NCBI GenBank assembly: GCA_016219325.1 | Contig: JACRNH010000003.1 | Location: 45,123-109,122, forward strand | DNA length: 64,000 nt | Direction: 5' to 3' | Source of the DNA: Candidatus Collierbacteria bacterium | GTDB taxonomy: Bacteria; Patescibacteriota; Microgenomatia; UBA1400; JACPES01 | Notes under the pieces: model-generated | The model's database searches: none | What the model was told of the DNA's origin: nothing | Seen by the model: only the letters and a program-made list of their open reading frames with translations | Shown: piece by piece, positions 1-64,000 of the stretch | How positions within the stretch are numbered: position 1 is the first letter of the stretch | How the letters are laid out: every line of letters begins with the position of its first letter | Made by a program: the position numbers and the translations under genes

Positions 1-923
1 GGGAGCAATCGATTCCGGGCGGATTATATCTTTTTAGATTCCTCGGCTATTTATGGGTGATTGTTAATGCCGAAAAACTATTGGCTCCGGTTAAAAAATT
101 TATAATCCCGGCTTTTTGGATCTTTGTAATTTTGGCTTGGGCCCAGTATTTGCTTTTGCCGGACATCAGATTTTTGCTTAAATTCGGATGGGACGAGCAT
201 TATTACCGGATGATCGGAACGGTTTTGGATCCGAATTATTTGGGGGTGATGCTGGGAATTATGGGAATATATTTAATATACAAATATGCAAATAGACAAA
301 TAGACAAATGGGAGAAAATCCTATTGGCATTGTCTTTTGGCGGATTGGCGCTGACTTATTCTAGGGCGAGTTGGGTGGCTACGGTGGTTGTTAGTTGTTG
401 GTTGTTGGTTGTTAGTAGGGGGCATAGAAATAAATTAGGGAAATTGGGGATATTAGGGATATTAGGGATAATTGGAATAATGGGAATATGGCTGGCGGCG
501 CCAAAGCCCGGTGGGGAAGGAATTAATTTATTGAGAACAAGTTCGATTGAGCAGAGAGTCGAGAGTTGGAGGGAAGGAATAAATGTTTGGCGGGAACATC
601 CGTGGTTGGGAGTGGGGTTTAATAATTACGGGGGAAAAGTACAAGAAAGTACAATAAAGTACAAAAATGTACAAGAAGGAAAAAATCATAGTGAAAACGC
701 TCCGAGCAGCAGTTGGATTTTACTTTTGGCAACGGTGGGGACAATTGGGATAGGGGGATTAGGGGTAATAGGGGGGATAAGGGGGATAGGGGAGATGAAG
801 AAAAATAAATTGTGGATGGGAATTTTGATGATGGTTGGGGTTCACGCGATTTTTAACAACACCATTTTTTATCCGCCGATTTTGGGATTGTTGGCTTTGA
901 TTAAGGCTGCCAGCGAAGAATGA
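1..923 (+). CDS. O-antigen ligase (Wzy_C)-like polytopic membrane protein, 5' partial. The reading frame is open to the window start and the ORF track starts at GTG 57.
   Basis: Hydrophobic polytopic sequence with a YSRASW motif typical of the Wzy_C/O-antigen ligase domain. It also carries in-frame low-complexity inserts (GILGILGIIGIMGI, KVQESTIKYKNVQEGK, GTIGIGGLGVIGGIRGIG). Confidence 0.55.
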   Translation, partial: EQSIPGGLYLFRFLGYLWVIVNAEKLLAPVKKFIIPAFWIFVILAWAQYLLLPDIRFLLKFGWDEHYYRMIGTVLDPNYLGVMLGIMGIYLIYKYANRQIDKWEKILLALSFGGLALTYSRASWVATVVVSCWLLVVSRGHRNKLGKLGILGILGIIGIMGIWLAAPKPGGEGINLLRTSSIEQRVESWREGINVWREHPWLGVGFNNYGGKVQESTIKYKNVQEGKNHSENAPSSSWILLLATVGTIGIGGLGVIGGIRGIGEMKKNKLWMGILMMVGVHAIFNNTIFYPPILGLLALIKAASEE

Positions 924-1623
924 TTTTCTTATCGGTTAGATTCCCGGCTTTATCTTTGGAGATAACTGAAATCTGGTTGTCGCTTTCCTGAAGTCCGAGT
1001 TTATACGAAAATGAACCATCAGATTTGACGGAGACATATCTATTGTTAATTGTTAATGAGGCTTCAGATTCAGTTTTACCTTTAATTTCTATAGTTTTTT
1101 GGTCTTGGCCGTGAAAAACTGTTCCGCCTGATGGAGAATCTATCGTCAGCGTTGGGGATTCGTCATCCCGGGCAATGGTGATTGATTGTGATTCACGGCT
1201 ATCGTTTCCAGCCGTATCGGTATATTTAACCGATATAAAATTATCGCCTTTTTCCAGATTAATTCCGGATTCGAAATATCCTTCAGTATCGGCCGCTGAC
1301 GAATTGCTTGTCTCACCGTTTATTATAAAAATTACTTTGGCCATTGAATTGGCATAGCCGCTAATTTTAATTTGAGCGCTGTTAGTGGCAGTAGGAGTTG
1401 AATTGATAACCGGAGCCGGCAAAAGTAGCTTTTGCGTTTGTTCCGCAGGCTGATTTTTAGGAGACAGAAAAATGGCCATTTTTACCAGTAACTCTAAACC
1501 GAATTTTATGGCTATAAATCCGATGGCTAAAATTATGATTAAGGATAGAAATACTGCCCGCGAAGTTTTTTTTCTTTCAATTTCTGCCAAGCGCGAACGG
1601 GGTTTACGTCTATTAAATCTCAT
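901..1623 (-). CDS. Membrane-anchored hypothetical protein with Ig-like (Big-type) beta-rich repeats
   Basis: Basic N-terminus plus a TM helix (AVFLSLIIILAIGFIAI), followed by Thr/Ser-rich beta-strand segments resembling bacterial Ig-like domains. No catalytic motifs. Confidence 0.45.
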   Translation of the reverse strand: MRFNRRKPRSRLAEIERKKTSRAVFLSLIIILAIGFIAIKFGLELLVKMAIFLSPKNQPAEQTQKLLLPAPVINSTPTATNSAQIKISGYANSMAKVIFIINGETSNSSAADTEGYFESGINLEKGDNFISVKYTDTAGNDSRESQSITIARDDESPTLTIDSPSGGTVFHGQDQKTIEIKGKTESEASLTINNRYVSVKSDGSFSYKLGLQESDNQISVISKDKAGNLTDKKIILRWQP

Positions 1624-1733
1624 ATTAATTAGTATACCAATTTAGAGCCCCCTGTCGGAATCGTCCTGCGGAGCAGAATCTGGTCCAGTCAGAGATGCGC
1701 ACCGGCGTTTATTTGTTGTTTATCGTGGATTTG

Positions 1734-1806
1734 AGCCAAGAGTGGGAATCGGACCCACGACCCCCGCTTTACGAAAGCGGTGCTCTACCAACTGAGCTAT
1801 CTTGGC
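1734..1806 (-). tRNA. tRNA-Thr (anticodon CGU)
   Basis: The reverse complement reads GCCAAGATAGCTCAGTTGGTAGAGCACCGCTTTCGTAAAGCGGGGGTCGTGGGTCCGATTCCCACTCTTGGCT. It has a 7-bp acceptor stem, a TT-CGT-AA anticodon loop and a TCCGATT T-loop. CCA is not encoded. Confidence 0.8.
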
Positions 1807-1830
1807 AATTGTATTATTATAGAGCTCAAT

Positions 1831-3066
1831 ATGGGTTATTCCAACCACCGGAGATTAATTTGCGGATTGTCAGTTGATATTTTTATTTCATTTTTATTCT
1901 TCAACTCTTTGATTTTTAAAATGTTGTTTAATCTGCCCCGGATTTTTGGCGTCTATCGGCCTACCAAAGTTTTGGTTTTACTGCAAAACAACAATGAATT
2001 GCGCCCCACCGGCGGATTTATGGGATCTTATACCACTTTTACTTTTGATAAATTCAGAATCAAAAATTTTCAAACTTACGATATTTATGATGCCGACGGT
2101 CATGTTCCTAACTACGTTACCCCGCCCGAAGCCATCCAAACGGCCTTCCAACTCGGTTCATGGAGGCTAAGAGACGCTAATTGGGATCCGGATTTTCCCC
2201 AGTCGGCCAAAACAATTCTTTGGTTTTTGGAACAAGCCGGCATTGAATCTCAAGATATCTTAGTTGCCGTCAATCTATCGGCTATCCAAACTATTTTTAA
2301 GATGTTGCCGCATGATCTTTATCTTAGTGATTATGATCTTAATATTTCGGCAAATACTTTGTGGGATATTACCCAACAACATTCCCAATTCGGTTTTTTC
2401 CCTGGATCCAAGCAGAAAAAAGAGTTTATTTATGATTTGTCCAAAGAATTGGTTAATGAATTCACTAAATTATCTATAGTCAATAAAGTTAAATTAGTAA
2501 CTACTTTAAGCGGTTTATTTAAAGATAAGGACGTTCAGCTTTATTCCGTTAATTTCGAAATACAGAATATCTTTTCTGATTTGAGATGGGACGGAAGTCT
2601 AAAAAAATCCCTCTGCCCAAGGTTAATACCTTTTTGCACTCCGGCGAGGATTGAAATTGTTGAGGCAAATCTTGCATCTAATAAATCCAACTGTTGTGTT
2701 ATCAGAAAAGTAAAATTGGAAGTGGATAAGGGCGGCCAAGCTATAAATCATAGGTTGAAGGTTACTTTTTTCAATCAGGACAATGACCAAAACAAAAAGT
2801 GGGGCGGGAGATATTTGGCTAATGTCAGGTTATTCATTAATGATGAAGTGATGGAGGAATGGATAAACATTTTCCCCGGCGCTGAACAAACCGCTGATTT
2901 TGAATATCGGTTGACTCCTGCTAACAAATATTTTTCCCCGATTTTTGTTACTTTTCAAAAACAATCAGGCATTCACAGCTTTCCGCTGACAATTGAGGTG
3001 TTAAGCAGGGGCAAAATCGAAACAACGAGCAAAATAATTTTCCGCGACACTTGGTTTTGGTTGTAA
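1831..3066 (+). CDS. DUF4012 domain membrane protein
   Basis: N-terminal TM segment followed by the motif QNNNELRPTGGFMGSY that is diagnostic of DUF4012. The ORF-track start at 1780 overlaps the tRNA, so ATG 1831 (or 1921) is more likely. Confidence 0.65.
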   Translation: MGYSNHRRLICGLSVDIFISFLFFNSLIFKMLFNLPRIFGVYRPTKVLVLLQNNNELRPTGGFMGSYTTFTFDKFRIKNFQTYDIYDADGHVPNYVTPPEAIQTAFQLGSWRLRDANWDPDFPQSAKTILWFLEQAGIESQDILVAVNLSAIQTIFKMLPHDLYLSDYDLNISANTLWDITQQHSQFGFFPGSKQKKEFIYDLSKELVNEFTKLSIVNKVKLVTTLSGLFKDKDVQLYSVNFEIQNIFSDLRWDGSLKKSLCPRLIPFCTPARIEIVEANLASNKSNCCVIRKVKLEVDKGGQAINHRLKVTFFNQDNDQNKKWGGRYLANVRLFINDEVMEEWINIFPGAEQTADFEYRLTPANKYFSPIFVTFQKQSGIHSFPLTIEVLSRGKIETTSKIIFRDTWFWL

Positions 3067-3083
3067 TATAATCTTACAAGCTC

Positions 3084-3154
3084 GCGGGTGTGGTTCAATG
3101 GCAGAATGCGTCCTTCCCAAGGATGAGACGGGAGTCCGATTCTCCTCACCCGCT
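3084..3154 (+). tRNA. tRNA-Gly (anticodon CCC)
   Basis: GCGGGTGTGGTTCAATGGCAGAATGCGTCCTTCCCAAGGATGAGACGGGAGTCCGATTCTCCTCACCCGCT gives a cloverleaf with a TT-CCC-AA anticodon loop. Confidence 0.85.
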
Positions 3155-3215
3155 CATAAAGTGACAGAAATGTGCAGAAAGTTACATTAACTAGCATAAA
3201 AGATATCAAATAACT

Positions 3216-3521
3216 ATGGAAAGATTAGCGCCATTAGCTCGTACAAAAAAAGATTTTATGGGCACACCTCCAGATATGCCCGACAATTTACCTCATATTG
3301 ATATTTTTAGCGACGAAGAGCTAAGTGATTACTTTACGAAACGGCTTTTTGTTCAAGGTGAAATTGGACTAAACGGTGAGAGATTTCCCAGTATAACCCA
3401 AGAAAATCTTAAAGGTATTAGGGACAGAACTATTGCCTCTCTGAGGTTTGATGTTGAATACGCACAGTTAAGAGGAAGACCGGTGCCTATTGATGTTTTG
3501 AGATATTTCGAAAATTCCTAA
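3216..3521 (+). CDS. hypothetical protein
   Basis: A 101-aa ORF with no recognizable motif, lying between tRNA-Gly and the MNT/HEPN pair. Confidence 0.3.
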   Translation: MERLAPLARTKKDFMGTPPDMPDNLPHIDIFSDEELSDYFTKRLFVQGEIGLNGERFPSITQENLKGIRDRTIASLRFDVEYAQLRGRPVPIDVLRYFENS

Positions 3522-3718
3522 AGCTTTCAATACCTAAATATTCTTTTAGCAAGTTTAGCTGTAAAATTAAGTCAGTTGTAACGTAGTAACGAAGACCTAT
3601 TTTTATTTTAGTAATAAGCGACGAATCGGGGTCAAATAGATATTGTTTGATATATTCATCCAGGCTAAAGTGGTTCAAGCCAATTACGGTCAGCAGCTCA
3701 TCGTGATACAATTCAATT

Positions 3719-4009
3719 GTGATCGATTCTAAAACAACATCTATGATTAAAGATATCGTGCGGAAACATTTGCCAAGTACTGAATATAAAGCATTTCTGT
3801 TTGGATCTAGGGTTGCCGGTAATCATCGCAAATTCAGCGATGTAGATTTGGGCATTTTAGGCAATAAACCAATTCCTTCAGATGTTTTTTTCAATCTTCA
3901 ACAAGACTTGGAAGATTCTGATATTCCCTATATCGTGGAACTGCTAGATTTTTCCAGTGTGGCCGAAAGCTTTAAATCTAAAGCATTAACGAATACAATA
4001 CCTTTATGA
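3719..4009 (+). CDS. Minimal nucleotidyltransferase (MNT), antitoxin-type
   Basis: The GS...D.D signature (FGSRVAGNHRKFSDVDLG) of pol-beta-like nucleotidyltransferases. It overlaps the downstream HEPN gene by 4 nt (ATGA). Confidence 0.8.
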   Translation: MIDSKTTSMIKDIVRKHLPSTEYKAFLFGSRVAGNHRKFSDVDLGILGNKPIPSDVFFNLQQDLEDSDIPYIVELLDFSSVAESFKSKALTNTIPL

Positions 4010-4386
4010 CATATACTGACCGGTTAGTAGAATTGAAAACCGCGTTATCCCGTTTGGAAGAGGCGCTGAAAGAAGTAAAGAATCAATTGGATAAAGACGG
4101 CGCCATTCAACGTTTTGAATTTGTATTCGAGTTGACATGGAAAACACTAAAAGATTTTGCCGAAGATAAAGGCAGAATGGAAGCCAATAGCCCAAAAGGA
4201 GCCTTTCGTGTCGCGGCTGATTTAGGAGTAATTGGTGATCCTCAACCCTGGTTTGAATTTCTTAAAAGCCGTAATGACTCATCACATCTGTATAACGAGG
4301 AATCTGCGAATAGAGTATTTTCACAATTGCCCGATTTCGTATCGGCGATGAAAGATTTAATTGTCAGTCTTGATAAAATAAAATAA
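4006..4386 (+). CDS. HEPN-domain (HI0074-like) nucleotidyltransferase-associated toxin component
   Basis: Alpha-helical protein of about 126 aa with the R-x4-H HEPN motif (SRNDSSHLY), translationally coupled to the MNT gene. Confidence 0.75.
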   Translation: MTYTDRLVELKTALSRLEEALKEVKNQLDKDGAIQRFEFVFELTWKTLKDFAEDKGRMEANSPKGAFRVAADLGVIGDPQPWFEFLKSRNDSSHLYNEESANRVFSQLPDFVSAMKDLIVSLDKIK

Positions 4387-4399
4387 CCAAAATCTATAT

Positions 4400-5062
4400 T
4401 TATTTTGGTAACCAGAGTTTGGCGCCGGAAATGAGAAGATTGGGGTTACGGCCTATTTTAGTTTTATTTGCTTGGTAGATTTTAACCCACTGATAGCCGT
4501 CTCCATAGATTGAAACTGCGATTTTCCATAGGGAATCATTAGTTTTAATCTCGTATTCAGACTCGGCCTGAATAATAGAATCGGCTGATTTTATTTCAAT
4601 CTTCATTTCACTTTTAGTTTCCGTTTTAACTGAAATGGTTTGCTTTTTAGAAGATACTTCAGGAATGGTTAATTTTTGACCTTTCTCAATTAAATTGCCA
4701 TTTTTTAACTTATTAGCCGTAGCGATATCCACCCAGTTATAACCGGACTTAAAATATCTTTCGGCAATTGACCATAGGGTTTCACCGGCTTGAACTTCAT
4801 GGACATTGCCTGAAGTTAAAGAAGGTTTCGCGTTTATGTCATCAAAATTTTCTGTCTGTATTTCGGAAATGTCAACGTCATTTTGGGGAAGTTCAGTTTG
4901 TGGTTTACTTTTAAAATAGTTGAATAATAAACTTCCAATGGTGATAACAACGGCTACTCCAAGTAATGTAGAAATAACCGATTCGTTAGATCTAATGCTT
5001 TTTAAAAAAGATTTAATTTGTTGTTCCATAATGAAAGTAGGTACTTTCGCCATCGAAACCAA
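4400..5062 (-). CDS. LysM-repeat membrane protein (2 LysM domains)
   Basis: N-terminal TM helix, then two LysM-like segments (GETLWSIAERYF...KLTIP and NDSLWKIAVSIYGDGYQWVKIYQAN...LWLP). Confidence 0.7.
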   Translation of the reverse strand: MVSMAKVPTFIMEQQIKSFLKSIRSNESVISTLLGVAVVITIGSLLFNYFKSKPQTELPQNDVDISEIQTENFDDINAKPSLTSGNVHEVQAGETLWSIAERYFKSGYNWVDIATANKLKNGNLIEKGQKLTIPEVSSKKQTISVKTETKSEMKIEIKSADSIIQAESEYEIKTNDSLWKIAVSIYGDGYQWVKIYQANKTKIGRNPNLLISGAKLWLPK

Positions 5063-5119
5063 CTACTTTCGGATAGTAAATAATACGAAGGTAAATGTCA
5101 AGAGGGGAAATTTAGGTTG

Positions 5120-5195
5120 CGGACCCGACCGGATTCGAACCGGCGATCTTCTCCGTGACAGGGAGACGTGTTAAACCAGGCTACACTACGGGTCC
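5120..5195 (-). tRNA. tRNA-Asp (anticodon GUC)
   Basis: The reverse complement reads GGACCCGTAGTGTAGCCTGGTTTAACACGTCTCCCTGTCACGGAGAAGATCGCCGGTTCGAATCCGGTCGGGTCCG. It has a perfect 7-bp acceptor stem, a CT-GTC-AC anticodon loop and a TTCGAAT T-loop. Confidence 0.9.
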
Positions 5196-5236
5196 ATTTC
5201 AATTTACTATTTATGATACCATTTTTGTTAGGAAAA

Positions 5237-7036
5237 ATGGTTATGCAGGAGATTTCTAACAATCAAACAATCGCTCAAATGCTATTTGAGGTAGCCGCGG
5301 TTTTAGAAGTAACCGGAGGAGACAGGTTTAGAATCCGGGCATATCAAGAGGCTGCTAAATCCATCGAAAGTTATCCGGCAGAGATCCGCGATTTATGGGA
5401 ACATGGGAATTTGGGAGACGTTTCCAGCGTCGGCAAAGCCATTTCCGGTTATTTGGATGAATTTTTTAAAACAGGCAGAATAAAACATTTTGAGCCGATC
5501 ATAAAAAGAGTTCCTGCAGGAATGTTCCCTTTGCTAAATGTTAGCGGAATCGGTCCCAAGACAGCTTTTGCGCTTTCCAAAGAATTGGGACTGGTAAAGT
5601 CCAAGATGGCAGTTGCAAAACTTAAGAAGGCTGCTTTGGACGGTAAAATAGCCAAAATTGAGGGATTTGGGGAAGACTCGCAGGCCAAGATCTTGTCAGC
5701 AATCAAAGAATCCGAGTCCAGAGAAGACAAAATGCTTTTGCCTGTAGCTCGGGAACTGGCCGATAAAGTAATTGATTATCTAAAGAAGCAACCCGATGTT
5801 GTAAAAATTGAGGTATTAGGCAGCTTAAGAAGACAAATGGCTCTGGTCGGAGATATTGATATAGGAGTTGCCGCTTCAAATCCAAAGGAAATTACAGACT
5901 GGTTTATTAAATTCCCTGAATTCATAAAAATATTGGTGAGCGGGGACAAAGTTTGCCGGGCGGTTCACCGTACCGGAAGGCAAGTTGACTTAAAAATTGA
6001 GCCGGTTGAAAGTTTTGGTTCAATGCTGCAGCATTTTACCGGCAGTAAGGAGCATAATATCGCTTTGAGAGAATTGGCCCTGAAGAAAGGGTTGTCGTTG
6101 TCGGAGCATGGGATAAAGATAATGAGTAATGAGAAGAAAGTAATGAGCAATGATAAACAACTAGTAAATTTCAAAACGGAAGAGGAATTCTATAAAGCTC
6201 TTGGGATGGAGTGGATTCCGCCGGAGCTGCGGGAAAACAGGGGGGAGATTGAGGCTAGTAAAGAAGGTAAGTTGCCAGAACTGATAGGGTTATCAGATAT
6301 TAAAGGTGATTTTCATATCCATTCCGACTTTGACATTGAAACCAGTCATGATCTGGGGGTTTCGGGTTTAATTTATTTGACAAAAGAAGCTGAAAAAATG
6401 GGATACGAATTTATCGCCATATCTGATCACAATCCGTCTACTTCCCGGCATAATAATAAGCAAATAATTGACCTTATAAAGCGAAGAAATGAATATATTG
6501 ATAAATTTTTATCCTCGCGTGTGAACGTTGTGAAAATTAAATTATTTAAATCCCTCGAAATAGATATATCCGGCGATGGATCAATCGCTATTCCGGACGC
6601 GGCATTGGAACTTTTGGATTTTGTCATTGTCTCAATTCACAGTCAGTTTGTTGGTGACGAGAGCAAGCAAACGGCCAGAATTTTAAAAGCGCTTTCCCAT
6701 CCTAAAGTAAAAATTCTGGGCCATCCGACCGGTAGACAGCTGTTAAACCGGAACGGAATCAATTGCGATTGGGATCAGATATTTGATTATTGCGCCAAAA
6801 AGAATATTTGGCTGGAGGTGAATGGTAATCCGCATAGAATGGATTTGCCGGATCAGTTAATTCAGAAAGCTAAAGGTTTCGGAGTGAAATTTACAATTGG
6901 GACGGATAGTCATGCTTTTTCTCAAATGGAATACATGCCATCTGGCGTTTCTTTGGCTAGAAGGGGTTGGCTTGAGAAGAAAGATGTGATAAATTGTTTA
7001 GGATATAATGAAGTGAAGAAAGAATTTAATCCTTAA
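5237..7036 (+). CDS. polX: PolX-family DNA polymerase (Pol beta-like core plus C-terminal PHP domain)
   Basis: N-terminal HhH/pol-beta region and a C-terminal PHP motif (FHIHSDFD). The ORF-track start at 5168 overlaps tRNA-Asp, so ATG 5237 is used. It carries an in-frame AGTAATGAG-family repeat insert at 6120-6160 (KIMSNEKKVMSNDKQ). Confidence 0.8.
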   Translation: MVMQEISNNQTIAQMLFEVAAVLEVTGGDRFRIRAYQEAAKSIESYPAEIRDLWEHGNLGDVSSVGKAISGYLDEFFKTGRIKHFEPIIKRVPAGMFPLLNVSGIGPKTAFALSKELGLVKSKMAVAKLKKAALDGKIAKIEGFGEDSQAKILSAIKESESREDKMLLPVARELADKVIDYLKKQPDVVKIEVLGSLRRQMALVGDIDIGVAASNPKEITDWFIKFPEFIKILVSGDKVCRAVHRTGRQVDLKIEPVESFGSMLQHFTGSKEHNIALRELALKKGLSLSEHGIKIMSNEKKVMSNDKQLVNFKTEEEFYKALGMEWIPPELRENRGEIEASKEGKLPELIGLSDIKGDFHIHSDFDIETSHDLGVSGLIYLTKEAEKMGYEFIAISDHNPSTSRHNNKQIIDLIKRRNEYIDKFLSSRVNVVKIKLFKSLEIDISGDGSIAIPDAALELLDFVIVSIHSQFVGDESKQTARILKALSHPKVKILGHPTGRQLLNRNGINCDWDQIFDYCAKKNIWLEVNGNPHRMDLPDQLIQKAKGFGVKFTIGTDSHAFSQMEYMPSGVSLARRGWLEKKDVINCLGYNEVKKEFNP

Positions 7037-7145
7037 ATGGATGCCCGCCATATTTTGCCATTTGCCTTTTGCAGAACTATTCGTTCACGGCTCATGGCGC
7101 AATTGTTGGCGGGTCGCATATAATGCGAAGAGGCGGTGATAATTT

Positions 7146-7736
7146 ATGAACTTAACTGTAGTTTTAGTAATCATAGCATTAATAGCTTTAGGCTACGTAA
7201 TCTCGACTTACAACGCGTTTCAGACAATCAAAACCAGAATTAAGGCCAGTATTCAGGAGATCGGAAATCAACTGAAGCGCCAGGCAGATTTAATTCCTAA
7301 TTTGGAAGCCAGTGTTAAAGGGTATCTGAAGCACGAAAAGTCAATTTTTGACAAATTGACCGAAGCCCGGAAATCAGTGGTTGACGCAGTTAAAAGCGGA
7401 AGCCTCAATAGCGCCAATACCGCGGCTGGAAAATTAAACCAATTAATACCGGCTTTGCAGGTTGTGGTTGAAAGCAATCCTGAGCTTAAGGCGAATACTA
7501 CCGTTACCGGATTAATGGATGAGTTAAGAGACACCTCCGACAAAGTGATGTATTCCAGAAGGACTCTTATTGATCTGACAGCTGACTATAATCAGATGTT
7601 GGTTACTTTCCCATCAAATATGGTTGGAAATATTTTTGGGATGAAAGAAGAAAAAGGATTGGAGATGCCGGAGAGTGGAGAGTTTCTAAAAGTGTCTGTG
7701 ACAGAGACAAAGACACCGGGAATAAAGTTGGAGTAA
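7146..7736 (+). CDS. lemA: LemA family protein
   Basis: N-terminal TM helix and the conserved LemA core (NAFQTIKTRIKASIQEIGNQLKRQADLIPNLE). Confidence 0.8.
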   Translation: MNLTVVLVIIALIALGYVISTYNAFQTIKTRIKASIQEIGNQLKRQADLIPNLEASVKGYLKHEKSIFDKLTEARKSVVDAVKSGSLNSANTAAGKLNQLIPALQVVVESNPELKANTTVTGLMDELRDTSDKVMYSRRTLIDLTADYNQMLVTFPSNMVGNIFGMKEEKGLEMPESGEFLKVSVTETKTPGIKLE

Positions 7737-7738
7737 TA

Positions 7739-7816
7739 GTCATTCCGAGCGAGTGAAACGAGCGTGGGAATCTAATTTAAGATTGCCACGTCCCGTTTGA
7801 CGGGACTCGCAATGAC
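7739..7816. repeat. MITE/REP-like element copy after lemA (divergent internal stems)
   Basis: GTCATTCCGAGCGAGTGAAACGAGCGTGGGAATCTAATTTAAGATTGCCACGTCCCGTTTGACGGGACTCGCAATGAC. Confidence 0.65.
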
Positions 7817-7822
7817 ATCAAT

Positions 7823-8767
7823 ATGACAAACGTCTACGAGCAAGTTGACGCCAATAAGTGGAAGAGTGGAATAGTGGTAGCAATCTTTGCTGTAGTTGTG
7901 GCTGTGTCCGTTTATTTCATTTCAATGGGAATGGCGGTGTATTTTGGAGGATCGGGAGGAACTGGGGATATCGGGGGGGTTGGGATGATTGGGGCGGCAT
8001 TGATAATTTCAGGATTGATGAGTTTCACCGGATATTGGTTTAGCGACAAAATCGTGCTGGGGATTTCCGGCGCCAGACCGGCCGACAGAAAAAAGGATTT
8101 TCTTTTTTACACTGTGGCTGAAAATATGAGTTTGGCGGCCCAAGTTCCGATGCCGAAACTATATGTGATTGACGATTCGGCTCCAAACGCTTTTGCCACA
8201 GGACGCGATCCTCAACATGCTGTAATTTGCGCCACTACCGGCATTCTGTCAAAGTTAAACAGAACTGAATTGGAAGGGGTTATCGCTCATGAAATGTCGC
8301 ATGTTCAGAATTATGATATTAGATTAATGTCGGTTGTTTCGATCCTGGTAGGAATGGTGGTTTTACTCGGGGATATGTTTATGCGGGCGACTTGGTGGGG
8401 TAGTAGAAGTCGGGGAGACAGAGACGATAAGGGTTCAGGGGCGATTTTTATTGTTTTAGGATTACTATTTGCGATTCTGTCGCCGATTGTAGCCCAGCTG
8501 ATTCAGCTGTCGATTAGCCGGCGGAGAGAATTGTTGGCCGACGCCTCGGCGGTTAAACTAACCCGTCAGCCGGAAGGATTGCTCAACGCCTTGGTCAAGA
8601 TTTCCGGAGACCGCGAACCTCTGGAAGCCGCCAATAAAGCTACGGCGCATCTGTATATTATTAACCCCTTCAAAGGAGTTCATGGGACCCGTGATTGGTT
8701 TGCCGGGATGTTTAATACTCACCCCCCTTTAGCAGAAAGAGTGAAACAACTTCGGGAAATGATGTAA
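7823..8767 (+). CDS. htpX: HtpX-like M48 zinc metalloprotease
   Basis: HEMSHVQNYD (HExxH) within a polytopic membrane protein with HtpX-like architecture. There is a Gly-rich low-complexity segment at 7945-8000. Confidence 0.8.
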   Translation: MTNVYEQVDANKWKSGIVVAIFAVVVAVSVYFISMGMAVYFGGSGGTGDIGGVGMIGAALIISGLMSFTGYWFSDKIVLGISGARPADRKKDFLFYTVAENMSLAAQVPMPKLYVIDDSAPNAFATGRDPQHAVICATTGILSKLNRTELEGVIAHEMSHVQNYDIRLMSVVSILVGMVVLLGDMFMRATWWGSRSRGDRDDKGSGAIFIVLGLLFAILSPIVAQLIQLSISRRRELLADASAVKLTRQPEGLLNALVKISGDREPLEAANKATAHLYIINPFKGVHGTRDWFAGMFNTHPPLAERVKQLREMM

Positions 8768-8779
8768 AATTTTCTTGTT

Positions 8780-10924
8780 ATGCCCAACAACGATTTCAAT
8801 CCACAAGATTTATTTAAGCCTTCCGTTCCCAAAGAGGCTTTGGAAAAATATACGATTAATTTAACCAGAATGGCGCAGGAAGGGAAACTGGACCCGGTCA
8901 TCGGCAGGGATCAGGAAATCAGACGGATTATGCAGGTTTTATCGCGCCGAACCAAAAATAATCCGGTTTTAATCGGCGATCCTGGCGTTGGAAAAACCGC
9001 GTTGGTTGAAGGTTTGGCGTTGCGGATTGCTAACCGCGACGTTCCTGATTCTTTGGCCAACAAACAGCTATTGATTTTAGATTTGGCTTCGGTTTTGGCC
9101 GGAGCAAAATTCAGGGGTGAATTTGAAGAGCGATTAAAGGCAATTCTAAAAGGAGTGGAAGACAGCCGCGGAGAATATATTTTATTTATTGACGAATTGC
9201 ATACGCTGGTCGGAGCCGGCGGAGCAGAAGGAGCGGTTGATGCTTCAAACATTATGAAGCCGGGGCTAGCCAGAGGGTTATTGAGAGTAATTGGAGCAAC
9301 CACGATCAATGAATACCGGAAATATGTTGAAAAAGATGCCGCGTTGGAACGCAGATTTCAGCCGGTTTTGGTTGATGAACCTGTTCCGGAAGATGCGGTG
9401 GCAATTTTACGCGGGATAAAGGAAAAATATGAAGTACATCATGGCATCAGGATTAGCGACGATGCAATTTTGGCCGCGGTTCGGTTATCTACAAGGTATA
9501 TCCCAGACAGATTTTTACCGGATAAAGCGATTGACTTAATTGACGAAGCCGCGTCTGCTTTGAAAATAGAAACAGAATCTATGCCCGTTGCTTTGGATGA
9601 GCTTAAAAGAAAAATTACTCAACTGGAAATTGAGAAACAGGCATTGAAAAGGGAGAAAGACGGAGAAACTAAGGATAAGGTTAATAGGTTAGATGAGCAA
9701 GTCAAAAGATTAAAGAAAGATGCGGACGGGATTCAGGTTAAGTGGGATTTACAGAGGAAATTAATCAACCAAATCAGGAAAAACCGTGAAGAAATAGAAA
9801 AATTAAGAGGTGAATTGGAACGGGCAGAACGGGAAGTCAGCTTGGAAAAAGCGGCGGAAATTAAGTATGGAAAATTGCCCAAACTGGAAAAGGAAGTTAA
9901 AGAATTGGATTCGGAGTGGGGAAAGATTCCGGATAATGATAAAGTTTTGCGGGAGCAAGTGGAGGAAGAAGATGTTGCTCAAATTGTTTCCCGTTGGACT
10001 GGAATTCCGGTCATTAAATTAGTCGGAGGAGAGCAGGGAAAATTGGTTCATTTGGAGGAAGAATTGGGGAAAAAGGTTGTCGGTCAGGATGAGGCATTAA
10101 AAGCTGTCTCAAATGCTGTCAGGAGATCGCGGGCTGGAATTAAAGAGGAAGGCAAGCCGATCGCGGTTTTTTTATTTTTGGGTCCGACCGGAGTCGGAAA
10201 AACCGAAACAGCCAAGGCTTTAGCTGAATCCTTGTTTGCCGATGAAAATTCGCTGATCAGAATTGATATGAGCGAATATTCTGAACAGCATTCGGTGGCC
10301 AGATTGATCGGGGCTCCTCCCGGATATGTTGGATTTGAAGAAGGCGGTCAGTTGACGGAGGCAGTCAGGAGACGGCCGTATTCGGTTTTATTGTTTGACG
10401 AAATAGAAAAAGCTCATCCGCAGATATTCAATATTTTTCTTCAAATTTTTGACGCGGGCAGGTTAACTGACGGGAAAGGCAGAGCGGTTAATTTTAAAAA
10501 CACGGTGATTATTATGACGAGCAATATTCAAGGGAAAAAGGAAGAAGGAAAAGGGAAGAAGGATGTTGATGATATTATAAAGCAGCTGAGACAGACGTTT
10601 AAGCCGGAGTTTTTGAATAGAATTGATCAAATTGTGTTATATGAATCATTGTCCGAGAAACAATTAACGAAAATTGTAGATATAGAGTTATCGAAAGTTC
10701 AAAATAGATTGACGGAAAAGCAGATTAAACTTGAAGTGAGTAATGATACCAAAAAATATCTGGCCAAAACCGGCTACGATCCGGTTTTTGGTGCCAGGCC
10801 TTTGAAACGATTAATTCAGGATGAGATTTTAGATCCTCTGGCATTAATGATGATTGAGGGGAAAACGAAGGAAAAGTCGGTAGTAAATGTTGGTTTTAGC
10901 TCCGGAAAGATAATCTTTGACTAA
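8780..10924 (+). CDS. clpB: ClpB-type AAA+ disaggregase lacking the N-terminal domain
   Basis: Two AAA+ modules (GDPGVGKT Walker A; GPTGVGKT second Walker A) and a long coiled-coil middle domain. At 714 aa it begins directly with AAA1. Confidence 0.85.
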
Positions 10925-10961
10925 AACATTTCTACTTACACTAGCGTGATATTATTACAGA

Positions 10962-12554
10962 ATGGGATTTAAGATTTCTCCGCAAGAAATTCAACACGTG
11001 GCGCAACTCGCCAATCTTCAGATTTCCGATAAAGAATTAAAACTTTATACCAAGCAAATTCAGGATATTTTAGGATATGTTGAGCAACTCGATAAGGTTA
11101 AAGTTGAAGGAGTTGAGCCGACCTACCAGACTTTGGACGGGACAACTAACGTTTGGCGGGAGGACGAAGTCAAGGAAAGCTTGAGTCAGGAAGAAGCAGT
11201 GGGGCAGGCCGAAAAAACAATGGATGGGTATTTTATTACCGACAGCGTGTTTGGCAAAGGCAAAAGTACAATCCGCCAGCTGACGGAGTACAAGAAGGTG
11301 CAAGAAAGTACAAAAAGGGAAATTGATGGGTTGAATGTTGTTCTGACGGAGGTGGATGTAAAGGGAAATATAGGTCTCAAGGATTTATTTTTGACTAAAG
11401 GGATAAGAAGTACGGCAGGATCAAACGTTTTGCGGGAATATACCCCGCAATATTCTTCAAGTGTAATTAAATTGTTAGAAAAGGCCGGATTTGCCACAAA
11501 ATATAAATTGAATTGCGATGCTTGGGCTCATGGCTCAAGCGGTGAAAATTCTGATTTTGGGCCGGTCAAAAACCCTTGGAATCTCGAATTTACTCCGGGA
11601 GGATCATCAAGCGGATCGGCCGCGGCTGTGGCTGCCGGGTTAGTGGATTTTGCTACCGGGACGGATACAGGAGGGTCAATCAGATTGCCGGCGAGTTTTT
11701 GCGGAGTAGTCGGATTAAAGCCGACTTACGGCGCGGTCAGCCGGTACGGGATTGTGGCGATGGCGTCAAGTTTGGATTCTCCCGGGATTATTGGGAGGAC
11801 TGTGGAAGAGGTGGAGAAGGTGTTTGGGGTGATGGTTGGGGAGGATAGACGAGACGCTACATCAAAAAGAGAAGGAAAAAGAGGGATAAGAAGGATCAGA
11901 AGGACAGAGGAGATAAAAATCGGGATACCGGAAGAATTTTTTGCCGAGGGATTAGATTCGTCGGTAAAAAAAGCGGTAAATGGAGCGATAGAAGAATTAT
12001 CAAAAGCCGGACTGGAAATTAAGCGATTATCACTCCCGCACCTTAAATATGCCTTAGCTGTTTATTACTTGATTGCGACTACCGAAACCGCCAGTAACTT
12101 GGGCAGGTATGACGGGATAAGATACGGACAAGACAGATCATTTTTTGGCGCCGAAGCTAAGCGGCGGATTATGCTAGGGACGTTCGCGTCATCGGCCGGA
12201 TATTCAGCCAAGTTTTTTGAAAAAGCGGCTCGGGTAAGGACTTTAATAATTAAAGATTTCAATGATGCGTTTAAAGATGTTGATGTTTTGATCGGGCCGG
12301 TGTCGCCGACCCCGCCCTTTAAATTGGGGGAAAAGGCCAATGATCCATTGCAAATGTATTTATCGGATATTTTGACGGTGCCGGTAAACTTGGCGGGGCT
12401 GCCGGGGCTGGCGCTGCCGTGCGGGTTCACTAAAAATAATCTGCCAATCGGGATGCAGTTGATTGGGCCAAGGTGGTCAGAAAATTTACTTTTTGACATT
12501 GGTGAGAAGTACCAAGGTTTAACTAATTGGCATAAGGAGCGACCAAGAGTCTAA
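10962..12554 (+). CDS. gatCA: Glu/Asp-tRNA amidotransferase GatC-GatA fusion protein
   Basis: The N-terminal ~95 aa matches GatC (ISPQEIQHVAQLANLQISDKEL...VEPTYQ). The rest is the amidase-signature GatA (GGSSSGSAAAVAAG...GTDTGGSIRLPASFCGVVGLKPTYG). The ORF is continuous in this sequence. Confidence 0.8.
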   Translation: MGFKISPQEIQHVAQLANLQISDKELKLYTKQIQDILGYVEQLDKVKVEGVEPTYQTLDGTTNVWREDEVKESLSQEEAVGQAEKTMDGYFITDSVFGKGKSTIRQLTEYKKVQESTKREIDGLNVVLTEVDVKGNIGLKDLFLTKGIRSTAGSNVLREYTPQYSSSVIKLLEKAGFATKYKLNCDAWAHGSSGENSDFGPVKNPWNLEFTPGGSSSGSAAAVAAGLVDFATGTDTGGSIRLPASFCGVVGLKPTYGAVSRYGIVAMASSLDSPGIIGRTVEEVEKVFGVMVGEDRRDATSKREGKRGIRRIRRTEEIKIGIPEEFFAEGLDSSVKKAVNGAIEELSKAGLEIKRLSLPHLKYALAVYYLIATTETASNLGRYDGIRYGQDRSFFGAEAKRRIMLGTFASSAGYSAKFFEKAARVRTLIIKDFNDAFKDVDVLIGPVSPTPPFKLGEKANDPLQMYLSDILTVPVNLAGLPGLALPCGFTKNNLPIGMQLIGPRWSENLLFDIGEKYQGLTNWHKERPRV

Positions 12555-12559
12555 CCTAG

Positions 12560-12650
12560 TGATTTATGAATTAAGATTTATGATTTATGAATAATAACGG
12601 TCTGATTCTTATATATATAGAATTCATAATTCGTAAATCTTAAATCATTG
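12560..12650. repeat. Imperfect hairpin (GATTTATGAAT-family tandem units in inverted orientation) spanning the gatCA-gatB junction
   Basis: Left arm TGATTTATGAATTAAGATTTATGATTTATGAAT and right arm GAATTCATAATTCGTAAATCTTAAATCA are near reverse complements. Confidence 0.7.
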
Positions 12651-12656
12651 CTTAAA

Positions 12657-14024
12657 ATGAAAATCAAATTAATTCCCATAATTGGCCTTGAAGTTCACGT
12701 GGAATTGAAGACGAATTCCAAAATGTTCTGCGGATGTAAAAACGATCCGTTTGGGGCTTCAAAACCGAATATTTACACCTGTCCGGTGTGTTTGGGTTTG
12801 CCGGGAGCCCTGCCGGTGCCGAATAAGAAAGCGATTGAATTAACCGTAAAATTAGGCTTAGGTTTGGGTTGTGAAATAAATCGAGAATCCCGGTTTGACC
12901 GGAAACATTATTTTTATCCGGATCTGCCGAAAGGCTATCAGATCAGCCAATATGAGAAACCGTTCGCGTCTGGCGGTGAGCTGAAATTCAGAATTCAGAA
13001 TTCAGAATTCAGAATTATAAGAGTTAGAAGGGTGCATTTGGAAGAGGATACGGGGAAATTGCTGCACCGGAAAATAGACGGTGAAGAAGTTTCTTTGATT
13101 GATTTTAACCGTTCCGGCGTGCCATTGGCGGAAATTGTGACCGAACCGGATATCAGGTCGGCGCAGGAAGCAAAAGAGACGGCTAAAAAAATTTATCAGA
13201 TTGTTAGGGCCTTGGGCGTGTCTGATGCGGATATGGAGAAGGGAAGCATGAGGTTGGAAGCGAATATCTCTCTCTCCGAGATAAAGGAAAAAGGAAAAAG
13301 GAAAAAGGAAAAAGGGGAACTTCCGGACTATAAGGTGGAGATCAAGAATATTAATTCTTTTAGATTTATGGAAAGGGCGATAAATGCGGAAATTGAGAGA
13401 CAGGAAAAAATTCTTGAGTCCGGTAAAAAAGTGCAACAGCAAACTTTTGGTTGGGATACGGAAAAACAGGAGTTGAAACCGCAAAGGGTGAAAGAAGAAG
13501 CCGCGGATTATCGGTATTTTCCGGAACCGGATATACCGCCAATCGTTTTGTCAGACGATTGGATATTAAAGATCAAAGATCAAATATCAAAATTGCCGGA
13601 AGAAATATATGAAGGATTGATTAGAACTGGAATTGCGGCAGCGGCGGCGAAGGTGATTGTGGGAGATAGGGAGTTAGCGGAGAAAATTAATGGGATAATT
13701 AGGGAAATTAAGGAGATTGGAGATATTAGGGATATTGGAAACTGGGCGTTGCATCATCAGGAGATGATTAAGGAAAAACCGGTGGATGAATTAATTTCTT
13801 TATTTAAGCAAGGGAGAGAAGGGTTAGTTTCAGATTCCGGCCAACTTAAACGATGGGTTAAGGAAGTTGTTGAAGACAATGTTCAAGCGGTGAATGATTA
13901 TAGAAAAGGCAAAGAAGCGGCATTAATGTTTTTGGTTGGACAGGCGCAAAGATTGGCTAAAGGGAAAGCTGATGTTAGTTTGGTTAAAGATATGTTAAGC
14001 TCAAAATTATCAAGTGATTTATGA
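12657..14024 (+). CDS. gatB: Glu/Asp-tRNA amidotransferase subunit B
   Basis: N-terminal IGLEVHVEL...CPVCLGLPGALP GatB signature. ATG 12657 is preferred over the ORF-track TTG at 12648. It has in-frame micro-repeats at 12986-13017 ((CAGAATT)4), 13283-13316 (AAGGAAAAAGG x3) and 13691-13740. Confidence 0.85.
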   Translation: MKIKLIPIIGLEVHVELKTNSKMFCGCKNDPFGASKPNIYTCPVCLGLPGALPVPNKKAIELTVKLGLGLGCEINRESRFDRKHYFYPDLPKGYQISQYEKPFASGGELKFRIQNSEFRIIRVRRVHLEEDTGKLLHRKIDGEEVSLIDFNRSGVPLAEIVTEPDIRSAQEAKETAKKIYQIVRALGVSDADMEKGSMRLEANISLSEIKEKGKRKKEKGELPDYKVEIKNINSFRFMERAINAEIERQEKILESGKKVQQQTFGWDTEKQELKPQRVKEEAADYRYFPEPDIPPIVLSDDWILKIKDQISKLPEEIYEGLIRTGIAAAAAKVIVGDRELAEKINGIIREIKEIGDIRDIGNWALHHQEMIKEKPVDELISLFKQGREGLVSDSGQLKRWVKEVVEDNVQAVNDYRKGKEAALMFLVGQAQRLAKGKADVSLVKDMLSSKLSSDL

Positions 14025-14117
14025 AGTATGATTTATGATTTACGAATAATATTAATTTAGTTTTCATAGATTTTCTGATTCATAATTCATAAATCGTAAT
14101 TCTTAATTCATGAATCA
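14017..14117. repeat. Imperfect hairpin of the same GATTTATGAAT family spanning the gatB stop and the dnaE start
   Basis: GATTTATGAAGTATGATTTATGATTTACGAAT ... GATTCATAATTCATAAATCGTAATTC form an inverted repeat. Confidence 0.7.
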
Positions 14118-17100
14118 ATCTTTCGTTCATTTGCACGTCCATTCAGAGTACTCCCTTTTGGACGGGTTACCGAAAATTGCAAAATTAATAAAACGGGCCA
14201 AAGAGCTGAAAATGCCGGCTTTAGCGATAACCGATCACGGAGCGATGTACGGAGCGGTTAAGTTTTATAATGCCGCGTTGGAGGCAGGGATTAAACCGAT
14301 AATCGGAGTTGAAGCCTATATGGCTCAAAGAAGCCGGTTTGATAAAGAAGTCGGGGTGGATAAAGAATTACGGCATCAGTTGTTGCTAGCCAAGAACGAA
14401 ACCGGCTATAAAAATTTAATGAAGTTAGTGACACAGGCTAATTTAGAAGGATATTATTACAAACCGCGGATCGACAAGGAACTATTAAAAATTTATCACG
14501 AAGGAGTTATCGCAACCTCAAGTTGTTTACAAGGGGAAATCCCGAGGCTTATCGTAAATAACCGTTTGGATGAGGCTAAATCTTTGCTCAAATGGTATCT
14601 TGAGATATTCGGTGAAGATTATTATTTGGAACTCCAAAAGCATATTAATATTCCGGAACTGGAAATGGTTAATGCTCAGTTAATTAAAATGTCCCGGGAG
14701 TTCGGGGTACCGCTGGTAGCCACCAATGACGTTCACTATATCAATGCCGATGACGCCGAGGCCCAAGACGCGTTATTGGCGGTAGGGACCAAGAAATTAT
14801 TGTCCGATAAAGACAGATTAACGATGATTTCTTCGCCTGATTTTTACTTAAAGACGAATGAAGAAATGGGCAAGTTATTCTCCGATATTCCTGAAGCCCT
14901 GGAAAATACGCTTAAAATTGCCGGTAAATGCCAATTATCTTTACAAATCGGTAAATGGATTTTACCTAAATATCCGTTAAATGAAGGTGAAACTCCGGAA
15001 ATGGGTTTAGCTAGATTGACAGAAGAAGGTCTAAAACTGCGGTTTGGGAAAATATCCGATCAAATTAAGCAAAGGGCGGATTATGAGTTAGGGATAATTT
15101 GCCGCAAAGGATTTGCGACTTATTTTTTGATCGTACAGGATTTTGTAAATTGGGCCAAAAAAGAAGGAATCAGGGTCGGCCCTGGCAGGGGCAGTGTTGC
15201 CGGATCAATTGTGGCCTATGGATTAAGAATTACTACAGTCAATCCGCTGGAGCACAATATTCCCTTCGAAAGGTTTATGAATCCGGATCGGCCAACCCCG
15301 CCTGATATTGATATGGATTTTGCCGATGACCGCCGGGATGAGGTTATCCGTTATGTCACCGAAAAATATGGAAAAGGAAAAGTTGCCCAAATTATTACTT
15401 TCGGGACGATGGAAGCCAGGCAAGCGATACGTGATATTGGCAGAGTTATGGATGTCCCTTACTCTACCTGCGATAAACTAGCCAAACTAATCCCTTTAAA
15501 AGTTGGATTGAGGGAGGCCATAAATTCCAGTTTAGAGATGCAAGAAATGGGACGGGAGCCGCAAATTACTAAATTATTCGGGTTGGTGGAAAAGGTGGAA
15601 GGAGTTACCCGACACGCCTCAACTCATGCCGCCGGAGTGGTTATTGCCGATAAAGACATTACAGAATACACTCCGGTTCAAAAAGAAACCGGCAGCGACC
15701 GGATAATGACTCAATATGACATGTATAGTCTGGACCTCAATGTTTCGGATAAAGCCATTGGTTTATTGAAAATGGATTTCTTGGGATTGCGGAATTTAAC
15801 AATTTTAGGAAAAGCGGTTGAGTTCGTAAAAAAATACGAAAATGTTGAAGTTGATTTATCAGAACTGCCGTTGGATGATTCGCAAATTTATGAATTAATA
15901 AGCAGCGGAGAAACTACCGGAATATTTCAATTAGAAAGCCAGGGGATGAGACGGTTGGCCCGGAATTTAAAACCGAATAAATTCAGCGATATTACCGCCA
16001 TGGTGGCTTTATTCCGGCCGGGGCCGATGGAGCTGATCGACGATTTTATTGCCGGGAAACTCCATCCCGATAAAATTCAATATTTACATCCAGCTTTAAA
16101 ACCGATTTTAGCTCCAACTTACGGAGTGGCGGTATACCAGGAACAATGCATGCAAATCGCCAATAAAGTGGCCGGATATTCTATGGCTGAGGCCGATAAT
16201 TTGCGGCGGGCGATTGGAAAGAAAAAACATTCAATCATGGAGATTGAGAAAAAGAAATTTATAGCCGGTGTCGTAAAAAATAGTTATACAAAACCAATTG
16301 CTGAAAAAATCTGGGGATTTATCGAGAAATTCGTCGGATATGGATTTAATATTCCACATTCGGTCAGTTACGCCATGATTGCCTATCAGACAGCTTATAT
16401 GAAAATTAAATTTCCGGTTGAATATATGACGGCTATGCTGACGGCTGAAAGCCGGGCAATTTCCGGACCGGCCCGGGATTTTAAGGTATCTCAGGGAGTT
16501 GACGAATGCCGGAGGTTGGGGATTATGATTTTACCGCCGGACATTAATAAATCATTAGAGGATTTTTCCATAGAGGATTTTTCAGAAAGCCTTAAATCAA
16601 AAGCTGTCAGGTTTGGAATATCTGCTGTAAAAAACGTCGGAACGGCGGCGATCAGTTCAATTTTAAGCGTCAGACAAACAGGTGAATTTACTTCGTTATT
16701 TGATTTTTTGGGCAGAGTTGATTCTCAGAAAGTAAATAAGAAAGTAATTGAAAGTTTAATAAAAGTCGGGGCGATGGACTCGTTCGGCAGGCGGTCTTCT
16801 TTGCTTGCGGTTTTAGACGATTTAAGGTTGCAAACAGCCGCAAAGCAAAAATTGGTTGATTCAGGGCAGGGAAGTTTATTTGAGGATTTTGGAACCGGAG
16901 CGAAAGATGATAACCAGGTAGAAATACCGGATTTGCCGGAATTTTCGGCTGAAGACATGGCAAATTTTCAGAAAGAGCTGCTGGGAATTTATTTAAGCGA
17001 TAATCCGATGGTTAAATTATTGGATCCGGTTAGAAACATGGTCTCTGCCAGAGTGATGGATTTAACTGAAGAATCAGCCGGAAAAGTGGTAGTTATGGCA

Positions 17101-17589
17101 GGAGCGGTGACCAGATCGCGGACGATTCAAACCAAAAGGTCTAACCAGTCAATGTGTTTTTCAAATATTGAAGATGAAACCGGAAGCATTGAGGCGGTGG
17201 TTTTTCCATCGATTTTTGAAAAAGACGGCCAATGCTTTGTAAAAGACAGCGTGGTATTAGTATCAGGAAAAGTTGATTTTAAGGATGATAAATTGCATTT
17301 AATAGTTGATAAGGCAATTGATCTCCGCAGCAATCCAAACCAGGACCAATTAGCCGTTTTTGGAAAAGGGATAAGTTATGCTTCCGACAAAACCATTTCT
17401 ATTCCTAGGGGAACTCCGAAATCGGTTTTGTCCGAATTGGCCATATTGTTAAAAGCGCATCCGGGATCAGCCAGGATTAAAGTTCTTTTGCCGAATAATG
17501 AGGGAACATCAATCAAAACATTGAATCTTCCTTATGGAGTGAATTGGCCGGAAGTTGAAAGAGGGGTTGCGTCTCTGATAAAATCCTAA
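14110..17589 (+). CDS. dnaE: DNA polymerase III alpha subunit
   Basis: N-terminal PHP domain (HLHVHSEYSLLDG). Its length and conserved polymerase core are DnaE-like. A small in-frame tandem duplication lies at 16558-16585 (EDFSIEDFSE). Confidence 0.9.
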   Translation: MNQSFVHLHVHSEYSLLDGLPKIAKLIKRAKELKMPALAITDHGAMYGAVKFYNAALEAGIKPIIGVEAYMAQRSRFDKEVGVDKELRHQLLLAKNETGYKNLMKLVTQANLEGYYYKPRIDKELLKIYHEGVIATSSCLQGEIPRLIVNNRLDEAKSLLKWYLEIFGEDYYLELQKHINIPELEMVNAQLIKMSREFGVPLVATNDVHYINADDAEAQDALLAVGTKKLLSDKDRLTMISSPDFYLKTNEEMGKLFSDIPEALENTLKIAGKCQLSLQIGKWILPKYPLNEGETPEMGLARLTEEGLKLRFGKISDQIKQRADYELGIICRKGFATYFLIVQDFVNWAKKEGIRVGPGRGSVAGSIVAYGLRITTVNPLEHNIPFERFMNPDRPTPPDIDMDFADDRRDEVIRYVTEKYGKGKVAQIITFGTMEARQAIRDIGRVMDVPYSTCDKLAKLIPLKVGLREAINSSLEMQEMGREPQITKLFGLVEKVEGVTRHASTHAAGVVIADKDITEYTPVQKETGSDRIMTQYDMYSLDLNVSDKAIGLLKMDFLGLRNLTILGKAVEFVKKYENVEVDLSELPLDDSQIYELISSGETTGIFQLESQGMRRLARNLKPNKFSDITAMVALFRPGPMELIDDFIAGKLHPDKIQYLHPALKPILAPTYGVAVYQEQCMQIANKVAGYSMAEADNLRRAIGKKKHSIMEIEKKKFIAGVVKNSYTKPIAEKIWGFIEKFVGYGFNIPHSVSYAMIAYQTAYMKIKFPVEYMTAMLTAESRAISGPARDFKVSQGVDECRRLGIMILPPDINKSLEDFSIEDFSESLKSKAVRFGISAVKNVGTAAISSILSVRQTGEFTSLFDFLGRVDSQKVNKKVIESLIKVGAMDSFGRRSSLLAVLDDLRLQTAAKQKLVDSGQGSLFEDFGTGAKDDNQVEIPDLPEFSAEDMANFQKELLGIYLSDNPMVKLLDPVRNMVSARVMDLTEESAGKVVVMAGAVTRSRTIQTKRSNQSMCFSNIEDETGSIEAVVFPSIFEKDGQCFVKDSVVLVSGKVDFKDDKLHLIVDKAIDLRSNPNQDQLAVFGKGISYASDKTISIPRGTPKSVLSELAILLKAHPGSARIKVLLPNNEGTSIKTLNLPYGVNWPEVERGVASLIKS

Positions 17590-17590
17590 A

Positions 17591-19276
17591 GTGCGTCAAG
17601 TAAAATATATTTTTATTTCGGGCGGAGTCCTTTCCGGTTTAGGCAAAGGCATTACTTCAGCCTCAATTGGTTTTTTGCTTAAGGCCCACGGTTATAAAGT
17701 TACTCCGGTTAAATGCGAGAACTATTTAAATATTGATTCCGGTTTAATTAATCCCATAGAACACGGCGACCCATTTTTGTGCGAAGACGGAACAGAATCT
17801 GATATGGATTTGGGAACTTATGAAAGGTTTTTAAACCAGAATATGGGGATCGAGAATTTTGTCACTATGGGGCAGATTTACCGCCAAGTGATTGAAAATG
17901 AACGGAATTATAAATATAAAGGCGAAGATGTTGAGGCAATTCCTCACGTGGTGAATGAAATAATTAGGCGGATTAAATCAGCCGGAGAAAAGTCGGAGGC
18001 GGATATAATTTTGGTGGAATTAGGCGGAACTACAGGAGAATATCAGAATGTTTTGTACTACGAAGCTGCCAGGGAAATGAAGCTTGAGGCATTGCGGAAT
18101 GACGATGTTCATAGGGTTGTCCATATTCACGTCAGTTACTTGCCAATTCCAAAACATTTAGGCGAACCGAAGACCAAGCCGACACAGCTTTCAATCCGGA
18201 CTTTGATGGGAATGGGAATTCAGCCGGATTTTTTGGTTGCCCGTTGTGAGAAAGAAATTGATGCCAGAAGGAAATACTTATTGTCATTAACCTGTAATTT
18301 GAGAGACGAAAATATTGTTTCAGGTCCGGATATGGATTCGATTTATCAGGTGCCGTTGGTTTATAAAAAACAGGATTTTGACACCAGAATTCTTAAGGCG
18401 TTGGGCCTTAAGCCCGGAAAAGCAGATTTAAACGATTGGAATAAGCTGGCAAAGTCAATTTCTGAACCTAAAAAATATCAACTGGAGATCGCCATAGTCG
18501 GAAAATATTTCCGGACAGGCAAAGAATTTATGCTGGCCGATTCATATGCTGCTCTGTTTGAGGCCTTAAAACATGCAGCATGGAAACAAGGTTTTGAGCT
18601 AAAACTTAAATGGGTTAGCGCGGAGGAGGTTGAAGAAAACGGGGTTAATGGATTGCTCTCCGGGGTTGACGGGATTGTGGTTCCTATTGGATGGGGAAAG
18701 CGAGGGGCGGAAGGAAAAATATCAGCCATAAATTATGCCAGAATAAATAAAATTCCGTTTTTGGGTTTGTGTTATGGGATGCAATTGGCTTGCATTGAAT
18801 TTGCCCGGAATGTGGCAGGGCTTAAGGAAGCCAATACCACCGAAAACGATCCGGAGACTTCTAATCCTATAATTCATGACATTCCGGAAAAAGCGGAATT
18901 AATGACAATTAAGAGCCGGGGAGTTGCGATGCGGTTGGGAGGATGGGATTTTAAGGTTAAGGAAAAAACTCTTTTGGATAATATTTATAAAAAATATAAT
19001 CTTTATAAAGATTATAAAAATAGGGTCGGATCCGTCAGACATCGTCATCGATTTGAGTTTAATAATCAGTATATTGATCTTCTGAAAAGTAAAGGTTTAA
19101 CGTTATCGGCAATGTCAGTTAAGGGAAATTTTGTGGATTGGATTGAGCTTCCAATAACAGTTCATCCATTTTTTATCGGAACCCAAGGCCATCCGGAATA
19201 TTCTTCCCGGCCTTTAAAACCGCATCCGGTATTTTTAGAATTCCTTAAAGCCTGCTATAATAATCGGGAACATTAG
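17591..19276 (+). CDS. pyrG: CTP synthase
   Basis: N-terminal synthetase motif (YIFISGGVLSGLGKGITSASIG) and a C-terminal class-I glutamine amidotransferase with the catalytic Cys (GLCYGMQ). Confidence 0.9.
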   Translation: MRQVKYIFISGGVLSGLGKGITSASIGFLLKAHGYKVTPVKCENYLNIDSGLINPIEHGDPFLCEDGTESDMDLGTYERFLNQNMGIENFVTMGQIYRQVIENERNYKYKGEDVEAIPHVVNEIIRRIKSAGEKSEADIILVELGGTTGEYQNVLYYEAAREMKLEALRNDDVHRVVHIHVSYLPIPKHLGEPKTKPTQLSIRTLMGMGIQPDFLVARCEKEIDARRKYLLSLTCNLRDENIVSGPDMDSIYQVPLVYKKQDFDTRILKALGLKPGKADLNDWNKLAKSISEPKKYQLEIAIVGKYFRTGKEFMLADSYAALFEALKHAAWKQGFELKLKWVSAEEVEENGVNGLLSGVDGIVVPIGWGKRGAEGKISAINYARINKIPFLGLCYGMQLACIEFARNVAGLKEANTTENDPETSNPIIHDIPEKAELMTIKSRGVAMRLGGWDFKVKEKTLLDNIYKKYNLYKDYKNRVGSVRHRHRFEFNNQYIDLLKSKGLTLSAMSVKGNFVDWIELPITVHPFFIGTQGHPEYSSRPLKPHPVFLEFLKACYNNREH

Positions 19277-19290
19277 AGCATTTTGAATAT

Positions 19291-19767
19291 ATGTCATTAC
19301 AAACGACAGTTTGCAACACCATCGTAAGTATCGGAGATAACGTTACGGTTGGCCAAAAAATTAAAGAAGGCGAAAAAGACAGAGTTCAGAATTTTTCCGG
19401 AATTGTAATTGCTATAAAAGGCAATCAGGGAGAAAAGACTTTTACGGTCCGTAGGATCGCGGCGGGGGCGATTGGCGTTGAAAAGATTTTTCCGGTTGAC
19501 ATGCCCAGTTTGGTTTCGGTTAAAATTGTTAGACAAGCCGCCGTCAGAAGAAGCAAGTTGTACTTTTTGAGGGAAAGAATCGGTAAGGGGGCCGGGCAAT
19601 TACCGGAAAGGAAAGCTAAACAAAAACCCGCGCTAAAAACGAAGCAGCCGCCCGAAGAAAAAAAAGCGAAGACTGTAAAAAAGGTAGATGAAAACAAACA
19701 AAAACCAGTTAAAAGTTCTGGGAAGCCTCGGGGAAGAGGACGCCAGAAAGTATCTTCAAAAAAATAA
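19291..19767 (+). CDS. rplS: 50S ribosomal protein L19 with a Lys-rich C-terminal extension
   Basis: The L19 core (VQNFSGIVIAIKG...TFTVRRIAAGAIGVEKIFPVDMP...KLYFLRERIGK) is followed by a basic low-complexity tail. Confidence 0.85.
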   Translation: MSLQTTVCNTIVSIGDNVTVGQKIKEGEKDRVQNFSGIVIAIKGNQGEKTFTVRRIAAGAIGVEKIFPVDMPSLVSVKIVRQAAVRRSKLYFLRERIGKGAGQLPERKAKQKPALKTKQPPEEKKAKTVKKVDENKQKPVKSSGKPRGRGRQKVSSKK

Positions 19768-20080
19768 AGGGTTTAGATTTATAGGCCGGAATTTCCGGAC
19801 TAAATGGGGAGAATTGGATTTAATTATGCGGGAAGGCAAAACCGTGGTGTTCGTGGAGGTTAAGGCTAGAGCAACTCCATCAATGGGGTCGCCTTTGGAA
19901 TATATTGATCCTGGTAAAATCCGCCATTTGAAAAAAGCGATTGATTTTTATTTAATTTCTAAAGGCTGGGAAGACAAATTATGCCGTTTGGATGCGGTCG
20001 GGATTGAGTACGAAATTATCGCCGAGGACGAATATATCTTAGGAAATATAGAATACGTTCAGGATTTAACGGGATGGTAA
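19688..20080 (+). CDS. yraN: YraN-family (UPF0102) endonuclease
   Basis: Motifs GELDLIMREGKTVVFVEVKAR and CRLDAVGIE fit the YraN/UPF0102 PD-(D/E)xK fold. The annotated start overlaps the rplS tail by 80 nt, so the true start is uncertain. Confidence 0.6.
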   Translation: MKTNKNQLKVLGSLGEEDARKYLQKNKGFRFIGRNFRTKWGELDLIMREGKTVVFVEVKARATPSMGSPLEYIDPGKIRHLKKAIDFYLISKGWEDKLCRLDAVGIEYEIIAEDEYILGNIEYVQDLTGW

Positions 20081-20081
20081 A

Positions 20082-20651
20082 TTAGTTATTAGTTGTTGGT
20101 GATTGGTTATTAGTGGGGGGAATAGAAATTTGACTGCTAAGGTCAATTTTTAATTTTGAAACCGTGCCGGCGGGGAGTTCTAAAACGTAGTTAACGGAAG
20201 AGGGGGAATTGTATAAAGGCAATTTGTCGTCGGTGGCGTTAGTAGGAGGGATAGGCACATTTTTATCAATTCCCGTTATTTTATTGCCGGAAATCCAGAT
20301 GATATCCAAAGGGAACATCATATCTTTCATCCAAAAAGCGGTTTGACGGGGAGGATTAATCTCAAATAACATTCCGTCTGAACCGATTTCATTTCTGTCA
20401 GAAAGCCCCTTTTGGGCTTTTTCGGGAGTTGAGGCAATTTCAACGTTTAATTCAGTATTGCCGACTTTGATTAAGCCGAATTCTGGTTGAAAAGCTGTTT
20501 CGGTTGGAGTAGGGGAAATCGTAACAGGAAAAGCGATGGCTGCAGGAGAAGAATTTAGCGTTTGCTTTTGAATATTTTGTATGGCTTTGGTTGCAAATAA
20601 ACCAGCGATAATCAGAATTAGTGAGAATAGAACCAAGCGCGTTTTATGCAT
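20082..20651 (-). CDS. DUF192 (COG1430) domain protein with an N-terminal signal/TM
   Basis: Signal-like N-terminus plus the conserved DUF192 core (GLSDRNEIGSDGMLFEF...FWMKDMMFPLDIIWI). Confidence 0.65.
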   Translation of the reverse strand: MHKTRLVLFSLILIIAGLFATKAIQNIQKQTLNSSPAAIAFPVTISPTPTETAFQPEFGLIKVGNTELNVEIASTPEKAQKGLSDRNEIGSDGMLFEINPPRQTAFWMKDMMFPLDIIWISGNKITGIDKNVPIPPTNATDDKLPLYNSPSSVNYVLELPAGTVSKLKIDLSSQISIPPTNNQSPTTNN

Positions 20652-20666
20652 AATTTATTCTACAAC

Positions 20667-21281
20667 TTATTTGAGCAACATTTTTATCAGCGTTTTGACA
20701 CTTGAAGCCGGATTTGTTTTGGAAAATTTAAAAATATTCCATTTCAGATATGCAGCTATCGCTAAATTGTCGTCTCTGTCATCAACAAACAGAATTTGTT
20801 GAGGTTGAAGTTTTGTGGTTTCCAAAACCTGCTCATATGCTTCTAAATCCGGTTTTTGCAAACCTGTGTCGCAGGAAATAAACAAAAAATCATATGCTAT
20901 GTCAGGAATTAATTTCCGTTTCTTTAGAACCGGAATCATATTTTTATAAATATTTGAGAGTAAGCCGATTTGATAGCCAGACTTTAATTTATTTATCAGA
21001 TCAAATGTTGGTTTGAAACTTGAATAATCTCTGATCCAGCTGTCTGTAAAATCGTAATTTGGATCAGCATTGATGTTGTTATCTTTCAAGCATTTTAGAT
21101 ATAGTTCTTGAGGGGCAATCTTGCCTGACGTGATTTCTTTGTCGTACTTATCAAAAGTGTTGCCAATCAATTCATACGGGATATTTTGTTCGATTGACGC
21201 GTTTCTGAAAGCCCGCTCGTAATCAATCAGCCCCCCGCCGATGTCAAAAAGAATAAGCTTGACAGTTGGATTTTGCACCAT
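20667..21281 (-). CDS. HAD-superfamily hydrolase
   Basis: N-terminal motif I (ILFDIGGGL), motif III Lys and motif IV (VDDRDDN) fit the haloacid dehalogenase fold. Confidence 0.65.
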   Translation of the reverse strand: MVQNPTVKLILFDIGGGLIDYERAFRNASIEQNIPYELIGNTFDKYDKEITSGKIAPQELYLKCLKDNNINADPNYDFTDSWIRDYSSFKPTFDLINKLKSGYQIGLLSNIYKNMIPVLKKRKLIPDIAYDFLFISCDTGLQKPDLEAYEQVLETTKLQPQQILFVDDRDDNLAIAAYLKWNIFKFSKTNPASSVKTLIKMLLK

Positions 21282-21353
21282 ATAAGCATTTTACAATAAC
21301 ATATAAGAGCCAAAAAGATTTTTTGCGGGAAACTTGGTAAAATATATTGTTTC

Positions 21354-21425
21354 GGGTCCATAGCTCAGCGGCAGAGCAGTAGCCTTTTAAGCTATGTGTC
21401 GTGGGTTCGATCCCCACTGGACCCA
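21354..21425 (+). tRNA. tRNA-Lys (anticodon UUU)
   Basis: GGGTCCATAGCTCAGCGGCAGAGCAGTAGCCTTTTAAGCTATGTGTCGTGGGTTCGATCCCCACTGGACCCA has a CT-TTT-AA anticodon loop and a TTCGATC T-loop. Confidence 0.85.
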
Positions 21426-21432
21426 CTAAAAT

Positions 21433-21507
21433 GGCCCTATCATCTAACGGTTAGGATATCAGGTTTTCATCCTGAAAATCGGGGTTCGATTCCCCGTGGG
21501 GTCACCA
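21433..21507 (+). tRNA. tRNA-Glu (anticodon UUC), CCA encoded
   Basis: GGCCCTATCATCTAACGGTTAGGATATCAGGTTTTCATCCTGAAAATCGGGGTTCGATTCCCCGTGGGGTCACCA has a TT-TTC-AT anticodon loop. Confidence 0.8.
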
Positions 21508-21543
21508 TTTTTGTTTGCCAAAATATGACAAACTATAAATATT

Positions 21544-23298
21544 ATGTTTTTAAGAATTCTTGCTCTTGCCAAGCCATACCAGGGCCAATTGGCGGCCATA
21601 TCAACTTTAATTTTGTTGATATCAGCCTTCAATCAGGTCGAACCGCAGATAACCAAGCGGATTACCGACTTGGCGGTTGGCGGTGGTCTTAATTCCCAAC
21701 TCCGTATAGTTTATATCCTCTTAGGAATTTTATTAGGAGTTAAATTTTTGCTGACTATCTTTAATAGGGCGTCATGGTATATGGCCAATCTTTTCAGCGA
21801 AAGATTTAAAGCTTATTTAAGGCAAAAGGGATTTGAGAATTTGCTTTCGCTTTCAATAGAATATTTCGATAAGCAGGTTTCCGGTAAATTGATGAGCCAG
21901 CTGGACCGGGGAGTCGCCAGAATTACCAGCATTATTAATAATTCGGGAATGGTTTTTTTCCCAAGTTTGTTAACAGCCGTAATATCTATTGTAATCGTCA
22001 TGAAGGTTAGCCCGATGCTGGGAATTGCCGCGGTGGCTTCATTTATTCCCTGTTCATTGGTTAATTATTGGAGATTCCGTAAAAACGAAAATCTGGAAAA
22101 ATCAGAATATGAGTTGAACGATAACCAATATGGGCATTTTTGGGAAACTATCAGCGCCATTCAGCTCATAAAATCATTTATTTCCGAGCAGTTTGAATTC
22201 CGGCGCTTAAAACAGTTTGACCGTCAGATCTATTCATTGCGCCGTCAAATGGAAAGAAATACCAATATCGCATTGGTCGGGGATTTATTCAACGAATTTT
22301 GGGGTTGGGGAATGTACGCTTATATAATTTGGATTGCTTTTACCGGTTCGATCACTATCGGAACCATGATTTTGCTGATTCAATATCTGCAAATGATCCG
22401 TCAGCCTCTATGGAATCTTAACTGGTTGTTTTGGGAAGCAAAAAGGGCTCAAATCGGTTCAAAAGAATTTTTGGAAATTTTAGAAGAAAAACCGGAGATA
22501 ATTGATTCGCCTAAGGTAGTTGATCCGGAGCAGATAAGGGGCAGAATTACTTTTGAAAAAGTTTCCTTTACTTACGATTCGGGGGCGAAAGTTTTTGATA
22601 ATTTAAGTTTCATAATTAAACCCGGAACCTCTCTGGCGGTAGTCGGCCCGTCCGGAGCCGGTAAATTGACTTTGGCATCGTTGATTCTTAGATTCTATGA
22701 TCCGCAAAAAGGCAGGATTATGGTTGACGGAATTGACATCAGGAATTTACCGCAAAGACGATTAAGAAAAGAAATCGGTTTCGTGATGCAGGATTCATTT
22801 TTATTTGCCGATACCGTCGAAGAAAATTTACGGTATGGGAAAGCCGACGCTTCTTTAAAGGAAATGGAGCAGGCTTGCCGGATTGCCAACGCCCATGATT
22901 TTATTATTAAGTTAAAGCAGGGTTATAAGACCGTGATAGGGGAACGCGGGGTCTTACTTTCAGGCGGACAAAAGCAGCGGTTATCTTTAGCCCGGACGAT
23001 TCTTAAAAATCCACCGATAATTATATTAGATGAAGCGACCAGTTCCCTGGATTCACAATCCGAACTGTATATCCAGCAGGCTTTGGAGCATTTTCTAAAA
23101 GGCCGGACGTCGCTGGTTATTGCCCACCGTCTGTCTACAGTCCAACATGCCGACTATATAATTGTGATTAAAGACAGAATGATTTTAGAGCAGGGATCTC
23201 ATTTTGAATTGCTAAAAGCTAAAGGTTTATATGCCAGCCTGTTTAAAATCCAGGCCGGAGACGTCGACAAGCTCAGGGAATGGGATTTGGTGGGGTAA
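21544..23298 (+). CDS. ABC transporter, fused permease/ATP-binding protein (MsbA-like exporter)
   Basis: Six-TM N-terminal domain, then an NBD with Walker A (GPSGAGKLT), the ABC signature (LSGGQKQR) and Walker B (ILDEATS). Confidence 0.85.
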   Translation: MFLRILALAKPYQGQLAAISTLILLISAFNQVEPQITKRITDLAVGGGLNSQLRIVYILLGILLGVKFLLTIFNRASWYMANLFSERFKAYLRQKGFENLLSLSIEYFDKQVSGKLMSQLDRGVARITSIINNSGMVFFPSLLTAVISIVIVMKVSPMLGIAAVASFIPCSLVNYWRFRKNENLEKSEYELNDNQYGHFWETISAIQLIKSFISEQFEFRRLKQFDRQIYSLRRQMERNTNIALVGDLFNEFWGWGMYAYIIWIAFTGSITIGTMILLIQYLQMIRQPLWNLNWLFWEAKRAQIGSKEFLEILEEKPEIIDSPKVVDPEQIRGRITFEKVSFTYDSGAKVFDNLSFIIKPGTSLAVVGPSGAGKLTLASLILRFYDPQKGRIMVDGIDIRNLPQRRLRKEIGFVMQDSFLFADTVEENLRYGKADASLKEMEQACRIANAHDFIIKLKQGYKTVIGERGVLLSGGQKQRLSLARTILKNPPIIILDEATSSLDSQSELYIQQALEHFLKGRTSLVIAHRLSTVQHADYIIVIKDRMILEQGSHFELLKAKGLYASLFKIQAGDVDKLREWDLVG

Positions 23299-23299
23299 A

Positions 23300-23653
23300 C
23301 TACTCCACCACCAGCGTTCCCTTCATGTACGGATGCGGGGAACAATGGAAACCATAGCTTCCCGGTTTAGACGGCGCTGTGATTGTTCCCGATTGATCTT
23401 TTCCCAATAAGCCGCTTTCAAAAGATGTTCCGTCGTCAGCAGTCATTGTATGGCCGACTGAATCGCGGTTTACGACTTTAATTGTTTGGCCGGATTTGAC
23501 GGTTAGAGTTGCCGGGGAAAATTTAAATCCGGAAATCTCAACTTCTGCCGATTCCGAAATTTTATCGCCGGCTTTGACTGGTTTAGCTGATTCCTGCGGT
23601 TGAACCGGAGTTATCACCGTAGGTTTCGGATTGTGATAACAAGCCGATAACAA
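23300..23653 (-). CDS. Cupredoxin (plastocyanin/amicyanin-like blue copper protein), probably a lipoprotein
   Basis: Type-1 copper ligand pattern H...C..H....M (VGHTMTA ... FHCSPHPYMKG). The upstream in-frame sequence encodes a lipobox-like LLLSAC, so the start is uncertain. Confidence 0.7.
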   Translation of the reverse strand: MLSACYHNPKPTVITPVQPQESAKPVKAGDKISESAEVEISGFKFSPATLTVKSGQTIKVVNRDSVGHTMTADDGTSFESGLLGKDQSGTITAPSKPGSYGFHCSPHPYMKGTLVVE

Positions 23654-23689
23654 TAATCCCGATGCTAAGATAAATAATAGTTTTTTTAT

Positions 23690-24397
23690 TTAATTCACCC
23701 CCTCTCCGCTAATTAATTCGATGGTTTTTATTGAAACAGGATTAATCGGTCTTGAGACTTCTCCTCCCGGAACAGTCGGAGCTTCCGCAATTTTATCTAC
23801 GGTTTCCATCCCGGCCACAACTTTCCCAAAAATCACATAGTTTTTCGGCAAAGGATTGTCTTGATGCATTATAAAAAATTGGCTGCCATTGGTGTTTGGG
23901 CCGGCGTTGGCCATAGCTACTATTCCGCGAGTATATTCCCCTTCAAACGGCTCATCGGCGAAACTATATCCCGGTCCTCCCGTGCCATCGCCCTTGGGAT
24001 CTCCGCCTTGGATCATAAAACTTTTGATCACCCGGTGAAAAATCGTCCCGTTATAAAAATTATTTTGGGCTAGTTTGATAAAGTTAGAAATGGTATTCGG
24101 AGTAGTGCCGGTATTAAATTTAATAGTTATGTCTCCTTCGGTGGTATGCAAGATTGCTGCGGTTGATTGGGATGAAAGCGAAATGGTCGGAACAGCCGTC
24201 GTTGGAATAGGGCTTATTTCCGGTTCAGGACCCGTAGTGGTTGATTGGCCTAAAGTCGTTCCCAGGATATTAGGAGAGGTGAGCTTATCTGTCGGTTGGT
24301 CGGTCATAGTCGCAATTTTTTCTTCCGGGTTACTAAACTTCATAAAGACTGTAACTGTTATGGCGAACAAAATCAAGAAGAAAATTAGCTTATTCAT
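23690..24397 (-). CDS. ppiB: Cyclophilin-type peptidyl-prolyl cis-trans isomerase, membrane-anchored
   Basis: N-terminal TM and a Thr/Pro-rich linker, then the cyclophilin core ([15 protein letters not shown]...[19 protein letters not shown]). Confidence 0.85.
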
Positions 24398-25037
24398 GAT
24401 TATTATTTTTTTGTTTCTCTTGGACGAAATGAATTATTGCCGGCAAAACAGATAAAAGAATTATGATTCCGATGATCGGCAAAAGATATTTATCAACGTC
24501 GGGAATAACCGTTCCTAAGTAATATCCCAAAAGTGTCATTCCGAACGACCACAAAAGCCCGCCGAAGACGTTGTATGTGATAAAAGATCCATAATGCATA
24601 TCCGCCATTCCTGCGATAATTGGAGCAAAAGTCCTTATCGCCGGAATAAATCTGGCTAGAATCAGGGTTTTTCCGCCGTGTTTATCATAAAATCGTTTGG
24701 CTGATTCCATGTGTTTTTTTTGGAAAAAAAATGACTCTTTTTGTTTCATTAACCAGTCCCCGAATTTTTTTCCGGTCCAGAATCCGACGCTATCTCCGCC
24801 GATTGCCCCAAGCGTTATCAAGGGAAGTAAAACCCAAATGTTAAAAATCTTTTGTGACGCCAATAGGCCGGCTGTAAACAATAAACTGTCTCCGGGAAGA
24901 AAGAATCCGAAAAATAAGCCGGATTCGGCAAATGTCATTCCAAAAATTCCCAAGTAACCAATTGATTCAATCAGACTCTGTAAGTCGCCTCCGAGAACCA
25001 TAGGGGAAATCATAACTGTCAATCCAAAGTTTGGCAA
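24390..25037 (-). CDS. DedA-family membrane protein
   Basis: [35 protein letters not shown] matches the DedA/SNARE-associated core. Confidence 0.8.
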
Positions 25038-25073
25038 TCACCAGTTTTATGATGTATAATATGAGTTGTAATT

Positions 25074-25460
25074 ATGCCAAGTAATCCCAAAACCTTGGTG
25101 GCGACGACTTCAGATCCGCGCTGCCAGGAGCTTTTTTTTGATTGGCTGTCAAAGCAAAAACTCTTATCGAGTCACGTCCGGATTGCGGTGTCAGGATGCG
25201 TTAAAGACCGGGAAGCAATCATGAAAAGTATCCGCCAGGCCAAGAAAAGTTATGGAATTCAACAGGTAATTTTAATTAATGCTTTAGGGGATAAGGCTTA
25301 TTCGGAACGTAAATTTGCTAATCAGGACCTAGAAAAAGATGCTCACCGGAATGATTTGAAAAATACGGCTGCTGCCATCAAGGCCGAATCTCCCAATATC
25401 CAGGTTGAATTATTTCTGATTGATAAAAAGCATAAATTTGAAGCAATACCTCTTCAATAA
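25074..25460 (+). CDS. hypothetical soluble protein upstream of the atp operon
   Basis: A 128-aa ORF immediately 5' of atpB with no TM segments and no recognizable motif. Confidence 0.4.
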   Translation: MPSNPKTLVATTSDPRCQELFFDWLSKQKLLSSHVRIAVSGCVKDREAIMKSIRQAKKSYGIQQVILINALGDKAYSERKFANQDLEKDAHRNDLKNTAAAIKAESPNIQVELFLIDKKHKFEAIPLQ

Positions 25461-25461
25461 T

Positions 25462-26202
25462 ATGTCTTCTGCCTTACACATATCAATTGCCGCCGAACCG
25501 TTATTTAATCTTGGCCCTTTGGCGGCAACTAATTCCCTGCTTACAAGTTGGTTAGTGGTTTTAAGTTTAAGCTTATTGGCAATTTACGTTGGTAAGAATT
25601 TAAGAAAGATTCCCTCTTATCTTCAGATATTAATAGAAATTCCGGTTTCGGGAATTTATGATTTGGCCAATAATATAACCGGAACCAGAGCTAAAGTCTT
25701 TTTTCCGTTCGTCTTCACCGCGTTTATTTATATTATTTTTTCTAATTGGGCAGGTTTAATTCCCGGAGTCGGGACAATATTCCTAAAAATCGGCGAACAT
25801 GGGGTGGAAAAAGCCCCGCTTTTACGGGCTCCGACCGCCGACATCAACACTACTTTGGCTTTAGCTCTTTTGAGCGTTGGCTTGGTCCAATATTACGGTT
25901 TAAAAACCCTTAAAATGGAATACGTTAAAAAGTTTTTTAATTTTAAAAATCCGATTCTGACATTTGTCGGGATTCTGGAACTGGTCAGCGAGATCTCTAA
26001 AATAATCAGTTTTGCTTTCCGGCTTTTCGGCAACATATTTGCCGGAGAAGTATTGCTGGTGGTAACATCATTTTTAGTCCCATTTTTGGTACCCGCGCCT
26101 TTTTACGGATTGGAACTGTTTGTCGGATTTATTCAAGCCCTAGTGTTTAGTATGTTAACATTAGTATTCTTGAACTTAGCAACAACTCATGCGGAACATT
26201 AA
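25462..26202 (+). CDS. atpB: F0F1 ATP synthase subunit a
   Basis: Polytopic protein with the conserved LRLFGNIFAGE motif that includes the essential Arg. ATG 25462 is preferred over the ORF-track start at 25420. Confidence 0.85.
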   Translation: MSSALHISIAAEPLFNLGPLAATNSLLTSWLVVLSLSLLAIYVGKNLRKIPSYLQILIEIPVSGIYDLANNITGTRAKVFFPFVFTAFIYIIFSNWAGLIPGVGTIFLKIGEHGVEKAPLLRAPTADINTTLALALLSVGLVQYYGLKTLKMEYVKKFFNFKNPILTFVGILELVSEISKIISFAFRLFGNIFAGEVLLVVTSFLVPFLVPAPFYGLELFVGFIQALVFSMLTLVFLNLATTHAEH

Positions 26203-26442
<240 letters not shown>

Positions 26443-26448
26443 TAAATT

Positions 26449-26952
26449 ATGGAAAAATTGGGTATTAACGCATTCCAGCTTTTAGCCCAGGGGGTAAACT
26501 TTTTAATTTTGATGTTTGTCCTGAAAAAATTTCTCTTAAAGCCGCTATTGGCTTTATTGGAGAAGAGGAAGGCATCGATTAGTGAGCAAATTAAAGCGGA
26601 GGAGGATTTGTCCAAGAGAATTAAAGATACAGAGCGTAAAGATCAAGCGGTGCTGAAACAGGCTAAGCTTAAAGCCGATGAGATTATTAAACAGGCTCAA
26701 GTTTTAGCCAGAAAAGAAGCTGTGGAAATTTTAGCCGCAACTCGGCAGGAATCAAAAAAGATCTTAGCCCGTGCGGATATGGACGCTAAATTGGAATTTA
26801 GGAAAAGCCAAGCGCGTTTACAAACCATGGTAATTAAAGAAGCAGCGGTATTAGCAAATCGAGCTCTGGCAGAGGTGTTATCTAAAGAAGATCAGAAGAA
26901 AATTACTGAAGTCCAAATAGCCAAATTGGTTAAAGGCGAAGAATATGTCTGA
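26449..26952 (+). CDS. atpF: F0F1 ATP synthase subunit b
   Basis: N-terminal TM helix followed by a long charged alpha-helical stalk. Confidence 0.75.
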
Positions 26953-28576
26953 CGCATTGATCCGCTCTAGGATAAAGATTAATCCTAAAGAGCTTTCTGA
27001 AATTAAGAAACATCTGGGGGTGAAGTCTATTAAAAACCGGATTGATGGTTCAATTCCTGGTGGTTTTTTGGCCGAAGTAGGGGATAAGATTTACGATTTT
27101 ACTGTACATATAGATCAATCCGTCAACCCCCAGAAAGCATATAGTGTCGGTAAAATTGTTTTGATCGGCGACGGAGTGGCCGAAGCAGATGGCTTATCGG
27201 AGGCAATGCTTGGCGAAATCGTCGAGATTGAGAATAAAGGCCGAGGATTGGTGCTTAATTTGTCTCCCAAGAGTTTGGGGATCGTGATTTTAGGTGATTA
27301 TTCTCAAATCAAACCTGGAGACTCGGTTAAAACTACCGGCAGAATTTTGTCGGTGCCGGTCGGTAAAGAAGTTTTAAGCAGGGTGATTGATCCTTTGGGC
27401 CAGCCTCTTGACGGCAAAGAAGATTTCAGGCCCGAAAAATATAATCCATTAGAAATAATTGCTCCGGGAGTTATGGCCAGACAGTCGGTATCGGTTCCTT
27501 TGCAAACAGGCATAAAAGCTATTGACGGGATGATCCCGATCGGCAGGGGTCAAAGAGAACTGATTATCGGTGATCGCCAGACCGGGAAAAGTTCAATCGC
27601 TTTATCCACGATTATAAATCAGAAACATGAGAACATGATTTGCGTCTATGTGGCCATAGGTCAAAAACGCTCCAACATCGCCCAATTTATTGCTATTTTG
27701 GAAAAATTTGGAGCGATGTCTCATACCGTAGTCGTGGCAGCTTCGGCTTCCGATTCTCCGGCAATGCAATATTTGGCCCCATATGCCGGCTGCGCCATCG
27801 GCGAATATTTTTTGCAAAAAGGCAAAGACGCTTTAGTGATTTATGATGATTTAAGCAAGCATTCATGGGCATACCGTCAAATTAGCTTGTTGCTTAGGCG
27901 GCCCTCCGGTCGGGAAGCTTACCCGGGAGATATTTTTTACGCTCATTCCCGGCTTTTGGAGAGATCCTGCCGCTTAAATCAAAAATCCGGAGGCGGATCA
28001 TTAACTGCTTTGCCGATTATTGAGACCCAGGCCGGCGATTTATCAGCATATATTCCGACCAACGTTATCAGTATTACCGACGGCCAAATTTATCTGGAAT
28101 CGGATTTGTTTAACTCGGGCCAAAAACCGGCCATAAACGTCGGCAACTCCGTCAGCCGGGTCGGCGGATCCGCCCAAATTAAGGCGATTAAACAGGTGGC
28201 CGGCAGATTAAGATTGGATTTAGCTCAGTATCGCGAGTTGCAGGCATTCGCCCAATTCGCTTCTGATTTAGACGACCGGACTAAAAAAGACTTGAACAGG
28301 GGGTCTAAATTGACCGAGTTGTTAAAGCAGGGGTGGGATGAACCGATGCCGGTGGAAAGACAAGTGGTCTCTATTTGGGCCGGAACAAACGGAATTTTGG
28401 ACGATATTGATTTATTAAAAATTAAAAATTTTGAGAATCATTTATTGGATTATGTTGACCGCCACAATCCGGAAATATTCAAGAAAATCGTATCAGATAA
28501 AGTTCTATCGCCGGAAACCGCCGAAAAATTAGCCAAAGCCGTCAGAGACGCCAAACAAGTATTCAATCCTAAATAA
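26945..28576 (+). CDS. atpA: F0F1 ATP synthase subunit alpha (with a ~40-aa N-terminal extension)
   Basis: Walker A (GDRQTGKS) and the alpha-type conserved core. There is no separate delta (OSCP) gene between atpF and atpA. Confidence 0.9.
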
Positions 28577-28577
28577 T

Positions 28578-29450
28578 ATGTCAAGCACTAGAGATCTAAA
28601 ACGCAGGATAAAAACAGCCGGAAATATCAGTAAAATTACCAAAGCCATGGAATCCGTAGCGGCCAGTAAAATGAAAAAGGCTCAAGACGCGGCTTTGTCG
28701 GGAGTCTCTTATGAGAATTTAATGAAAAAAATGGTGGCGAACATAATTAGATTTTCCAGCATTATTGATCATCCGCTAATTTCCGTGAAAGACGACCGCG
28801 GTTTTCTGCCGGATTTAACCATTTTAATTTCTCCGGACCGGGGATTATGCGGATCTCTGCCGGCCATGACATTCAGATTAGCCGAAAAAGAGATTGCTGG
28901 TAATTCCAACCAAGATAAAGTGATTGTGGTTGGGAAAAAGGCCGTGGTTTACGCCAAAAGAACCAATTGGAATGTCTTGGCCAGCTTCGATTCATTAGGA
29001 GATAGGCCAACAATGTCAGATGCTTCCGCGATAAGCAGTATCGCCATAGAGGAATACGAGAAAAAACAAATCGGTAGAATCAGATTGCTGTATCCCAAAT
29101 TTATTTCAACCCTGAATCAGGAGGCGGTTATTGAAGACGTTTTGCCGGTCAAGCCGGTTTCCGAGACTTCGGATATTCGCATACTCCAACCTAAGTATAT
29201 TTTCGAACCAACGCCTCAAGATTTATTGTCGGAATTGTTGCCGGCGTATGTCAGAATTTCGATTTATCAGTCGGTGTTGTCAAGCAAAGCGGCAGAACAG
29301 TCTGCCCGGATGATCGCCATGAAAAATGCTTCGGATAATGCCCGGGAAGTTAAGGGATTGCTGCAATTGTCATATAATCAAACCCGTCAAAAAGCAATTA
29401 CGGCTGAAATAGCGGATATTGTGACGGCAAGTATGGCTGTTGTAAATTAG
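28578..29450 (+). CDS. atpG: F0F1 ATP synthase subunit gamma
   Basis: Conserved N-terminal (RDLKRRIKTAGNISKITKAMESVAASKM) and C-terminal helices of the gamma subunit. Confidence 0.85.
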   Translation: MSSTRDLKRRIKTAGNISKITKAMESVAASKMKKAQDAALSGVSYENLMKKMVANIIRFSSIIDHPLISVKDDRGFLPDLTILISPDRGLCGSLPAMTFRLAEKEIAGNSNQDKVIVVGKKAVVYAKRTNWNVLASFDSLGDRPTMSDASAISSIAIEEYEKKQIGRIRLLYPKFISTLNQEAVIEDVLPVKPVSETSDIRILQPKYIFEPTPQDLLSELLPAYVRISIYQSVLSSKAAEQSARMIAMKNASDNAREVKGLLQLSYNQTRQKAITAEIADIVTASMAVVN

Positions 29451-29454
29451 TTAA

Positions 29455-30838
<1,384 letters not shown>

Positions 30839-30852
30839 TCTGATTATTAATT

Positions 30853-31260
30853 ATGTTACTCCATCTCTCTCTTGCTACTCCTCTTAAGAAAGTTTTAGAG
30901 ATTGACGAAGTTGAAATCGTTAATGCTCCGGCGGAAATGGGTGACGTTGGAATTTTGCCGAATCATGCTCCGTTTATGTCCAGACTTAAAGACGGGGTGA
31001 TAAATTACCGGATCGGGGGAAATAATTTTTATGTCGGAGTTAACGGAGCCTTTATGGATGTAGCCGAAAATCAGGTGACTATAATTTCTGAAGCCGCAAT
31101 TTTGCCGGAGGACGCTGATTTAAAAAGAGCTCAAGAAGCAAGGGATAGGGCGAAGGCTGAATTGGAAAAAAGACTGGAAGGAACAGATTTTAAGATGGTG
31201 GAAGCGGAGTTGAGAAAAGCGCTTTTAGAGATGAAATTATTGGAGCACGTTAAAAAATGA
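30853..31260 (+). CDS. atpC: F0F1 ATP synthase subunit epsilon
   Basis: Size, position and a beta-sandwich plus helical-hairpin pattern consistent with the epsilon subunit. Confidence 0.75.
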   Translation: MLLHLSLATPLKKVLEIDEVEIVNAPAEMGDVGILPNHAPFMSRLKDGVINYRIGGNNFYVGVNGAFMDVAENQVTIISEAAILPEDADLKRAQEARDRAKAELEKRLEGTDFKMVEAELRKALLEMKLLEHVKK

Positions 31261-31337
31261 GTAATGAGTAGAAAGTAATGAGTAATGAATAAAATAACAT
31301 TATTTTCTACTTTCTATTTTCTACTCATTATTTTTTT
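31259..31337. terminator. AGTAATGAG/TAGAAAGTA-family inverted-repeat hairpin followed by a T7 tract (a likely intrinsic terminator after atpC)
   Basis: GAGTAATGAGTAGAAAGTAATGAGTAATGAAT ... ATTATTTTCTACTTTCTATTTTCTACTCATTA then TTTTTTT immediately before the ruvC ATG. Confidence 0.6.
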
Positions 31338-31826
31338 ATGATTATCTTAGGCATTGACCCCGGATTTGCCAGAATGGGATGGGGAGTAATCAGCAAAAAC
31401 GGCGCAAAATTTTCACTGGTAGCTTACGGATGTCTGGAGACTTCTGCCGATGTCGGTTTGCCAGACAGGTTGGAAATGATATTTGACGGGATTCTCAAAG
31501 TAATAAAGAAGTACAAGCCGGATTTGGTCGGCATAGAAACTCTTTTTTTTAACACTAACGCCAAAACCGCGGTCAAGGTAGGGGAGGCGAGGGGAGCGAT
31601 ATTGGTGGCGCTGAAAAAAGCCGGAATTAAATCAGCGGATCTGACTCCTCTTCAAGTGAAACAAGCTGTAGCTGGTTACGGCCGGGCGGAAAAATCTCAA
31701 GTCCAAAAAATGGTTAAGACCTTGTTAAATCTAAAAGAAATCCCCCATCCTGACGACGCCGCCGACGCTTTAGCCATCGCCCTCGCTGCTGGATCAATTG
31801 TAAAGTATCAGATACTTTACAACTAA
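31338..31826 (+). CDS. ruvC: Holliday junction resolvase RuvC. Its last 8 codons are supplied by a palindromic repeat.
   Basis: N-terminal ILGIDPGFARMGWGVI with the catalytic Asp, and C-terminal DDAADALAIAL. The terminal IVKYQILYN is encoded by the 25-bp palindrome at 31798-31822. Confidence 0.85.
   Translation: MIILGIDPGFARMGWGVISKNGAKFSLVAYGCLETSADVGLPDRLEMIFDGILKVIKKYKPDLVGIETLFFNTNAKTAVKVGEARGAILVALKKAGIKSADLTPLQVKQAVAGYGRAEKSQVQKMVKTLLNLKEIPHPDDAADALAIALAAGSIVKYQILYN
31798..31822. repeat. Palindrome copy 1 (TTGTAAAGTATC A GATACTTTACAA), forming the 3' codons of ruvC
   Basis: Perfect 12-bp arms with a 1-nt spacer. Confidence 0.9.
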
Positions 31827-31846
31827 TATTTGCAAATATAGTTCGT

Positions 31847-32575
31847 TTAATCTTCAGCATCAATCGCAACTGGACGAAGAAGCGTTGAATCTGAATTAGA
31901 AAATTGAGCCTCAACAAATTCGCGGTATTCAGTAGGTCTGTTTCTGAATAATCCAATAACAAACTTTGGCTTTGAAATAGAGAAAGGGGTTTTAGTCGGG
32001 AAGAGATAGTAGTCGTTAATATTGCTCCATTGCCAATTTTCCGGTTTGTTAACCAGTCCGGCCATGGTAGGGTTAATATGGATATATCTGGATACATGCA
32101 TGACTCGTTCGTCCGTATCTAGTTCTTTGATCTTAAACCTTCCCTGAAATAGCGGCCCAACTCGTTGATTATCGTGATTAAATTTATGAGCGTATGTTAT
32201 TCCAATCCGTTTCATGAATTCCGAGATTGGAGACTGTAAAGTATCTGATACTTTACAGATGCGAATAAGGAAATGGAAATGGTTTGGCATTAAACAATAA
32301 GCCAGAAGTTCGATAATGTTTTTGAACATACCGTTGCCTTTAGGATCAGCTGTAAACGAAACAGGCTTATTTTTCATTCTCCAGCGCATCGAAAATGGCG
32401 ATTGATGCTGTAAGGTATCAGATACTTTACAGTCAGGGAAGCCAATTAAAAAATAACGCAGAATTTCGCGGAAGTCAAAGTAGTCAGACTCCCTTTTGAA
32501 TATTTTCCGCCTATTTACCCCGCGGTTATAGACATGATAAATTCCGTTTTCGTGATAATCAGGCCTAATATACAT
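31847..32575 (-). CDS. tnpA: IS200/IS605-family Y1 (HUH) transposase / REP-associated tyrosine transposase-like protein
   Basis: YHVYNRGVNRRKIF N-terminal motif, HUH motif (MPNHFHFLI) and the catalytic Tyr region (RYIHINP). The ORF-track start at 32836 is a stop-free upstream extension, so ATG 32575 is used. Confidence 0.75.
   Translation of the reverse strand: MYIRPDYHENGIYHVYNRGVNRRKIFKRESDYFDFREILRYFLIGFPDCKVSDTLQHQSPFSMRWRMKNKPVSFTADPKGNGMFKNIIELLAYCLMPNHFHFLIRICKVSDTLQSPISEFMKRIGITYAHKFNHDNQRVGPLFQGRFKIKELDTDERVMHVSRYIHINPTMAGLVNKPENWQWSNINDYYLFPTKTPFSISKPKFVIGLFRNRPTEYREFVEAQFSNSDSTLLRPVAIDAED
32234..32258. repeat. Palindrome copy 2 (CTGTAAAGTATC T GATACTTTACAG), in-frame inside tnpA and encoding CKVSDTLQ
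   Basis: Perfect 12-bp arms. Confidence 0.9.
32408..32432. repeat. Palindrome copy 3 (CTGTAAGGTATC A GATACTTTACAG), in-frame inside tnpA and encoding CKVSDTLQ
   Basis: 12-bp arms with 1 mismatch. Confidence 0.9.
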
Positions 32576-32586
32576 ATGTGGATAAG

Positions 32587-32609
32587 TGTAAAGTATCAGA
32601 TACTTTACA
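32587..32609. repeat. Palindrome copy 4 (TGTAAAGTATC A GATACTTTACA), 12 nt upstream of the tnpA ATG
   Basis: Perfect 11-bp arms. Confidence 0.9.
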
Positions 32610-32696
32610 AGAAGACAAGATGCGAGAACGTCTATCGGTTGGATAGAACTATCGGGTGAGTAGAATAAAGCGACCAGAATAATAATTTTACGAAAT

Positions 32697-33113
32697 GTGG
32701 TATATTTGCTACATATGTCAGTAGACGAGTTACGGATAAGTTTAGCCGATGTCCTTGGGTCTAAGAAATGTAGCCAGGACCAGTGGATGATCGCACCGCA
32801 TCTTACAAAGTCCGGAAAAGACCTTAGAATTGCCACGTCTGTAAAAAATCATTTTGATAAGCTGCACCGAGAACAGCCTTTTAGAAGTTCGACATCAGCC
32901 CTTCGCGATGACCTTCGGCAATTAACGCTTACTGAAACAAACGTAATTTTAGATTCATTTGAATCTCTTAAGCCTGAAGAGTCTCAGAATCAATTATTAT
33001 ATCCAGCTTTCAGAGAAGTCATAATCGCCGCTCATGAGGCAGACGTAGTTGATAAACATCGACTATTGGGAAAATTTGCCGTTTCGCTTCTTCGATTGGT
33101 AGATAGCGAATAA
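32697..33113 (+). CDS. hypothetical protein between the IS element and ruvA
   Basis: A 138-aa ORF with no recognizable motifs. Confidence 0.3.
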   Translation: MVYLLHMSVDELRISLADVLGSKKCSQDQWMIAPHLTKSGKDLRIATSVKNHFDKLHREQPFRSSTSALRDDLRQLTLTETNVILDSFESLKPEESQNQLLYPAFREVIIAAHEADVVDKHRLLGKFAVSLLRLVDSE

Positions 33114-33149
33114 GCAGTAATTTCAGTTGGATTTTGTTATACTTGAATC

Positions 33150-33719
33150 GTGATAGGGTTCCTTTCGGGAAAACTGCTTGAGTCTGATTTAAACACTATA
33201 ATTATTGATGTTTCGGGAGTGGGATATTTGGTTCATCCCTCAGCTTCTGTTTTCGGAAAAAATTTATCTGTTGGGGATAAAATTAATTTACCGGTTTATA
33301 CCCATGTCCGTGAAGATCAAATTACTTTATTCGGATTTTCATCAAAAGCAGAGTTAGACTTATTTAAGCAATTGCTGACAGTTTCCGGAGTCGGTCCGAA
33401 ATCGGCACTGACAATTATCGGCAGCGGCACAGCTCCTGAAATTAAATCAGCCGTTTCTAACGCCGATGTGGATTTTTTCCAATCAATTTCCGGAATCGGC
33501 AAAAAAACTGCCCAGAGGATAATTATTGATCTGAAAAGTAAAATCGGTGAAACCAAAGAATTGGATTTGTCATCAACTGACATCAAACATCGGAAAGATT
33601 TGTTGTCTGCCCTAAAAACAATGGGAATTACTGCCGATGAGGTCAAAGACGTGATCAAAAATATTGACGCTAATTTGCCGATTCAGGAGCAGATCAGACT
33701 GGCGCTAAAAAGAATATGA
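33150..33719 (+). CDS. ruvA: Holliday junction branch migration protein RuvA
   Basis: N-terminal MIGFLSGKL...GVGY OB-fold start and HhH motifs ([18 protein letters not shown]). Confidence 0.85.
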
Positions 33720-34741
33720 AAGATCAGAAAACAGAGAGCAGAGAACAAAAAGCAGAAGAAATTTTTGATTCATCTCTCCGTCCGAGCAAATTTGACGAAT
33801 TTACCGGTCAGTCACGGGTAATTGAGAATTTAAAGGTTACAATTGAGGCGGCTAAAAACCGCAAAGAGCCTTTGGATCATTTGCTTTTATACGGACCTCC
33901 GGGGTTGGGAAAAACTACTCTTGCCCATATTATCGCGGCTGAAATGGGAGTGAATATCCGAATAACTTCAGGTCCGGCCATTGAAAGATCAGGCGATTTA
34001 GCCAGTATTTTAACCAATTTACAAGAGGGAGACATTTTATTTATTGATGAAGTCCACCGCTTGCATAAAGTTGTTGAGGAAATGCTTTATCCGGCAATGG
34101 AGGATTTCGCCTTGGATATTATTTTAGGAAAAGGTCCGTCTGCCCGGACCGTCAGGCTGGATCTGCCGAAGTTTACTTTAATCGGAGCCACCACCAGAGT
34201 CGGTTTGATCGGATCGCCGATGAGGGACAGATTTGGGATTATCCACCGCCTGAATTTTTATGAAGATGAGGAATTGTGCCATATTGTTAAGCGTTCATCT
34301 AGGCTATTGAAAATGGAAGTAGATCAAGAATCTGCTCTGGAAGTTGCCAAAAGAAGCAGGGGTACTCCCAGAATTGCCAATAGGCTTTTAAAACGTTCGC
34401 GTGATTTCAGCCAAGTCAGATTTAAGGGGCTGCTAAACAGAAATGTGGTTGACAAGGCTTTGCAATTAATGGGGGTGGATTTATTGGGATTGGATGAATC
34501 CGACAGAAGGATTTTATCGGCCATCATCAATAAACATGGCGGCGGACCGGTAGGAGTAGAAACGATTGCAGCCACAGCCCATGAAGACATCGGAACGATC
34601 GAAGATGTGTTTGAGCCGTTCCTGATGCAAATTGGATTTTTAAAACGGACTCCGCGGGGCAGGGTGGCGACAAAAAAAGCTTACCAACATCTTGGTTTAT
34701 CTTATCCTCAATCTGGCACAGGGCAGGAATCGTTGCTTTAA
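33716..34741 (+). CDS. ruvB: Holliday junction branch migration helicase RuvB
   Basis: [11 protein letters not shown] start, Walker A ([11 protein letters not shown]), Walker B (FIDEVHRL) and RuvB-C winged helix. It overlaps ruvA by 4 nt. Confidence 0.9.
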
Positions 34742-34742
34742 T

Positions 34743-34818
34743 GTCATTCCCGCGAAAGCGGGAATCTATATAAATAATTATCTTATCTACATAGATTCCG
34801 TGTCGAGCACGGAATGAC
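34743..34818. repeat. MITE/REP-like element (GTCATTCC-hairpin-GGAATCTAT ... ATAGATTCC-hairpin-GGAATGAC), full copy after ruvB
   Basis: GTCATTCCCGCGAAAGCGGGAATCTATATAAATAATTATCTTATCTACATAGATTCCGTGTCGAGCACGGAATGAC. Confidence 0.75.
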
Positions 34819-34827
34819 AATGACAAT

Positions 34828-35783
34828 ATGAAGTTATTTATTAAGCTATTAGTCACTATTTGTATTTTAGGAGCGCTTAAGCCAGAACCAATATTTGCAG
34901 CCGCGGAAAATAAACTTGGGATTCATATTCTGGAGACGGAAGAATTAGGCGAAGTGTCCAAGCTTTTCCCGGATGGCGGCTATATAACCGTTCCGGTAAG
35001 ATTGGACCAGCTGGAGGCATCAAAGTGGCAAAAATTTTTTGACGAGTCGGATAAATTTCGGTTTATTCCGATAATTAGATTTGCGACCAGCCACAACGGA
35101 AAATATTGGGAACGGCCGACAAAACGCGATATCGTAAATTTTGCCGATTTCTTCTCCAAGCTTGATTGGCACAGGCAGGAGTTAATTGTGATCGCCTTTA
35201 ATGAACCAAATCACGCTCCGGAATGGGGCGGAAAAGTTGACCCGGATAATTACGGCCAAAGCCTGACTTTTCTGGTTAATTGGTTTGCGACAGAACCGAA
35301 AAAATATTTAGTTCTTCCGGCGGCCCTTGACGCTGCTGCTTCCAATACTGACACGACTATGAGTTCAAATTTATTTCTTGACAAGTTGCTATCTAAATTC
35401 CCCGCAACAATTAATAGCCTTTCCGGCTGGAACAGTCATGCTTATCCCAATCCCGGATTTACCGGCCGGCCGGTTGATTATCATAAAATGAGCGTTAGGT
35501 CTTATCAATTCGAACTGGAAACTATTAAGAAAAGAATTGGAAAGGACTTGTCTGTTTATATCACTGAAACAGGCTGGGATAATACCAAAAAGAATGACAG
35601 TTTGATCGCCGGATATTTTAAGTTTGCTTACGAAAATATCTGGTACCCTGACAGAAAAGTGGCGGCGGTAACCCCATTTTTATTCAACGCCCAAACGATG
35701 CCTTTTTCCGCCTTTTCTCTTCTGGATGATAACGAAAAACCGACAATGGTTTATGAGATGATACAGAAATTAGGAAAGGAATT

Positions 35784-35787
<4 letters not shown>
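34828..35787 (+). CDS. Secreted glycoside hydrolase, clan GH-A-like
   Basis: Signal peptide, then the catalytic-pair motifs typical of (beta/alpha)8 clan GH-A enzymes: NEP (AFNEPNH) and ITETGW. Confidence 0.55.
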
Positions 35788-36202
<415 letters not shown>

Positions 36203-36916
36203 ATGATATACATTTTGCATGGTGACAATATTGACGCCAGCCGGAAATCGTTTATTGAGACGATTGCTGAATTAAAAGCCGGCGGAATTGAAGAAGTCGT
36301 TAGATTAAACGGAGCAGAAATTGTCCAGTCCGATTTAATCCAGGCCTTAGAATCGCAAAGTCTTTTTGGCGGCGATAGAATTGTAGCTATAGAAGGCATA
36401 TTTTCCCGCCGCGTTTCCAAAGAGAAAGAAGCATTGTTAATATATATTTCTTCGCAACTCGCAACTGGCAATTCGCAATTAGCCCTTTTATTGTGGGAAG
36501 GAAAAAAGATTTTAGCAACCGGATTAAAAAAATTTACAGGTAAGCCTGGTGTGGAGATTAAAGAATTTAAATTGCCGCGGCTTTTATATACTTTTTTGGA
36601 CCGGATTTATCCCAAAAACGGGAAATCGGCTTCCGTCATATTTAATCAACTGATAGCCGAAGAGCCGGTTGAATTAGTTTTTTATTGGATGGTAAAACGG
36701 ATAACGGAATTGATTCTGGAAAATTCGCCATCAGGATCCGGCGGCGGTTATGACGATTGGAGAAGGCAAAAATTAATGGATCAGGCGTCAAGGTGGACCG
36801 AAAAAAGTTTAATTAATTTTCATAAAAAATTAACAGAAATTGATGAAGCCGTTAAAACCGGCTCCACCCCATCGGATTTATCATCCCACCTTGACATTGC
36901 CTTGTTAAGTTTGTAG
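36203..36916 (+). CDS. holA: DNA polymerase III delta subunit-like (HolA-like) protein
   Basis: N-terminal IYILHGDN...SLFGGDRIVAI pattern resembling clamp-loader delta. At 237 aa it is short. Confidence 0.45.
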   Translation: MIYILHGDNIDASRKSFIETIAELKAGGIEEVVRLNGAEIVQSDLIQALESQSLFGGDRIVAIEGIFSRRVSKEKEALLIYISSQLATGNSQLALLLWEGKKILATGLKKFTGKPGVEIKEFKLPRLLYTFLDRIYPKNGKSASVIFNQLIAEEPVELVFYWMVKRITELILENSPSGSGGGYDDWRRQKLMDQASRWTEKSLINFHKKLTEIDEAVKTGSTPSDLSSHLDIALLSL

Positions 36917-36929
36917 TATTTAGGTCTTC

Positions 36930-38270
36930 ATGAAAATTGATCCTTCGATTTTCAAGGCATACGATATCAGAGGAGTTTACCCCACTCAGTTGGACGAGAA
37001 GATTGCATATTTAGTCGGGCGGAGCTTTGCTGTTTTCCTGAAGCCTAAAAAAGTCATTGTCGGACGGGATATGAGATTGTCCGGTCCTGTCCTGAAAAAG
37101 AATTTAATTGCCGGTTTAATTGATCAGGGAGTTGATGTAATTGACGTTGGAATGGTATCCACAGACGCTTACTATTTTACATGCACAAAATTGGGAATTC
37201 CCGGGATTATGGTGACTGCTTCCCATAATCCGAAAGAGTTTAATGGATTTAAAATGGTCAGAAAGATGCCGTATTTGTTGAGCGGCGATGAAGGGATTCA
37301 GGACATCAGAAAATTGGTTGAAAATGGTAAATTTTCCAAAGTAATCAAAAAAGGGGAAGTTGAAAAACGCGATTATACAGATCAATTTATCAACAAGGTT
37401 TTATCATTTATTAATCCCTCCGAAATTAAACCCTTAAAAATTATTGCCGATACAGCCAATGGAATGGTGGGTCCGTTTTTAACTAAACTTTATAAAAATC
37501 TGCCGGTTAAACTAAAAATAATTTACGGAAAACCCGACGGAAATCTTCCCAACCACGGTTTGGATCCTTTGATGCCGGAAAATAGGGTAAAAATTGAAAA
37601 ACTGATTGTATCGGAAAAAGCCGATTTGGGGTTTATGTTTGACGGAGACGGAGACCGTTTTTTTGTCATTGACGACAGGGGAAAATTCGTTTCAGGAGAT
37701 TTTTTAACCGCGCTTTTGGGTAAATATTTATTGGAGAAATATCCTAGGTCTAAAATTATTTATGATATCAGGGCATCCTGGGCGGTGCCGGATTTAATCG
37801 CCGAAAATGGCGGAAAGTCCATGTTTGAAAGAGTCGGCCACGCGTTTATAAAACGGAGAATGGCCGATGAAAATGGTTTATTCGCCGGCGAAATTACAGG
37901 GCATTATTATTTCCGGGATTTTAATTATTCGGATTCAGGATTGATTCCGTCTTTGCTGGTTTTGGAAATGTTGTCCCGAAAAAAAGTTAAAATGTCGGAT
38001 TTGCTAAAACCTTTGGAAGAAAAATATTTTATATCCGGAGAAATAAATTCCAAAGTTGCCGACCCGCTGTCTAAGATTAAACAATTAACTCAAAAATATA
38101 AAGACGGGCAGCAGAATATGCTGGACGGAATAACTGTTTTCTATAAAGATTGGCATTTTAACGTCAGAATTTCAAATACAGAATCTTTATTGCGGCTTAA
38201 TTTAGACGCTAAATCAAAGTCTTTAATGGAAGAAAAGCGCGATGAAATTTTAGCCCTCATCCGTTCTTAA
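36930..38270 (+). CDS. Phosphoglucomutase/phosphomannomutase
   Basis: Active-site TASHNP motif, metal-binding FDGDGDR motif and the alpha-D-phosphohexomutase domain order. Confidence 0.85.
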   Translation: MKIDPSIFKAYDIRGVYPTQLDEKIAYLVGRSFAVFLKPKKVIVGRDMRLSGPVLKKNLIAGLIDQGVDVIDVGMVSTDAYYFTCTKLGIPGIMVTASHNPKEFNGFKMVRKMPYLLSGDEGIQDIRKLVENGKFSKVIKKGEVEKRDYTDQFINKVLSFINPSEIKPLKIIADTANGMVGPFLTKLYKNLPVKLKIIYGKPDGNLPNHGLDPLMPENRVKIEKLIVSEKADLGFMFDGDGDRFFVIDDRGKFVSGDFLTALLGKYLLEKYPRSKIIYDIRASWAVPDLIAENGGKSMFERVGHAFIKRRMADENGLFAGEITGHYYFRDFNYSDSGLIPSLLVLEMLSRKKVKMSDLLKPLEEKYFISGEINSKVADPLSKIKQLTQKYKDGQQNMLDGITVFYKDWHFNVRISNTESLLRLNLDAKSKSLMEEKRDEILALIRS

Positions 38271-38375
38271 AAGAAAAATTAATTTTTTCTTTCCGATAAT
38301 TATTTTGACTAAATAATTATCTGGGCTAATAGCCAATTATCTGATAACTCAAAAATTAATTTCAAAATAGTAATT

Positions 38376-38402
38376 TATAAAATGTTGTACTACATTTTAT
38401 AT
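38376..38402. repeat. 27-bp palindrome TATAAAATGTTGTACTACATTTTATAT abutting the stop codon of the trpR-like gene
   Basis: Arms ATAAAATGT/ACATTTTAT around a GTAC core. A second copy lies at 38854-38880. Confidence 0.85.
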
Positions 38403-38852
38403 TTAGAAGGGTACCTCGGTTTTTTCTACTTTTTCCCATTGTCTTCTTCGCTGACTTTTCCAATTAGTCGGTCCAAACCATAAAGCAGAGCTTTCGGTAT
38501 CCTGAAGCGCCGATAGATGGGCAACCTCTTTGGCGGCATCTTCTTGAATTATAGATTCAAGTAAAGACCGATACCCGCTTCCTTTTACTTCTAACCAGGT
38601 TTTAACCCTGTAGATAGTTGGAAATGACACTTTTAATTTATCTGAAATTTCGCGGGCACCAACGTGTTTTAAAAGCATTAAAGCAACACCGATTCATTTT
38701 GAAATCATAATTTTTTCCGTACCAGTTAATAAATCATCAACAAAGTCAGCGGCTAAAGATGCTTGAGCGCACCTATTAATACAGTCAACAAGAAGAGACT
38801 GTAATTTTTCTTTTACTTCAGGTTTAATATATTGGACAGAAACTTGAGCCAT
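38403..38852 (-). pseudogene. TrpR/YerC-YecD-like HTH regulator gene interrupted by an in-frame TGA
   Basis: ATG 38852 to TGA 38696-38694 gives 52 aa. The same frame continues through ATG 38678 to 38403 with FVDDLLTGTEKIMISK*IGVALMLLKHVGAREISDKLKVSFPTIYRVKTWL, which matches the YerC/TrpR-like consensus FxDDLxT..E...R..VAxML..G...R.I......S..TI.RVK. The stop aligns to a conserved Arg (CGA to TGA). Confidence 0.6.
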
Positions 38853-38853
38853 A

Positions 38854-38880
38854 TATAAAATGTCGTACTACATTTTATAT
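38854..38880. repeat. 27-bp palindrome TATAAAATGTCGTACTACATTTTATAT, 1 nt upstream of the trpR-like start codon (candidate operator/promoter)
   Basis: Near-identical to the copy at 38376-38402 (one central T/C difference). It contains TATAAAAT, which resembles a -10 element. Confidence 0.85.
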
Positions 38881-39019
38881 TAGTTGTAAAGTGGAGCGCT
38901 GTCTGTTCTTGCGTTGAAATTACAAAGATTGCAGAGATTGCAAAGTTGGCAGATGCTGATATGATAGAAAAACCAAGATATATTTTTCATAAATCCTATT
39001 CATTTTCATTAAACATAAT

Positions 39020-40096
39020 ATGAGTTTTAACATTTTAGATTCCCGGGAAGAGATTGCCAAAGTTGATTTGGGAAACGTGCTGGGGTCGGTTGAGGCTTTA
39101 CCGCAACAATGTCTGGACGCTTGGGAAATGTCTCAAAATATTTCTATTCCCGATTCCTACAAACAAATTGAGAATATGGTGATGTGCGGAATGGGAGGGT
39201 CCGGACTTGGGGCGAGAGTAATAGAGTCTGTTTATTCTGCAAAACTAAAAATTCCGTTAATCCGCGTCAACGGGTACGATCTGCCGGCGTTTGCCAATGA
39301 AAGAAGTTTAATTTCCTGTTCCAGTTACTCCGGATCAACCGAAGAAACGATTCAAAACGCCAATCAGGCGATAGCTAAAAATCTCAAATGGATGGGTATA
39401 GGCACCGGCGGAAAATTATTAGAATTAGCGGAGAAACATAATGTTCCATTTTATAAAATAGTTCCGAAATTTAATCCTTCCAACCAGCCGCGGATGGCAA
39501 TCGGCTATTCCGTGATCGGCCAATTGGCGCTGGCGGCTCATGCCGGAATTGTCTCAATTGATAAAAAAGAAATTAAGGAAATAGCGGATGTGATGTCAGA
39601 AGCAATTGATAAAACAAAAGTCGAGGTTCCTGAAAATTCAAACTCCTCCAAGAAATTGGCTTTAGCCATGAAAGGTAAAATTATTGTTTATGTTGCCGGA
39701 GAACACCTAACCGGTCCGGTACATGTGGCAAATAATCAATTAAACGAGAATGCCAAAAATGTATCTTTTGATTTTCAGATTCCGGAACTCAATCATCATT
39801 TAATGGAAGGGCTTAAGCATCCGGAAACCAATCCCAAAGACATTTTATTTGTTTTTGCTTTTTCCAAACTTTATTCTGAAAGAGTTCAAAAAAGATTTGA
39901 GTTGACTAAACAGGTGGTGGAGAAAAACGGCATCGGCACATTTTCAATTGAACTTAATTCTTCTTCGAAATTATCACAGGCATTTGAGCTGATTCAGCTC
40001 GGAGCTTACGCCAATTTTTATCTTTCAGTTCTCTATGGCCAAAATGCTGCCCCCATCCCTTGGGTTGACTGGTTTAAAGACCAGATGGCGAAGTAA
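39020..40096 (+). CDS. Bifunctional phosphoglucose/phosphomannose isomerase (SIS domain)
   Basis: SIS-domain pattern (MCGMGGSGLGARV ... SCSSYSGSTEET) typical of archaeal-type PGI/PMI, adjacent to pgm/pmm. Confidence 0.75.
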   Translation: MSFNILDSREEIAKVDLGNVLGSVEALPQQCLDAWEMSQNISIPDSYKQIENMVMCGMGGSGLGARVIESVYSAKLKIPLIRVNGYDLPAFANERSLISCSSYSGSTEETIQNANQAIAKNLKWMGIGTGGKLLELAEKHNVPFYKIVPKFNPSNQPRMAIGYSVIGQLALAAHAGIVSIDKKEIKEIADVMSEAIDKTKVEVPENSNSSKKLALAMKGKIIVYVAGEHLTGPVHVANNQLNENAKNVSFDFQIPELNHHLMEGLKHPETNPKDILFVFAFSKLYSERVQKRFELTKQVVEKNGIGTFSIELNSSSKLSQAFELIQLGAYANFYLSVLYGQNAAPIPWVDWFKDQMAK

Positions 40097-41069
40097 ATTT
40101 CCTGAATAATTTAAGGTCGGTTTTAACCACTGAATTCCAACCGGGGGTTAAGTTGTGGTCGGCTCCGGGATATTGATAGAGTACGGCATCTTTCTTCAGC
40201 GACTGTAAATTGCTGATTAGATCCATAGACCATTTCCACGGGACCGCTTCGTCGCCGGTGCCCTGATGAACAATCAGCGGAGTTTCTATCCGGTCAAGAT
40301 AATTGGTCGGGGAAAACAGTTCCGGATCATAAATTGACTCAAAATCGGCAATAACTTTCCGCAGGTATTTTCCGTGGTCGTCTGAATCATCCGTATAGTA
40401 AAGAATTGAATAAGGAAAAGGTTTGGAGACCGGGGCCCAAAAAGTAGCCGCCTTAAATTTATTGGTGACAGCCAGAACGGAAAGCCCGATCTGCCCGCCA
40501 TTGGAATGCCCCCATAAAAATATATTTCCCGTATCCGCCACTTGCAGATTGGAAATTGATGCTAATAATTGGAGAACGGTTGCCGGTTTGATCAGGCGGG
40601 ACTCAATTTCGTTTTCCGGTTCCGGATCCGAACTGCCGAACCCCAAAAAATCCGGAGCTAAAGTTATAAATCCGTTGCCGGCGAAAAACTCAGCCGCTCT
40701 TTGGGTTCCGATTCCGGGCTTATAGATTTCTTTGTCGACATATCCCCGCAGCATAATTATCACCGGACATTTTTGTTTAGAAGAAGAACCGTAGCCAACC
40801 GGAATGTTGGCAGTTCCGCTGACCAAGCCTTCTTGGGTATCAAATGTAAATTGGCCGTCTGTCAGAGAGATAGCCTTGGGGGTAAAAACGGATTGTTTCA
40901 AACCGTCAAATGAATATTTAAGCAAAGGCCGTGGGATTGTGGTTGGAGCTGAGGATAAGGGGGACAGGGACAGTCCTCCGATCAGCATCCCAATGACAAA
41001 TAAACAAAACAAGAGAAAGTATTGTTTCATTTTTTTCTTAAGCATTAAGTATACAGCTTTCATTGTCAT
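40074..41069 (-). CDS. Alpha/beta-hydrolase (dienelactone hydrolase / prolyl oligopeptidase-like), membrane-anchored
   Basis: N-terminal TM, nucleophile elbow GHSNGG (GxSxG), and downstream Asp/His (GTGDEAVP...ADHNL). Confidence 0.7.
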   Translation of the reverse strand: MTMKAVYLMLKKKMKQYFLLFCLFVIGMLIGGLSLSPLSSAPTTIPRPLLKYSFDGLKQSVFTPKAISLTDGQFTFDTQEGLVSGTANIPVGYGSSSKQKCPVIIMLRGYVDKEIYKPGIGTQRAAEFFAGNGFITLAPDFLGFGSSDPEPENEIESRLIKPATVLQLLASISNLQVADTGNIFLWGHSNGGQIGLSVLAVTNKFKAATFWAPVSKPFPYSILYYTDDSDDHGKYLRKVIADFESIYDPELFSPTNYLDRIETPLIVHQGTGDEAVPWKWSMDLISNLQSLKKDAVLYQYPGADHNLTPGWNSVVKTDLKLFRKFTSPSGL

Positions 41070-41123
41070 TCCTGCGAAAGCAGGAATCTATTTAAATAGA
41101 TTCCGGATCAAGTCCGGAATGAC
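41065..41123. repeat. MITE/REP-like element copy (GTCATTCCTGCGAAAGCAGGAATCTATTTAAATAGATTCCGGATCAAGTCCGGAATGAC)
   Basis: Same termini and centre as the 34743 copy, with compensatory substitutions in both internal stems. Confidence 0.8.
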
Positions 41124-41169
41124 AAAATCGAGATTGAACTTTGGAATCTAATAAGGTATTCTAAATACA

Positions 41170-50399: not shown

Positions 50400-52169
50400 A
50401 TGAAATCTGAAATATCCATTAAAGTCGGCGGGCCGGCCGGGGCGGGGGTTAAATCAGTCGGGCAGATATTGGCTAAAACTTTACAAAGATCTGGTTTTCA
50501 GGTATTTGAGTATCCGGAATATCCGAGTTTAATCCGCGGCGGGCATAATACTGAATTGGTGCAGGCTTCACTCGGAGAAAAATATTCCCTCACAAAACCG
50601 GTGGATTTACTGATCGCTCTTGACGATAAAACCCTGAAATTAGATTTGCCGGAAGTTGTTTCCGGCGGAATGGTAATTTTCGATTCCAAAATTGAATTTA
50701 AGCCAAGTCCCTCCAAAATTATCTATTTATCTATTCCGCTGTCTGATATCGCTCAAAAATTAGGAAATCCGTTGATGGCCAATGTAGTGGCGGTTGGCGC
50801 GGGATTGAAAGTCATGGGATTAAGTACTTTAATGACATCCAAATTGCTGACTGATCAGTTTTTTAAAAAAGGCCCTGATGTTGTCGCGGCAAATATTAAA
50901 GCCCTCGAAGCCGGTTGGAACTTTGTTAAAGAAAAAGGCTTCAAACCTATTTTGGATTCTGTGGATGTGAAGCCTTCAAATAATTTAATGATGACTGGAA
51001 ACGAAGCATTATCTTTAGGAGCAATCTCTGCCGGATTGGGTCTGTACGCCGCGTATCCGATGACTCCGTCAACCCCGATTCTGCATTATTTATCTGCTCA
51101 TCAGCAGGAATTTGGGTACGTTGTCCGGCAGGCGGAAGACGAAATATCCGCCGTCAATATGATAATAGGCGCGATGCACATGGGCGTGAGGGCGATGTGC
51201 GGAACTTCCGGCGGGGGATTTGCTTTAATGAACGAATCTTTGGCTTTAGCGGGGATGACGGAAACGCCGTTGGTAGTTGTCCTTGTTCAACGTCCGGGTC
51301 CGGCGACCGGCTTGCCAACCTGGACTGAACAGGGAGAACTGCAATACGCGATTCATGCCGCTCATGGGGAATTTTTAAAATTTGTTTTAGCCCCCGGGGA
51401 TAACAGGGAAATATTCCAAATGGCTTTTGAAGCTTTTAATTTAGCGGAAAGATATCAGACGCCGGCGATTATTATGCTGGATAAATTTCTATCGGAATCT
51501 TCCATGACCTGCGGAAACTTATTTCCCGACAAATTTACCATTGACAGAGGTAAAATTTCTGATCCGCTTAAATTAAAAAGGACACAAAATTATCAGCGTT
51601 ATCAGTTAACGGACGACGGTATTTCCGAAAGAAGTTTGCCGGGAATGGAAGGTGGAGTATTTTGCGCTAACTCCGACGAGCATGAGTACCATGGACTGGT
51701 TGACGAATCTTCTTCAATGAGAATTTGGCAAGTTGATAAGAGATTAAAGAAAATGGATGCGGCAGCAAAAATGATGCCGGGACCTAAATTTATTGGACCA
51801 AAGAACGCTAAAATTACCATTGTGGCTTGGGGATCGGGAAAATTGGCAGGGATAGAAACGATGGAGATGATAAACAATGAGCAGAAAACAAAGAACAATG
51901 AACAAAGAGTCAAAAACAGAGTAAACGTTTTACACTTTAGCTACCTCTGGCCGATGAATGTCAAGGCGGTAAGCGAAGCTCTGAAAAATTGCGCTCCTTC
52001 AACGTTATTGATTGAGCAAAATGCAACCGGACAATTTCAGGCATTATTAAAAGAGCAAATTGGTTGGGAACCAACGGCCCATTTAAGGAAGTACGATGGC
52101 AGGCCTTTTTACGCGGAAGAAATTATTGGAAAGATTGATAAATTAGTTAATGGATTAATGGATTCATGA
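50400..52169 (+). CDS. 2-oxoacid:ferredoxin oxidoreductase, fused gamma-alpha subunit
   Basis: N-terminal gamma domain (IKVGGPAGAGVKSVGQIL) and alpha domains I-II. There is an in-frame repeat insert at 51874-51930 (NEQKTKNNEQRVKNRV). Confidence 0.8.
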   Translation: MKSEISIKVGGPAGAGVKSVGQILAKTLQRSGFQVFEYPEYPSLIRGGHNTELVQASLGEKYSLTKPVDLLIALDDKTLKLDLPEVVSGGMVIFDSKIEFKPSPSKIIYLSIPLSDIAQKLGNPLMANVVAVGAGLKVMGLSTLMTSKLLTDQFFKKGPDVVAANIKALEAGWNFVKEKGFKPILDSVDVKPSNNLMMTGNEALSLGAISAGLGLYAAYPMTPSTPILHYLSAHQQEFGYVVRQAEDEISAVNMIIGAMHMGVRAMCGTSGGGFALMNESLALAGMTETPLVVVLVQRPGPATGLPTWTEQGELQYAIHAAHGEFLKFVLAPGDNREIFQMAFEAFNLAERYQTPAIIMLDKFLSESSMTCGNLFPDKFTIDRGKISDPLKLKRTQNYQRYQLTDDGISERSLPGMEGGVFCANSDEHEYHGLVDESSSMRIWQVDKRLKKMDAAAKMMPGPKFIGPKNAKITIVAWGSGKLAGIETMEMINNEQKTKNNEQRVKNRVNVLHFSYLWPMNVKAVSEALKNCAPSTLLIEQNATGQFQALLKEQIGWEPTAHLRKYDGRPFYAEEIIGKIDKLVNGLMDS

Positions 52170-52194
52170 ATTCATTAACGCATTAACGCATTAT
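52149..52194. repeat. Imperfect inverted repeat of TAATGGAT/TAACGCAT units spanning the oxidoreductase alpha stop and beta start
   Basis: TAATGGATTAATGGATTCATGAA | TTCATTAACGCATTAACGCATTA. Confidence 0.6.
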
Positions 52195-53041
52195 GCCATC
52201 TTTAAATTCATTTAATACTTCCATCTTTCCCACCTGGTGTCCGGGGTGCGGGGATTTTGGAATTTGGGGAGCGTTAAAACAAGCCCTGGAATCATTAAAA
52301 ATAAATCCGGATCAAGCGGCATTTTTTTTCGGAGTCGGTTGTTCTGGAAACATTTCCAGTTTTATCAGAGGTTATGGTTTTCATTCACTTCACGGCCGGA
52401 GTATTGCCAATGCCGCCGGGGCTAAACTGGCTAATTATAAACTTCCTGTTATCGTAATCGCCGGTGACGGTGATATGTTGGGAGAAGGCTTAAGCCATTT
52501 TATTCACGCTGCCCGGGCCAATCATGACATTACAATAATTTTACATAATAATGGGGTATTTGGATTAACAACCGGCCAATCCTCGCCTACTGCCGAAATC
52601 GGATTTAAATCAAAACCGATGCCTTGGGAAACTACGGATGAACCGATAAACCCTTGCGCTCTGGCAATTATGCAGCAGGCCGGATTTGTATCACGGGGCT
52701 TTGCCGGGGATCAGGAAGGCTTATCCAATTTGATCAATCAGGCGATCAATCATTCGGGCTTTTCATTGGTTGATGTTCTTCAGCCCTGTGTTACATTTAA
52801 TCCGGATAAATCATACATTTGGTACAGGCAGAGAATAAAGTCTGTTGAGTCTGTTACAAGCGATGTTTTGACCGGGATTAAAAATTCATTATGGATTGAC
52901 GAGCGAATATCAACCGGAATTATTTATCAAAACTCAAGGCCCGCGTTCCATTCTAACTATCCACAATTGGTTAAAGATAATCTATTGGATACGACCGGGA
53001 AAAAGAGAGATATAAGTAAATTGCTGAATGGATTTAAATAG
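52193..53041 (+). CDS. 2-oxoacid:ferredoxin oxidoreductase beta subunit (TPP-binding)
   Basis: N-terminal Cys cluster (CPGCGDFG) and a TPP-binding GDG-(X)n-N motif (GDGDMLGEG...LHNNGVFGLTTGQ). Confidence 0.8.
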   Translation: MPSLNSFNTSIFPTWCPGCGDFGIWGALKQALESLKINPDQAAFFFGVGCSGNISSFIRGYGFHSLHGRSIANAAGAKLANYKLPVIVIAGDGDMLGEGLSHFIHAARANHDITIILHNNGVFGLTTGQSSPTAEIGFKSKPMPWETTDEPINPCALAIMQQAGFVSRGFAGDQEGLSNLINQAINHSGFSLVDVLQPCVTFNPDKSYIWYRQRIKSVESVTSDVLTGIKNSLWIDERISTGIIYQNSRPAFHSNYPQLVKDNLLDTTGKKRDISKLLNGFK

Positions 53042-53064
53042 ATTCCCGCTTTCGCGGGAATGAC
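53038..53064. repeat. MITE/REP-like half element (ATAGATTCCCGCTTTCGCGGGAATGAC) after the oxidoreductase beta gene
   Basis: Matches the right half of the 34743 element, with the stem in the complementary orientation. Confidence 0.7.
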
Positions 53065-53066
53065 AG

Positions 53067-53696
53067 TTAATTAACCACAGGGTGGAATTTGCGGATAACG
53101 CCCACAACTTTTCCCTGAACTCTGACGCGGGTGGCGAAAATCGGCTGCATCTGGGAGTTTGCCGGTTCCAGCCTGATTCTGGTGGCTTCGCGGAAAAATC
53201 TTTTTAAGGTGGCCAATCCATTGTCTAAAAGGGCAACGACTATGTCTCCGTTATGAACCTCATCCTGTTCTTCAACGACTACATAATCTCCGTCAAGAAT
53301 TCCATCGTCAATCATTGATTGGCCTTTGACTTTTAAAACGTAAGCCCGGCGTTTTCCGGATAACATGTCAGGCGAAATGGATAGCGTAGTATGAGGATCT
53401 GCAAACGGGACAATCGGCGATCCGGCAGCGATAAATCCCATTACAGGCAATTCTACTCCGGTTGAAGTTTTGGAAATCTTGCGGTCGATTAATTCGATTC
53501 CGCGGACGGTGCCTTCATACTTTTTAATAATTCCTTTTCTGATTAAAGCTTCTAAATGTTCGTGGACTGTGGCTAAAGAAGTGACTCCCAATGCTATGGC
53601 AATTTCCTGTAAAGTAGGGGAATATCCGTGCTGCTGGATATATTGTGATAAAAATTCTACAATTTGTCTTTGGCGTCTGTAAAGTGTTACTGGCAT
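53067..53696 (-). CDS. lexA: LexA repressor
   Basis: N-terminal winged HTH and a C-terminal S24 peptidase (GDYVVVEEQDEVHNGDIVVALLDN, with catalytic Ser/Lys). It is divergent from uvrB. Confidence 0.85.
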   Translation of the reverse strand: MPVTLYRRQRQIVEFLSQYIQQHGYSPTLQEIAIALGVTSLATVHEHLEALIRKGIIKKYEGTVRGIELIDRKISKTSTGVELPVMGFIAAGSPIVPFADPHTTLSISPDMLSGKRRAYVLKVKGQSMIDDGILDGDYVVVEEQDEVHNGDIVVALLDNGLATLKRFFREATRIRLEPANSQMQPIFATRVRVQGKVVGVIRKFHPVVN

Positions 53697-53776
53697 TTGG
53701 GTTATATTATTTTAACGTTTGTGTCATCTTAGCCCAAGCTTAGGCGAACTGTCAAGAGGCAAAAACGCTATCAAAC

Positions 53777-56005
53777 ATGTTTAAACTACATTCACCATAT
53801 CAACCGACGGGGACACAACCGCAGGCAATTGCCAAACTTTCTGAATTGATTTCCGGAGGAAACCGGCATCAAACCCTGCTCGGGGTGACCGGTTCCGGCA
53901 AAACATTTGTGACGGCAAATGTTATCGCTAAACTTAATAAACCGACTTTGGTTATCGCCCACAATAAAACTTTAGCCGCTCAATTGTATCAGGAGTATAG
54001 GGATTTTTTCCCGGAAAACGCGGTTTCCTATTTTGTCAGCTATTACGACTATTATCAGCCGGAGGCCTATATTCCCCAGACCGACACTTATATCGAAAAG
54101 GAAACAGATATAAATGAAATGATTGATAAATTGAGGTTAAAAGCCACCGCCAATCTGGTTTCCCGCCGAGATGTGATAGTTGTTGCTTCCGTTTCTTGCA
54201 TTTATAACTTGGGAGAACCGCAGGAATATTTAAAGAGAGTTTTGAAATTGAGTCTGGGCCAGAAAATCACTTTGAGAGAGCTATCCGAAAAACTAGTTGA
54301 TTTAATGTACGTAAGATCGCAGATGGAATTATCAAGGTCAAACTTTAGAATCAGAGGAGACTGTTTGGATATCTGGCCGGCATACGAGGATTCGGTATTG
54401 AGAATTGAGATTGTGTCAGACAAAATAAAATCGATTTGTTGGCTCGACCCTATTTCTCTATTTCCTGATCCAAAACTAATAACTAATAACCAACAACCAA
54501 CAACTGTTGCTATTTACCCCGCCAAACACTACATTGCCGATTCTAAAGATATGCTGCCGGTATTTGCCCGGATTAGAAATGACCTGCGTTTAAGGGCAAA
54601 ACAATTAGAGGCAGGCGGCCGTGATCTGGAGGCAAAAAGATTGGTTCAAAAAGTGGAATATGATTTAGCGATGATTCAGGAATTGGGATACGTCAACGGG
54701 ATTGAAAATTATTCCCGTTACTTTGACCACCGTAATCCCGGCGATCCGCCATTTACTTTATTGGACTATTTTAAACAGTGCGATCCGAATTTTTTAACGG
54801 TTATTGACGAATCCCACATCACTCTTCCGCAGATAAAAGGAATGTTTAAAGGCGACCAGTCACGGAAACAAACATTGATTGATTTTGGTTTTAGATTGCC
54901 GGCTGCAATGGATAACCGGCCATTGCAATTTGATGAATTTTTGGGAAGAGTTAATCAGACGATTTATACGTCGGCAACGCCGGGAGATTGGGAGTTGGCA
55001 AAAAGCAATGAGCAGAAAACAAAGAGCAATGAGCAAAGAACAAATAGCAACAGAGTTGTGGAATTGTTGGTTAGACCGACGGGATTGATTGACCCGGAAA
55101 TTGAGGTTAGAAACGCCCAAAATCAGGTTCCGGATTTGGTGATGGAAATTTTAAAGCGCAAAGCCAAGAATGAGCGGGTTCTGGTGACGACTTTGACAAA
55201 AAAAACCGCTGAAGCCCTGGCTGAATATTTATCGGATGAAAATAAATTAAAAACTGTTATCGGTTCTCGGTCATCGGATTTCGGTTACCAGTCTTCCGGT
55301 TATCAGTTTGCCGGTCTTAAGACCGATAGACTGAAAACAGATAAACCTGAGACTGAAAACAGAAAACTGAAAACCGATAACAAATCTATATCTGATTTGC
55401 CCAAAGTGGCTTATCTCCACTCCGATATCAAAACCCTCGACCGTCAGGATACTTTGGATAAGTTGAGAAGGGGAGAAGTGGACGTGATTGTCGGGATCAA
55501 CCTATTGCGGGAAGGTTTGGATCTACCGGAAGTATCACTGGTTGCGATATTAGACGCCGATCAGGAAGGATTTTTAAGAAGCAAGACGAGCTTAATCCAA
55601 ACTATGGGGAGAGCCGCTCGTCATATTGACGGAAAAGTTATTCTTTATGCCTATAAAATCACCGATTCAATGAGCGAAGCGATTGATGAATCTGAAAGAA
55701 GACGGAAGGTTCAGATTGAATATAACTTGAAGCATAATATTTTCCCAAAGGGGATAAATAAGCCGGTGAGGGAGAAGTTAGTTGATAGAAGTCAGGAATT
55801 GGTGGCTGAAATTGATTTGCCGAAAGGAATCTCCAATAGATACGGGGTTAAAAAATTGGATGATTTAGATTTGAATTCTTTGTCTCCGCAGGATAAACAG
55901 TCAATGATCAAACATTTAAGAAAACAAATGCTGTCTGCCGCCGATAAACTAAACTTCGAAAAGGCGGCTGAAATTAGAGATAAAATCACAGAAATGAAAA
56001 GTTAA
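53777..56005 (+). CDS. uvrB: Excinuclease ABC subunit B with two in-frame repeat inserts
   Basis: Walker A (GVTGSGKTFV), helicase motifs and a C-terminal UvrB/UvrC interaction motif (EKAAEIRDKI). The inserts are at 55003-55060 and 55255-55385. Confidence 0.9.
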   Translation: MFKLHSPYQPTGTQPQAIAKLSELISGGNRHQTLLGVTGSGKTFVTANVIAKLNKPTLVIAHNKTLAAQLYQEYRDFFPENAVSYFVSYYDYYQPEAYIPQTDTYIEKETDINEMIDKLRLKATANLVSRRDVIVVASVSCIYNLGEPQEYLKRVLKLSLGQKITLRELSEKLVDLMYVRSQMELSRSNFRIRGDCLDIWPAYEDSVLRIEIVSDKIKSICWLDPISLFPDPKLITNNQQPTTVAIYPAKHYIADSKDMLPVFARIRNDLRLRAKQLEAGGRDLEAKRLVQKVEYDLAMIQELGYVNGIENYSRYFDHRNPGDPPFTLLDYFKQCDPNFLTVIDESHITLPQIKGMFKGDQSRKQTLIDFGFRLPAAMDNRPLQFDEFLGRVNQTIYTSATPGDWELAKSNEQKTKSNEQRTNSNRVVELLVRPTGLIDPEIEVRNAQNQVPDLVMEILKRKAKNERVLVTTLTKKTAEALAEYLSDENKLKTVIGSRSSDFGYQSSGYQFAGLKTDRLKTDKPETENRKLKTDNKSISDLPKVAYLHSDIKTLDRQDTLDKLRRGEVDVIVGINLLREGLDLPEVSLVAILDADQEGFLRSKTSLIQTMGRAARHIDGKVILYAYKITDSMSEAIDESERRRKVQIEYNLKHNIFPKGINKPVREKLVDRSQELVAEIDLPKGISNRYGVKKLDDLDLNSLSPQDKQSMIKHLRKQMLSAADKLNFEKAAEIRDKITEMKS

Positions 56006-56026
56006 ATGTTATCTTTGTCATTCCGT

Positions 56027-56083
56027 GCTTGACACGGAATCTATACAGATTTCATCTCAAGGCTGGAATGGCATAAATATCCT
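56027..56083. repeat. MITE/REP-like element copy after uvrB (left half intact, right half degenerate)
   Basis: GTCATTCCGTGCTTGACACGGAATCTATACAGATTTCATCTCAAGGCTGGAATGGCA. Confidence 0.7.
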
Positions 56084-56109
56084 CGGGTATAATTAGATCT
56101 CAAAAATTT

Positions 56110-58800
56110 ATGGAAAACTATATTGAGGTTATTGGGGCCAAACAACATAATCTTAAGAATATCAGTGTTAAAATTCCCAAGAATAAACTGACGGTGATTA
56201 CGGGTGTATCGGGGAGCGGGAAGTCATCACTGGCGTTTGATACCATTTTTGCCGAAGGTCAAAGGCGGTATGTTGAGTCTTTATCTTCATATGCCAGGCA
56301 ATTTTTAGGGGTAATGAACAAACCGGACGTGGATAAGATTATCGGCTTGTCTCCGGCGATTGCCATTAACCAAAAAGCGGTTTCCAGCAATCCCAGAAGC
56401 ACTGTCGGAACTGTGACAGAAATCTATGATTATTTAAGAGTGTTATATTCCCGCGCCGGCCATCCTCATTGCGAAAAATGCGGCCGGGAAGTTAAACGCC
56501 AGTCCGTTGATCAAATTTCCGATTCAATTTTGGATCAGGCTAAATTATCGGCAGTTGGCCAAAAACCTTGCCTAATCGAAATATTTTCACCAATTATTGT
56601 TGATAAAAAGGGTGAATTTACCCAACTGTTTGAATCGTTGCGCCGGGATGGTTTTAAAGATGTTACCGTTGACGGCCAGAAGTTCAATCTTAATCATAAT
56701 TTTGTTTTAATCAAAACCAACCGCCACACCATAGAATTATCCGTTGATAAAATTTCAGTCACTAAAAAAGATTTTAAAAATCCTGACGGGCTTAAACTTA
56801 TTTCATCAAGGCTCTCTGAAACTGTTGAAATAGCTTCAAAAAAGTCAGGCGGGACGCTGCTGATCCAATTTGACGGTAAAGACAAAACTCTATTTTCCCA
56901 AAGCTTCGCCTGCCCAGTTTGCAATATCTCCCTGCCTGACATTGAGCCGCGGAGTTTTTCGTTTAACACCCCTTACGGGGCTTGTCCCGAATGCGATGGA
57001 TTAGGGACAATTCTTTCGGCCGATCCTGAAGCAGAAGAAAAAATTCCTAATTTGTTAAACCGTTATCTGGAAACCGACAATGAGGCAGTCAGAAAACGCT
57101 TAATCCCGTTTATCATAACCTCCGTTTGCCCCAGTTGTAATGGACAAAAGCTTAACAAAATTTCCAGAAATGTTACTGTGGCCGGAAAAAATATTGCCGA
57201 GATATCAAATTTAGCTGTTAAAGACTGTTTAAGCTTTATTGAGAAGCTTAATAAATCAGATGCCTTTTCGCCTCAAGAATCAGCGGTTTCAACTCCGATT
57301 GTCCGGGAACTTTCGATCAGATTAAAATTTTTAATTGACGTTGGTCTGGAATATTTAACTTTAGGCAGGACAGCCTCTTCTCTTTCATCCGGAGAAGCTC
57401 AAAGAATCAGGCTGGCTTCGCAAATCGGGACAGGTTTAACAGGGGTTTTATATGTTTTGGACGAGCCGACGATTGGCTTGCATCAACGGGATAATTCAAA
57501 ATTAATTCAGATTTTAAAATCATTAAGAGACTTGGGAAATACAGTCTTGGTAGTTGAACATGATCAGGAAACCATAGAAAACGCGGATTGGATGATTGAA
57601 ATCGGTCCAAAGGCCGGGAAAAATGGCGGGGAAATCATCGCGGAAGGAACAGTTGAAGATATTAAAAATAATAAAAAATCGTTGACTGGGGATTATTTGG
57701 CAGGAAGGAAGAAAGTAGAAATACAAAAGGTTAAAAGGTTAGAAGGTTACAAGGCTAATAAAATAGATTTTTCAACCTGCCAACCTGCCAACCTGCCAAC
57801 CTTAGAGTCCATTAAGCTCTCCGGCGCCTCCCAGCATAATTTAAAATCAGTTGACGTTGAATTCCCAATGGGCAAATTCATTTGCGTCACAGGCGTGTCA
57901 GGATCAGGAAAATCAACTTTGGTTCATGACACCCTTTATCATGCTCTTGCCCGAAGATTAAACCGCTATCATCACACCACTCCGGGAAAATTTGAAAGTT
58001 TTTCATTGCCGAATACCGTTAGCCAGGTCAGTTTGATTGATCAAAGCCCGATTGGGCGAACGCCGAGATCTAATCCGGCTACATACAGCGGAGTATTTGA
58101 CTATATCCGCCAAATTTTCAGCCAAACAAAAGAATCTAGAATCAGAGGATGGAAATCAGGCCGTTTCAGTTTTAACATCCCGGGAGGCAGATGCGAAACC
58201 TGTGAAGGCCAAGGACAAATAAAAGTTGAAATGCAGTTTATGCCGGATGTCTATGTTATCTGTGACGACTGTAAGGGAACAAGGTTTGGGCGTGAGACAT
58301 TAGAAGTCGTTTATTCCGGTAAAAATATTGCCGAAATTTTAAATTTAACCATAAATGAGGCCTGCGAAATGTTTGCCGGCTTTCCGGCCCTAAAATCAAG
58401 GTTGTTAATGTTAAGATCCGTAGGTTTAGGTTATTTAAGCTTAGGCCAGCCGGCGACAATTTTATCCGGCGGAGAAGCCCAAAGGATGAAATTATCCCGG
58501 GAGTTGGGGAAAATCAGGTCAGCCCATACTATATATTTACTGGATGAACCAACCACCGGGCTTCATTTTGACGATTTGCAGAAACTGATCGAAGTTTTAT
58601 TGAAACTTGTAAATCAAAATAATACCGTAATTGTGGTTGAGCACAATCTGGACGTTATCAGAAACGCCGAATGGATAATTGATCTTGGGCCCGAAGGCGG
58701 GGATGAGGGAGGAGAGATCGTTGCTGTCGGAACGCCGGAGCAAATAGCAAATAATCCTAAAAGTTATACTGGAAGATATCTCAAAAAACTAATAAACTAA
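56110..58800 (+). CDS. uvrA: Excinuclease ABC subunit A with an in-frame hairpin-forming insert in the inter-module linker
   Basis: Two ABC ATPase modules (GVSGSGKSSLAFDT; GVSGSGKSTLVHDT), zinc fingers (CPVCNISL, CETCEGQG) and ABC signatures. The insert is at 57726-57812. Confidence 0.9.
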   Translation: MENYIEVIGAKQHNLKNISVKIPKNKLTVITGVSGSGKSSLAFDTIFAEGQRRYVESLSSYARQFLGVMNKPDVDKIIGLSPAIAINQKAVSSNPRSTVGTVTEIYDYLRVLYSRAGHPHCEKCGREVKRQSVDQISDSILDQAKLSAVGQKPCLIEIFSPIIVDKKGEFTQLFESLRRDGFKDVTVDGQKFNLNHNFVLIKTNRHTIELSVDKISVTKKDFKNPDGLKLISSRLSETVEIASKKSGGTLLIQFDGKDKTLFSQSFACPVCNISLPDIEPRSFSFNTPYGACPECDGLGTILSADPEAEEKIPNLLNRYLETDNEAVRKRLIPFIITSVCPSCNGQKLNKISRNVTVAGKNIAEISNLAVKDCLSFIEKLNKSDAFSPQESAVSTPIVRELSIRLKFLIDVGLEYLTLGRTASSLSSGEAQRIRLASQIGTGLTGVLYVLDEPTIGLHQRDNSKLIQILKSLRDLGNTVLVVEHDQETIENADWMIEIGPKAGKNGGEIIAEGTVEDIKNNKKSLTGDYLAGRKKVEIQKVKRLEGYKANKIDFSTCQPANLPTLESIKLSGASQHNLKSVDVEFPMGKFICVTGVSGSGKSTLVHDTLYHALARRLNRYHHTTPGKFESFSLPNTVSQVSLIDQSPIGRTPRSNPATYSGVFDYIRQIFSQTKESRIRGWKSGRFSFNIPGGRCETCEGQGQIKVEMQFMPDVYVICDDCKGTRFGRETLEVVYSGKNIAEILNLTINEACEMFAGFPALKSRLLMLRSVGLGYLSLGQPATILSGGEAQRMKLSRELGKIRSAHTIYLLDEPTTGLHFDDLQKLIEVLLKLVNQNNTVIVVEHNLDVIRNAEWIIDLGPEGGDEGGEIVAVGTPEQIANNPKSYTGRYLKKLIN

Positions 58801-58807
58801 TAACCGA

Positions 58808-64000: not shown

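What the first reader, a model, noticed from the sequence alone, without database searches (positions are those of the whole stretch)
636..680. The GTACAAGAA-unit micro-repeat is inserted in frame in both the Wzy-like gene and gatCA (11287-11315)
The Wzy-like gene carries AAGTACAAGAAAGTACAATAAAGTACAAAAATGTACAAGAAGG, encoding KVQESTIKYKNVQEG. GatA carries GTACAAGAAGGTGCAAGAAAGTACAAAAAGG, encoding YKKVQESTKR, inside its conserved core. Both give the same peptide flavour (KVQEST) from the same DNA units. This is a second independent pair of genes sharing one insert family.
Basis: seen in the sequence. Interest (0 to 1): 0.7.

Follow-up and report, generated by a model that had tools for sequence, protein, structure and literature searches.

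The report
Dispersed tandem-array repeats written into genes
The same ~40-base block, made of four 10-base units, sits in frame in three unrelated genes of this Candidatus Collierbacteria genome and in many genes of related genomes, as one family of short dispersed repeats that overwrite tolerant loops, linkers and signal peptides of otherwise conserved proteins.

Summary
GTACAARAAR tandem arrays lie in frame in the Wzy-like gene (636-677) and in gatCA (11288-11318, plus an orphan unit at 11266-11272). A third, inverted copy at 58833-58874 forms the signal-peptide core of a transglutaminase-like protein. A double-unit pattern hits 8 times against 0.05 expected.

The gatCA copy is not in the GatA core. 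It lies in the hypervariable GatC-GatA linker. It is also not a plain insertion: in all three genes the array replaces a tolerant segment, with only about 4-7 residues of net gain.

The window (Candidatus Collierbacteria) holds 41 short arrays of period 7-10, against about 3 expected. Unit families are shared between unrelated loci and between genomes. Between genes they form inverted pairs, giving ~105-nt hairpins. One 37-nt hairpin arm recurs in the PolX ORF with its stop codons removed.

Read in sense, the 10-mer gives KVQESTRKYK-type loops. Read in antisense, it gives FLVLSCTFLY-type N-terminal hydrophobic cores. The main unit variants have no stop codon in any of the six frames.

Best reading: copies of a lineage-specific dispersed repeat (like cyanobacterial STRRs and Rickettsia RPEs) that persist only at permissive sites. 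How they are copied is inferred, not shown.

The parts
636..677 (+). Array A: four units of GTACAARAAR in the Wzy_C (O-antigen ligase family) ORF. Encodes KVQESTIKYKNVQEG in the loop between GVGFNNY and H..NAPSSSW.
3..923 (+). Host gene 1: Wzy_C / O-antigen ligase family ORF, cut by the window start. It carries at least five different arrays (275-309, 385-416, 432-489, 636-677, 747-796).
11266..11272 (+). Orphan first unit (GTACAAT) of the gatCA array. It is contiguous with the other units in the relative L024.
11273..11287 (+). 15-nt interruption CCGCCAGCTGACGGA, part of the near-palindrome TCCGCCAGCTGACGGA nested inside the array. Absent in L024.
11288..11318 (+). Array B: three units (GTACAAGAAG GTGCAAGAAA GTACAAAAAG) in the GatC-GatA linker. 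Encodes EYKKVQESTKR.
10962..12554 (+). Host gene 2: gatC-gatA fusion (GatC residues 21-91, Amidase residues 137-510). A second array site lies at 11870-11904 (AGAAGGATA x3.8, REGKRGIRRIRR).
58833..58874 (-). Array C: four units in inverse orientation. Read from the + strand it encodes FFVLSFTFLYLFVP, the hydrophobic core of the signal peptide of the transglutaminase-like protein.
58808..60676 (+). Host gene 3: transglutaminase-core protein of 622 aa. All relatives have an N-terminal signal peptide of similar length.
6120..6156 (+). Same class, different family: the PolX loop array is a copy of the 37-nt hairpin arm at 31255-31292, with its in-frame stop codons removed.
31252..31337 (.). Intergenic hairpin whose arms are AATGAGT/AGAAAGT arrays. 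A second copy lies at 44710-44804.
44710..44804 (.). Second copy of the AATGAGT/AGAAAGT array-armed hairpin.
12566..12648 (.). Intergenic hairpin with TGATTTA-array arms between gatCA and gatB.
14015..14110 (.). Second TGATTTA-family hairpin, between gatB and dnaE.
13692..13736 (+). GGGATATTA-family array in gatB (GIIREIKEIGDIRDI). The same family occurs in the Wzy-like gene at 432-489. At this gatB site L001 has the GTACAAKAAA array instead.
12985..13016 (+). Perfect AATTCAG x4.6 array in gatB. It replaces, at exactly equal length, the AGGTTAC x3.9 array found in L024 and L001.

Best explanation
The two arrays, and the third in the transglutaminase-like gene, are single-arm copies of one family (GTACAARAAR, about four units, about 40 nt). 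This family belongs to a lineage-specific class of short dispersed tandem-array repeats in Collierbacteria-type CPR genomes.

Shown: (1) The genome is saturated with arrays of period 7-10 and total length 25-60 nt. (2) Unit families, including the internal order of unit variants, recur at non-homologous loci within and between genomes. (3) Between genes the arrays pair up in inverted orientation as ~105-nt hairpins. (4) Inside ORFs they sit only at permissive places: flexible loops and linkers when the purine-rich strand is the sense strand, and N-terminal signal or membrane segments when the pyrimidine-rich strand is the sense strand. (5) Because 10 is not a multiple of 3, three units encode the same decapeptide (KVQESTRKYK, circularly permuted) in any frame. 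The main unit variants have no stop codon in any of the six frames, so an arm is readable in any frame and either orientation. (6) Relative to orthologs, the arrays replace resident sequence with a small net length change that preserves the frame. After that they change by gain or loss of units and by nested inserts.

Inferred: whole arms are copied to new sites by a non-homologous route guided by microhomology. This would be template switching, or integration of ectopic single-stranded or hairpin-derived fragments at replication forks (SPDIR-like short-patch replacement). A cut-and-paste transposase seems less likely. Selection then keeps only in-frame, stop-free copies of near-native length. 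The intergenic hairpins are the likely reservoir of copies.
For: Enrichment: 41 arrays (TRF score 40 or more) against about 2.8 in third-order Markov simulations. Density is 0.41 per kb in the window, 0.46 in L001 and 0.78 in L024, against 0-0.09 in 20 of 21 control loci from other phyla.

Family sharing: 8 hits against 0.05 expected. The string GTACAAGAAAGTACAATAAAGTACAA is identical in the window's Wzy-like gene and in L001's gatB. Arrays of this unit occur at about 40 non-redundant sites on CPR-like contigs. Pfam or motif reading places them in GatCA, GatB, Wzy, ComEC, CobA, GT4, PMT-type transferases and PGK. With this family excluded, 40 exact unit-sharing pairs are seen against 10.3 +/- 2.4 expected.

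Copying of whole arms: PolX 6120-6156 equals the arm at 31255-31292 except for two substitutions and one 1-nt deletion. The TAG-to-AAG change and the deletion remove the two stops the arm would have in PolX's frame; the other change is synonymous.

Replacement rather than insertion: GatCA, Wzy, the signal peptide, an equal-length swap in gatB, and three different cassettes of 20-23 aa in the PolX loop. None shows the +40 nt a simple insertion would give, and 40 is not a multiple of 3. No target-site duplications are visible at hairpin termini.

Permissive sites: pLDDT is below 50 at both GatCA array sites.

Orientation rule: 14 sense copies have mean hydropathy -1.95 and median relative position 0.69; 8 antisense copies have +1.99 and 0.035.

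Six-frame openness.

Hairpins: dG -22 to -44 kcal/mol, with window analogues.

Later evolution: 0, about 2 or 4 units among Wzy orthologs and a 15-nt nested palindrome in gatCA.

SPDIR is an established mechanism (bioRxiv 10.1101/2023.11.22.568220).
Against: The copying route is not demonstrated. No filled/empty pair at more than 95% identity was found. Contig pairs at 99.9-100% identity show no array differences. No donor was found for the AATTCAG array or for the 15-nt interruption.

The two-unit state in L150 could be a local seed that grew by slippage rather than a decayed copy. About 26% of random 10-mers are also open in all six frames, so that property is permissive rather than diagnostic.

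A RAYT-like HUH transposase is encoded in the window, so an enzyme-driven route cannot be excluded.

Only L001 and L023/L024/L089 are shown to be relatives of the window's genome. No data show that the segments are translated or are neutral.
Confidence: 0.6

Rival explanations
1. Enzyme-driven mobile element. The array-armed hairpins would be MITE/REPIN-like non-autonomous elements moved as single-stranded hairpins by a Y1 HUH transposase (RAYT / IS200-like). The copies in ORFs would be half-elements left after insertion and partial deletion.
For: A RAYT-like gene lies at 31847-32575(-), with an HUH motif and a catalytic tyrosine motif. Homologs are widespread in CPR. Inverted pairs with a conserved loop occur in several copies per contig. 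IS200/IS605-type insertion leaves no target-site duplication (my own knowledge). A complete 128-nt palindrome sits in frame in uvrB.
Against: The RAYT is flanked and interrupted by its own 23-nt palindrome, which is unrelated to any array and confined to its neighbourhood. Its L112 homolog has the same layout with yet another palindrome. At least ten array families with periods 7-10 would need many specificities. Copies replace resident sequence instead of adding about 40 or 105 nt. The NCBIfam score of 61 is below the curated cutoff of 80.
Confidence: 0.15
2. Independent local replication slippage. Each array would have arisen in place from a local seed, and the resemblance between loci would be convergence driven by A-rich composition.
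For: Slippage is the standard origin of short tandem repeats. Unit number varies among Wzy orthologs, and L150 has a possible two-unit seed. Arrays are purine/A-rich on the sense strand. Many arrays are unique to one locus.
Against: The double-unit pattern hits 8 times against 0.05 expected. Identical 26-nt strings with the same variant order occur in different genes of genomes only 69% identical in GatCA. A 37-nt composite arm is shared by PolX and two hairpins. Unit sharing is four times the null expectation. Single steps of +/-7 or +/-10 nt would frameshift housekeeping genes such as gatB, which is probably essential, yet a perfect 7-mer x4.6 array replaced another at equal length.
Confidence: 0.08
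3. Functional motif kept by selection or molecular drive. The arrays would be binding sites (iteron-like, phased at one helical turn), DNA-uptake signals, or RNA hairpin signals such as terminators or stabilisers. The copies in genes would be by-products.
For: The family is conserved across diverged genomes, with about four units and a recurrent GAAGGAA end. Inverted pairs lie between genes, as with uptake sequences and REPs. CPR genomes encode DNA-uptake machinery (ComEC, DprA; PMC7143001). All five intergenic hairpins in the window fold 4-8 kcal/mol better on the transcribed strand.
Against: Single units are not over-represented. Density is only 3 per 64 kb. Many unrelated families behave the same way. 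At orthologous sites the families are interchangeable. The strand asymmetry of folding is reversed in L116 and L001. No canonical terminator is found at the gatB hairpins and there is no Rfam match.
Confidence: 0.1
4. Assembly or sequencing artefact of a metagenome-assembled genome.
For: The source is a MAG, and repeats are prone to misassembly.
Against: The same arrays at the same sites appear in independent assemblies from NCBI, ENA and JGI (L023, L024, L089). ORFs stay open through every array. Independently predicted proteins contain them.
Confidence: 0.01

Closest known systems
STRR (short tandemly repeated repetitive) sequences of heterocyst-forming cyanobacteria
   Same: Both are tandem repeats of about 7 bp in several sequence families dispersed round the genome. 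They can form hairpins between genes and have no known function (PMC2670836). They also occur inside a functional gene, the RNase P RNA gene (Vioque 1997, title cited in PMC2858038).
   Different: The phylum differs (CPR). Here about 70% of the arrays lie inside protein-coding ORFs and are read in frame. Units are 7-10 nt, and the same array is used in both orientations for different peptide types. No sequence relationship was tested.
Rickettsia palindromic elements (RPEs): selfish repeats inserted in frame in protein-coding genes
   Same: A dispersed repeat family is found in frame in unrelated conserved genes at positions that tolerate extra peptide, and also in intergenic DNA. The ~95-nt double-hairpin element in L024 gatB and L001 gatCA, and the 128-nt palindrome in uvrB, are close analogues.
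   Different: RPEs are ~100-150 bp palindromes added as insertions (my own knowledge of Ogata et al. 2000; reviewed in PMC10969869). The finding's copies are 30-42-nt direct-repeat arms that replace resident sequence.
REP / REPIN elements with RAYT transposases
   Same: Both form inverted doublets giving ~100-nt hairpins between genes, in several families per genome. A RAYT-like gene is present in the window (PMC3116915).
   Different: REPs are imperfect palindromes, almost exclusively extragenic, and cluster by their cognate RAYT. Here the arms are tandem direct repeats, many lie in genes, and the RAYT's own flanking palindrome is a different sequence.
Tandem repeats of Borg elements (aaTRs)
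   Same: Both are pervasive, fast-evolving, A-rich tandem repeats in genes and between them, and both create low-complexity or disordered protein segments (PMC9879509).
   Different: Borg repeats in ORFs all have unit lengths divisible by three and are reported to arise independently. Here only about a quarter of the coding arrays have periods divisible by three, and families are shared between loci.
[quoted passage not shown]
   Same: These replace a short patch with an ectopic sequence, with no target-site duplication and a variable net length (10.1101/2023.11.22.568220). That matches the replacement pattern seen here.
   Different: SPDIR is a rare laboratory-detected mutation class in Acinetobacter. 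It is not known to build genome-wide repeat families. Its involvement here is inference only.

Membership tests
Cyanobacterial STRR-type dispersed tandem repeats | Short (about 7 bp) units repeated in tandem a few times | tested here: met
   Periods are 7-10 with 3-8 copies: 41 arrays against about 2.8 expected.
Cyanobacterial STRR-type dispersed tandem repeats | Several unit families, each present at many unrelated loci | tested here: met
   (40 exact unit-sharing pairs against 10.3 +/- 2.4).
Cyanobacterial STRR-type dispersed tandem repeats | Intergenic copies able to form hairpins | tested here: met
Cyanobacterial STRR-type dispersed tandem repeats | Occurrence in heterocystous cyanobacteria, with the STRR consensus heptamers | tested here: not met
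   The host is Candidatus Collierbacteria. The units seen here were not compared with published STRR consensus sequences, so identity of units is untested.
Rickettsia palindromic elements | Dispersed repeat present in frame within conserved protein-coding genes | tested here: met
Rickettsia palindromic elements | Element is a ~100-150 bp palindrome | tested here: not met
   The coding copies of the 10-mer family are single arms of 30-42 nt made of direct repeats. Only the intergenic pairs are palindromic.
Rickettsia palindromic elements | Net insertion relative to orthologs | tested here: not met
   Resident sequence is replaced, with about 4-7 residues of net gain or none.
REP/REPIN-RAYT system | The repeat unit is an imperfect palindrome | tested here: not met
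   The arms are tandem direct repeats. Only the GTAC core is self-complementary.
REP/REPIN-RAYT system | Inverted doublets forming a long hairpin | tested here: met
   for related contigs. None of the three window copies of the 10-mer family has a partner arm.
REP/REPIN-RAYT system | The cognate repeat flanks a single-copy RAYT gene | tested here: not met
   The RAYT-like gene is flanked by a different 23-nt palindrome. The same is true in L112.
REP/REPIN-RAYT system | Predominantly extragenic | tested here: not met
   About 70% of the window's arrays are inside ORFs.
MITE | Terminal inverted repeats plus target-site duplication | tested here: inconclusive
   The arms act as inverted repeats, but no duplication is visible at seven element termini. 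No empty site at high identity is available.
Borg-type coding tandem repeats (aaTRs) | Unit length divisible by three inside ORFs | tested here: not met
   Most coding arrays have period 7, 8 or 10 (PMC9879509).
DNA uptake sequences (USS/DUS) | A single short motif strongly over-represented genome-wide | tested here: not met
   The 9-mer with up to 1 mismatch gives 17 hits against 12.2 expected, and all the excess is within arrays.
Phase-variable contingency repeats | Unit-number changes that switch a gene on and off, with polymorphism in populations | tested here: not met
   The hosts are housekeeping genes. ORFs are open in all assemblies, and there is no copy-number difference in near-identical contigs.

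The most novel reading that the evidence does not exclude
Collierbacteria-type CPR bacteria may have a high-rate, lineage-specific 'cassette-writing' process. Short single-stranded or hairpin-derived copies of a shared pool of tandem-array sequences would repeatedly overwrite permissive 30-60-nt patches in essential genes and intergenic hairpins. The sequences in that pool have evolved to be readable in any frame and either orientation. The process would supply ready-made hydrophilic linkers and, in antisense, ready-made signal-peptide cores. It would be a natural system of protein-segment turnover that is neither transposition nor ordinary slippage.
Probability: 0.2. Interest if true: 0.8.

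Novelty: new variant of a known kind. Interest (0 to 1): 0.6.

Why it matters
Small, reduced CPR genomes are usually described as poor in mobile DNA. This result suggests they can carry a dense population of very short dispersed repeats that remodel loops, linkers, membrane segments and signal peptides of core housekeeping proteins (GatCA, GatB, PolX, UvrA/B, PGK, ComEC).

The practical consequences are threefold. Alignments and phylogenies of CPR marker proteins contain non-homologous repeat-derived segments at fixed hot spots. Unrelated proteins share peptides such as KVQESTRKYK for DNA-level reasons. Signal peptides can apparently be supplied by the antisense strand of a repeat.

It also offers a natural data set for studying how short-patch, non-homologous sequence replacement works in bacteria with minimal repair systems. 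I found no description of this in the searchable literature.

Tried and rejected
- Rfam: no family matches any array or hairpin.
- Viral contigs: only 3 pattern hits. One is the viral-collection copy of contig L047, one is a giant-virus MAG, and one matches L110/L130; none was analysed further.
- The metagenome scan also returned many long, uniform minisatellites, probably eukaryotic, which I set aside.
- RNA-level function of the hairpins: the strand asymmetry of folding is consistent in the window but reversed in L116 and L001, so the test is inconclusive. No canonical terminator lies at the gatB hairpins.
- RAYT as the mobiliser: its cognate palindrome is a different sequence and is confined to the gene's neighbourhood.
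- Search for donors of the perfect AATTCAG array and of the 15-nt interruption: none in the window or loci.
- Search for recent copy-number changes in near-identical contigs: none.
- Taxon names for the array-bearing metagenomic contigs: none returned. Only L089 is demonstrably close to the window.
- Uptake-sequence idea: rejected because single units are not enriched.
- Phase variation: rejected because the hosts are housekeeping genes with open reading frames.
Full report
**1. The observation**

Window 636-677 is a 10-nt tandem repeat (AAAGTACAAG x4.2; TRF). It lies in an ORF that runs off the window start (3-923) and matches Pfam Wzy_C / O-antigen ligase. It encodes KVQESTIKYKNVQEG. Window 11288-11318 (GTACAAGAAG x3.1) lies in a 530-aa gatC-gatA fusion (10962-12554; GatC plus Amidase domains). 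It encodes EYKKVQESTKR.

A pattern of two consecutive units matches 8 times against 0.05 expected. Single units outside arrays are not over-represented (17 against 12.2). The same search found a third array at 58833-58874 on the opposite strand. It starts 25 nt after the start codon of a transglutaminase-core protein (58808-60676) and encodes FFVLSFTFLYLFVP. The source is a Candidatus Collierbacteria MAG, since the proteins are 100% identical to NCBI entries.

**2. Where the copies sit in the proteins**

The gatCA copy is not in the conserved GatA core. The Amidase match begins at residue 137. The array (residues about 109-119) is in the linker between GatC and GatA. In an alignment of 25 fused orthologs this linker and a second site (about residues 300-320, also a tandem repeat here: 11870-11904) are the only hypervariable parts. 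In an AlphaFold2 model both sites have pLDDT below 50 (residues 95-121 and 299-313).

Non-Collierbacteria orthologs have a non-repetitive linker only about 4-7 residues shorter. The closest ortholog (P0002, 76% identity) has the same array at the same place, as four contiguous units (GTACAAAAAA GTACAAAAAT GTACAAGAAG TTACAAGAAA). The window in fact has a fourth unit too, at 11266-11272, split from the rest by a 15-nt near-palindromic insert.

In the Wzy-like protein the array fills the loop between GVGFNNY and the conserved H..NAPSSSW. Distant orthologs have an unrelated loop only 4-5 residues shorter. Among close orthologs the state varies: four units (window, L149), about two (L150), none (L148), or a deletion (P0122).

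All relatives of the transglutaminase-like protein have a signal peptide of similar length, so the array occupies the hydrophobic core of a pre-existing signal peptide. In all three genes, therefore, the array replaced a tolerant segment rather than being added to a conserved one.

**3. The wider phenomenon**

The window holds 41 short arrays with TRF score 40 or more (period mostly 7-10, 3-8 copies, 25-60 nt in total). Composition-matched simulations give about 2.8. About 70% are inside ORFs, and all of those ORFs stay open. Hosts include ClpB, GatB, PolX, CTP synthase, UvrA, UvrB and a pyruvate:ferredoxin oxidoreductase subunit. Only about a quarter of the coding arrays have a period divisible by three.

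Array density is 0.41 per kb here, 0.46 and 0.78 in two Collierbacteria relatives, and 0-0.09 in 20 of 21 control loci from other phyla.

Gene-by-gene comparison with a syntenic relative (L024) shows proteins roughly 80-95% identical, apart from short islands that coincide with the arrays. At several of these islands the two genomes carry different unit families at the same position, with the same or nearly the same length:
- gatB has AATTCAG x4.6 (perfect) in the window, against AGGTTAC x3.9 in L024 and L001.
- The PolX loop has three different cassettes of 20-23 residues in three genomes.
- The hairpins on either side of gatB belong to a different family in each genome.

**4. Families are shared, and whole arms are copied**

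Besides the 10-mer, several families recur at unrelated loci of the window:
- GGGATATTA (Wzy-like gene 432-489 and gatB 13692-13736)
- TGATTTA (both flanks of gatB)
- AATGAGT/AGAAAGT (6120, 31256, 44718, 36146)
- a (S/N)NEQKTK 21-mer (51872 and uvrB 54998)

With the 10-mer excluded and duplicate contigs removed, exact unit sharing among 107 arrays from the window and related contigs is 40 pairs, against 10.3 +/- 2.4 expected from shuffled units.

In L001 (69% GatCA identity) the 10-mer array is in gatB. It sits at the very site where the window has the GGGATATTA array, and it shares the 26-nt string GTACAAGAAAGTACAATAAAGTACAA with the window's Wzy-like copy.

A scan of public metagenomes for three consecutive units returned at least 120 stretches before hitting its limit. 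A subset has the window's signature: about four units, often ending GTACAAGAAGGAA, on contigs of 39-45% GC that are rich in other arrays. That subset places the array at about 40 non-redundant sites. Hosts there include ComEC, a corrinoid adenosyltransferase, GT4 and PMT-type glycosyltransferases and phosphoglycerate kinase.

The clearest evidence for copying comes from another family. The PolX array (6120-6156) matches the 37-nt arm of the intergenic hairpin at 31255-31292, including the order of unit variants. It differs by two substitutions and one 1-nt deletion. The TAG-to-AAG change and the deletion remove the two stop codons the arm would have in PolX's frame; the other substitution is synonymous.

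**5. Intergenic form**

On related contigs the 10-mer arrays frequently occur as a forward array, a spacer of 15-25 nt and a reverse array. These form ~105-110-nt hairpins (dG -22 to -44 kcal/mol) between genes. The loop is conserved between copies on one contig, and no target-site duplication is visible.

The window has the same architecture for other families (12566-12648, 14015-14110, 31252-31337, 44710-44804, 52120-52213), plus a 128-nt palindrome in frame in uvrB. A test for RNA-level selection, comparing fold stability of the two strands, was consistent in the window but not elsewhere. No canonical terminator or Rfam family matches.

**6. Coding logic**

Ten is not a multiple of three. 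Three units (30 nt) therefore pass through all three frames and encode one decapeptide, V-Q-E-S-T-R-K-Y-K-K, whatever the entry frame. The copies in different genes are circular permutations of this peptide. The main unit variants contain no stop codon in any of the six frames; 26% of random 10-mers of this composition share that property.

Orientation decides the use:
- 14 sense copies in ORFs of 200 aa or more are hydrophilic (mean Kyte-Doolittle -1.95) and internal (median relative position 0.69).
- 8 antisense copies are hydrophobic (+1.99) and N-terminal (median 0.035). They typically follow a few basic residues and precede an AxA-like motif, so they form signal-peptide or membrane-anchor cores.

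Independent gene predictions use the same start codons for the window protein and for L068 and L104. Three of the antisense cases (L050, L078, L119) may lie upstream of the true start.

**7. Mechanism**

Shown: dispersal of families, copying of whole arms, replacement with small in-frame net change, restriction to permissive sites, and later change by unit gain or loss and nested inserts.

Not shown: how the copies are made.

I favour a non-homologous, microhomology-guided short-patch route. This would be template switching, or integration of ectopic single-stranded or hairpin-derived fragments at replication forks, as described for SPDIR (bioRxiv 10.1101/2023.11.22.568220). My reasons:
- A 40-nt arm cannot be inserted in frame, yet the copies show net changes of 0 to about 27 nt together with loss of resident sequence.
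- There are no target-site duplications.
- Many unrelated families behave alike.
- The same sites are overwritten by different families in sister genomes.

The main alternative is an enzyme-driven element. The window encodes a RAYT-like Y1/HUH transposase between ruvC and ruvA (Pfam Y1_Tnp; NCBIfam REP-associated tyrosine transposase at 61 bits, below the cutoff of 80). However, that gene is associated with its own 23-nt palindrome: four copies within 800 bp, two of them in frame inside the gene, and none elsewhere. Its homolog in L112 has the same layout with a different palindrome. The arrays are therefore not its cognate repeats.

Pure local slippage is contradicted by the shared variant order and by the frameshift cost of single-unit steps in genes such as gatB, which is probably essential. 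A uptake-sequence-type motif is contradicted by the lack of single-unit enrichment and by the multiplicity of families. An assembly artefact is excluded by independent assemblies.

**8. Comparison with known systems**

The nearest known kinds are these:
- Cyanobacterial STRRs. These are families of ~7-bp tandem repeats that form intergenic hairpins and also occur inside the RNase P RNA gene.
- Rickettsia RPEs, dispersed palindromes in frame in protein genes.
- REP/REPIN-RAYT systems.
- Borg tandem repeats, which differ in having units divisible by three in ORFs and independent origins.

The present case differs from each in at least one defining feature (see the membership table). I found no description of it for CPR bacteria. 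I class it as a new variant of a known kind.

**9. Limits**

- The metagenomic loci were ascertained by the pattern, and their taxonomy is unverified apart from L001 and L023/L024/L089.
- The census is truncated.
- There are no expression or population data.
- The structure model is of moderate quality (mean pLDDT 70.9).
- The copying mechanism is inference.

Noticed in passing
window 31800-32836 (gene 31847-32575, minus strand): A RAYT-like Y1/HUH transposase lies between ruvC and ruvA. It has four copies of a 23-nt perfect palindrome, TGTAAAGTATC-W-GATACTTTACA. One is just upstream of the start, two are in frame inside the ORF (each encoding CKVSDTLQ), and one forms the last codons of ruvC. 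The L112 homolog (2725-3360) has the same layout with a different palindrome, GGGAAGTTTCGTAAACTTCCC.
   Followed up: partly
window 55255-55382 (in uvrB, 53777-56005): A 128-nt palindrome (RNA fold dG about -52 kcal/mol) sits in frame inside uvrB, encoding GSRSSDFGYQSSGYQFAGLKTDRLKTDKPETENRKLKTDNK. uvrB also carries arrays at 54474-54505 and 54998-55055, and uvrA carries arrays at 57725-57802.
   Followed up: partly
L024 9427-9560 (gatB) and L001 10274-10400 (gatCA linker): A ~95-nt GC-rich element that folds into two hairpins (dG -59.5 and -46.4) is inserted in frame in gatB of one genome and in the gatCA linker of another, with 89 of 139 aligned positions identical. It resembles a Rickettsia RPE. 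It has no Rfam match and is absent from the window.
   Followed up: partly
L023 3196-3255 (PolX loop); L001 about 12300 (gatB); GatCA orthologs P0003-P0007: Another in-frame family consists of paired GC-rich palindromes AAAGGCCNGGCCTT. These encode peptides such as KGQAF...KGRAL, FKGLAFEYKGQAL and KARPLTTKARPF at the same hot spots that hold tandem arrays in other genomes.
   Followed up: no
window, whole: There is strong strand asymmetry: G 14796 against C 11658 on the + strand, and nearly all genes are on the + strand. This fits the compositional disparity and proposed unidirectional replication reported for Collierbacteria and relatives (PMC7143001).
   Followed up: no
window 10962-12554: gatC and gatA are fused into one ORF. 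The same fusion is found in Collierbacteria, Woesebacteria, Beckwithbacteria and other Patescibacteria orthologs. The GatA N-terminal region is much shortened compared with canonical GatA, since the Amidase profile is matched only from position 52.
   Followed up: partly
L023 versus L024 (about 2300-3400 in L023): Two contigs from different samples encode identical GatCA proteins but have a highly divergent, mosaic PolX region that includes the cassette site. This suggests homologous recombination between diverged strains.
   Followed up: no
window 3719-4386 and 35784-36161: There is a small nucleotidyltransferase plus substrate-binding pair (Polbeta / NTase_sub_bind, toxin-antitoxin-like) and a 'putative phage metallopeptidase' domain protein. 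LexA is at 53067-53696, next to uvrB, uvrA and uvrC.
   Followed up: no
window 18978-19021 (CTP synthase) and orthologs P0010, P0136, P0140: A TTATAAAAA-type array encodes DNIYKKYNLYKDYKN. Similar KDYKNYK peptides occur at three separate sites of one GatCA ortholog (P0010) and in Wzy orthologs. This points to a further shared family.
   Followed up: no

What the first reader, a model, noticed from the sequence alone, without database searches (positions are those of the whole stretch)
434..492. The GGGATATTAGGG-family G/A/T tandem repeats encode Gly/Ile-rich inserts in the Wzy-like gene (434-492, 739-797) and in gatB (13691-13740)
GGGAAATTGGGGATATTAGGGATATTAGGGATAATTGGAATAATGGGAATATGG encodes GKLGILGILGIIGIMGIW in the Wzy-like gene. 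GatB carries GGGATAATTAGGGAAATTAAGGAGATTGGAGATATTAGGGATATTGG, encoding GIIREIKEIGDIRDIG. This is the same unit in two genes. GatB additionally carries (CAGAATT)4 at 12986-13017 and (AAGGAAAAAGG)3 at 13283-13316, both in frame. So many tolerated tandem-repeat tracts in one essential enzyme suggests either an active repeat-generating mechanism or unusually relaxed selection.
Basis: seen in the sequence. Interest (0 to 1): 0.65.

Follow-up and report, generated by a model that had tools for sequence, protein, structure and literature searches.

The report
In-frame short tandem arrays in Patescibacteria genes
The reported repeats are real and belong to a genome-wide population of very short DNA tandem arrays (7-10-base units, about four copies) that candidate-phyla-radiation bacteria tolerate, in frame, at a few fixed loops and membrane helices of otherwise well-conserved essential proteins.

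Summary
The window comes from a Candidatus Collierbacteria (Patescibacteria/CPR) contig. All the tracts exist and are in frame. One correction: the "(AAGGAAAAAGG)3" tract is a perfect heptamer array, (AAAGGAA)4.7.

They are not isolated cases. The window holds 40 tandem-array clusters where shuffles give 2.4. Units are mostly 7-10 nt, with a median of 4.25 copies and 32 nt. Arrays are A-rich, lie both in genes and between them, and a few unit families recur at unrelated sites.

In GatB the tracts lie at a beta-hairpin tip, a disordered loop and an inter-helix turn. Across 87 Patescibacteria gatB genes, 44 of 54 such arrays fall at the same four sites. Their units differ between lineages, and loops 2 and 3 are about 7 residues longer where an array is present.

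The Wzy_C tract at 438-491 is not an insert. It is a conserved transmembrane helix.

Close relatives carry other arrays, short palindromes or nothing at these sites. This points to active DNA-level turnover (slippage or template switching plus recombination), filtered by reading frame and protein fold. It does not point to relaxed selection or phase variation.

The phenomenon resembles known long simple-sequence repeats and cyanobacterial STRRs, but in a new setting.

The parts
3..923 (+). 3' part of an O-antigen-ligase-like (Wzy_C) membrane protein gene. It carries five tandem arrays.
   Evidence: Pfam PF04932 E=8.8e-16. It is 100% identical to P0121, an O-antigen ligase family protein of Candidatus Collierbacteria.
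438..491 (+). Reported tract 1: a 9-nt array (GGGATATTA family) encoding the transmembrane helix GKLGILGILGIIGIMGIW. It also matches the canonical G-quadruplex motif (438-467).
   Evidence: TRF 432-489, scores 54-68. It is homologous in L081 and conserved as a G-x-x-periodic TM helix before APKPGGEG in relatives. G4 regex match.
747..797 (+). Reported tract 2: a 9-nt G-rich array encoding the end of a TM helix plus GGIRGIGEM.
   Evidence: TRF 747-796. GIRGI(R/G)E is conserved in many relatives, but L081 has a GGTTGGAT-type repeat there instead. A G4 motif lies at 737-765.
275..309 (+). 8-nt array (AATATACA)4.4 in the Wzy_C gene.
   Evidence: TRF. Conserved in L081.
385..416 (+). Heptamer array (GTTGTTA)4.3 in the Wzy_C gene. 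The orthologous site in L081 carries (TGGTATC/A)4 instead.
636..677 (+). Decamer array (AAAGTACAAG)4.2 in the periplasmic loop of Wzy_C (KVQESTIKYKNVQ). It is +21 nt relative to L081, which has a single copy.
   Evidence: The same family occurs at 11288-11318, at 58833-58874 (reverse complement) and in gatB loop 3 of L081/L086.
12657..14024 (+). gatB (Asp/Glu-tRNA amidotransferase subunit B, 455 aa).
   Evidence: Pfam GatB_N 9e-110 and GatB_Yqey. 100% identical to P0001 of Candidatus Collierbacteria.
12985..13016 (+). Perfect heptamer array (AATTCAG)4.6. It encodes KFRIQNSEFRI, the tip of a beta hairpin (residues 110-120).
   Evidence: TRF 100% matches. AF2 model: strands E104-112 and E118-130, pLDDT 82-90. 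Identical in L084 and L085; replaced by (TTACAGG)3 in L081 and by 9-mers in L083.
13283..13315 (+). Perfect heptamer array (AAAGGAA)4.7. It encodes [12 protein letters not shown] in a disordered loop (residues 210-220).
   Evidence: TRF. pLDDT <50 at residues 212-219. +6 to +8 residues relative to solved GatB. Relatives carry palindromes here.
13568..13591 (+). Weak heptamer array (AAAGATC)3.4 in helix 300-309, the fourth GatB array site.
   Evidence: TRF score 41. Other lineages have arrays at the same site.
13692..13738 (+). Reported tract 3: a 9-nt array of the GGGATATTA family encoding GIIREIKEIGDIRDIG, at a helix-turn-helix junction (residues 346-360).
   Evidence: TRF. Model helices H338-350 and H354-366. 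Conserved in L083; replaced by a palindrome, an 8-mer array or a decamer array in other relatives.
12555..12652 (+). Intergenic hairpin between gatCA and gatB, made of a (TGATTTA) array and its inverted copy.
   Evidence: RNA fold -23.1 kcal/mol, z=-4.2.
14005..14120 (+). Intergenic hairpin between gatB and dnaE, made of (TGATTTA)4 and inverted (ATTCATA)4.9 arrays.
   Evidence: Fold -26.5 kcal/mol, z=-3.2.
10533..10563 (+). Heptamer array (GGAAAAA)4.4 in a ClpB/ClpC-like AAA+ gene. It has the same unit as the gatB array at 13283.
11288..11318 (+). Decamer array (GTACAAGAAG)3.1 in the fused gatC-gatA gene.
11870..11904 (+). 9-nt array (AGAAGGATA)3.8 in gatC-gatA, encoding GKRGIRRIRR. This looks like the G-I-R family, but family membership was not tested.
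51872..51918 (+). Heptamer / 21-nt array in the pyruvate:ferredoxin oxidoreductase gene (NNEQKTKNNEQR). L136 has (AACAACT)4 at the same site.
54998..55055 (+). Heptamer / 21-nt array (8.1 copies) in uvrB. It is a 14-residue insert relative to solved UvrB and is 94% identical over 34 nt to 51875-51908.
55255..55382 (+). In-frame imperfect palindrome in uvrB (an insert of about 52 residues). Its arms are made of degenerate heptamers.
   Evidence: I1. Fold -51.4 kcal/mol, z=-7.6. Insert relative to solved UvrB. Present in L135, absent in L137; L136 has only the left heptamer array.
57725..57802 (+). Two 8-nt arrays, (AAAAGGTT)4.2 and (CAACCTGC)3.8, at a variable site of uvrA.
58833..58874 (+). 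Decamer array in reverse orientation. It encodes the N-terminal hydrophobic segment FFVLSFTFLYLFV of a transglutaminase-like protein. L136 shows the same T>C change in 3 of its 4 units.
31248..31338 (+). Terminator-like hairpin made of (AATGAGT/AGAAAGT) arrays plus their inverted copy, followed by a T run.
   Evidence: I3. Fold -28.5 kcal/mol, z=-7.4.
44712..44795 (+). A second hairpin of the same array family.
   Evidence: Fold -29.9 kcal/mol, z=-7.35. BLAST matches.
6120..6153 (+). One arm of the AATGAGT family lying in frame in the PolX gene (IMSNEKKVMSNDKQ).
36146..36199 (+). Intergenic heptamer array (AGAAAGT)7.7 with no predicted structure.

Best explanation
The three reported tracts are members of one 9-nt unit family. 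That family belongs to a much larger population of short tandem arrays with these properties: units of 7-10 nt (7 most common), about 4-5 copies, about 32 nt long, A-rich and C-poor. The arrays pervade this Collierbacteria genome and many other Patescibacteria.

Shown:
- The arrays occur between genes, where an array plus its inverted copy forms a terminator-like hairpin.
- They also occur inside genes, always in frame and only at a few structurally permissive positions. In GatB these are a beta-hairpin tip, a disordered loop and inter-helix turns. In the Wzy_C protein they are transmembrane helices and a periplasmic loop. Similar variable sites exist in UvrA, UvrB, the pyruvate:ferredoxin oxidoreductase gene and GatA.
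- The same sites in relatives carry different arrays, short palindromes or nothing.

Inferred:
- The arrays are made and replaced at the DNA level. Replication slippage or template switching would give direct copies (arrays), and strand switching would give inverted copies (palindromes).
- Short-patch copying or recombination between similar arrays and between strains would spread unit families and homogenise the units within an array.
- Purifying selection on reading frame and fold then filters the outcome. For units not divisible by three, only three-unit steps (21, 24 or 30 nt) survive. This would give the typical 4.6-copy, 32-nt heptamer array and loops about 7 residues longer.
- The encoded peptides have no dedicated function. 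They are tolerated filler whose properties depend on frame and orientation. One 9-mer reads G-I-L in a membrane helix and I-R-D in GatB. One decamer reads KVQESTRKYK on one strand and FLYFLVLSCTF on the other.
For: Excess and properties:
- 40 clusters against 2.4 expected, with unit 7 dominant. A 50-kb E. coli control has no arrays with 7-10-nt units.
- Median 4.25 copies and 32.5 nt. Arrays are 44% A and 8.5% C.
- 31 arrays are coding and 12 are intergenic or at gene edges.

Hairpins built from arrays: z=-7.4, -7.35, -4.2 and -3.2; the uvrB palindrome gives z=-7.6.

Hypervariability in syntenic relatives:
- Against L081, repeat-covered columns are 47% identical with 17% gaps, versus 79% and 4% elsewhere.
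- Against L136, the figures are 54% versus 82% identity.

Same site, different occupant: gatB loops 1-3, Wzy 385-416 and 747-796, the oxidoreductase gene and the uvrB hot spots.

Phylum-wide hot spots: 44 of 54 arrays in 87 gatB genes fall in four sites that cover 18% of the protein. Loops with an array are longer than loops without: 17 vs 12.5, 16 vs 8 and 35 vs 28 residues.

Frame-dependent length steps: heptamer arrays in ORFs peak at 32 nt, decamers at 40-43 nt and octamers at 32-36 nt. 9-mers decay smoothly, and non-coding heptamers peak at 25 nt.

Concerted change within an array: the same T>C substitution in 3 of 4 decamer units.

Single-copy seed: L081 has one copy at the Wzy decamer site.

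Unit recurrence: 6 exact pairs against 0.2-0.8 expected, with 30-36-nt matches between arrays in different genes.

Recent cassette differences: gatB alleles with long 100%-identical stretches differ by whole cassettes at loops.

Precedent: heptanucleotide repeats are the commonest long simple-sequence repeat in prokaryotes and have been attributed to polymerase slippage (Mrazek 2007, as summarised in PMC4679880).
Against: - No read-level data were available, so ongoing length change is inferred from comparisons between genomes.
- A +3-unit step from a seed of about 1.6 units in an essential gene is hard to obtain by single-unit slippage, because the intermediates would be frameshifted.
- At GatB site 4 and at window loop 3, arrays are present without any net length change. 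Simple expansion does not predict this.
- Identical units, including their internal variant pattern, occur in unrelated genes and genomes (26-36 nt). The uvrB palindrome is also patchily distributed: it is 78% identical in a relative whose uvrB gene is only 63% identical. Both fit copy-and-paste mobility better than local birth.
- The mosaic alleles come from short metagenome contigs and could be assembly chimeras.
Confidence: 0.55

Rival explanations
1. The arrays and palindromes are very small, non-autonomous mobile elements. They would be comparable to cyanobacterial STRR/SDR, REP/REPIN or Rickettsia RPE elements, copied to new sites by a trans-acting enzyme such as an HUH/Y1 transposase. 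Selection would retain only in-frame copies at permissive sites.
For: - A limited repertoire of units recurs at unrelated loci and in both orientations.
- (AAAGTACAAG)4 lies in frame in at least 8 unrelated genes on several metagenome contigs, nearly always with 4 units.
- The Wzy array and the L081 gatB array share 26 nt, including the variant positions.
- The uvrB palindrome has inverted termini and a patchy distribution.
- The window encodes a RAYT-like Y1 transposase whose cognate palindrome sits in frame inside its own gene.
- Arrays are either identical between genomes or wholly replaced.
Against: - No target-site duplications or fixed element ends were seen.
- Orthologous sites often carry related but different units, with concerted changes. 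A single-copy seed exists at one site.
- The RAYT-associated palindrome occurs only at the RAYT gene within the window and is unrelated to the arrays.
- The length distribution differs by unit size in the way frame selection on unit-wise expansion predicts.
Confidence: 0.27
2. The repeats are kept because the encoded peptides are useful. Examples would be G-x-x glycine-zipper membrane helices in Wzy, charged flexible linkers or interaction motifs in GatB, or new disordered regions as proposed for Borg amino-acid tandem repeats.
For: - The Wzy 438-491 helix and the GIRGI motif are conserved in relatives down to about 50% identity.
- The (AATTCAG) array encodes a symmetric strand-turn-strand modelled with good confidence and is identical in three genomes.
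- The Borg precedent (PMC9879509).
Against: - The same units occur between genes, in both orientations and in different reading frames, giving unrelated peptides.
- At one GatB site the occupants are unrelated peptides, or are absent, in close relatives.
- Loop 2 is modelled as disordered, and relatives carry unrelated sequences there.
Confidence: 0.08
3. The intragenic tracts act at the nucleic-acid level. G-quadruplexes (the Wzy tracts) or hairpins within mRNA or DNA would modulate translation, mRNA stability or replication.
For: - Two of the three canonical G4 motifs in the window are the reported Wzy tracts (3 found against 0.58 expected).
- G-rich heptamer repeats with a four-unit preference form G4 structures in Xanthomonas and Nostoc (PMC4692102).
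- Array-built hairpins between genes look like terminators.
Against: - Most coding arrays, including all three further gatB tracts, are neither G4-prone nor self-complementary. The array at 36140-36205 folds to 0 kcal/mol.
- The gatB 9-mer tract has no canonical G4 motif.
- Relatives replace the tracts with sequences of a quite different structural type.
Confidence: 0.07
4. The tracts are an assembly or sequencing artefact, or chance low-complexity sequence.
For: The source is a metagenome-assembled contig. Short repeats can mislead assemblers, and some relatives look mosaic.
Against: - The arrays keep reading frames open in dozens of conserved genes.
- The same arrays are found in independent assemblies from different samples.
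- The excess over shuffles is about 17-fold.
Confidence: 0.02

Closest known systems
Long simple sequence repeats with 5-11-nt units (LSSRs; Mrazek, Guo & Shah 2007, as summarised in PMC4679880)
   Same: Short tandem arrays in which heptanucleotide units are the commonest class. They are statistically over-represented genome-wide and have been attributed to polymerase slippage.
   Different: - LSSRs were described mainly in large genomes (Burkholderia, Xanthomonas, cyanobacteria, actinobacteria). Here the host is a small-genome CPR bacterium.
- Non-triplet units were reported as rare in coding DNA. Here 31 of 43 arrays lie in frame inside genes, including essential ones, at fixed hot spots and with lengths that fit three-unit steps.
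Cyanobacterial STRR heptamers and small dispersed repeats (Mazel 1990; Elhai 2008, cited in PMC5861425; own knowledge)
   Same: A few heptamer unit families dispersed through a genome in short tandem arrays. Very small repeats are also found inside genes and inside other repeats. One relative (L086) has a 30-nt insert inside the AATTCAG array.
   Different: Different phylum and different units. STRRs are mostly intergenic. No conserved element boundaries were shown here.
G-rich GGGNATC / GGGGAYT heptamer repeats of Xanthomonas and Nostoc (Rehm 2015, PMC4692102)
   Same: Dispersed short arrays with a clear preference for about four units. The Wzy tracts match the G3N1-7 G-quadruplex motif.
   Different: Those repeats are under-represented on the coding strand of ORFs. 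Here the G-rich tracts lie on the sense strand within an ORF, and most arrays are not G-rich.
Tandem repeats of Borg elements that create amino-acid repeats (Schoelmerich 2023, PMC9879509)
   Same: A-rich tandem repeats lie both between genes and in frame within ORFs. They evolve fast and add disordered or surface segments to proteins.
   Different: In Borgs each locus has its own unit, derived from local sequence, and the ORF arrays give perfect amino-acid repeats. Here units are mostly 7, 8 or 10 nt, recur between loci, and sit in core housekeeping enzymes.
Rickettsia palindromic elements and other in-frame MITE/REP insertions (Ogata 2000, own knowledge; review PMC10969869, seen only as a search hit and not read)
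   Same: Selfish-looking repeats are tolerated in frame at surface positions of conserved proteins. Examples here are the uvrB palindrome, the uvrC hairpin insert and the palindromes in relatives' gatB loops.
   Different: The reported tracts are direct tandem arrays, not palindromes. The elements here are much shorter (about 32-130 nt), and no multi-copy family with defined ends was demonstrated.
Phase-variable contingency loci (simple sequence repeats that switch genes on and off)
   Same: Tandem repeats inside coding sequence whose unit length would shift the frame on a single-unit change. One host gene is a surface-polysaccharide (Wzy_C) gene.
   Different: The arrays lie mid-gene in essential enzymes. 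Copy number is conserved between genomes and fits in-frame steps. No frameshifted alleles were seen.

Membership tests
Long simple sequence repeats, 5-11-nt class (LSSR) | Tandem arrays of 5-11-nt units, longer and more numerous than expected for the genome's composition | tested here: met
   40 clusters against 2.4 in dinucleotide shuffles; 26 of the 40 have units of 7-10 nt.
Long simple sequence repeats, 5-11-nt class (LSSR) | Heptanucleotide units are the most abundant class | tested here: met
   Unit 7 accounts for 13-16 of 40 clusters, the largest class.
Long simple sequence repeats, 5-11-nt class (LSSR) | Non-triplet units largely excluded from coding sequence | tested here: not met
   31 of 43 arrays lie inside ORFs, and most have units of 7, 8 or 10 nt.
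STRR-type dispersed heptamer families | A small number of unit sequences reused at many loci in one genome | tested here: met
   6 exact unit pairs against 0.2-0.8 expected, P<0.0005. BLAST matches between arrays.
STRR-type dispersed heptamer families | Predominantly intergenic location | tested here: not met
   About 72% of arrays are coding. Per base, however, density is about 5-fold higher in the 7% of sequence that is intergenic.
Phase-variable contingency locus | Copy number varies between close strains and switches the reading frame on and off | tested here: not met
   (AATTCAG)4.6 is identical in three genomes. The gatB ORFs of the homologues that were aligned are intact at the arrays. 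Array lengths in ORFs fit three-unit steps. Within-population reads could not be examined.
Borg-type amino-acid tandem repeats | A-enriched, near-perfect tandem repeats lying in frame in ORFs | tested here: met
   Arrays are 44% A against 30% for the window. Several arrays have 100% matches.
Borg-type amino-acid tandem repeats | Each locus has a unique unit arising from local sequence | tested here: not met
   Unit families recur across loci and genomes.
Rickettsia-palindromic-element-like in-frame selfish elements | Palindromic element inserted in frame in a conserved protein, with presence/absence polymorphism among relatives | tested here: not met
   Not met for the reported tracts, which are direct repeats with no self-complementarity. 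Met for the uvrB element at 55255-55382.
Rickettsia-palindromic-element-like in-frame selfish elements | Many dispersed copies of the same element in one genome | tested here: inconclusive
   Only one copy of the uvrB palindrome was found in 64 kb. The whole genome was not available.
REP / RAYT system | A Y1 (HUH) REP-associated tyrosine transposase gene flanked by its cognate palindromes | tested here: inconclusive
   The gene at 31847..32836(-) scores 32.4 bits against Pfam Y1_Tnp (cut-off 23). Against NCBIfam REP_Tyr_transpos it scores 62.3 bits, below the cut-off of 80. Four copies of TGTAAAGTATC-N-GATACTTTACA lie in and around the gene. No dispersed copies were found in the window, and no link to the arrays was seen.
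G-quadruplex-forming repeat | Four or more G3+ tracts separated by 1-7 nt | tested here: met
   Met for the Wzy tracts at 438-467 and 737-765. Not met for the gatB tract. Actual folding cannot be tested with these tools.
GatB (Asp/Glu-tRNA amidotransferase subunit B) | GatB_N catalytic domain plus YqeY-like tail, adjacent to gatC/gatA | tested here: met
   Pfam hits; solved-structure homologues at 1e-110; a fused gatC-gatA gene lies immediately upstream.

The most novel reading that the evidence does not exclude
Patescibacteria may possess a specific, highly active DNA transaction that writes or overwrites patches of about 30-40 nt with about four tandem (or inverted) copies of a 7-10-nt seed. 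Candidates are reiterative microhomology-primed fill-in synthesis during repair or replication restart, or an HUH-enzyme-dependent copy-and-paste. The patches would be exchanged between loci and strains, making arrays and mini-palindromes a lineage-specific engine that continually re-codes permissive loops and membrane helices of core proteins. This would account for four observations: (1) the near-constant copy number; (2) arrays that appear without net length change; (3) the apparent one-step +3-unit gains in essential genes; (4) the recurrence of identical arrays in unrelated genes.
Probability: 0.2. Interest if true: 0.85.

Novelty: new variant of a known kind. Interest (0 to 1): 0.6.

Why it matters
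If the pattern holds genome-wide, it matters in four ways.

1. CPR/Patescibacteria, with small and streamlined genomes, continually remodel defined surface loops and membrane helices of essential proteins through a DNA-level repeat process. This would be an unrecognised source of the protein-length and sequence divergence that makes CPR proteins hard to align and annotate.

2. It gives a natural map of permissive insertion sites in enzymes such as GatB, UvrB and UvrA.

3. It offers a tractable system for an open question: why heptanucleotide arrays dominate prokaryotic long repeats, and how non-triplet arrays can arise in frame.

4. It has a practical consequence. Arrays shared between loci and strains are likely break points for metagenome assemblies and for recombination.

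Tried and rejected
Close relatives were therefore fetched one by one with the look-up of encoding contigs.
- L081 and L082, expected to be strain variants, are 100% identical. They gave no polymorphism data.
- The metagenome scan for (AAAGTACAAN)3 returned many unrelated organisms, some eukaryote-like. Only a subset was usable, and its taxonomy could not be confirmed; tblastx against the window matched only L110.
- Rfam found only five tRNAs, so no known RNA family explains any array.
- A G-quadruplex role fits only the two Wzy tracts.
- The RAYT-like gene was considered as the driver. Its palindrome is confined to its own locus in the window, so no link to the arrays could be made.
- Protein-level periodicity (heptads, glycine zippers) was considered as the cause of the DNA periodicity. 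It was rejected for 7-, 8- and 10-nt units, which cycle through all three reading frames.
- Relaxed selection on GatB was rejected. The core is highly conserved and arrays cluster in 18% of the sequence.
- No paper on simple repeats in Patescibacteria was found. Elhai 2008 is not held in the library.
Full report
**Source and observation**

The window is from a Candidatus Collierbacteria (Patescibacteria/CPR) contig. GatB, the Wzy_C protein and UvrB are each 100% identical to NCBI Collierbacteria proteins from a 123,865-nt contig.

The reported tracts are all present and in frame:
- 438-491 encodes GKLGILGILGIIGIMGIW in the partial Wzy_C gene (3..923, Pfam PF04932).
- 747-797 encodes GIGGLGVIGGIRGIGEM in the same gene.
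- 13692-13738 encodes GIIREIKEIGDIRDIG in gatB (12657..14024).
- (AATTCAG)4.6 lies at 12985-13016.
- A perfect heptamer array, (AAAGGAA)4.7, lies at 13283-13315.

The Wzy and gatB 9-mer tracts share DNA: 32 nt at 90.6% identity. They are read in different frames, G-I-L in Wzy and I-R-D in gatB.

**The tracts are part of a genome-wide population**

- TRF finds 40 array clusters with score >=40 in 64 kb, against 2.4 in dinucleotide shuffles.
- Units are mostly 7 nt, then 8, 9 and 10 nt.
- Median copy number is 4.25 (IQR 3.8-4.75) and median length is 32.5 nt.
- The arrays are A-rich and C-poor: 44% A and 8.5% C.
- A 50-kb E. coli control has no array with a 7-10-nt unit.
- 31 arrays lie in frame inside ORFs. 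The host genes include Wzy_C, a ClpB-like gene, fused gatC-gatA, gatB, PolX, pyruvate:ferredoxin oxidoreductase, PEP-utilising enzyme, uvrA, uvrB and a transglutaminase-like gene.
- 12 arrays are intergenic or at gene edges, although only about 7% of the window is intergenic.
- Between genes, an array and its inverted copy form long hairpins: 31248-31338 and 44712-44795 (z about -7.4), and the spacers flanking gatB (z -4.2 and -3.2).

**Unit families recur**

Within the window there are 6 exact unit matches, allowing rotation and strand, against 0.2-0.8 expected. Examples:
- AAAGTACAAG occurs in Wzy (636), gatA (11288), the N-terminus of the transglutaminase-like gene (58833, reverse strand) and gatB loop 3 of relative L081. 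The L081 match is 36 nt at 94%, and 26 nt are identical including the variant positions.
- AAAGGAA occurs in gatB and in the ClpB-like gene.
- A 21-nt NEQKTK unit occurs in uvrB and in the oxidoreductase gene (34 nt at 94%).
- AATGAGT/AGAAAGT occurs in two terminator-like hairpins, in an intergenic array and in frame in PolX.

A metagenome scan for (AAAGTACAAN)3 gave heterogeneous hits. They include contigs where four-unit arrays lie in frame in glycosyltransferases, an ArnT-like protein, phosphoglycerate kinase and other genes. These gene identities rest on my reading of the translations and were not confirmed with a family search. The sense strand encodes KVQESTRKYK loops, and the antisense strand encodes FLYFLVLSCTF membrane helices.

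**Where the tracts lie in the proteins**

An AlphaFold2 model of GatB (mean pLDDT 77) places the tracts as follows:
- The AATTCAG array is at the tip of a beta hairpin (residues 110-120).
- The AAAGGAA array is in a disordered loop (pLDDT <50).
- The 9-mer tract is at a helix-turn-helix junction.

Against solved GatB structures the three sites are +2, +6 to +8 and +3 residues longer.

In the Wzy_C family, tract 1 is a hydrophobic helix immediately before the conserved APKPGGEG motif. It is present, with Gly at every third position, in relatives down to about 50% identity. It is therefore not an insert. Tract 2 (GGIRGIGEM) is shared by many relatives but replaced in others. GIRGIRGI repeats occur at a third site near the N-terminus of relatives.

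**Turnover in relatives**

DNA alignment of gatB from five Collierbacteria relatives shows that each site is a hot spot with alternative occupants:
- Loop 1 carries (AATTCAG)4.6, (TTACAGG)3 or GGGGAGATT 9-mers. One allele has a 30-nt insert inside the array.
- Loop 2 carries (AAAGGAA)4.7 or perfect palindromes of the form AAGG...CCTT, with compensatory stem changes.
- Loop 3 carries the 9-mer array, a 16-bp-stem palindrome, an 8-mer array or the decamer array.

Arrays tend to be either identical between genomes or wholly different. The longest identical runs between the window and L084 or L085 are 80 and 68 nt and begin at the AATTCAG array, yet the genes are only 75% identical overall.

In syntenic comparisons, repeat-covered columns are far more variable than the rest: 47% against 79% identity with L081, and 54% against 82% with L136.

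Orthologous sites often hold related but different units:
- GTTGTTA against TGGTATC in Wzy.
- AACAATG/AACAAAG against AACAACT in the oxidoreductase gene.
- One decamer array shows the same T>C change in 3 of its 4 units, which indicates concerted evolution.

Three gatB alleles share long 100%-identical stretches but differ by whole cassettes at loops 2 and 3. This suggests very recent exchange. Because these are short metagenome contigs, chimerism cannot be excluded.

UvrB shows the same behaviour at two hot spots. The window has a 14-residue array insert and an in-frame palindrome of about 52 residues (dG -51 kcal/mol, z -7.6). The palindrome is shared, at 78% nt identity, with a relative whose uvrB gene is only 63% identical. 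It is absent in an 80%-identical relative. A third relative has only its left heptamer array.

**Generality across Patescibacteria**

In 87 gatB genes from diverse lineages (Gottesman-, Roizman-, Woese-, Curtiss- and Collierbacteria, WWE3, Parcubacteria and others), 33 carry at least one array with a 6-11-nt unit. Of the 54 arrays, 44 fall in four sites: residues 106-125, 206-220, 298-322 and 342-363 of the window protein. These sites cover 18% of the protein. Units differ between lineages, and the modal copy number is 4.6.

Loops with arrays are longer than loops without them:

| Site | With array | Without array | P |
|---|---|---|---|
| Loop 1 | 17 aa | 12.5 aa | 0.003 |
| Loop 2 | 16 aa | 8 aa | 7e-5 |
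| Loop 3 | 35 aa | 28 aa | 0.05 |
| Site 4 | no length difference | | |

The excess at loops 2 and 3 is about 7 residues, which equals 21 nt or three heptamers.

Pooled over 1.42 Mb, array lengths depend on unit size:
- Near-perfect heptamer arrays in ORFs have a secondary length mode at 30-34 nt, with 32 nt the commonest value.
- Decamers peak at 40-43 nt and octamers at 32-36 nt.
- 9-mers decay smoothly.
- Non-coding heptamers peak at 25 nt.

This is the pattern expected if unit-wise expansion is filtered by reading frame.

Array density varies among lineages. The median is 1.4 per 10 kb, the window has 6.25, and some loci reach 8-12.

**Interpretation**

The best-supported reading is a DNA-level process of array birth, homogenisation and replacement, filtered by selection for an open frame and an intact fold.
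- Slippage or template switching would produce direct copies.
- Strand switching would produce inverted copies and hence palindromes.
- Short-patch copying or recombination between arrays and strains would spread and homogenise units.

This matches the known class of long simple-sequence repeats, in which heptamers dominate and polymerase slippage was proposed (Mrazek 2007, as summarised in PMC4679880). It resembles cyanobacterial STRR/SDR elements, the four-unit G-rich heptamers of Xanthomonas and Nostoc (PMC4692102), Borg tandem repeats (PMC9879509) and in-frame palindromic elements of Rickettsia.

It differs in four respects: the host lineage; the dominance of non-triplet units inside essential genes; the conserved hot spots; and the recurrence of units between loci.

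The main rival is true copy-and-paste mobility of mini-elements. It is favoured by identical arrays in unrelated genes and by patchy distributions. It is weakened by the lack of defined ends and by evidence for in-situ evolution.

The following remain unexplained (note):
- One-step +3-unit gains in essential genes.
- Arrays present without net length change.

Relaxed selection on GatB and phase variation are not supported. No paper describing this in Patescibacteria was found in the searchable library.

Noticed in passing
window 31847-32836 (-), with palindromes at 31799-31821, 32235-32257, 32409-32431 and 32587-32609: A RAYT-like Y1/HUH transposase gene lies between ruvC and ruvA. It scores 32 bits against Pfam Y1_Tnp, and 62 bits against NCBIfam REP_Tyr_transpos (below the cut-off of 80). 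It is flanked and interrupted by four copies of the 23-nt palindrome TGTAAAGTATC-N-GATACTTTACA. Two copies lie in frame inside the gene (CKVSDTLQ). A homologue on metagenome contig L110 has a different cognate palindrome (TGGGAAGTTT-NNN-AAACTTCCCA), also flanking the gene and lying in frame inside it, including just after the HUH motif as in the window.
   Followed up: partly
window 55255-55382 (uvrB) and 54998-55055: UvrB is 742 aa, against about 660 aa in solved structures. The extra length comes from an in-frame imperfect palindrome of about 128 nt and a 14-residue array insert. Both sites vary in presence and absence among relatives that are 80-88% identical.
   Followed up: yes
window 61323-61409 (uvrC): An in-frame insert of about 69 nt, absent from the L136 orthologue. 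It encodes ...PGQIGTTRQSIKDRFPRSLSFARNDKG and contains the small hairpin GTCCCG-GTCAAAT-CGGGAC. It looks like the hairpin-type elements seen in relatives' gatB and Wzy loops.
   Followed up: partly
window 38376-38402 and 38853-38881: Two near-identical 27-nt palindromic sequences (TATAAAATGTYGTACTACATTTTATAT) bracket about 450 nt that appear to hold a disrupted reverse-strand ORF. The region lies in a 750-nt gap between called genes that is also rich in arrays. It may be a small mobile or regulatory cassette.
   Followed up: no
window 34761-34799 and 41083-41104: Intergenic palindromes that share GGAATCTAT...ATAGATTCC ends. They may be a common operator or terminator motif.
   Followed up: no
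window 10962-12554: gatC and gatA are fused into one 530-aa ORF (GatC domain at residues 21-91, amidase domain at 137-510). A ClpB/ClpC-like AAA+ gene (8780-10924) lies between the M48 peptidase gene and gatCA. It is absent at that place in the syntenic relative L081.
   Followed up: partly
window 438-467, 737-765, 7954-7984 (+ strand): Three canonical G-quadruplex motifs lie on the sense strand, against 0.58 expected. Two are the reported Wzy tracts and one is in the M48 peptidase gene.
   Followed up: partly
L139, L140, L141, L084, L085 (gatB of relatives): Perfect palindromes of 35-40 nt sit in frame in gatB loops. All begin AAAGG/AAGG and end CCTT/CCTTT, and their stems differ by compensatory changes. 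Examples are AAAGGGCTCTCCTTGCCG-TA-CGGCAAGGAGAGCCCTTT and AAGGTCAGACCTTGGG-TA-CCCAAGGTCTGACCTT. The (AAGGGCYA)4 8-mer array occurs at loop 2 in one allele and at loop 3 in another.
   Followed up: partly
P0121 (full-length Wzy_C protein; N-terminus lies upstream of the window): At the N-terminal hot spot, relatives carry GIRGIRGIRGI repeats. The window's own protein instead has a different insert of about 45 residues (ISELAKICLFAVTPRITRGKPARFRSGWPRAAASLLRKFANFANK).
   Followed up: no
Genome-contig loci L002, L006, L007 and others: Many public MAG records titled 'uncultured Gammaproteobacteria/Pseudomonadales/Saccharibacteria' carry gatB genes about 50% identical to the Collierbacteria gene, in the same range as records named as Patescibacteria lineages, and some have similar heptamer arrays. 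Their taxonomic labels look unreliable.
   Followed up: no

What the first reader, a model, noticed from the sequence alone, without database searches (positions are those of the whole stretch)
6120..6160. The AATGAG(T/C)AGAAA repeat family sits in frame in PolX and also builds the intergenic terminator hairpins
The PolX coding segment AATGAGTAATGAGAAGAAAGTAATGAGCAATG (encoding IMSNEKKVMSN) is nearly identical to one arm of the intergenic hairpin after atpC, GAGTAATGAGTAGAAAGTAATGAGTAATGAAT at 31259-31334. It is also related to the hairpin after eno (44718-44797) and to the tandem AGTAGAAA run at 36156-36202. The uvrB/OFOR insert is built from the same AATGAGCAGAAA units. One repeat superfamily therefore supplies intergenic hairpins, which are probably terminators, and also colonizes ORFs in frame.
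Basis: seen in the sequence. Interest (0 to 1): 0.8.

Follow-up and report, generated by a model that had tools for sequence, protein, structure and literature searches.

The report
Heptamer repeats in hairpins and genes
A candidate-phylum (Collierbacteria) bacterium carries a family of 7-base tandem repeats that form long RNA hairpins filling the gaps between genes and that also, in stop-codon-free versions, sit in frame as floppy surface loops in PolX, UvrB and an oxidoreductase; this is an unusual variant of known bacterial repeat phenomena, not a new kind of system.

Summary
The PolX tract (6120-6153) matches one arm of the atpC|ruvC hairpin at 31/33 nt, and the OFOR and uvrB inserts match each other at 32/34 nt; chance expects zero. 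The true unit is 7 nt (AGYAATG/AGYAGAA/AACAAAG), not 12. The window (Ca. Collierbacteria, CPR) is saturated with short-period arrays: 27 period-7 tracts against about 1.6 in shuffles. T-type (non-coding) and C-type (coding) are one family. In relative L084 the orthologous atpC|ruvC hairpin is built of C-type units, and 7 of 36 stem positions have changed on both sides with pairing kept. T-type arms carry stops in all three frames; coding copies are stop-free variants read in one shared register, at variable surface loops (AF2: the only pLDDT<50 stretch in PolX). "Terminator" is doubtful: the L084 ortholog has no U-tail, the window's U7 pairs with atpC's Lys codons, and the stems enclose the upstream stop and downstream start. 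"Colonises" is only partly right: the PolX and OFOR sites hold heptamer arrays in all relatives, so slippage in old arrays and inter-locus copying both contribute. A RAYT transposase lies 0.5 kb away, but its flanking palindrome is different. Verdict: new variant of known kinds (heptamer SSR/STRR, TAACTGA arrays, RPE/intragenic REPs).

The parts
6120..6153 (+). In-frame heptamer array in PolX (about 4.9 units, TAATGAG/AGAAGAA). It encodes (I)MSNEKKVMSND at the tip of a thumb beta-hairpin loop. It is a single arm and does not fold.
   Evidence: 31/33 nt to the atpC arm, with the same unit order; about 10 aa extra compared with T. thermophilus PolX; absent from orthologs; the only pLDDT<50 stretch; the only open frame is the one used.
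31249..31342 (+). T-type hairpin filling the atpC|ruvC spacer. The 5' arm is 31256-31292 (AGTAATG/AGTAGAA units) and the 3' arm is 31298-31334. The atpC stop TGA (31258-31260) lies in the 5' foot, and U7 followed by the ruvC ATG (31338) lies in the 3' foot.
   Evidence: I17; dG -29.2, z -7.0; 8 kcal/mol more stable on the sense strand, 5 G-U pairs; ortholog in L084; compensatory changes.
36146..36199 (+). Single-arm T-type array (7.7 units of AGTAGAA/AATAGAA). It overlaps the stop codon of the metallopeptidase-like ORF (ends 36161) and ends at the holA start (36203).
   Evidence: D7; I7: 85% complementary to the 3' arm at 31294-31334; no fold; about 4 units at the orthologous junction in L084.
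44711..44802 (+). T-type hairpin filling the eno|pgm spacer. The 5' arm is 44718-44753 and the 3' arm is 44765-44801. The eno stop TAG (44715-44717) lies in the 5' foot, and the pgm ATG is at 44808.
   Evidence: I13; the 22-nt stretch 44718-44739 is identical to 31256-31277; dG -32.6, z -7.15; the orthologous spacer of L046 holds a hairpin of other heptamers (TCTTGAA/ATCAAGA).
51872..51918 (+). In-frame C-type array in the OFOR alpha subunit (AACAATG AGCAGAA AACAAAG ...), encoding NNEQKTKNNEQRVKNR.
   Evidence: all four genomes carry a heptamer array at this site, with the C-type ortholog in L057, AACAAGA units in L046 and CAACTAA units in L047.
54998..55055 (+). In-frame C-type array in UvrB (site 2, residues about 409-422, KSNEQKTKSNEQRTNSN). 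It shows a 21-nt (3-unit, 7-aa) higher-order period.
   Evidence: period 21, 87% match; 14-aa insert compared with all solved UvrB structures; absent from the closest orthologs P0122-P0130; short versions in others; L057 is 21 nt shorter.
33719..33757 (+). Weak C-type-like array at the RuvB N-terminus ([15 protein letters not shown]).
   Evidence: L084 has a different low-complexity N-terminus. Membership in the family is tentative.
55255..55382 (+). Another family, same behaviour: a complete 128-nt hairpin in frame in UvrB (site 3, residues 488-542). Its arms are TCGGTTA-type and TAACYGA-type heptamers.
   Evidence: I2; dG -51.4, z -7.2; the same element type sits at site 2 in P0134/P0143; other palindromes occupy site 3 in other lineages.
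12560..12648 (+). Another family: the TGATTTA/ATGAATT heptamer hairpin in the gatCA|gatB spacer. A sister copy lies at 14013-14117 (gatB|dnaE).
   Evidence: (D9, D17, I25). Near-identical copies lie at different spacers in L046 (OFORa|b) and L057 (lexA|uvrB).
31847..32836 (-). RAYT-like Y1 (HUH) transposase gene next to the atpC|ruvC hairpin. It is flanked and interrupted in frame by a 27-nt palindrome (31799-31821, 32235-57, 32409-31, 32587-609). It is a candidate mobilising enzyme, but no link to the heptamer family has been shown.
   Evidence: Pfam Y1_Tnp; NCBIfam REP_Tyr_transpos, E 8.8e-17, below the curated cut-off. The gene is absent at this place in L084.

Best explanation
The PolX segment is one copy of a lineage-specific family of heptanucleotide simple-sequence arrays (units AGYAATG, AGYAGAA, AACAAAG). 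The host is a Candidatus Collierbacteria genome in which arrays with periods of 7-10 nt are pervasive.

Shown:
(a) Period 7 is about 17-fold over-represented.
(b) Copies at unlinked loci share 31-32 of 33-34 nt, including the order of the units.
(c) In spacers between co-directional genes the arrays occur as inverted pairs. In the mRNA sense these fold into AU-rich hairpins of 30-45 bp that span from the upstream stop codon to the downstream start codon.
(d) The atpC|ruvC hairpin is kept between two genomes that are about 80% identical, although its arms are only 64% and 42% identical. U-A pairs are replaced by C-G pairs, which turns the non-coding T-type into the C-type found in ORFs.
(e) T-type arms have stop codons in all three frames. 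Coding copies are stop-free variants (TAG to AAG or CAG, TAA to CAA), all in the purine-rich orientation and in one shared register (AAT GAG NAG AAA).
(f) Coding copies lie at length-variable surface loops.

Inferred:
- The arrays grow, shrink and homogenise by replication slippage. In ORFs this happens in 21-nt (3-unit, 7-aa) steps.
- Sequence moves between arrays by ectopic copying, either gene conversion or template switching between similar arrays, or an unidentified transposition.
- Inverted arms arise by fold-back copying.
- The spacer hairpins are maintained because they act in RNA, as an mRNA 3'-end barrier or attenuator, or as a device that keeps the stop and start codons of formerly overlapping genes next to each other. 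They are not classical terminators.
- The ORF copies are tolerated passengers that add hydrophilic, disordered loop residues.
For: Period and excess: (27 period-7 tracts against 1.6 in triplet shuffles). Non-random identity between loci: (D2, D5, I7, I10, I12). Folding: (seven of eight STR hairpins are 4-9 kcal/mol more stable on the transcribed strand). Link between the T and C types, and structural conservation: (12 unchanged pairs, 5 changed on one side, 7 changed on both sides with pairing kept; slid-partner controls give 1-5). The spacer hairpin is an insertion: atpC and ruvC overlap by 4 nt in L086 and L088. Frame and stop logic. Loop location. Slippage signatures: unit-step length differences between orthologs, and perfect arrays of different units at the same gatB site. 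Same family at different spacers in different genomes, and different families at the same spacer. Heptamer excess, and arrays with stops in three frames that abut stop and start codons, are described elsewhere (PMC4679880, PMC4692102).
Against: No transcript, 3'-end or translation data exist, so every functional statement about the hairpins is inference. The covariation rests on two sequences of a periodic, low-complexity element, and slid-partner controls already give up to 5 'compensatory' pairs. Changes can also spread among units in concert, so the independent events may be as few as one or two. The L084 hairpin is more stable on the antisense strand, and sense-strand bias could simply reflect purine-rich 5' arms. 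The copying mechanism is unidentified. Only 64 kb of this genome and 13-44 kb of each relative were seen, and the genome is not in the GTDB representative set. In the sampled loci the T/C family was found only in this genome, L084 and L057.
Confidence: 0.55

Rival explanations
1. The hairpins are non-autonomous mobile elements (MITE/REPIN-like). A Y1/HUH transposase, such as the RAYT encoded at 31847-32836, cuts and pastes them as ssDNA hairpins. The ORF tracts are half-elements or decayed insertions.
For: A RAYT-like gene lies 0.5 kb from the atpC|ruvC hairpin. Palindromes of several families are inserted in frame in the RAYT gene itself and in ruvC, uvrB and uvrC. The TGATTTA hairpin family is nearly invariant at four different spacers in three genomes whose surrounding DNA is about 78% identical. 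The atpC|ruvC hairpin was inserted into a formerly overlapping junction. Intragenic REPs in repair genes, and RAYT-REP associations, are documented (PMC3733652, PMC3116915).
Against: The RAYT is flanked by a different 27-nt palindrome that occurs only at that locus. T-type arms are all-purine arrays that are not palindromic themselves, unlike REPs, and the GTAG they contain sits inside the stem rather than as an unpaired tag. No terminal inverted repeats or target-site duplications were seen. Copies differ in whole-unit steps, as slippage would produce. L084 has the hairpin but no RAYT at that place.
Confidence: 0.15
2. One reading: the intergenic hairpins are rho-independent terminators, and that is why they are kept. 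The ORF copies are incidental.
For: The stems are strong and more stable on the transcribed strand, and the window's atpC|ruvC stem is followed by U7. The hairpins lie downstream of ORFs between co-directional genes. Canonical GC-rich terminators are scarce in the region, 9 against 19 in shuffles, so something else may do the job.
Against: The orthologous L084 hairpin has its U-run in the loop and none after the stem. The window's U7 pairs with atpC's AAAAAA. In 6 of 8 cases the upstream stop codon lies inside the 5' foot of the stem, and in 6 of 8 the downstream start codon lies inside or within 5 nt of the 3' foot, which leaves no room for a promoter or a ribosome-binding site. The gene pairs concerned (atpC-ruvC, gatCA-gatB-dnaE, OFOR alpha-beta) look co-transcribed, and atpC/ruvC overlap in the relatives. 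None is flagged by the consensus scan.
Confidence: 0.2
3. There is no family. Each tract arose independently by local slippage at permissive sites, and the resemblance reflects shared purine-rich, hydrophilic-codon composition.
For: The PolX, OFOR and gatB sites hold heptamer arrays in all relatives, with different units. The sharing of 11-mers among tracts is no higher within genomes than between them, 0.93% against 0.72%. Heptamer slippage is a general bacterial bias (PMC4679880, citing Mrazek 2007).
Against: Matches of 31/33 and 32/34 nt between unlinked loci, with the same order of non-identical units, against zero matches in 100 shuffles. A 22-nt stretch is identical between the two hairpins. 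A 45-nt copy that includes a non-repeat flank occurs at 387-431 and 20085-20129 (D18). L084 has a C-type hairpin at the orthologous T-type site.
Confidence: 0.08

Closest known systems
Heptanucleotide long simple-sequence repeats, and the cyanobacterial STRR and Xanthomonas GGGAATC arrays (Mrazek 2007 as cited in PMC4679880; PMC4692102)
   Same: Tandem 7-nt units, many loci per genome, mostly intergenic, length and sequence varying between close relatives, some in inverted pairs. Period 7 dominates all other periods.
   Different: The units are different. The host is a CPR/Patescibacteria genome. The arrays are regularly organised as stop-to-start hairpins, and stop-free variants of the same family lie in frame in housekeeping genes.
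TAACTGA heptamer arrays of Beggiatoaceae, Cyanobacteria and Bacteroidetes (MacGregor 2015, PMC4679880)
   Same: The unit carries stop codons, so three units close all three frames. The arrays overlap the stop codon of the upstream ORF and end a few nt before the next start codon. Reverse or variant copies occur inside ORFs as 7-aa repeats, mostly at protein ends or outside domains. The same unit vocabulary turns up in unrelated phyla (here).
   Different: The T-type unit is AGTAATG/AGTAGAA, not TAACTGA. Only the uvrB site-3 hairpin has TAACYGA-like units, matching 6 of 7 positions. The TAACTGA arrays are direct repeats with no predicted structure, whereas here most spacer copies are inverted pairs that form long hairpins.
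Rickettsia palindromic elements (RPE) and intragenic REPs (PMC3733652; the original RPE work is recalled from memory)
   Same: Palindromic repeats are inserted in frame in conserved proteins, including uvrB and other repair genes. They sit at loops or linkers, with the same families also found in intergenic DNA. Different elements or sites are used in different lineages.
   Different: The PolX, OFOR and uvrB-2 tracts are single-armed tandem arrays rather than palindromes, and they change length in 21-nt steps. Only the uvrB site-3 hairpin, the uvrC insert and the RAYT and ruvC palindromes are RPE-like in the strict sense.
REP/REPIN elements with RAYT transposases (PMC3116915, PMC3337134, PMC3479197)
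   Same: Hairpin-forming repeats of about 80-100 nt lie between co-directional genes. A RAYT-like gene is present in the window and is flanked by palindromes.
   Different: Each T-type arm is a purine-only array, not an imperfect palindrome. The RAYT's flanking palindrome is unrelated to the T-type hairpins. There is no unpaired GTAG or CGTC tag.
Tandem repeats in Borg elements that create disordered protein regions (PMC9879509)
   Same: The repeats evolve fast, occur both in intergenic DNA and in ORFs, and add low-complexity, probably disordered protein segments.
   Different: In-ORF Borg units are multiples of 3 nt. Here the unit is 7 nt, so the protein repeat is 7 aa per 3 units, and only one frame is usable.

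Membership tests
Heptanucleotide LSSR / STRR-type tandem repeats | Head-to-tail units of 7 nt, three or more copies | tested here: met
   TRF gives period 7 at 6120-6153 (4.9 copies), 31256-31292 (5.3), 36146-36199 (7.7) and 54998-55055 (8.1).
Heptanucleotide LSSR / STRR-type tandem repeats | More and longer arrays than expected for the genome's composition, at many loci | tested here: met
   27 period-7 tracts in 64 kb against a mean of 1.6 in triplet-shuffled sequence. Relatives have 5-7 per 22 kb.
TAACTGA-type arrays (MacGregor 2015) | The unit is TAACTGA | tested here: not met
   T/C-type units are AGYAATG, AGYAGAA and AACAAAG. TAACYGA-like units occur only in the uvrB site-3 hairpin.
TAACTGA-type arrays (MacGregor 2015) | Stops in all three forward frames and an open reverse strand; arrays overlap the upstream stop codon and abut the downstream start | tested here: met
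   T-type 5' arms have 1-4 stops in each forward frame and 0 on the reverse strand. The stop codons of atpC, eno and the metallopeptidase-like ORF lie in or at the array, and the ruvC, pgm and holA starts lie 0-6 nt after it.
REP / REPIN-RAYT system | Each repeat unit is a 20-40 nt imperfect palindrome; a REPIN is two such units in inverted orientation | tested here: not met
   T-type arms are purine-only arrays with no self-complementarity; the single arms at 6100-6175 and 36130-36215 do not fold. The hairpin exists only through the pairing of the two arms.
REP / REPIN-RAYT system | A RAYT gene flanked by copies of the same repeat | tested here: not met
   A RAYT-like gene is present, but it is flanked by a different 27-nt palindrome that is confined to that locus.
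REP / REPIN-RAYT system | An unpaired GTAG or CGTC tag at one end of the stem (PMC3733652) | tested here: inconclusive
   GTAG occurs in every AGTAGAA unit but inside the stem rather than as an unpaired tag. Whether a RAYT could use it cannot be decided from sequence.
RPE-like / intragenic REP insertions | In-frame insertion into a conserved protein, absent from orthologs, at a surface loop | tested here: met
   PolX: about 10 aa extra compared with solved structures, not shared by orthologs, and lying in the only pLDDT<50 stretch. UvrB-2: 14 aa, absent from P0122-P0130. Caveat: the PolX and OFOR sites carry other arrays in relatives.
RPE-like / intragenic REP insertions | The inserted element is itself palindromic | tested here: not met
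   The PolX, OFOR and uvrB-2 tracts are single-armed. The feature is met only by the other families: the uvrB site-3 hairpin, the uvrC insert and the 27-nt palindrome in the RAYT gene and ruvC.
Rho-independent (intrinsic) terminator | A short GC-rich stem immediately followed by an unpaired U-tract, at the end of a transcription unit | tested here: not met
   The stems are 30-45 bp and AU-rich. The U7 in the window pairs with A6, and the L084 ortholog has no U-tract after its stem. The consensus scan flags none. The downstream start codon lies in the 3' foot. Actual termination cannot be tested here.
MITE | Terminal inverted repeats and target-site duplications | tested here: inconclusive
   The whole element is an inverted repeat, and no distinct TIR or TSD was recognised at the atpC|ruvC junction when it was compared with the empty junctions of L086 and L088. 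Only one junction could be compared.
Known RNA families (Rfam 15) | A match at the gathering threshold | tested here: not met
   Only five tRNAs were found in the window, and nothing at any hairpin.

The most novel reading that the evidence does not exclude
The stop-to-start hairpins built from 'three-frame-stop' heptamer arrays may be a functional module rather than junk. Under this reading, a stem that puts the upstream stop codon and the downstream start codon side by side preserves translational coupling (termination followed by re-initiation or ribosome shunting across 70-130 nt) after an element lands in a formerly overlapping gene junction. The same unit vocabulary (AG + stop codon + RR) would recur convergently in hairpins of unrelated phyla because it serves this role. 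The same arrays, once their stops are mutated away, would be a steady source of new disordered loops in housekeeping proteins of CPR bacteria.
Probability: 0.1. Interest if true: 0.8.

Novelty: new variant of a known kind. Interest (0 to 1): 0.5.

Why it matters
It joins two phenomena that are usually treated separately: heptanucleotide simple-sequence arrays, and in-frame 'selfish' insertions in conserved proteins. It does so in a small CPR genome where about 92% of the DNA is coding. Single T-to-C transitions convert a non-coding, stop-laden hairpin unit into a translatable one. The case also gives a natural example of a hairpin being maintained while its sequence turns over. If the hairpins prove functional, they would bear on how gene expression is organised in Patescibacteria, where canonical terminators appear scarce. 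If they are selfish or neutral, they show how much repeat turnover a minimal genome tolerates, even inside PolX, UvrB, UvrC, RuvB, RuvC, GatB and OFOR. A practical point: such inserts inflate protein lengths and can mislead annotation and alignment of CPR proteins.

Tried and rejected
(1) I proposed that each genome has its own repeat vocabulary, meaning concerted evolution among dispersed arrays within a genome. The formal test rejected this: tracts share 11-mers at 0.93% within genomes and 0.72% between them, and several families are shared between genomes at non-orthologous sites.

(2) The GTDB scan with the T-type 18-mer did not find the window's own genome, so no genome-wide census was possible.

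(3) The JGI metagenome scan with the C-type 19-mer gave 33 hits. Almost all were chance matches (MSRKQR-type gene starts, no 7-nt periodicity), and only L057 was a true ortholog.

(4) Contig extension beyond the window yielded only about 5 kb.

(5) Covariation could not be measured through the alignment tools. MAFFT puts the periodic 3' arms one unit out of structural register, so the pairs were counted by script.

(6) Covariation in the TGATTTA hairpin family: none, because the four copies are nearly invariant.

(7) Rfam found only tRNAs. The consensus terminator and promoter scan gave nothing at the hairpins, and promoter-like sites were at chance level.

(8) My first pairing of window ORFs with the relatives' GatA and GatB was wrong, because the window has an extra ClpB-like gene. 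It was redone.

(9) A link between the RAYT and the T-type hairpins through a shared flanking repeat was not found.

(10) One literature query was swamped by the STRRIDE and StrR acronyms. No paper on heptamer arrays or REP/RAYT in CPR turned up, and absence from this library is not proof of absence.
Full report
**1. Observation**

The PolX tract 6121-6153 differs from the atpC-proximal hairpin arm 31256-31288 at 2 of 33 positions, and no match occurred in 100 shuffles. The OFOR and uvrB inserts differ at 2 of 34 positions. The 12-mer AATGAGYAGAAA, allowing one mismatch, occurs 10 times against 1.05 expected.

The real period is 7 nt, not 12 or 8 (TRF). I call the units AGTAATG/AGTAGAA 'T-type'. 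They occur in PolX, in both arms of the atpC|ruvC and eno|pgm hairpins, and in the single-arm array at 36146-36199. I call AGCAATG/AGCAGAA/AACAAAG 'C-type'. They occur in OFOR and uvrB, and weakly at the RuvB N-terminus. Independent assemblies reproduce the PolX and UvrB proteins exactly (P0001; L089), so this is not an assembly artefact.

**2. Organism and context**

The window comes from a Candidatus Collierbacteria (Microgenomates, CPR/Patescibacteria) contig of 123,865 nt. It is packed with short-period arrays: 27 period-7, 11 period-8 and 8 period-9 tracts, against 1.6, 1.6 and 2.0 in triplet-shuffled controls.

At least six array families occur at several loci and in both orientations, in spacers and in ORFs. 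There are also two palindrome families: a REPIN-like GTCATTCC...GGAATGAC element, and a 27-nt palindrome. Spacers between co-directional genes are regularly filled by one hairpin of either kind. The finding is therefore one family within a genome-wide habit.

**3. Hairpins**

The atpC|ruvC and eno|pgm copies fold at -29.2 and -32.6 kcal/mol (z about -7). The single-arm PolX and 36.1-kb tracts do not fold.

Seven of eight hairpins built of short tandem repeats (STR) are 4-9 kcal/mol more stable on the transcribed strand, through G-U pairs.

In 6 of 8 cases the upstream stop codon lies inside the 5' foot of the stem. In 6 of 8 the downstream start codon lies inside or within 5 nt of the 3' foot. 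Rfam has nothing at these places.

**4. One family, and a maintained structure**

Relative L084 is about 80% identical in DNA over window 24.9-40.1 kb. At the orthologous atpC|ruvC spacer it has a hairpin whose 5' arm reads AACAATG AACAGAA AGCAGAA AACAATG, which are C-type units. This ties the non-coding T-type to the coding C-type.

In the common ungapped register, 12 of 36 stem positions are unchanged, 5 changed on one side, 7 changed on both sides with pairing kept, and 12 are unpaired in one genome. Four of the seven double changes are the U-A to C-G switch at position 3 of successive units. Slid-partner controls give 1-5. The arms are only 64% and 42% identical between the genomes.

I read this as moderate evidence that the stem is maintained. 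There are only two sequences, the element is periodic, and changes may spread among units in concert.

In L086 and L088 atpC and ruvC overlap by 4 nt. The hairpin was therefore inserted into a formerly coupled junction, in the ancestor of the window and L084.

**5. Terminator reading**

This is doubtful, for five reasons:
- L084 has its U-run in the loop and none after the stem.
- The window's U7 is the complement of atpC's terminal AAAAAA and pairs with it.
- The downstream start codons are sequestered in the stem, with no room for a promoter or a Shine-Dalgarno sequence.
- The gene pairs concerned look co-transcribed.
- The consensus scan flags none of the hairpins, and canonical terminators are rarer than in shuffles, 9 against 19.

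An RNA-level role as a 3' barrier, an attenuator or a coupling device is possible but untested.

**6. Coding copies**

T-type 5' arms have stops in all three forward frames and none on the reverse strand. The PolX tract has exactly one open frame, and that frame is the one used. It differs from the atpC arm at TAG to AAG, which removes the in-frame stop, and at a synonymous AGT to AGC. C-type units are T-type units with TAA to CAA and TAG to CAG. PolX, OFOR and UvrB all read AAT GAG NAG AAA in the same register.

- **PolX:** compared with solved structures it has about 10 extra residues in a thumb beta-hairpin loop. An AlphaFold2 model (mean pLDDT 91) has its only pLDDT<50 stretch at residues 298-303, the tip of that loop.
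- **UvrB:** it has a 14-aa insert at the heptamer tract, a small insert made of AACTAAC heptamers, and a 52-aa insert that is a complete 128-nt hairpin lying in frame (dG -51, z -7.2).

**7. Insertion or old array?**

The picture is mixed:
- **PolX:** the segment is found only in the identical P0001. Orthologs at 79-83% identity carry other sequences of other lengths at this loop, often 7-aa periodic, while distant orthologs have a minimal loop. At DNA level the site is a heptamer array in all three genomes compared: window TAATGAG, L001 AGAGAAC/AACAGGA, L003 GGCTAAG.
- **OFOR:** the site holds an array in all four genomes. L057 has the C-type ortholog (about 90% identical, against 76% for the flanks), L046 has AACAAGA units and L047 has CAACTAA units.
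- **UvrB site 2:** it is empty in the closest orthologs (P0122-P0130) and short in others. It is 21 nt shorter in L057, and the window array has a 21-nt higher-order period.
- **gatB:** the window and L003 have a perfect (AATTCAG)4.6 where L001 has a perfect (AGGTTAC)3.9.

These are signatures of slippage and concerted drift in long-lived arrays at permissive sites.

Other observations argue that sequence also moves between loci:
- near-identity of unlinked copies, with the same order of non-identical units;
- a 45-nt copy that includes a unique flank (D18);
- the same family at different spacers in different genomes, and different families at the same spacer;
- the near-invariance of the TGATTTA hairpin at four spacers in three genomes.

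My idea of a genome-specific vocabulary failed its test.

**8. A possible engine**

ORF 31847-32836 (minus strand) is a RAYT-like Y1 transposase: Pfam Y1_Tnp, and NCBIfam REP_Tyr_transpos with E 8.8e-17, below the curated cut-off. It has YHVYNRG, HUH (NHFHFL) and YIHINP motifs.

It is flanked by a 27-nt palindrome that is also inserted in frame twice within it (read as CKVSDTLQ) and that supplies the C-terminal tail of RuvC. The palindrome is confined to this locus, and the gene is absent at this place in L084.

The genome thus encodes hairpin-specific ssDNA machinery, but nothing links it to the heptamer family. The T-type arms are not palindromic themselves, and they carry no unpaired GTAG tag (PMC3733652).

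**9. Wider occurrence**

The exact T-type 18-mer occurs in 41 GTDB genomes from many phyla. In 16 of them it lies in a period-7 array of AGTAATG/AGTAGAA/AGTAAAA/AGTGAAA-type units, and 10 lie in strongly folding contexts (z at or below -3). The C-type 19-mer control gives 2 of 33 and 0 of 33.

Each such unit is AG + stop codon + two purines. Because 7 mod 3 = 1, three units close all three frames. This parallels the TAACTGA arrays of MacGregor 2015 (PMC4679880).

**10. Comparison with the known, and verdict**

- Heptamer excess is known (Mrazek 2007, via PMC4679880; PMC4692102).
- Arrays with stops in three frames that overlap stop codons and abut start codons are known (PMC4679880).
- In-frame palindromic repeats in uvrB, uvrA and other repair genes are known (PMC3733652).
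- REPIN-RAYT systems are known (PMC3116915).

The following appear not to have been described, as far as I could find:
- the combination of these features in a CPR genome;
- one heptamer family that supplies both stop-to-start hairpins and stop-free in-frame tracts;
- the T/C switch with compensation between orthologous hairpins;
- the number of housekeeping genes affected.

I rate it a new variant of known kinds, with interest 0.5.

Noticed in passing
window 31847-32836 (-), with palindromes at 31799-31821, 32235-32257, 32409-32431 and 32587-32609: A RAYT-like Y1/HUH transposase gene in a CPR genome. Its own coding sequence carries two in-frame copies of its flanking 27-nt palindrome (each read as CKVSDTLQ). 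A further copy forms the C-terminal tail of RuvC (…SIVKYQILYN, against …SIGTTRF in L084). The gene is absent at this place in L084.
   Followed up: partly
window 55255-55382 (UvrB residues 488-542); P0122, P0125, P0131, P0134, P0135, P0136, P0143, P0147: UvrB site 3 is a hotspot where different palindromic elements sit in frame in different Microgenomates lineages: the TCGGTTA/TAACYGA hairpin, a 'VIPAQAGI' REP type, and a 'SLRATGGSVAIS…SPLDKLGSPHNDN' type. The VIGS…NRKPITDN hairpin type occurs at site 2 in P0134 and P0143. Its units match the TAACTGA repeat of Beggiatoaceae and Cyanobacteria at 6 of 7 positions.
   Followed up: partly
window 61314 to about 61405, inside uvrC (60510-61871): An in-frame REP-like palindromic insert (VIARSPGQIGTTRQSIKDRFPRSLSFARNDK) in UvrC. 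L046 has a different palindromic insert at the same site, and L047 has none.
   Followed up: partly
window 7750-7815, 34732-34842, 41059-41146, 53026-53075, 55993-56074: A REPIN-like palindrome family (GTCATTCC-CGCGAAAGCG-GGAATC … GATTCC…GGAATGAC) fills several spacers. In relative L046 the same type lies in frame in uvrB (IPVKVGIYINS).
   Followed up: partly
window 57-923 (Wzy_C-like ORF): arrays at 275-309, 385-416, 432-489, 636-677, 747-796: One membrane-protein ORF carries five arrays with periods of 7 to 10 nt. The GTTGTTA family is read here as hydrophobic VVSCWLLVV. Its reverse complement in UvrB (54474-54505) is read as hydrophilic TNNQQPT. A 45-nt copy that includes a unique flank recurs at 20085-20129.
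   Followed up: partly
window 12985-13016 (gatB); L003 15519-15550; L001 15543-15569: At the same gatB position the window and L003 have a perfect (AATTCAG)x4.6 array and L001 has a perfect (AGGTTAC)x3.9 array. The array has stayed perfect while its unit changed.
   Followed up: partly
L005-L045 (GTDB genomes of Bacteroidota, Chloroflexota, Acidobacteriota, Cyanobacteria, Halanaerobiales, other CPR): The exact T-type 18-mer lies in heptamer arrays of 'AG + stop codon + RR' units in 16 of 41 unrelated genomes, and some of these have a complementary arm downstream that would make a hairpin. This may be a convergent or horizontally spread vocabulary, as was proposed for TAACTGA.
   Followed up: partly
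window 8780-10924: A ClpB-like AAA+ gene (714 aa) lies between the M48 peptidase gene and gatCA. It is absent at this place in relatives L001 and L003. It lacks the N-terminal domain region and carries GGAAAAA heptamers at 10533-10563.
   Followed up: no
window 52120-52213: The OFOR alpha|beta junction holds a palindrome built of octamers (TTAATGGA / CATTAACG) that extends the alpha subunit's C-terminus. L046 has a TGATTTA-family heptamer hairpin at this spacer, and L057 has almost no spacer.
   Followed up: partly
window 29000-46000: Consensus intrinsic-terminator-like sites are fewer than in shuffled sequence (9 against 19.0 ± 3.7), and sigma-70-like promoter matches are at chance level (40 against 36.7).
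   Followed up: no

What the first reader, a model, noticed from the sequence alone, without database searches (positions are those of the whole stretch)
31798..32610. IS200/IS605-like element whose own 24-bp terminal palindrome is also inserted in frame twice inside its Y1 transposase gene and once onto the end of ruvC
A Y1/HUH transposase gene lies between ruvC and ruvA, where these genes are normally contiguous. It carries HFHFL and RYIHINP motifs plus the YHVYNRG N-terminal motif. It is bracketed by perfect palindromes TGTAAAGTATC-N-GATACTTTACA at 31798-31822 and 32587-32609, which is the IS200/IS605 and REP-RAYT architecture. Two more copies lie inside tnpA (32234-32258 and 32408-32432), each exactly 24 nt and read in frame as CKVSDTLQ. 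The ruvC-proximal copy supplies the last 8 codons of RuvC (IVKYQILYN). Two of the three reading frames of the palindrome are stop-free, and those are the frames in use. The palindrome also contains TTAC, the insertion target tetranucleotide for IS608-type elements.
Basis: partly seen in the sequence, partly recalled or inferred. Interest (0 to 1): 0.8.

Follow-up and report, generated by a model that had tools for sequence, protein, structure and literature searches.

The report
Transposase gene carrying its own hairpins
A small, single-copy transposase gene of an uncultivated bacterium is bracketed by two copies of a 23-base DNA hairpin and carries two more copies inside its own coding sequence, an arrangement found throughout its large gene family and apparently undescribed.

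Summary
TGTAAAGTATCNGATACTTTACA occurs four times in 812 bp and nowhere else in the 64 kb window. It brackets a 242-aa Y1/HUH transposase gene (minus strand, 31847-32575) and lies twice inside it, read as CKVSDTLQ. The outer copy supplies the RuvC tail.

- The protein is closer to REP-associated tyrosine transposases (RAYT, PDB 4ER8) than to IS608-type TnpA.
- The gene is single-copy, under strong purifying selection, and inherited vertically at ruvC-ruvA in related Collierbacteria.
- The internal copies are not private insertions. Orthologs and relatives down to about 30% identity carry their own element-specific palindrome at both gene ends. About half also carry it inside the ORF, always in variable loops.
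- Copies within one element match each other, while elements differ by paired changes in both arms.
- Synonymous sites inside internal hairpins are frozen although dS exceeds 1.
- Loops are identical or exact reverse complements, and half-arm scars lie next to hairpins.

My best reading is a REPtron-like cassette whose cognate hairpins are renewed in place. That step is inferred to be done by the transposase, and the internal copies persist in permissive loops. A TTAC target is unsupported. I rate it a new variant of a known kind, with moderately high interest.

The parts
31799..31821 (.). Terminal hairpin downstream of the tnpA stop codon. It overlaps the last codons of ruvC (..IVKYQILYN*).
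   Evidence: Exact palindrome. Homology between elements in unrelated contexts ends at this hairpin. It is conserved in the orthologous loci L093, L094 and L095. A solo copy sits at the same place in the empty site L097.
31847..32575 (-). tnpA: a 242-aa RAYT-like Y1/HUH tyrosine transposase with HUH = HFH and catalytic Tyr in RYIHINP.
   Evidence: Pfam Y1_Tnp E 1.1e-7. NCBIfam REP_Tyr_transpos scores 62 bits against a cut-off of 80. The only PDB sequence hit is 4ER8 and the Foldseek top hit is 4er8_A at E 4e-6. dN/dS is 0.05-0.12. It is 100% identical to a Collierbacteria protein.
32235..32257 (.). Internal hairpin, site 2. It is read as CKVSDTLQ in the loop between the HUH strand and the next helix.
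   Evidence: AlphaFold places it in the loop between E101-108 and H118-137. Its synonymous sites are invariant in orthologs.
32409..32431 (.). Internal hairpin, site 1, with one stem mismatch. It is read as CKVSDTLQ in a long disordered loop before the HUH strand.
   Evidence: pLDDT is below 50 for residues 51-62. Distant subfamilies carry their own hairpins in the same loop.
32587..32609 (.). Terminal hairpin 11 nt upstream of the tnpA start codon.
   Evidence: It is conserved in L093, L094 and L095.
31338..31826 (+). ruvC. Its C-terminal tail (VKYQILYN) and stop codon come from the hairpin region. The protein is 5-6 aa longer than its homologs.
   Evidence: Pfam RuvC covers residues 3-150. 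Homologs end ..GSI(K/R)L at 156-157 aa. In L095 and L097 the TAA inside the hairpin is the ruvC stop.
32697..33113 (+). 138-aa ORF of unknown function between the cassette and ruvA. It is absent, together with tnpA, from the empty site. It is not part of the hairpin-bounded unit found in other contexts.
   Evidence: No Pfam, NCBIfam or PHROG hit. Homologs occur only at the same locus in L093, L095 and L096. It is absent in L097.

Best explanation
Positions 31799-32609 form an 811-bp REPtron-like cassette. It holds one gene for a RAYT-like Y1/HUH single-strand DNA transposase, bounded by two copies of its cognate 23-nt perfect palindrome. A Collierbacteria lineage has inherited it vertically between ruvC and ruvA.

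The palindrome, folded as a hairpin on single-stranded DNA, is the enzyme's recognition site. This is inferred from the family's known biochemistry.

The two in-frame copies inside tnpA are further cognate sites in structurally permissive loops.

All copies of one element stay alike, and change together when specificity drifts, because hairpins are repeatedly renewed in place. A hairpin copy, in either orientation, replaces or lands in an existing hairpin. I infer that the transposase does this, acting in cis on its own locus.

Shown:
- the anatomy;
- family-wide recurrence;
- concerted evolution;
- nucleotide-level constraint;
- loop flipping and half-arm scars;
- vertical inheritance, plus occasional relocation of the hairpin-to-hairpin unit.

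Inferred:
- that TnpA binds or cleaves these hairpins;
- that TnpA performs the renewal;
- that the internal copies are tolerated by-products rather than selected regulators.
For: Anatomy in the window
- Four copies lie in 812 bp and none elsewhere in the window.

Same layout in relatives
- The same layout (hairpin, gene with 1-2 internal hairpins, hairpin) occurs in every close relative read. The hairpin is element-specific: AAAGTATC, GAAGTATC or AAGGATC types.
- Distant relatives (29-43% identity) carry unrelated palindromes in the same layout. L072 has CCTGCAGGGCCAGGCCCTGCAGG four times and L090 has TGACAGGGTCTCGCCCTGTCA four times.
- Of 70 loci with both flanks present, 36 have matched terminal palindromes, 19 have at least 1 internal copy and 6 have at least 2. 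Reversed and complemented ORF controls gave 0 hits.
- Hairpin density is 1.14 per kb in the ORF against 0.037 per kb in the flanks.

Boundaries of the unit
- L001 and L007 are 84.7% identical over exactly the hairpin-to-hairpin stretch, with unrelated flanks. L012 against L001 shows the same.

Concerted change
- The syntenic rRNA-operon loci L005 and L010 differ in hairpin type at all four positions.
- The GGATC type appears in three separate clades, each time at both internal sites.

Nucleotide-level constraint
- Comparing WIN, L093 and L094, 114 of 173 conserved-residue codons outside hairpins differ synonymously. Inside hairpins only 3 of 15 differ, and one of those is the loop base (p = 0.0012).
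- This holds although dS is at least 1.1.

Orientation and scars
- Loops are identical or exact reverse complements in 74 of 77 comparisons.
- Half-arm duplications abut hairpins.

Permissive positions
- The internal sites fall in low-confidence or loop regions of the model.

Protein class and inheritance
- RAYT is the nearest relative.
- The locus is vertically inherited, and the empty site keeps a solo hairpin.
Against: - No biochemical data exist for this family. Binding, cleavage and hairpin replacement by TnpA are all inferred.
- The frozen synonymous sites could reflect selection for a function of the internal copies rather than turnover.
- L001 and L007 share the same stem mismatch at site 2, so homogenisation is not fast.
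- The hairpin in a YfhO-like gene of another Collierbacteria genome is not an insertion. It sits on a native xKYQILxN motif, so simple 24-nt insertion cannot be the only route.
- Paired changes in both arms are also expected for a double-stranded site bound by a symmetric dimer.
- Replication template switching at quasi-palindromes can perfect and flip palindromes without any transposase.
- Only about half of the family's loci show recognisable palindromes with my criteria.
Confidence: 0.55

Rival explanations
1. The internal hairpins are selected cis-regulatory sites. TnpA, or an RNase or the ribosome, acts on them in the mRNA or in the transcribed single-stranded DNA to hold transposase expression down. 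This would be autoregulation, which is why their sequence is conserved at synonymous sites.
For: - Synonymous sites in the stems are frozen despite dS above 1.
- Hairpins are about 30-fold enriched in the ORF over the flanks, which include permissive intergenic DNA.
- Internal copies recur in half of the elements with terminal palindromes.
- The upstream hairpin lies 11 nt from the start codon, where a ribosome-binding site would be.
Against: - Many family members, and close relatives such as P0004, P0006, P0011 and P0014 at site 1, lack internal copies yet keep intact genes.
- Positions, reading frames and orientations vary.
- Degenerate tandem remnants at site 2 look like turnover debris.
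- No expression data exist.
Confidence: 0.25
2. It is a classical autonomous IS200/IS605 (IS608-type) insertion sequence. It inserted 3' of a TTAC target between ruvC and ruvA, and the internal palindromes are separate recent insertions of a miniature derivative.
For: - It has a Y1_Tnp domain.
- The unit is hairpin-bounded and is found in different contexts.
- A related genome has ruvC directly followed by ruvA.
Against: - The best matches are RAYT, not IS608 TnpA.
- There is one copy per window or contig.
- It is vertically inherited with dS above 1.
- The ends are identical perfect palindromes, not distinct imperfect LE and RE hairpins.
- No common TTAC lies outside the hairpins.
- Internal copies are conserved in orthologs and across subfamilies.
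- The empty site retains a hairpin.
Confidence: 0.05
3. The palindromes are double-stranded operator sites for a symmetric dimer, either TnpA acting as a repressor or a host factor. Alternatively, they are kept perfect and flipped purely by replication template switching at quasi-palindromes, with no transposase chemistry involved.
For: - Paired arm changes and perfect symmetry fit dimer-bound double-stranded sites as well as hairpins.
- Loop inversion and arm duplications are classic outcomes of template switching at inverted repeats. This rests on established knowledge and was not tested here.
Against: - Neither idea explains how the same element-specific 17-23-mer comes to occupy four sites hundreds of bp apart.
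- Neither explains how all four switch type together.
- Neither explains why the homology of relocated units ends exactly at the hairpins.
- Known relatives act on single-stranded hairpins (PMC8266576).
Confidence: 0.1
4. CKVSDTLQ is a native peptide motif of this transposase family, and the DNA palindromy is incidental.
For: Relatives at 59-87% identity also carry the segment at the same two places.
Against: - The variants KVSDTL, EVSDTS and KGSDPF are chemically dissimilar peptides. Each is encoded by a perfect palindrome that matches the element's terminal non-coding copies.
- Other subfamilies use other frames and wholly different palindromes.
- The synonymous sites are frozen.
Confidence: 0.02

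Closest known systems
REPtron: a RAYT/TnpAREP gene flanked by REPs (E. coli yafM, PDB 4ER8; Stenotrophomonas, Pseudomonas)
   Same: - It has a single-copy Y1/HUH gene with RAYT-like C-terminal motifs (YIHxNP..W.WS).
- The gene is bracketed by its cognate palindromes.
- Palindrome and protein co-evolve even at orthologous loci, as reported in PMC2817692.
- Inheritance is vertical, and this is the nearest sequence and fold match.
   Different: - The NCBIfam score is below the cut-off.
- The palindrome is perfect, with no unpaired GTAG head.
- The flanking copies are as often direct as inverted.
- The genome holds only a handful of copies instead of tens to hundreds.
- Copies of the cognate palindrome lie inside the transposase ORF itself. 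I did not find this described in the papers searched.
IS200/IS605 insertion sequences (IS608, ISDra2, IS200)
   Same: - It has the same Y1/HUH fold and the same HUH and Tyr motifs.
- The unit is bounded by hairpins rather than by terminal inverted repeats.
- The hairpin-to-hairpin unit is found in unrelated contexts.
   Different: - The ends are identical perfect palindromes, not distinct imperfect LE and RE hairpins with guide and cleavage tetranucleotides.
- No TTAC-type target is seen.
- It is single-copy and long-lived at one locus.
- The protein is more distant from these than from RAYT.
Intragenic in-frame palindromic repeats (Rickettsia palindromic elements; intragenic GTAG/CGTC REPs, PMC3733652)
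   Same: - Short palindromic repeats are read in frame inside functional genes, and REP termini supply stop codons.
- DNA repair genes are frequent hosts. Here the host is ruvC.
   Different: - Here the main host gene is the element's own transposase.
- The unit is only 23-25 nt.
- The positions recur across a whole protein family.
- At least one host-gene copy (YfhO) is not a length-adding insertion.

Membership tests
IS200/IS605 insertion sequence | Encodes a Y1 HUH transposase (PF01797) with an HUH motif and a single catalytic Tyr. | tested here: met
   Pfam Y1_Tnp E 1.1e-7. H101, H103 and Y166 are invariant in the alignments.
IS200/IS605 insertion sequence | Distinct imperfect subterminal hairpins at the left and right ends, with guide and cleavage tetranucleotides. 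| tested here: not met
   Both ends are the same perfect 23-nt palindrome. No conserved flanking tetranucleotide is seen.
IS200/IS605 insertion sequence | Inserts 3' of a fixed tetra- or pentanucleotide (TTAC for IS608) and leaves clean empty sites. | tested here: not met
   The flanks of the window, L001, L007, L012, L005 and L010 share no target motif outside the hairpin. The empty site L097 retains a hairpin.
IS200/IS605 insertion sequence | Several near-identical copies per genome. | tested here: inconclusive
   There is one copy in the 64 kb window and each protein sits on one locus. The whole source genome could not be scanned.
REP-RAYT (REPtron) | A RAYT-type protein, passing the NCBIfam REP_Tyr_transpos equivalog model. 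| tested here: inconclusive
   This is the best and only NCBIfam hit, but at 62.3 bits against a cut-off of 80. The only PDB sequence hit and the top fold hit are both 4ER8.
REP-RAYT (REPtron) | A single-copy gene flanked by two cognate REPs in inverted orientation. | tested here: inconclusive
   Flanking by cognate palindromes is met. Orientation is direct in the window (loop T and T), and across the family it is 19 inverted to 17 direct.
REP-RAYT (REPtron) | The REP carries a conserved unpaired GTAG-type head 5' of the stem. | tested here: not met
   The palindrome is perfect to its ends. GTAA or NNAG lies inside the paired stem.
REP-RAYT (REPtron) | Cognate REPs are abundant (tens to hundreds) across the genome. 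| tested here: not met
   There are 0 copies in the other 63 kb of the window and 0.037 per kb in 137 kb of flanks. Only 4 loci in the GTDB species genomes hold the exact 23-mer.
REP-RAYT (REPtron) | REP and RAYT co-evolve, with vertical inheritance. | tested here: met
   Hairpins are element-specific. The syntenic loci L005 and L010 carry different hairpin types. Orthologous ruvC-locus copies have dS above 1.
Intragenic palindromic elements (RPE-like) | A repeat inserted in frame that adds residues relative to homologs lacking it, in many host genes. | tested here: inconclusive
   In tnpA, site 1 adds 4-8 residues relative to P0004, P0006, P0011 and P0014. In the YfhO-like gene no residues are added. 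Few host genes are seen.

The most novel reading that the evidence does not exclude
The enzyme is a 'hairpin writer'. Under this reading, a domesticated Y1 transposase has as its main activity overwriting any hairpin-like single-stranded DNA with its own cognate hairpin. That includes two or three landing pads inside its own gene and fortuitous near-palindromes in host genes, such as KYQIL = AAGTATCAGATACTT in YfhO.

Enzyme specificity and all its sites would then evolve in concert. The in-ORF copies may double as an autoregulatory sensor.
Probability: 0.2. Interest if true: 0.85.

Novelty: new variant of a known kind. Interest (0 to 1): 0.66.

Why it matters
How REP-type hairpins are copied, and how they co-evolve with their tyrosine transposases, remains unresolved for the classical REP/RAYT systems (PMC8266576). 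In those systems hundreds of copies obscure individual events.

This Patescibacteria family is large: 3,798 proteins matched at E <= 0.001 in the protein search. It offers a minimal version of the system, with one gene and four to seven hairpins.
- The hairpin copies are easily tracked.
- There are visible scars, orientation flips and concerted type switches.
- Orthologous filled and emptied sites are available for comparison.

It also shows that a mobile-element enzyme can tolerate, or perhaps use, its own DNA recognition site as coding sequence. This is a clear case of nucleotide-level selection overriding codon choice within a gene.

The same hairpin also shapes the ends of a host repair gene. 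It gives ruvC its stop codon in some genomes and an extra tail in this one.

Tried and rejected
- tRNA-adjacent integration: there is no tRNA near the window element. L001 lies next to a tRNA, but the others do not.
- TTAC target: no shared flank motif was found.
- ORF138 as cargo of the mobile unit: homologs occur only at the ruvC locus, and it has no family hits.
- L002 (YfhO-like gene) as a clean example of an in-frame 24-nt insertion: rejected, because the motif is native down to 35% identity. Even so, the 27 nt are frozen in three orthologs.
- P0021 and P0032 as hairpin-to-hairpin deletion variants: they are merely gene fragments.
- Promoter and terminator scan: nothing above chance.
- Viral contigs: no copy of the palindrome.
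- L007 against L008, where the flank changes exactly at the upstream hairpin: it is suggestive, but L008 starts with a sequencing adapter, so an assembly artefact cannot be excluded.
- L094 against L095 as near-identical strains: they are mosaic, identical for about 960 bp and then about 15% diverged. Their hairpin differences are therefore not recent polymorphisms.
- My first hairpin screen required a stem of at least 8 and missed short-stem elements such as L013. Prevalence figures are therefore lower bounds.
- Literature searches for REPs inside RAYT genes, or for RAYTs in Patescibacteria, found nothing relevant. The library is incomplete.
Full report
**1. The observation**

The 23-nt perfect palindrome TGTAAAGTATCNGATACTTTACA occurs at 31799-31821, 32235-32257, 32409-32431 (one mismatch) and 32587-32609. 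It occurs nowhere else in the 64 kb even with three mismatches allowed, and shuffles give 0 expected matches.

- ruvC (31338-31826, +) ends ..AAGSIVKYQILYN*, with its tail encoded by the first copy.
- A Y1_Tnp protein (Pfam E 1.1e-7) is encoded on the minus strand. ruvA and ruvB follow at 33150 onwards.
- The true start codon is at 32575, giving a 242-aa protein identical to a Candidatus Collierbacteria entry.
- Both internal copies read CKVSDTLQ. One frame of the palindrome holds TAA and the other two frames are open.
- As single-stranded DNA the copies fold at -6.6 to -8.5 kcal/mol, with z about -5 to -7.

**2. What kind of protein it is**

- The best NCBIfam model is REP_Tyr_transpos, at 62 bits against a cut-off of 80.
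- The only solved structure found by sequence is 4ER8, the E. coli RAYT bound to a REP hairpin.
- An AlphaFold model (pLDDT 79.8) has 4er8_A as its top Foldseek hit at E 4e-6, ahead of the IS608, ISDra2 and IS200 transposases.
- The gene is under strong purifying selection: dN/dS is 0.05-0.12 while dS runs from 0.7 to saturation.
- It is the only such gene in the window.

**3. The locus in relatives**

- RuvC homologs normally end ..GSI(K/R)L at 156-157 aa.
- L093, L094, L095 and L096 (TnpA 85-87% identical) are orthologous loci. Where the contigs reach far enough (L095/L096) they read atpD-atpC-ruvC-tnpA(-)-small ORF-ruvA-ruvB. All four hairpins are present in L093, L094 and L095.
- The cassette is therefore old at this site.
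- In another Collierbacteria genome (L097), ruvC is followed after 47 bp by ruvA. Neither tnpA nor the small ORF is present.
- A slightly degenerate solo hairpin, TGTAAAGTATCAGATACTTTAA, remains at that spot. Its TAA is the ruvC stop codon, as it also is in L095.
- In the window, the junction is 5-8 nt shorter, so ruvC runs through the hairpin in an open frame.
- The 138-aa ORF (32697-33113) has homologs only at this locus and no family hits.

**4. The unit and its mobility**

- L001 against L007 (84.7% nt identity) and L012 against L001 (74.7%) are alignable over exactly the stretch from upstream hairpin to downstream hairpin, about 810 bp. Their flanks are unrelated.
- The hairpin-bounded cassette is therefore the unit that relocates, though rarely.
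- L005 and L010 carry it within an rRNA operon.

**5. The internal copies are a family trait, and they act at the DNA level**

Close relatives
- Close relatives carry segments at the same two protein positions, in variant forms: KVSDTL, KVSDTF, EVSDTS and KGSDP(F/Y).
- These match between the two sites of each protein.
- At the DNA level they are perfect palindromes identical to that element's non-coding terminal copies: AAAGTATC/GATACTTT, GAAGTATC/GATACTTC and AAGGATC/GATCCTT.

Distant relatives
- Relatives at 29-43% identity from metagenomes show the same layout with unrelated palindromes.
- L072 has CCTGCAGGGCCAGGCCCTGCAGG four times. L090 has TGACAGGGTCTCGCCCTGTCA four times. L058, L063 and L073 are similar.
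- The intermediate clade (L013) has a short-stem version.

Survey
- I restricted the survey to 70 loci with both flanks present. Of these, 36 have matched terminal palindromes, 19 have at least one internal copy and 6 have at least two.
- Reversed and complemented ORF controls gave no hits.
- Density is 1.14 per kb in the ORF against 0.037 per kb in 137 kb of flanks.

Where the internal copies sit
- Site 1 is the variable loop before the HUH strand, used in all subfamilies.
- Site 2 is the loop just after the HUH strand, used in the window's subfamily.
- Site 3 is the loop after YIHxNP, used in the 'MPxKN' subfamilies.
- A few copies lie in the C-terminal tail.
- In the model, site 1 is disordered (pLDDT below 50) and site 2 is a loop between a strand and a helix.
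- Reading frames differ between elements.

**6. Concerted evolution and constraint**

- The syntenic loci L005 and L010 (80% nt identity) differ in hairpin type at all four positions.
- On a neighbour-joining tree, the GGATC type arises in three separate clades, each time at both internal sites.
- Among the three orthologs WIN, L093 and L094, codons with a conserved residue differ synonymously in 114 of 173 cases outside hairpins. Inside hairpins only 3 of 15 differ. One of those is the loop base and one is the flanking codon (p = 0.0012).
- This holds although dS is at least 1.1.
- Homogenisation is not instantaneous, because L001 and L007 share one stem mismatch.

**7. Signs of turnover**

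- Within one element, loops are either identical or exact reverse complements in 74 of 77 comparisons (35 identical, 39 reverse complement). This includes 3- and 5-nt loops.
- Flanking pairs are inverted in 19 elements and direct in 17.
- The hairpin is therefore an oriented unit that flips.
- Partial arms of 7-13 nt abut complete hairpins in L001, L003, L005, L008 and L094. Site 2 of several proteins holds tandem degenerate remnants.
- I read these as scars of a new copy landing in, or replacing, an old hairpin. That process would explain both the positional stability and the sequence concert.
- A YfhO-like gene of the L097 genome holds the exact palindrome. There it lies on a native motif (xKYQILxN, conserved down to 35% identity) with no added residues. 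Yet 27 nt are identical in three orthologs whose neighbouring synonymous sites differ.
- This fits overwriting of a fortuitous near-palindrome (KYQIL = AAGTATCAGATACTT) better than it fits plain insertion.

**8. Comparison with what is known**

- REP-RAYT units flanked by cognate REPs, and REP-RAYT co-evolution at orthologous loci, are established (PMC2817692).
- RAYT biochemistry on single-stranded hairpins is established (PMC8266576).
- In-frame intragenic REPs and RPEs, often in repair genes and sometimes supplying stop codons, are also known (PMC3733652).

The present case differs in four ways:
- there is no unpaired GTAG head;
- the palindromes are perfect, in either orientation;
- the copy number is very low, with only 4 loci in 185,579 species genomes holding the exact 23-mer and none in viral contigs;
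- cognate copies lie inside the transposase ORF across a Patescibacteria-wide family.

I found no description of that last feature, although the searchable library is incomplete.

**9. Verdict**

- It is RAYT-like, not IS608-like.
- The internal copies are a conserved, renewing family feature, not private insertions.
- The ruvC copy is the unit's terminal hairpin, and it outlives the unit.
- A TTAC target is unsupported.
- The mechanism of renewal, and any function of the internal copies, remain inferred.

**10. Caveats**

- L008 may be a chimeric contig, because it begins with a sequencing adapter.
- L094 and L095 are mosaic.
- The survey thresholds make the prevalence figures lower bounds.
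- The tree is a quick neighbour-joining tree.
- Paired arm changes cannot by themselves distinguish hairpin formation from dimer binding to duplex DNA.

Noticed in passing
window 32697-33113 (+): A 138-aa ORF with no Pfam, NCBIfam or PHROG hit. It is conserved (35-39% identity) only at the same ruvC-tnpA-ORF-ruvA locus of related genomes. It is missing, together with tnpA, from the genome whose ruvC abuts ruvA.
   Followed up: partly
window 31262-31335: An AT-rich inverted repeat (AATGAGTAGAAA ... TTTCTACTCATT) followed by a T-run, between atpC and ruvC. It looks like an intrinsic terminator, though the consensus scan did not call it.
   Followed up: no
window 12985-13016: A short tandem array of AATTCAG units.
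   Followed up: no
L002 7081-7103 (JACPES010000003.1), with orthologs L098 and L099: The exact element palindrome sits inside a YfhO-like membrane-protein gene, on a native xKYQILxN motif with no added residues. The 27 nt are identical in three orthologs of 73-78% protein identity, while neighbouring synonymous sites vary.
   Followed up: yes
L002 1291-1323 and 1584-1616: Two GC-rich 33-nt perfect palindromes (AAGGCCTGGCC..GGCCAGGCCTT) lie in frame inside a 517-aa membrane protein of the same Collierbacteria genome. This is a different palindrome family that resembles the hairpin of element L060. In-frame intragenic palindromes may be common in these genomes.
   Followed up: no
L005 and L010 (whole loci): Here the transposase cassette lies inside an rRNA operon, between the 16S rRNA gene and a tRNA, with a LAGLIDADG ORF (likely intron-encoded, not checked) on its 16S side. 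In L005 the start of a 23S rRNA gene lies further on, at the locus end. A group II intron domain also matches in L005.
   Followed up: partly
L008 1-19: This contig begins with a Nextera adapter sequence (GATGTGTATAAGAGACAG). Its flank changes exactly at the upstream hairpin relative to the 99%-identical L007, and this could be an assembly artefact.
   Followed up: partly
L094 against L095 (reverse complement): The two loci are identical for about 960 bp and then about 15% diverged, from the C-terminal part of tnpA into ruvC. They are either a recombinant mosaic or a chimeric assembly.
   Followed up: no
L097 2971-2992: The genome without the cassette keeps a solo, slightly degenerate hairpin at the ruvC end. 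The hairpin's TAA serves as the ruvC stop codon, as it also does in L095.
   Followed up: yes

What the first reader, a model, noticed from the sequence alone, without database searches (positions are those of the whole stretch)
34743..34818. MITE/REP-like intergenic repeat family with compensatory base changes in its hairpin stems
There are five copies at 7739-7816, 34743-34818, 41065-41123, 53038-53064 and 56027-56083, all immediately 3' of genes (lemA, ruvB, the hydrolase, OFOR beta, uvrB). They share invariant termini GTCATTCC and GGAATGAC and an invariant centre GGAATCTAT(W)ATAGATTCC. The internal stems differ by paired substitutions: CCGCG-AAA-GCGG versus CTGCG-AAA-GCAG, and CCGTG-TCGAG-CACGG versus CCGGA-TCAAG-TCCGG versus CCGTG-CTTGA-CACGG. 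Covariation of this kind indicates the structure is selected. Candidate roles are a terminator, a small RNA, or a transposase recognition hairpin.
Basis: seen in the sequence. Interest (0 to 1): 0.6.

Follow-up and report, generated by a model that had tools for sequence, protein, structure and literature searches.

The report
Known hairpin repeat (CGTC-REP/NTS) family
The repeats are real, but they belong to an already described, bacteria-wide family of small DNA hairpin repeats (CGTC-tagged REPs, also called dRS3/NTS/SRM), here in a Candidatus Collierbacteria genome, so the finding is mostly ordinary apart from one copy sitting in frame inside the uvrC repair gene.

Summary
The repeat family is real. 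The 64-kb window holds six loci with 10 intact modules and 1 decayed module; dinucleotide shuffles give 0.02 modules. The unit is a hairpin module: (T)GTC tag, stem ATTSC...GSAAT, variable self-complementary top, then C-TA tail. Five loci are tag-outward inverted dimers and one is a single module. The compensatory changes hold up: across 64 modules from many phyla, 96.5% of cells pair, three stem pairs covary, and G-U is almost absent. The family is already described as CGTC-tagged REPs (Di Nocera 2013), equivalent to Neisseria dRS3/NTS and 'Ssn-related motifs' (Chenal 2025). Those are bound and cut as single-stranded DNA by the small GIY-YIG nuclease SsnA. Two window modules match the NTS consensus at 26 of 28 positions. 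No ssnA gene occurs in the roughly 69 kb I could read, so the partner in this genome is unverified. The RAYT-like transposase 2 kb away is flanked by a different palindrome. New details are the CPR host and a uvrC linker hot spot with turnover among relatives.

The parts
7739..7772 (+). E1 left module: AGTC tag, ATTCC...GGAAT base, 20-nt GAGCGA...GAGCGTG insert, tail TAA
   Evidence: The top folds poorly alone, but the whole dimer 7735-7820 folds with z -5.5. It starts 3 nt after the lemA stop codon.
7781..7816 (-). E1 right module: TGTC tag, ATTGC...GCAAT base (GC variant), 22-nt insert with a GTCCCG/CGGGAC top hairpin
   Evidence: DNA fold -10.4 kcal/mol, z -3.9. It ends 6 nt before the ATG of the M48 peptidase gene.
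34743..34766 (+). E2 left module: TGTCATTCCCGCGAAAGCGGGAATC-TAT (8-bp stem, GAAA loop). It matches the NTS consensus at 26/28 positions and the published SRM search string.
   Evidence: z -5.0. It starts 1 nt after the ruvB stop codon. Logan contig L001 breaks inside it.
34794..34818 (-). E2 right module: TGTCATTCCGTG-CTCGA-CACGGAATC (8-bp stem, 5-nt loop)
   Evidence: It is separated from the left module by a 27-nt AT-rich spacer. The next ORF's ATG follows 9 nt later.
41065..41088 (+). E3 left module: TGTCATTCCTGCGAAAGCAGGAATC, with C-G to T-A compensated relative to E2
   Evidence: z -6.5. It overlaps the predicted ATG of the minus-strand hydrolase gene, so the element lies between divergent genes.
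41099..41123 (-). E3 right module: TGTCATTCCGGA-CTTGA-TCCGGAATC, with two pairs compensated relative to E2 and E5
   Evidence: z -3.8
53041..53064 (-). E4 single module, identical to the E2 left module. Its 3-nt tail (53038-40, just outside these core coordinates) overlaps the last two bases of the TAG stop codon of OFOR-beta (53039-41); the module lies between the convergent OFOR-beta and lexA genes.
   Evidence: The orthologous site in relative L123 has no module and the two genes overlap.
56017..56041 (+). E5 left module: TGTCATTCCGTG-CTTGA-CACGGAATC
   Evidence: z -5.9. It starts 11 nt after the uvrB stop codon.
56048..56072 (-). E5 right module, decayed: GCCATTCCAGCCTTGAGATGAAATC no longer folds
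   Evidence: z +0.6
61314..61357 (+). E6 left module (GC variant with a long top hairpin), in frame inside uvrC. It encodes VIARSPGQIGTTRQS.
   Evidence: uvrC domains flank it.
61369..61403 (-). E6 right module (GAGCGA...GAGCGTG type). It encodes ...FPRSLSFARND. The whole E6 is 90 nt, or 30 codons.
   Evidence: Orthologous sites in relatives are empty or hold other modules.

Best explanation
These are members of the bacteria-wide family of small palindromic repeats described as CGTC-tagged REPs. The same family includes Neisseria dRS3/NTS, Rickettsia RPE-4/-6 and the 'Ssn-related motifs' (SRM). The instance here is in a Candidatus Collierbacteria (Patescibacteria) genome.

The unit is a hairpin read as single-stranded DNA. 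It has an unpaired 5' tag (T)GTC, a conserved stem base ATTSC/GSAAT, and a free top that must only stay self-complementary and can be 10 to more than 40 nt. An unpaired C(TA) tail follows. Units mostly sit as tag-outward inverted dimers.

The most likely working mechanism is inferred by homology with the Neisseria and Wolbachia systems. When the DNA is single-stranded (replication, repair or DNA uptake), the module folds. A small GIY-YIG nuclease of the Ssn family then binds the hairpin base plus the flanking C and cuts a few nucleotides 5' of the tag.

What is shown here: the anatomy, the covariation, the pan-phylum distribution, the match to the NTS consensus, and presence/absence turnover among relatives, including in-frame occupancy of a uvrC linker. 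What is inferred: that an Ssn-type enzyme exists and acts in this genome. How the copies multiply is unknown for the whole family.
For: Anatomy: there are 10 intact modules against 0.02 in shuffles. Short modules fold as an 8-bp stem with a 4- or 5-nt loop and unpaired tag and tail, with DNA z-scores of -3.8 to -6.5.

Hosts include Chloroflexota, Patescibacteria, Gamma- and Alphaproteobacteria (including Rickettsia and Tisiphia), Bacteroidota, Helicobacter, Clostridia, Planctomycetota, Nitrospirae and Omnitrophota.

Covariation: across 64 distinct modules, 96.5% of cells pair against 87.8% in shuffles (0/500 reach it). The three unconstrained stem pairs show 18, 8 and 8 double changes. Slid controls pair at most 52%. 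Only 1 G-U occurs among the 192 cells of the three variable pairs. Ten different fully paired stem triplets occur with 4-nt loops and seven with 5-nt loops.

Literature: CGTC REPs are defined with a TGTC variant, 8-9-bp stems starting AT, loops of 4-5 nt, a 3-nt tail, predominant tag-outward (HH) dimers, intragenic copies of 20-30 aa concentrated in uvrA/uvrB and other repair genes, and dRS3 and RPE-4/-6 as members (PMC3733652). The NTS is CGTCATTCCCGCGMAVGCGGGAATCYRG. It is bound and cut only as ssDNA by SsnA. The 3 nt upstream of the palindrome are needed for cleavage, the C after it for binding, and the loop is dispensable and extendable (PMC11893778).

Window match: modules at 34742 and 53038(-) fit the published SRM string (2 hits against 0.11 in shuffles). 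SsnA-like genes lie in two of the fetched loci, one of them (L065) directly beside a dimer.

Mobility and turnover: a syntenic 21-kb stretch of relative L123 has no module at all, and L125 has one decayed copy.
Against: No cd10448/SsnA-like ORF was found by tblastn in the 64-kb window or the 5-kb extension L121. None was found in 42 kb of two relatives either. The rest of the genome could not be read, so the partner enzyme is unverified here.

Only 2 of 10 modules satisfy the strict published SRM search string. The tail is CTA rather than the CCA consensus of CGTC REPs. The GSAAT/ATTGC long-insert modules, and the two GAGCGA...GAGCGTG modules that fold poorly alone, are not covered by the experimental work.

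Covariation counts come from sequences selected by a pattern that fixed the outer five stem pairs. Many of the sequences may also share descent.
Confidence: 0.6

Rival explanations
1. REP/REPIN mobilised by the RAYT-like Y1 (HUH) transposase encoded at window 31847-32575(-). The hairpins would be its recognition and cleavage sites.
For: A Y1_Tnp/REP-associated tyrosine transposase-like gene lies 2 kb from E2. It keeps the HUH motif and the catalytic Tyr. Tag-outward inverted dimers resemble REPINs.
Against: The gene is flanked, and interrupted in frame, by a different palindrome, TGTAAAGTATCWGATACTTTACA, which occurs only there in the window. A 45%-identical homologue in relative L123 sits at another locus, with its own co-varying palindrome and no GTCATTCC modules in 21 kb. 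None of 118 element-bearing loci encodes a homologue. The repeats carry a (C/T)GTC tag, not GTAG. Di Nocera et al. found no transposase association for CGTC REPs.
Confidence: 0.08
2. RNA-level element: a terminator, mRNA 3'-end stabiliser, translational modulator or small RNA, selected for its RNA hairpin.
For: Four of the six loci start 1-11 nt after, or overlap, a stop codon. Predicted RNA folds are strong, with z -2.9 to -7.8. E1 and E2 end 6-9 nt before the next ATG, so they could affect translation initiation. Di Nocera et al. argue that many REPs are transcribed.
Against: No T-run follows any module, and none of E4-E6 is called by the terminator scan. E3 lies in a divergent promoter region and E6 inside a coding sequence. 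There is no Rfam family hit. Variable stem pairs are almost purely Watson-Crick: 1 G-U among 19 non-Watson-Crick cells, where 2 of 12 non-Watson-Crick combinations are G-U. Conservation is concentrated in unpaired oriented flanks, which match the positions SsnA needs on ssDNA, and SsnA does not bind the RNA form.
Confidence: 0.17
3. Miniature inverted-repeat transposable element derived from an insertion sequence, moved in trans by a DDE transposase through its terminal inverted repeats.
For: Dimers have 8-12-bp inverted termini (TGTCATTSC...GSAATGACA), lengths of 56-90 bp and a dispersed distribution.
Against: No consistent target-site duplication is seen at the six loci. The filled-versus-empty comparison at OFOR-beta/lexA only suggests a possible TTAA repeat across roughly 70%-identical genomes. 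Single modules exist (E4). The two halves of a dimer are usually different modules. No IS with these ends occurs in the window or the loci. The same unit is shared across more than 15 phyla.
Confidence: 0.04
4. Passive landing sites: the hairpins persist because IS110/Piv-type recombinases or filamentous phages use them as integration targets, as described for dRS3 in Neisseria.
For: dRS3 belongs to the same family. Use of dRS3 by Nf prophages is cited in PMC11893778 (reference 30).
Against: No IS110/Piv-like gene or prophage junction abuts any of the six loci. Being a target does not explain how the repeats arise, or why the oriented flanks are conserved.
Confidence: 0.05

Closest known systems
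CGTC-tagged REPs, families CGTC-1 and CGTC-2 (Di Nocera, De Gregorio & Rocco 2013, BMC Genomics 14:522)
   Same: Both have an unpaired (C/T)GTC tag, an 8-bp stem beginning AT, a loop of 4 nt (GAAA) or 5 nt (CTTGA), and a 3-nt unpaired tail. Both form mostly tag-outward (HH) hetero-dimers with short spacers. Both lie next to stop codons, with occasional in-frame copies of 20-30 aa in excision-repair genes, and no linked transposase.
   Different: The tail here is CTA rather than CCA. The host is a Patescibacteria/CPR genome, a phylum not in that survey. Half of the modules here and in the fetched loci have long inserts (15-45 nt) or the ATTGC/GCAAT base, beyond the 4-5-nt loops used to define the families.
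Neisseria dRS3 / NTS and Ssn-related motifs with the SsnA GIY-YIG ssDNA nuclease (Chenal et al. 2025, Nat Commun 16:2388)
   Same: TGTCATTCCCGCGAAAGCGGGAATCTAT matches CGTCATTCCCGCGMAVGCGGGAATCYRG at 26/28 positions. The conserved positions are the same (3 nt 5' of the palindrome and the C 3' of it), and the hairpin top is free. The family is widespread across phyla.
   Different: No ssnA was seen in the sequence available. Most modules fail the strict SRM string. Copies are dispersed as dimers between and inside housekeeping genes, rather than in large clusters around surface-protein genes. Any role in transformation is untested in this organism.
Rickettsia palindromic elements RPE-4/RPE-6 (protein-coding palindromes)
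   Same: Both are in-frame insertions of the palindromic repeat in an essential or repair gene, tolerated in a linker between domains. Di Nocera et al. equate RPE-4/-6 with CGTC-4/-1.
   Different: Only one of six loci here is intragenic. Expression of the UvrC insert is not shown.
GTAG REPs / REPINs with RAYT transposases
   Same: Both are short hairpins with an unpaired tag, organised as inverted dimers. A RAYT-like gene is present in the window.
   Different: The tag is GTC, not GTAG, and the RAYT-like gene is flanked by another palindrome. It is not a member.

Membership tests
CGTC-tagged REP | Unpaired 5' tag CGTC (or TGTC/CCTC) next to the hairpin | tested here: met
   Nine of 10 intact modules carry TGTC and one carries AGTC. 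The tag is unpaired in the DNA folds.
CGTC-tagged REP | Stem of 8-9 bp starting with A-T and T-A, loop of 4-5 nt | tested here: met
   Six short modules have the stem ATTCCNNN with a GAAA or CTYGA loop. Four long-insert modules keep only the 5-bp base plus an extended or decayed top.
CGTC-tagged REP | Short unpaired 3' tail (consensus CCA) | tested here: inconclusive
   A tail is present and conserved, but it reads CTA in 8 of 10 modules, CTG once and CTT once. Across 306 modules, C-TA[T/A/G] dominates, though the C (and, in at least one module per locus, the TA) was fixed by the search patterns.
CGTC-tagged REP | Predominantly tag-outward (HH) dimers, often heterodimers | tested here: met
   Five of six loci are HH dimers and all are heterodimers. 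The definition of HH is given.
CGTC-tagged REP | No flanking dedicated transposase | tested here: met
   None lies next to any of the six loci. The RAYT-like gene has other flanks.
NTS / Ssn-related motif system | Sequence fits the NTS consensus or the SRM search string HGTCWYN(0-2)YYVSBRHN(0-5)WNVSBRGN(0-2)RNCYNB | tested here: inconclusive
   Two of 10 modules fit the SRM string, against 0.11 expected, and these two match the NTS at 26/28 positions. The other eight fail at the restricted stem positions.
NTS / Ssn-related motif system | A cd10448 single-domain GIY-YIG (ssnA) gene in the genome, often flanked by the motif | tested here: inconclusive
   tblastn with two SsnA-like queries found only the UvrC GIY-YIG domain in the window, and nothing in L121, L123 or L125. 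About 69 kb of the source genome and 42 kb of relatives were readable. L065 and L086 act as positive controls.
NTS / Ssn-related motif system | Strand-specific binding and cleavage as ssDNA, not dsDNA or RNA | not testable with these tools
   This needs the enzyme and oligonucleotides. Indirect support is Watson-Crick-only covariation.
REPIN / RAYT system | GTAG tag, and the RAYT gene flanked by the same REPs | tested here: not met
   The tag is GTC. The RAYT-like gene is flanked by TGTAAAGTATCWGATACTTTACA.
Intrinsic terminator | GC-rich hairpin followed by a T/U run | tested here: not met
   No T-run follows the modules. None of E4-E6 is called by the scan.
MITE | Terminal inverted repeats plus a fixed target-site duplication and a related autonomous IS | tested here: not met
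   No consistent duplication is seen at the six loci and no parent IS was found.

The most novel reading that the evidence does not exclude
The Collierbacteria copies may be actively turning over at a fixed hot spot, the uvrC linker. Among relatives that site is empty (possibly with a footprint), or holds different dimers, or holds five stacked half-copies. Short junction duplications, consisting of the tag plus 10-18 nt placed directly 5' of an intact module, recur in four phyla. Together these could be the signature of the still unknown multiplication mechanism of CGTC REPs/dRS3/RPEs. That mechanism might act at the Ssn cleavage position just upstream of the tag, possibly with a divergent or absent SsnA in CPR bacteria.
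Probability: 0.15. Interest if true: 0.6.

Novelty: new member of a known kind. Interest (0 to 1): 0.3.

Why it matters
The repeats should be annotated as CGTC-REP/SRM hairpins, not as MITEs, terminators or sRNAs, and not as the spurious peptides they generate (for example ...FARNDK). This extends a family with a newly characterised ssDNA nuclease partner to a CPR/Patescibacteria genome. In that group, single-stranded DNA uptake and repair are thought (from my own background knowledge, not checked here) to be central to lifestyle. The orthologous uvrC linker, with empty, filled and stacked states in close relatives, is a convenient natural series for asking how these repeats insert and decay, which is unresolved for the whole family.

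Tried and rejected
- Rfam at gathering thresholds found only five tRNAs.
- RAYT linkage was rejected. tblastn of the window RAYT against 118 element loci gave nothing, and its flanks are another palindrome.
- The ssnA search (tblastn with a remembered UPF0213-like consensus, an SsnA-like ORF from L065 and a cd10448-like consensus) hit only L065 and L086, plus UvrC-type N-terminal GIY-YIG stretches in the window (uvrC) and in L054.
- Attempts to read the rest of the 123,865-bp source contig through window-end proteins returned only short Logan contigs, adding 5 kb. A third billion-sequence protein search for SsnA was not spent, because its top-120 list cannot be directed at this genome.
- No supplementary tables of the Ssn paper are held, so I could not check whether CPR genomes were in their lists.
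- The canonical terminator reading was rejected: the scan does not call the modules.
- Target-site duplication was checked by eye at the six loci and in one filled-versus-empty comparison. It gave only an ambiguous TTAA.
- The strict SRM regex captures only 2 of 10 modules, so it is a poor detector here.

Full report
**What is there.**
Reading the five stated places shows a common unit that I call a module. It consists of (T)GTC, then ATTSC, then a variable insert, then GSAAT, then C and usually TA.

ATTSC pairs with GSAAT, and the insert is itself self-complementary. The short modules therefore fold as an 8-bp stem with a 4-nt (GAAA) or 5-nt (CTTGA/CTCGA) loop. The GTC tag and the CTA tail stay unpaired. 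DNA-parameter folds give -7.6 to -9.0 kcal/mol, with z from -3.8 to -6.5.

A locus is normally two different modules in inverted orientation with the tags outward, separated by 6-27 AT-rich bases.

Searching GTCATTSC gave 13 hits against 3.5 expected. Three further hits are isolated chance matches inside ORFs.

The full module expression finds 10 intact modules against 0.02 in 200 dinucleotide shuffles. An eleventh module, at 56048-56072, is decayed.

**Corrections to the observation.**
- Copy 5 starts at 56017, not 56027, and ends at 56072.
- The termini are not invariant: GCAATGAC occurs at 7816 and GGAATGGC at 56072.
- The 'invariant centre' is simply the two module 3' ends facing each other across a spacer.

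Placement relative to genes (ORF map, Pfam):

| Locus | Position relative to genes |
|---|---|
| E1 | Fills the lemA / M48-peptidase gap |
| E2 | Fills the ruvB / next-ORF gap |
| E3 | Between divergent genes, overlapping the predicted ATG of the hydrolase, so it is 5' and not 3' of it |
| E4 | Single module between convergent OFOR-beta and lexA; its 3-nt tail overlaps the last two bases of the OFOR-beta TAG stop codon |
| E5 | Between uvrB and uvrA |
| E6 | 90 nt, exactly 30 codons, in frame inside uvrC |

E6 lies between the UVR motif (aa 220-248) and the RNase H-like endonuclease domain (from about aa 298). It encodes VIARSPGQIGTTRQSIKDRFPRSLSFARND.

**Is the structure selected?**

To get beyond six loci I scanned the species-representative genome collection for the dimer pattern GTCATTSC-N7-30-GSAATCTA-N0-30-TAGATTSC. 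By my own estimate, roughly 26 chance matches would be expected in the whole collection.

These loci come from Chloroflexota, Patescibacteria, Gamma-, Alpha- and Zetaproteobacteria, Rickettsia and Tisiphia endosymbionts, Bacteroidota and Ignavibacteria. They also come from Helicobacter, Clostridia, Planctomycetota, Nitrospirae, Omnitrophota, Elusimicrobia, Spirochaetia and others.

Together with the window they hold 306 modules with 221 different inserts of 8-42 nt.

I then took 64 distinct modules with a 10-nt insert. The hairpin pairs in 96.5% of cells, against 87.8% in shuffles (0 of 500 reach it) and at most 52% when the partner is slid. The three stem pairs not fixed by my search pattern show 18, 8 and 8 changes on both sides.

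Ten different fully complementary inner stem triplets occur with 4-nt loops, and seven with 5-nt loops.

Only one G-U occurs among the 192 cells of the three variable pairs, that is among 19 non-Watson-Crick cells there. This is no more than chance, so the constraint looks like DNA-type Watson-Crick pairing rather than RNA pairing. That is an inference, not a proof.

Two caveats apply. The outer five pairs were fixed by ascertainment, and many sequences may share descent.

**What it is.**
A full-text search for the sequence itself and for dRS3 led to two papers.

*Di Nocera et al. 2013 (PMC3733652)* define CGTC-tagged REPs by the following features:
- a terminal CGTC, often TGTC;
- stems of 8-9 bp starting with A-T and T-A;
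- loops of 4 nt (family 1) or 5 nt (families 2-4);
- 3-nt unpaired tails;
- predominantly HH dimers, defined as tags outside, often as heterodimers.

They place these repeats next to the 3' ends of ORFs. They also report in-frame intragenic copies of 20-30 aa, concentrated in uvrA, uvrB and other repair genes, and no associated transposase. Neisseria dRS3 and Rickettsia RPE-6/RPE-4 are listed as members.

*Chenal et al. 2025 (PMC11893778)* extend dRS3 to the oriented 28-nt NTS, CGTCATTCCCGCGMAVGCGGGAATCYRG. They show that the 94-aa GIY-YIG protein SsnA (cd10448) binds it and cuts a few nucleotides upstream. This happens only on the forward strand as ssDNA, not on duplex DNA or RNA.

In their assays the three nucleotides 5' of the palindrome matter for cleavage, and the C just 3' of it matters most for binding. 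The loop can be removed or extended. Homologues with similar repeats ('Ssn-related motifs') occur across phyla, and 71% of ssnA homologues have a motif nearby.

The window's A-type module, TGTCATTCCCGCGAAAGCGGGAATCTAT, matches the NTS at 26 of 28 positions. It satisfies their degenerate SRM string at 34742 and 53038(-), giving 2 hits against 0.11 in shuffles.

The conservation pattern here is just what their mutagenesis predicts: fixed GTC, a fixed stem base, a fixed 3' C, and a free top that can be extended.

Two of the fetched loci, L065 and L086, contain an SsnA-like ORF. In L065 it lies about 60 bp from a dimer.

**What is not established.**
The source is a Candidatus Collierbacteria contig of 123,865 bp.

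I found no SsnA-like ORF in four places:
- the 64-kb window, where only UvrC's own GIY-YIG domain scores;
- the 5-kb extension L121;
- the 21-kb syntenic stretch of relative L123;
- the 21-kb syntenic stretch of relative L125.

The family assignment is therefore firm (about 0.9). The claim that an Ssn-type nuclease reads these copies in this organism is inferred (about 0.5).

Eight of the ten modules fail the strict SRM string, and the tail is CTA rather than CCA. The ATTGC/GCAAT long-insert modules (E1, E6) lie outside what has been tested biochemically.

**Rivals.**
*RAYT mobilisation.* A RAYT-like Y1 transposase gene lies at 31847-32575(-). It is flanked at 31799 and 32587 by an unrelated self-complementary 23-mer, TGTAAAGTATCWGATACTTTACA. 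That 23-mer also occurs twice in frame inside the gene and nowhere else in the window.

In relative L123 a 45%-identical homologue sits elsewhere, between uvrB and uvrA. It has a co-varying version of that palindrome, and the 21-kb locus holds no GTCATTCC modules.

None of the 118 element loci encodes a homologue. This fits the 'TIRYT/TIRtron' arrangement described by Di Nocera et al. and argues against RAYT mobilisation of the GTCATTCC family.

*Canonical terminator.* This is not supported. No T-run follows the modules, and none of E4-E6 is called by the scan. E3 lies in a divergent promoter region and E6 in a coding sequence.

*Secondary RNA effect.* Such an effect, on mRNA 3' ends or on translation of the tightly abutting downstream genes of E1 and E2, cannot be excluded.

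*MITE.* This reading lacks target duplications and a parent IS.

**Comparison with relatives.**
An alignment of close UvrC homologues, and the DNA of five of them, shows the same linker in several states:

| Relative | State of the uvrC linker |
|---|---|
| L123/P0130 | Short (also short in P0126 and P0128 at protein level) |
| L129/P0122 | Same dimer as the window, with a longer right module |
| L128/P0123 | A different dimer |
| L125/P0129 | A decayed dimer |
| L127/P0125 | Five stacked left tags and two right tags, 216 nt in total |

The 'empty' L123 allele reads CTGAT-GTTGTT-AATGAC. This looks like joined element termini, so it may be a deletion footprint rather than a naive site. That is an inference.

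At the OFOR-beta/lexA junction, L123 has no module and the two genes overlap.

The syntenic 21 kb of L123 contains no module at all. L125 contains one, and the window's equivalent stretch contains three loci.

**Verdict.**
The finding is a real repeat family with real compensatory stem changes. However, it is an instance of an already described and recently mechanistically characterised kind.

The new elements are modest: the CPR host, the frequency of long-topped and GC-base modules, and the uvrC linker hot spot with stacked half-copies. Interest is 0.3, and the novelty rating is new member of a known kind.

Noticed in passing
window 31796-32610 (gene 31847-32575, minus strand); L123 4425-5245: A RAYT/TIRYT-like Y1 transposase gene is flanked by the self-complementary 23-mer TGTAAAGTATCWGATACTTTACA. 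It carries two more copies in frame inside itself, encoding CKVSDTLQ, one of them right after the HUH motif. Homologues of 60-86% identity keep the second insert. A 45%-identical homologue in a relative sits at a different locus, with a co-varying palindrome (TGTGAAGTTTACGAAACTTCACA) outside and inside the gene. It looks like a mobile 'TIRtron' whose own recognition palindrome has colonised its coding sequence.
   Followed up: partly
window 61281-61430; L123 10556-10645; L125 10556-10720; L127 569-784; L128 2722-2838; L129 3089-3250: The uvrC linker just before the RIEGYDISH endonuclease motif is a hot spot. Depending on the relative, it is short, holds different hairpin-repeat dimers, or holds five stacked left halves plus two right halves. 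The short allele reads GAT-GTTGTT-AATGAC, as if the element termini had been joined.
   Followed up: partly
L020 2812, L045 3204, L059 6987, L083 2660 and 5302, L127 596-675 and 756(-): A truncated 5' half of a module (tag plus 10-18 nt, sometimes including the upstream flank as a roughly 20-nt tandem duplication) sits directly 5' of an intact module. This occurs in genomes of four phyla. The mechanism is unexplained.
   Followed up: partly
window 31251-31337, 44710-44804, 36146-36209, 6113-6156; also 12560-12648 and 14013-14117: Long AT-rich inverted repeats are built from short units (AGTAGAAAGT, AATGAGTAATGAG, GATTTATGA). They sit at gene ends and form 27-40-nt arms. They are possibly this organism's real terminators, or another repeat class.
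   Followed up: no
window 424-495 and 13688-13750; 387-431, 20085-20129, 54475-54504(rc): Tandem 9-nt repeats (AATTAGGGA-like) and GTTGTTAGTTGTTGG tracts recur at several places. A Logan contig (L120) breaks at one of them.
   Followed up: no
window 60510-60735; L123 and L125 9767-10001: The uvrC reading frame, with an intact GIY-YIG motif, overlaps the upstream transglutaminase-like ORF by about 166 nt. Public gene calls start uvrC at Met76 and so cut off half of the nuclease domain. The upstream frame is open and conserved in two relatives.
   Followed up: partly
window 53067-61871: A DNA-repair cluster runs lexA, uvrB, uvrA, a transglutaminase-core protein and uvrC, and it is conserved in relatives. 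Three of the six repeat loci lie in it and a fourth follows ruvB. This echoes the published bias of intragenic REPs towards repair genes.
   Followed up: no
window 7817-7825 and 34819-34830: The downstream genes of E1 and E2 start 6-9 nt after the repeat (…AATGACATCAATATG and …AATGACAATGACAATATG), with no visible Shine-Dalgarno sequence. The hairpin would therefore abut the initiation region.
   Followed up: no
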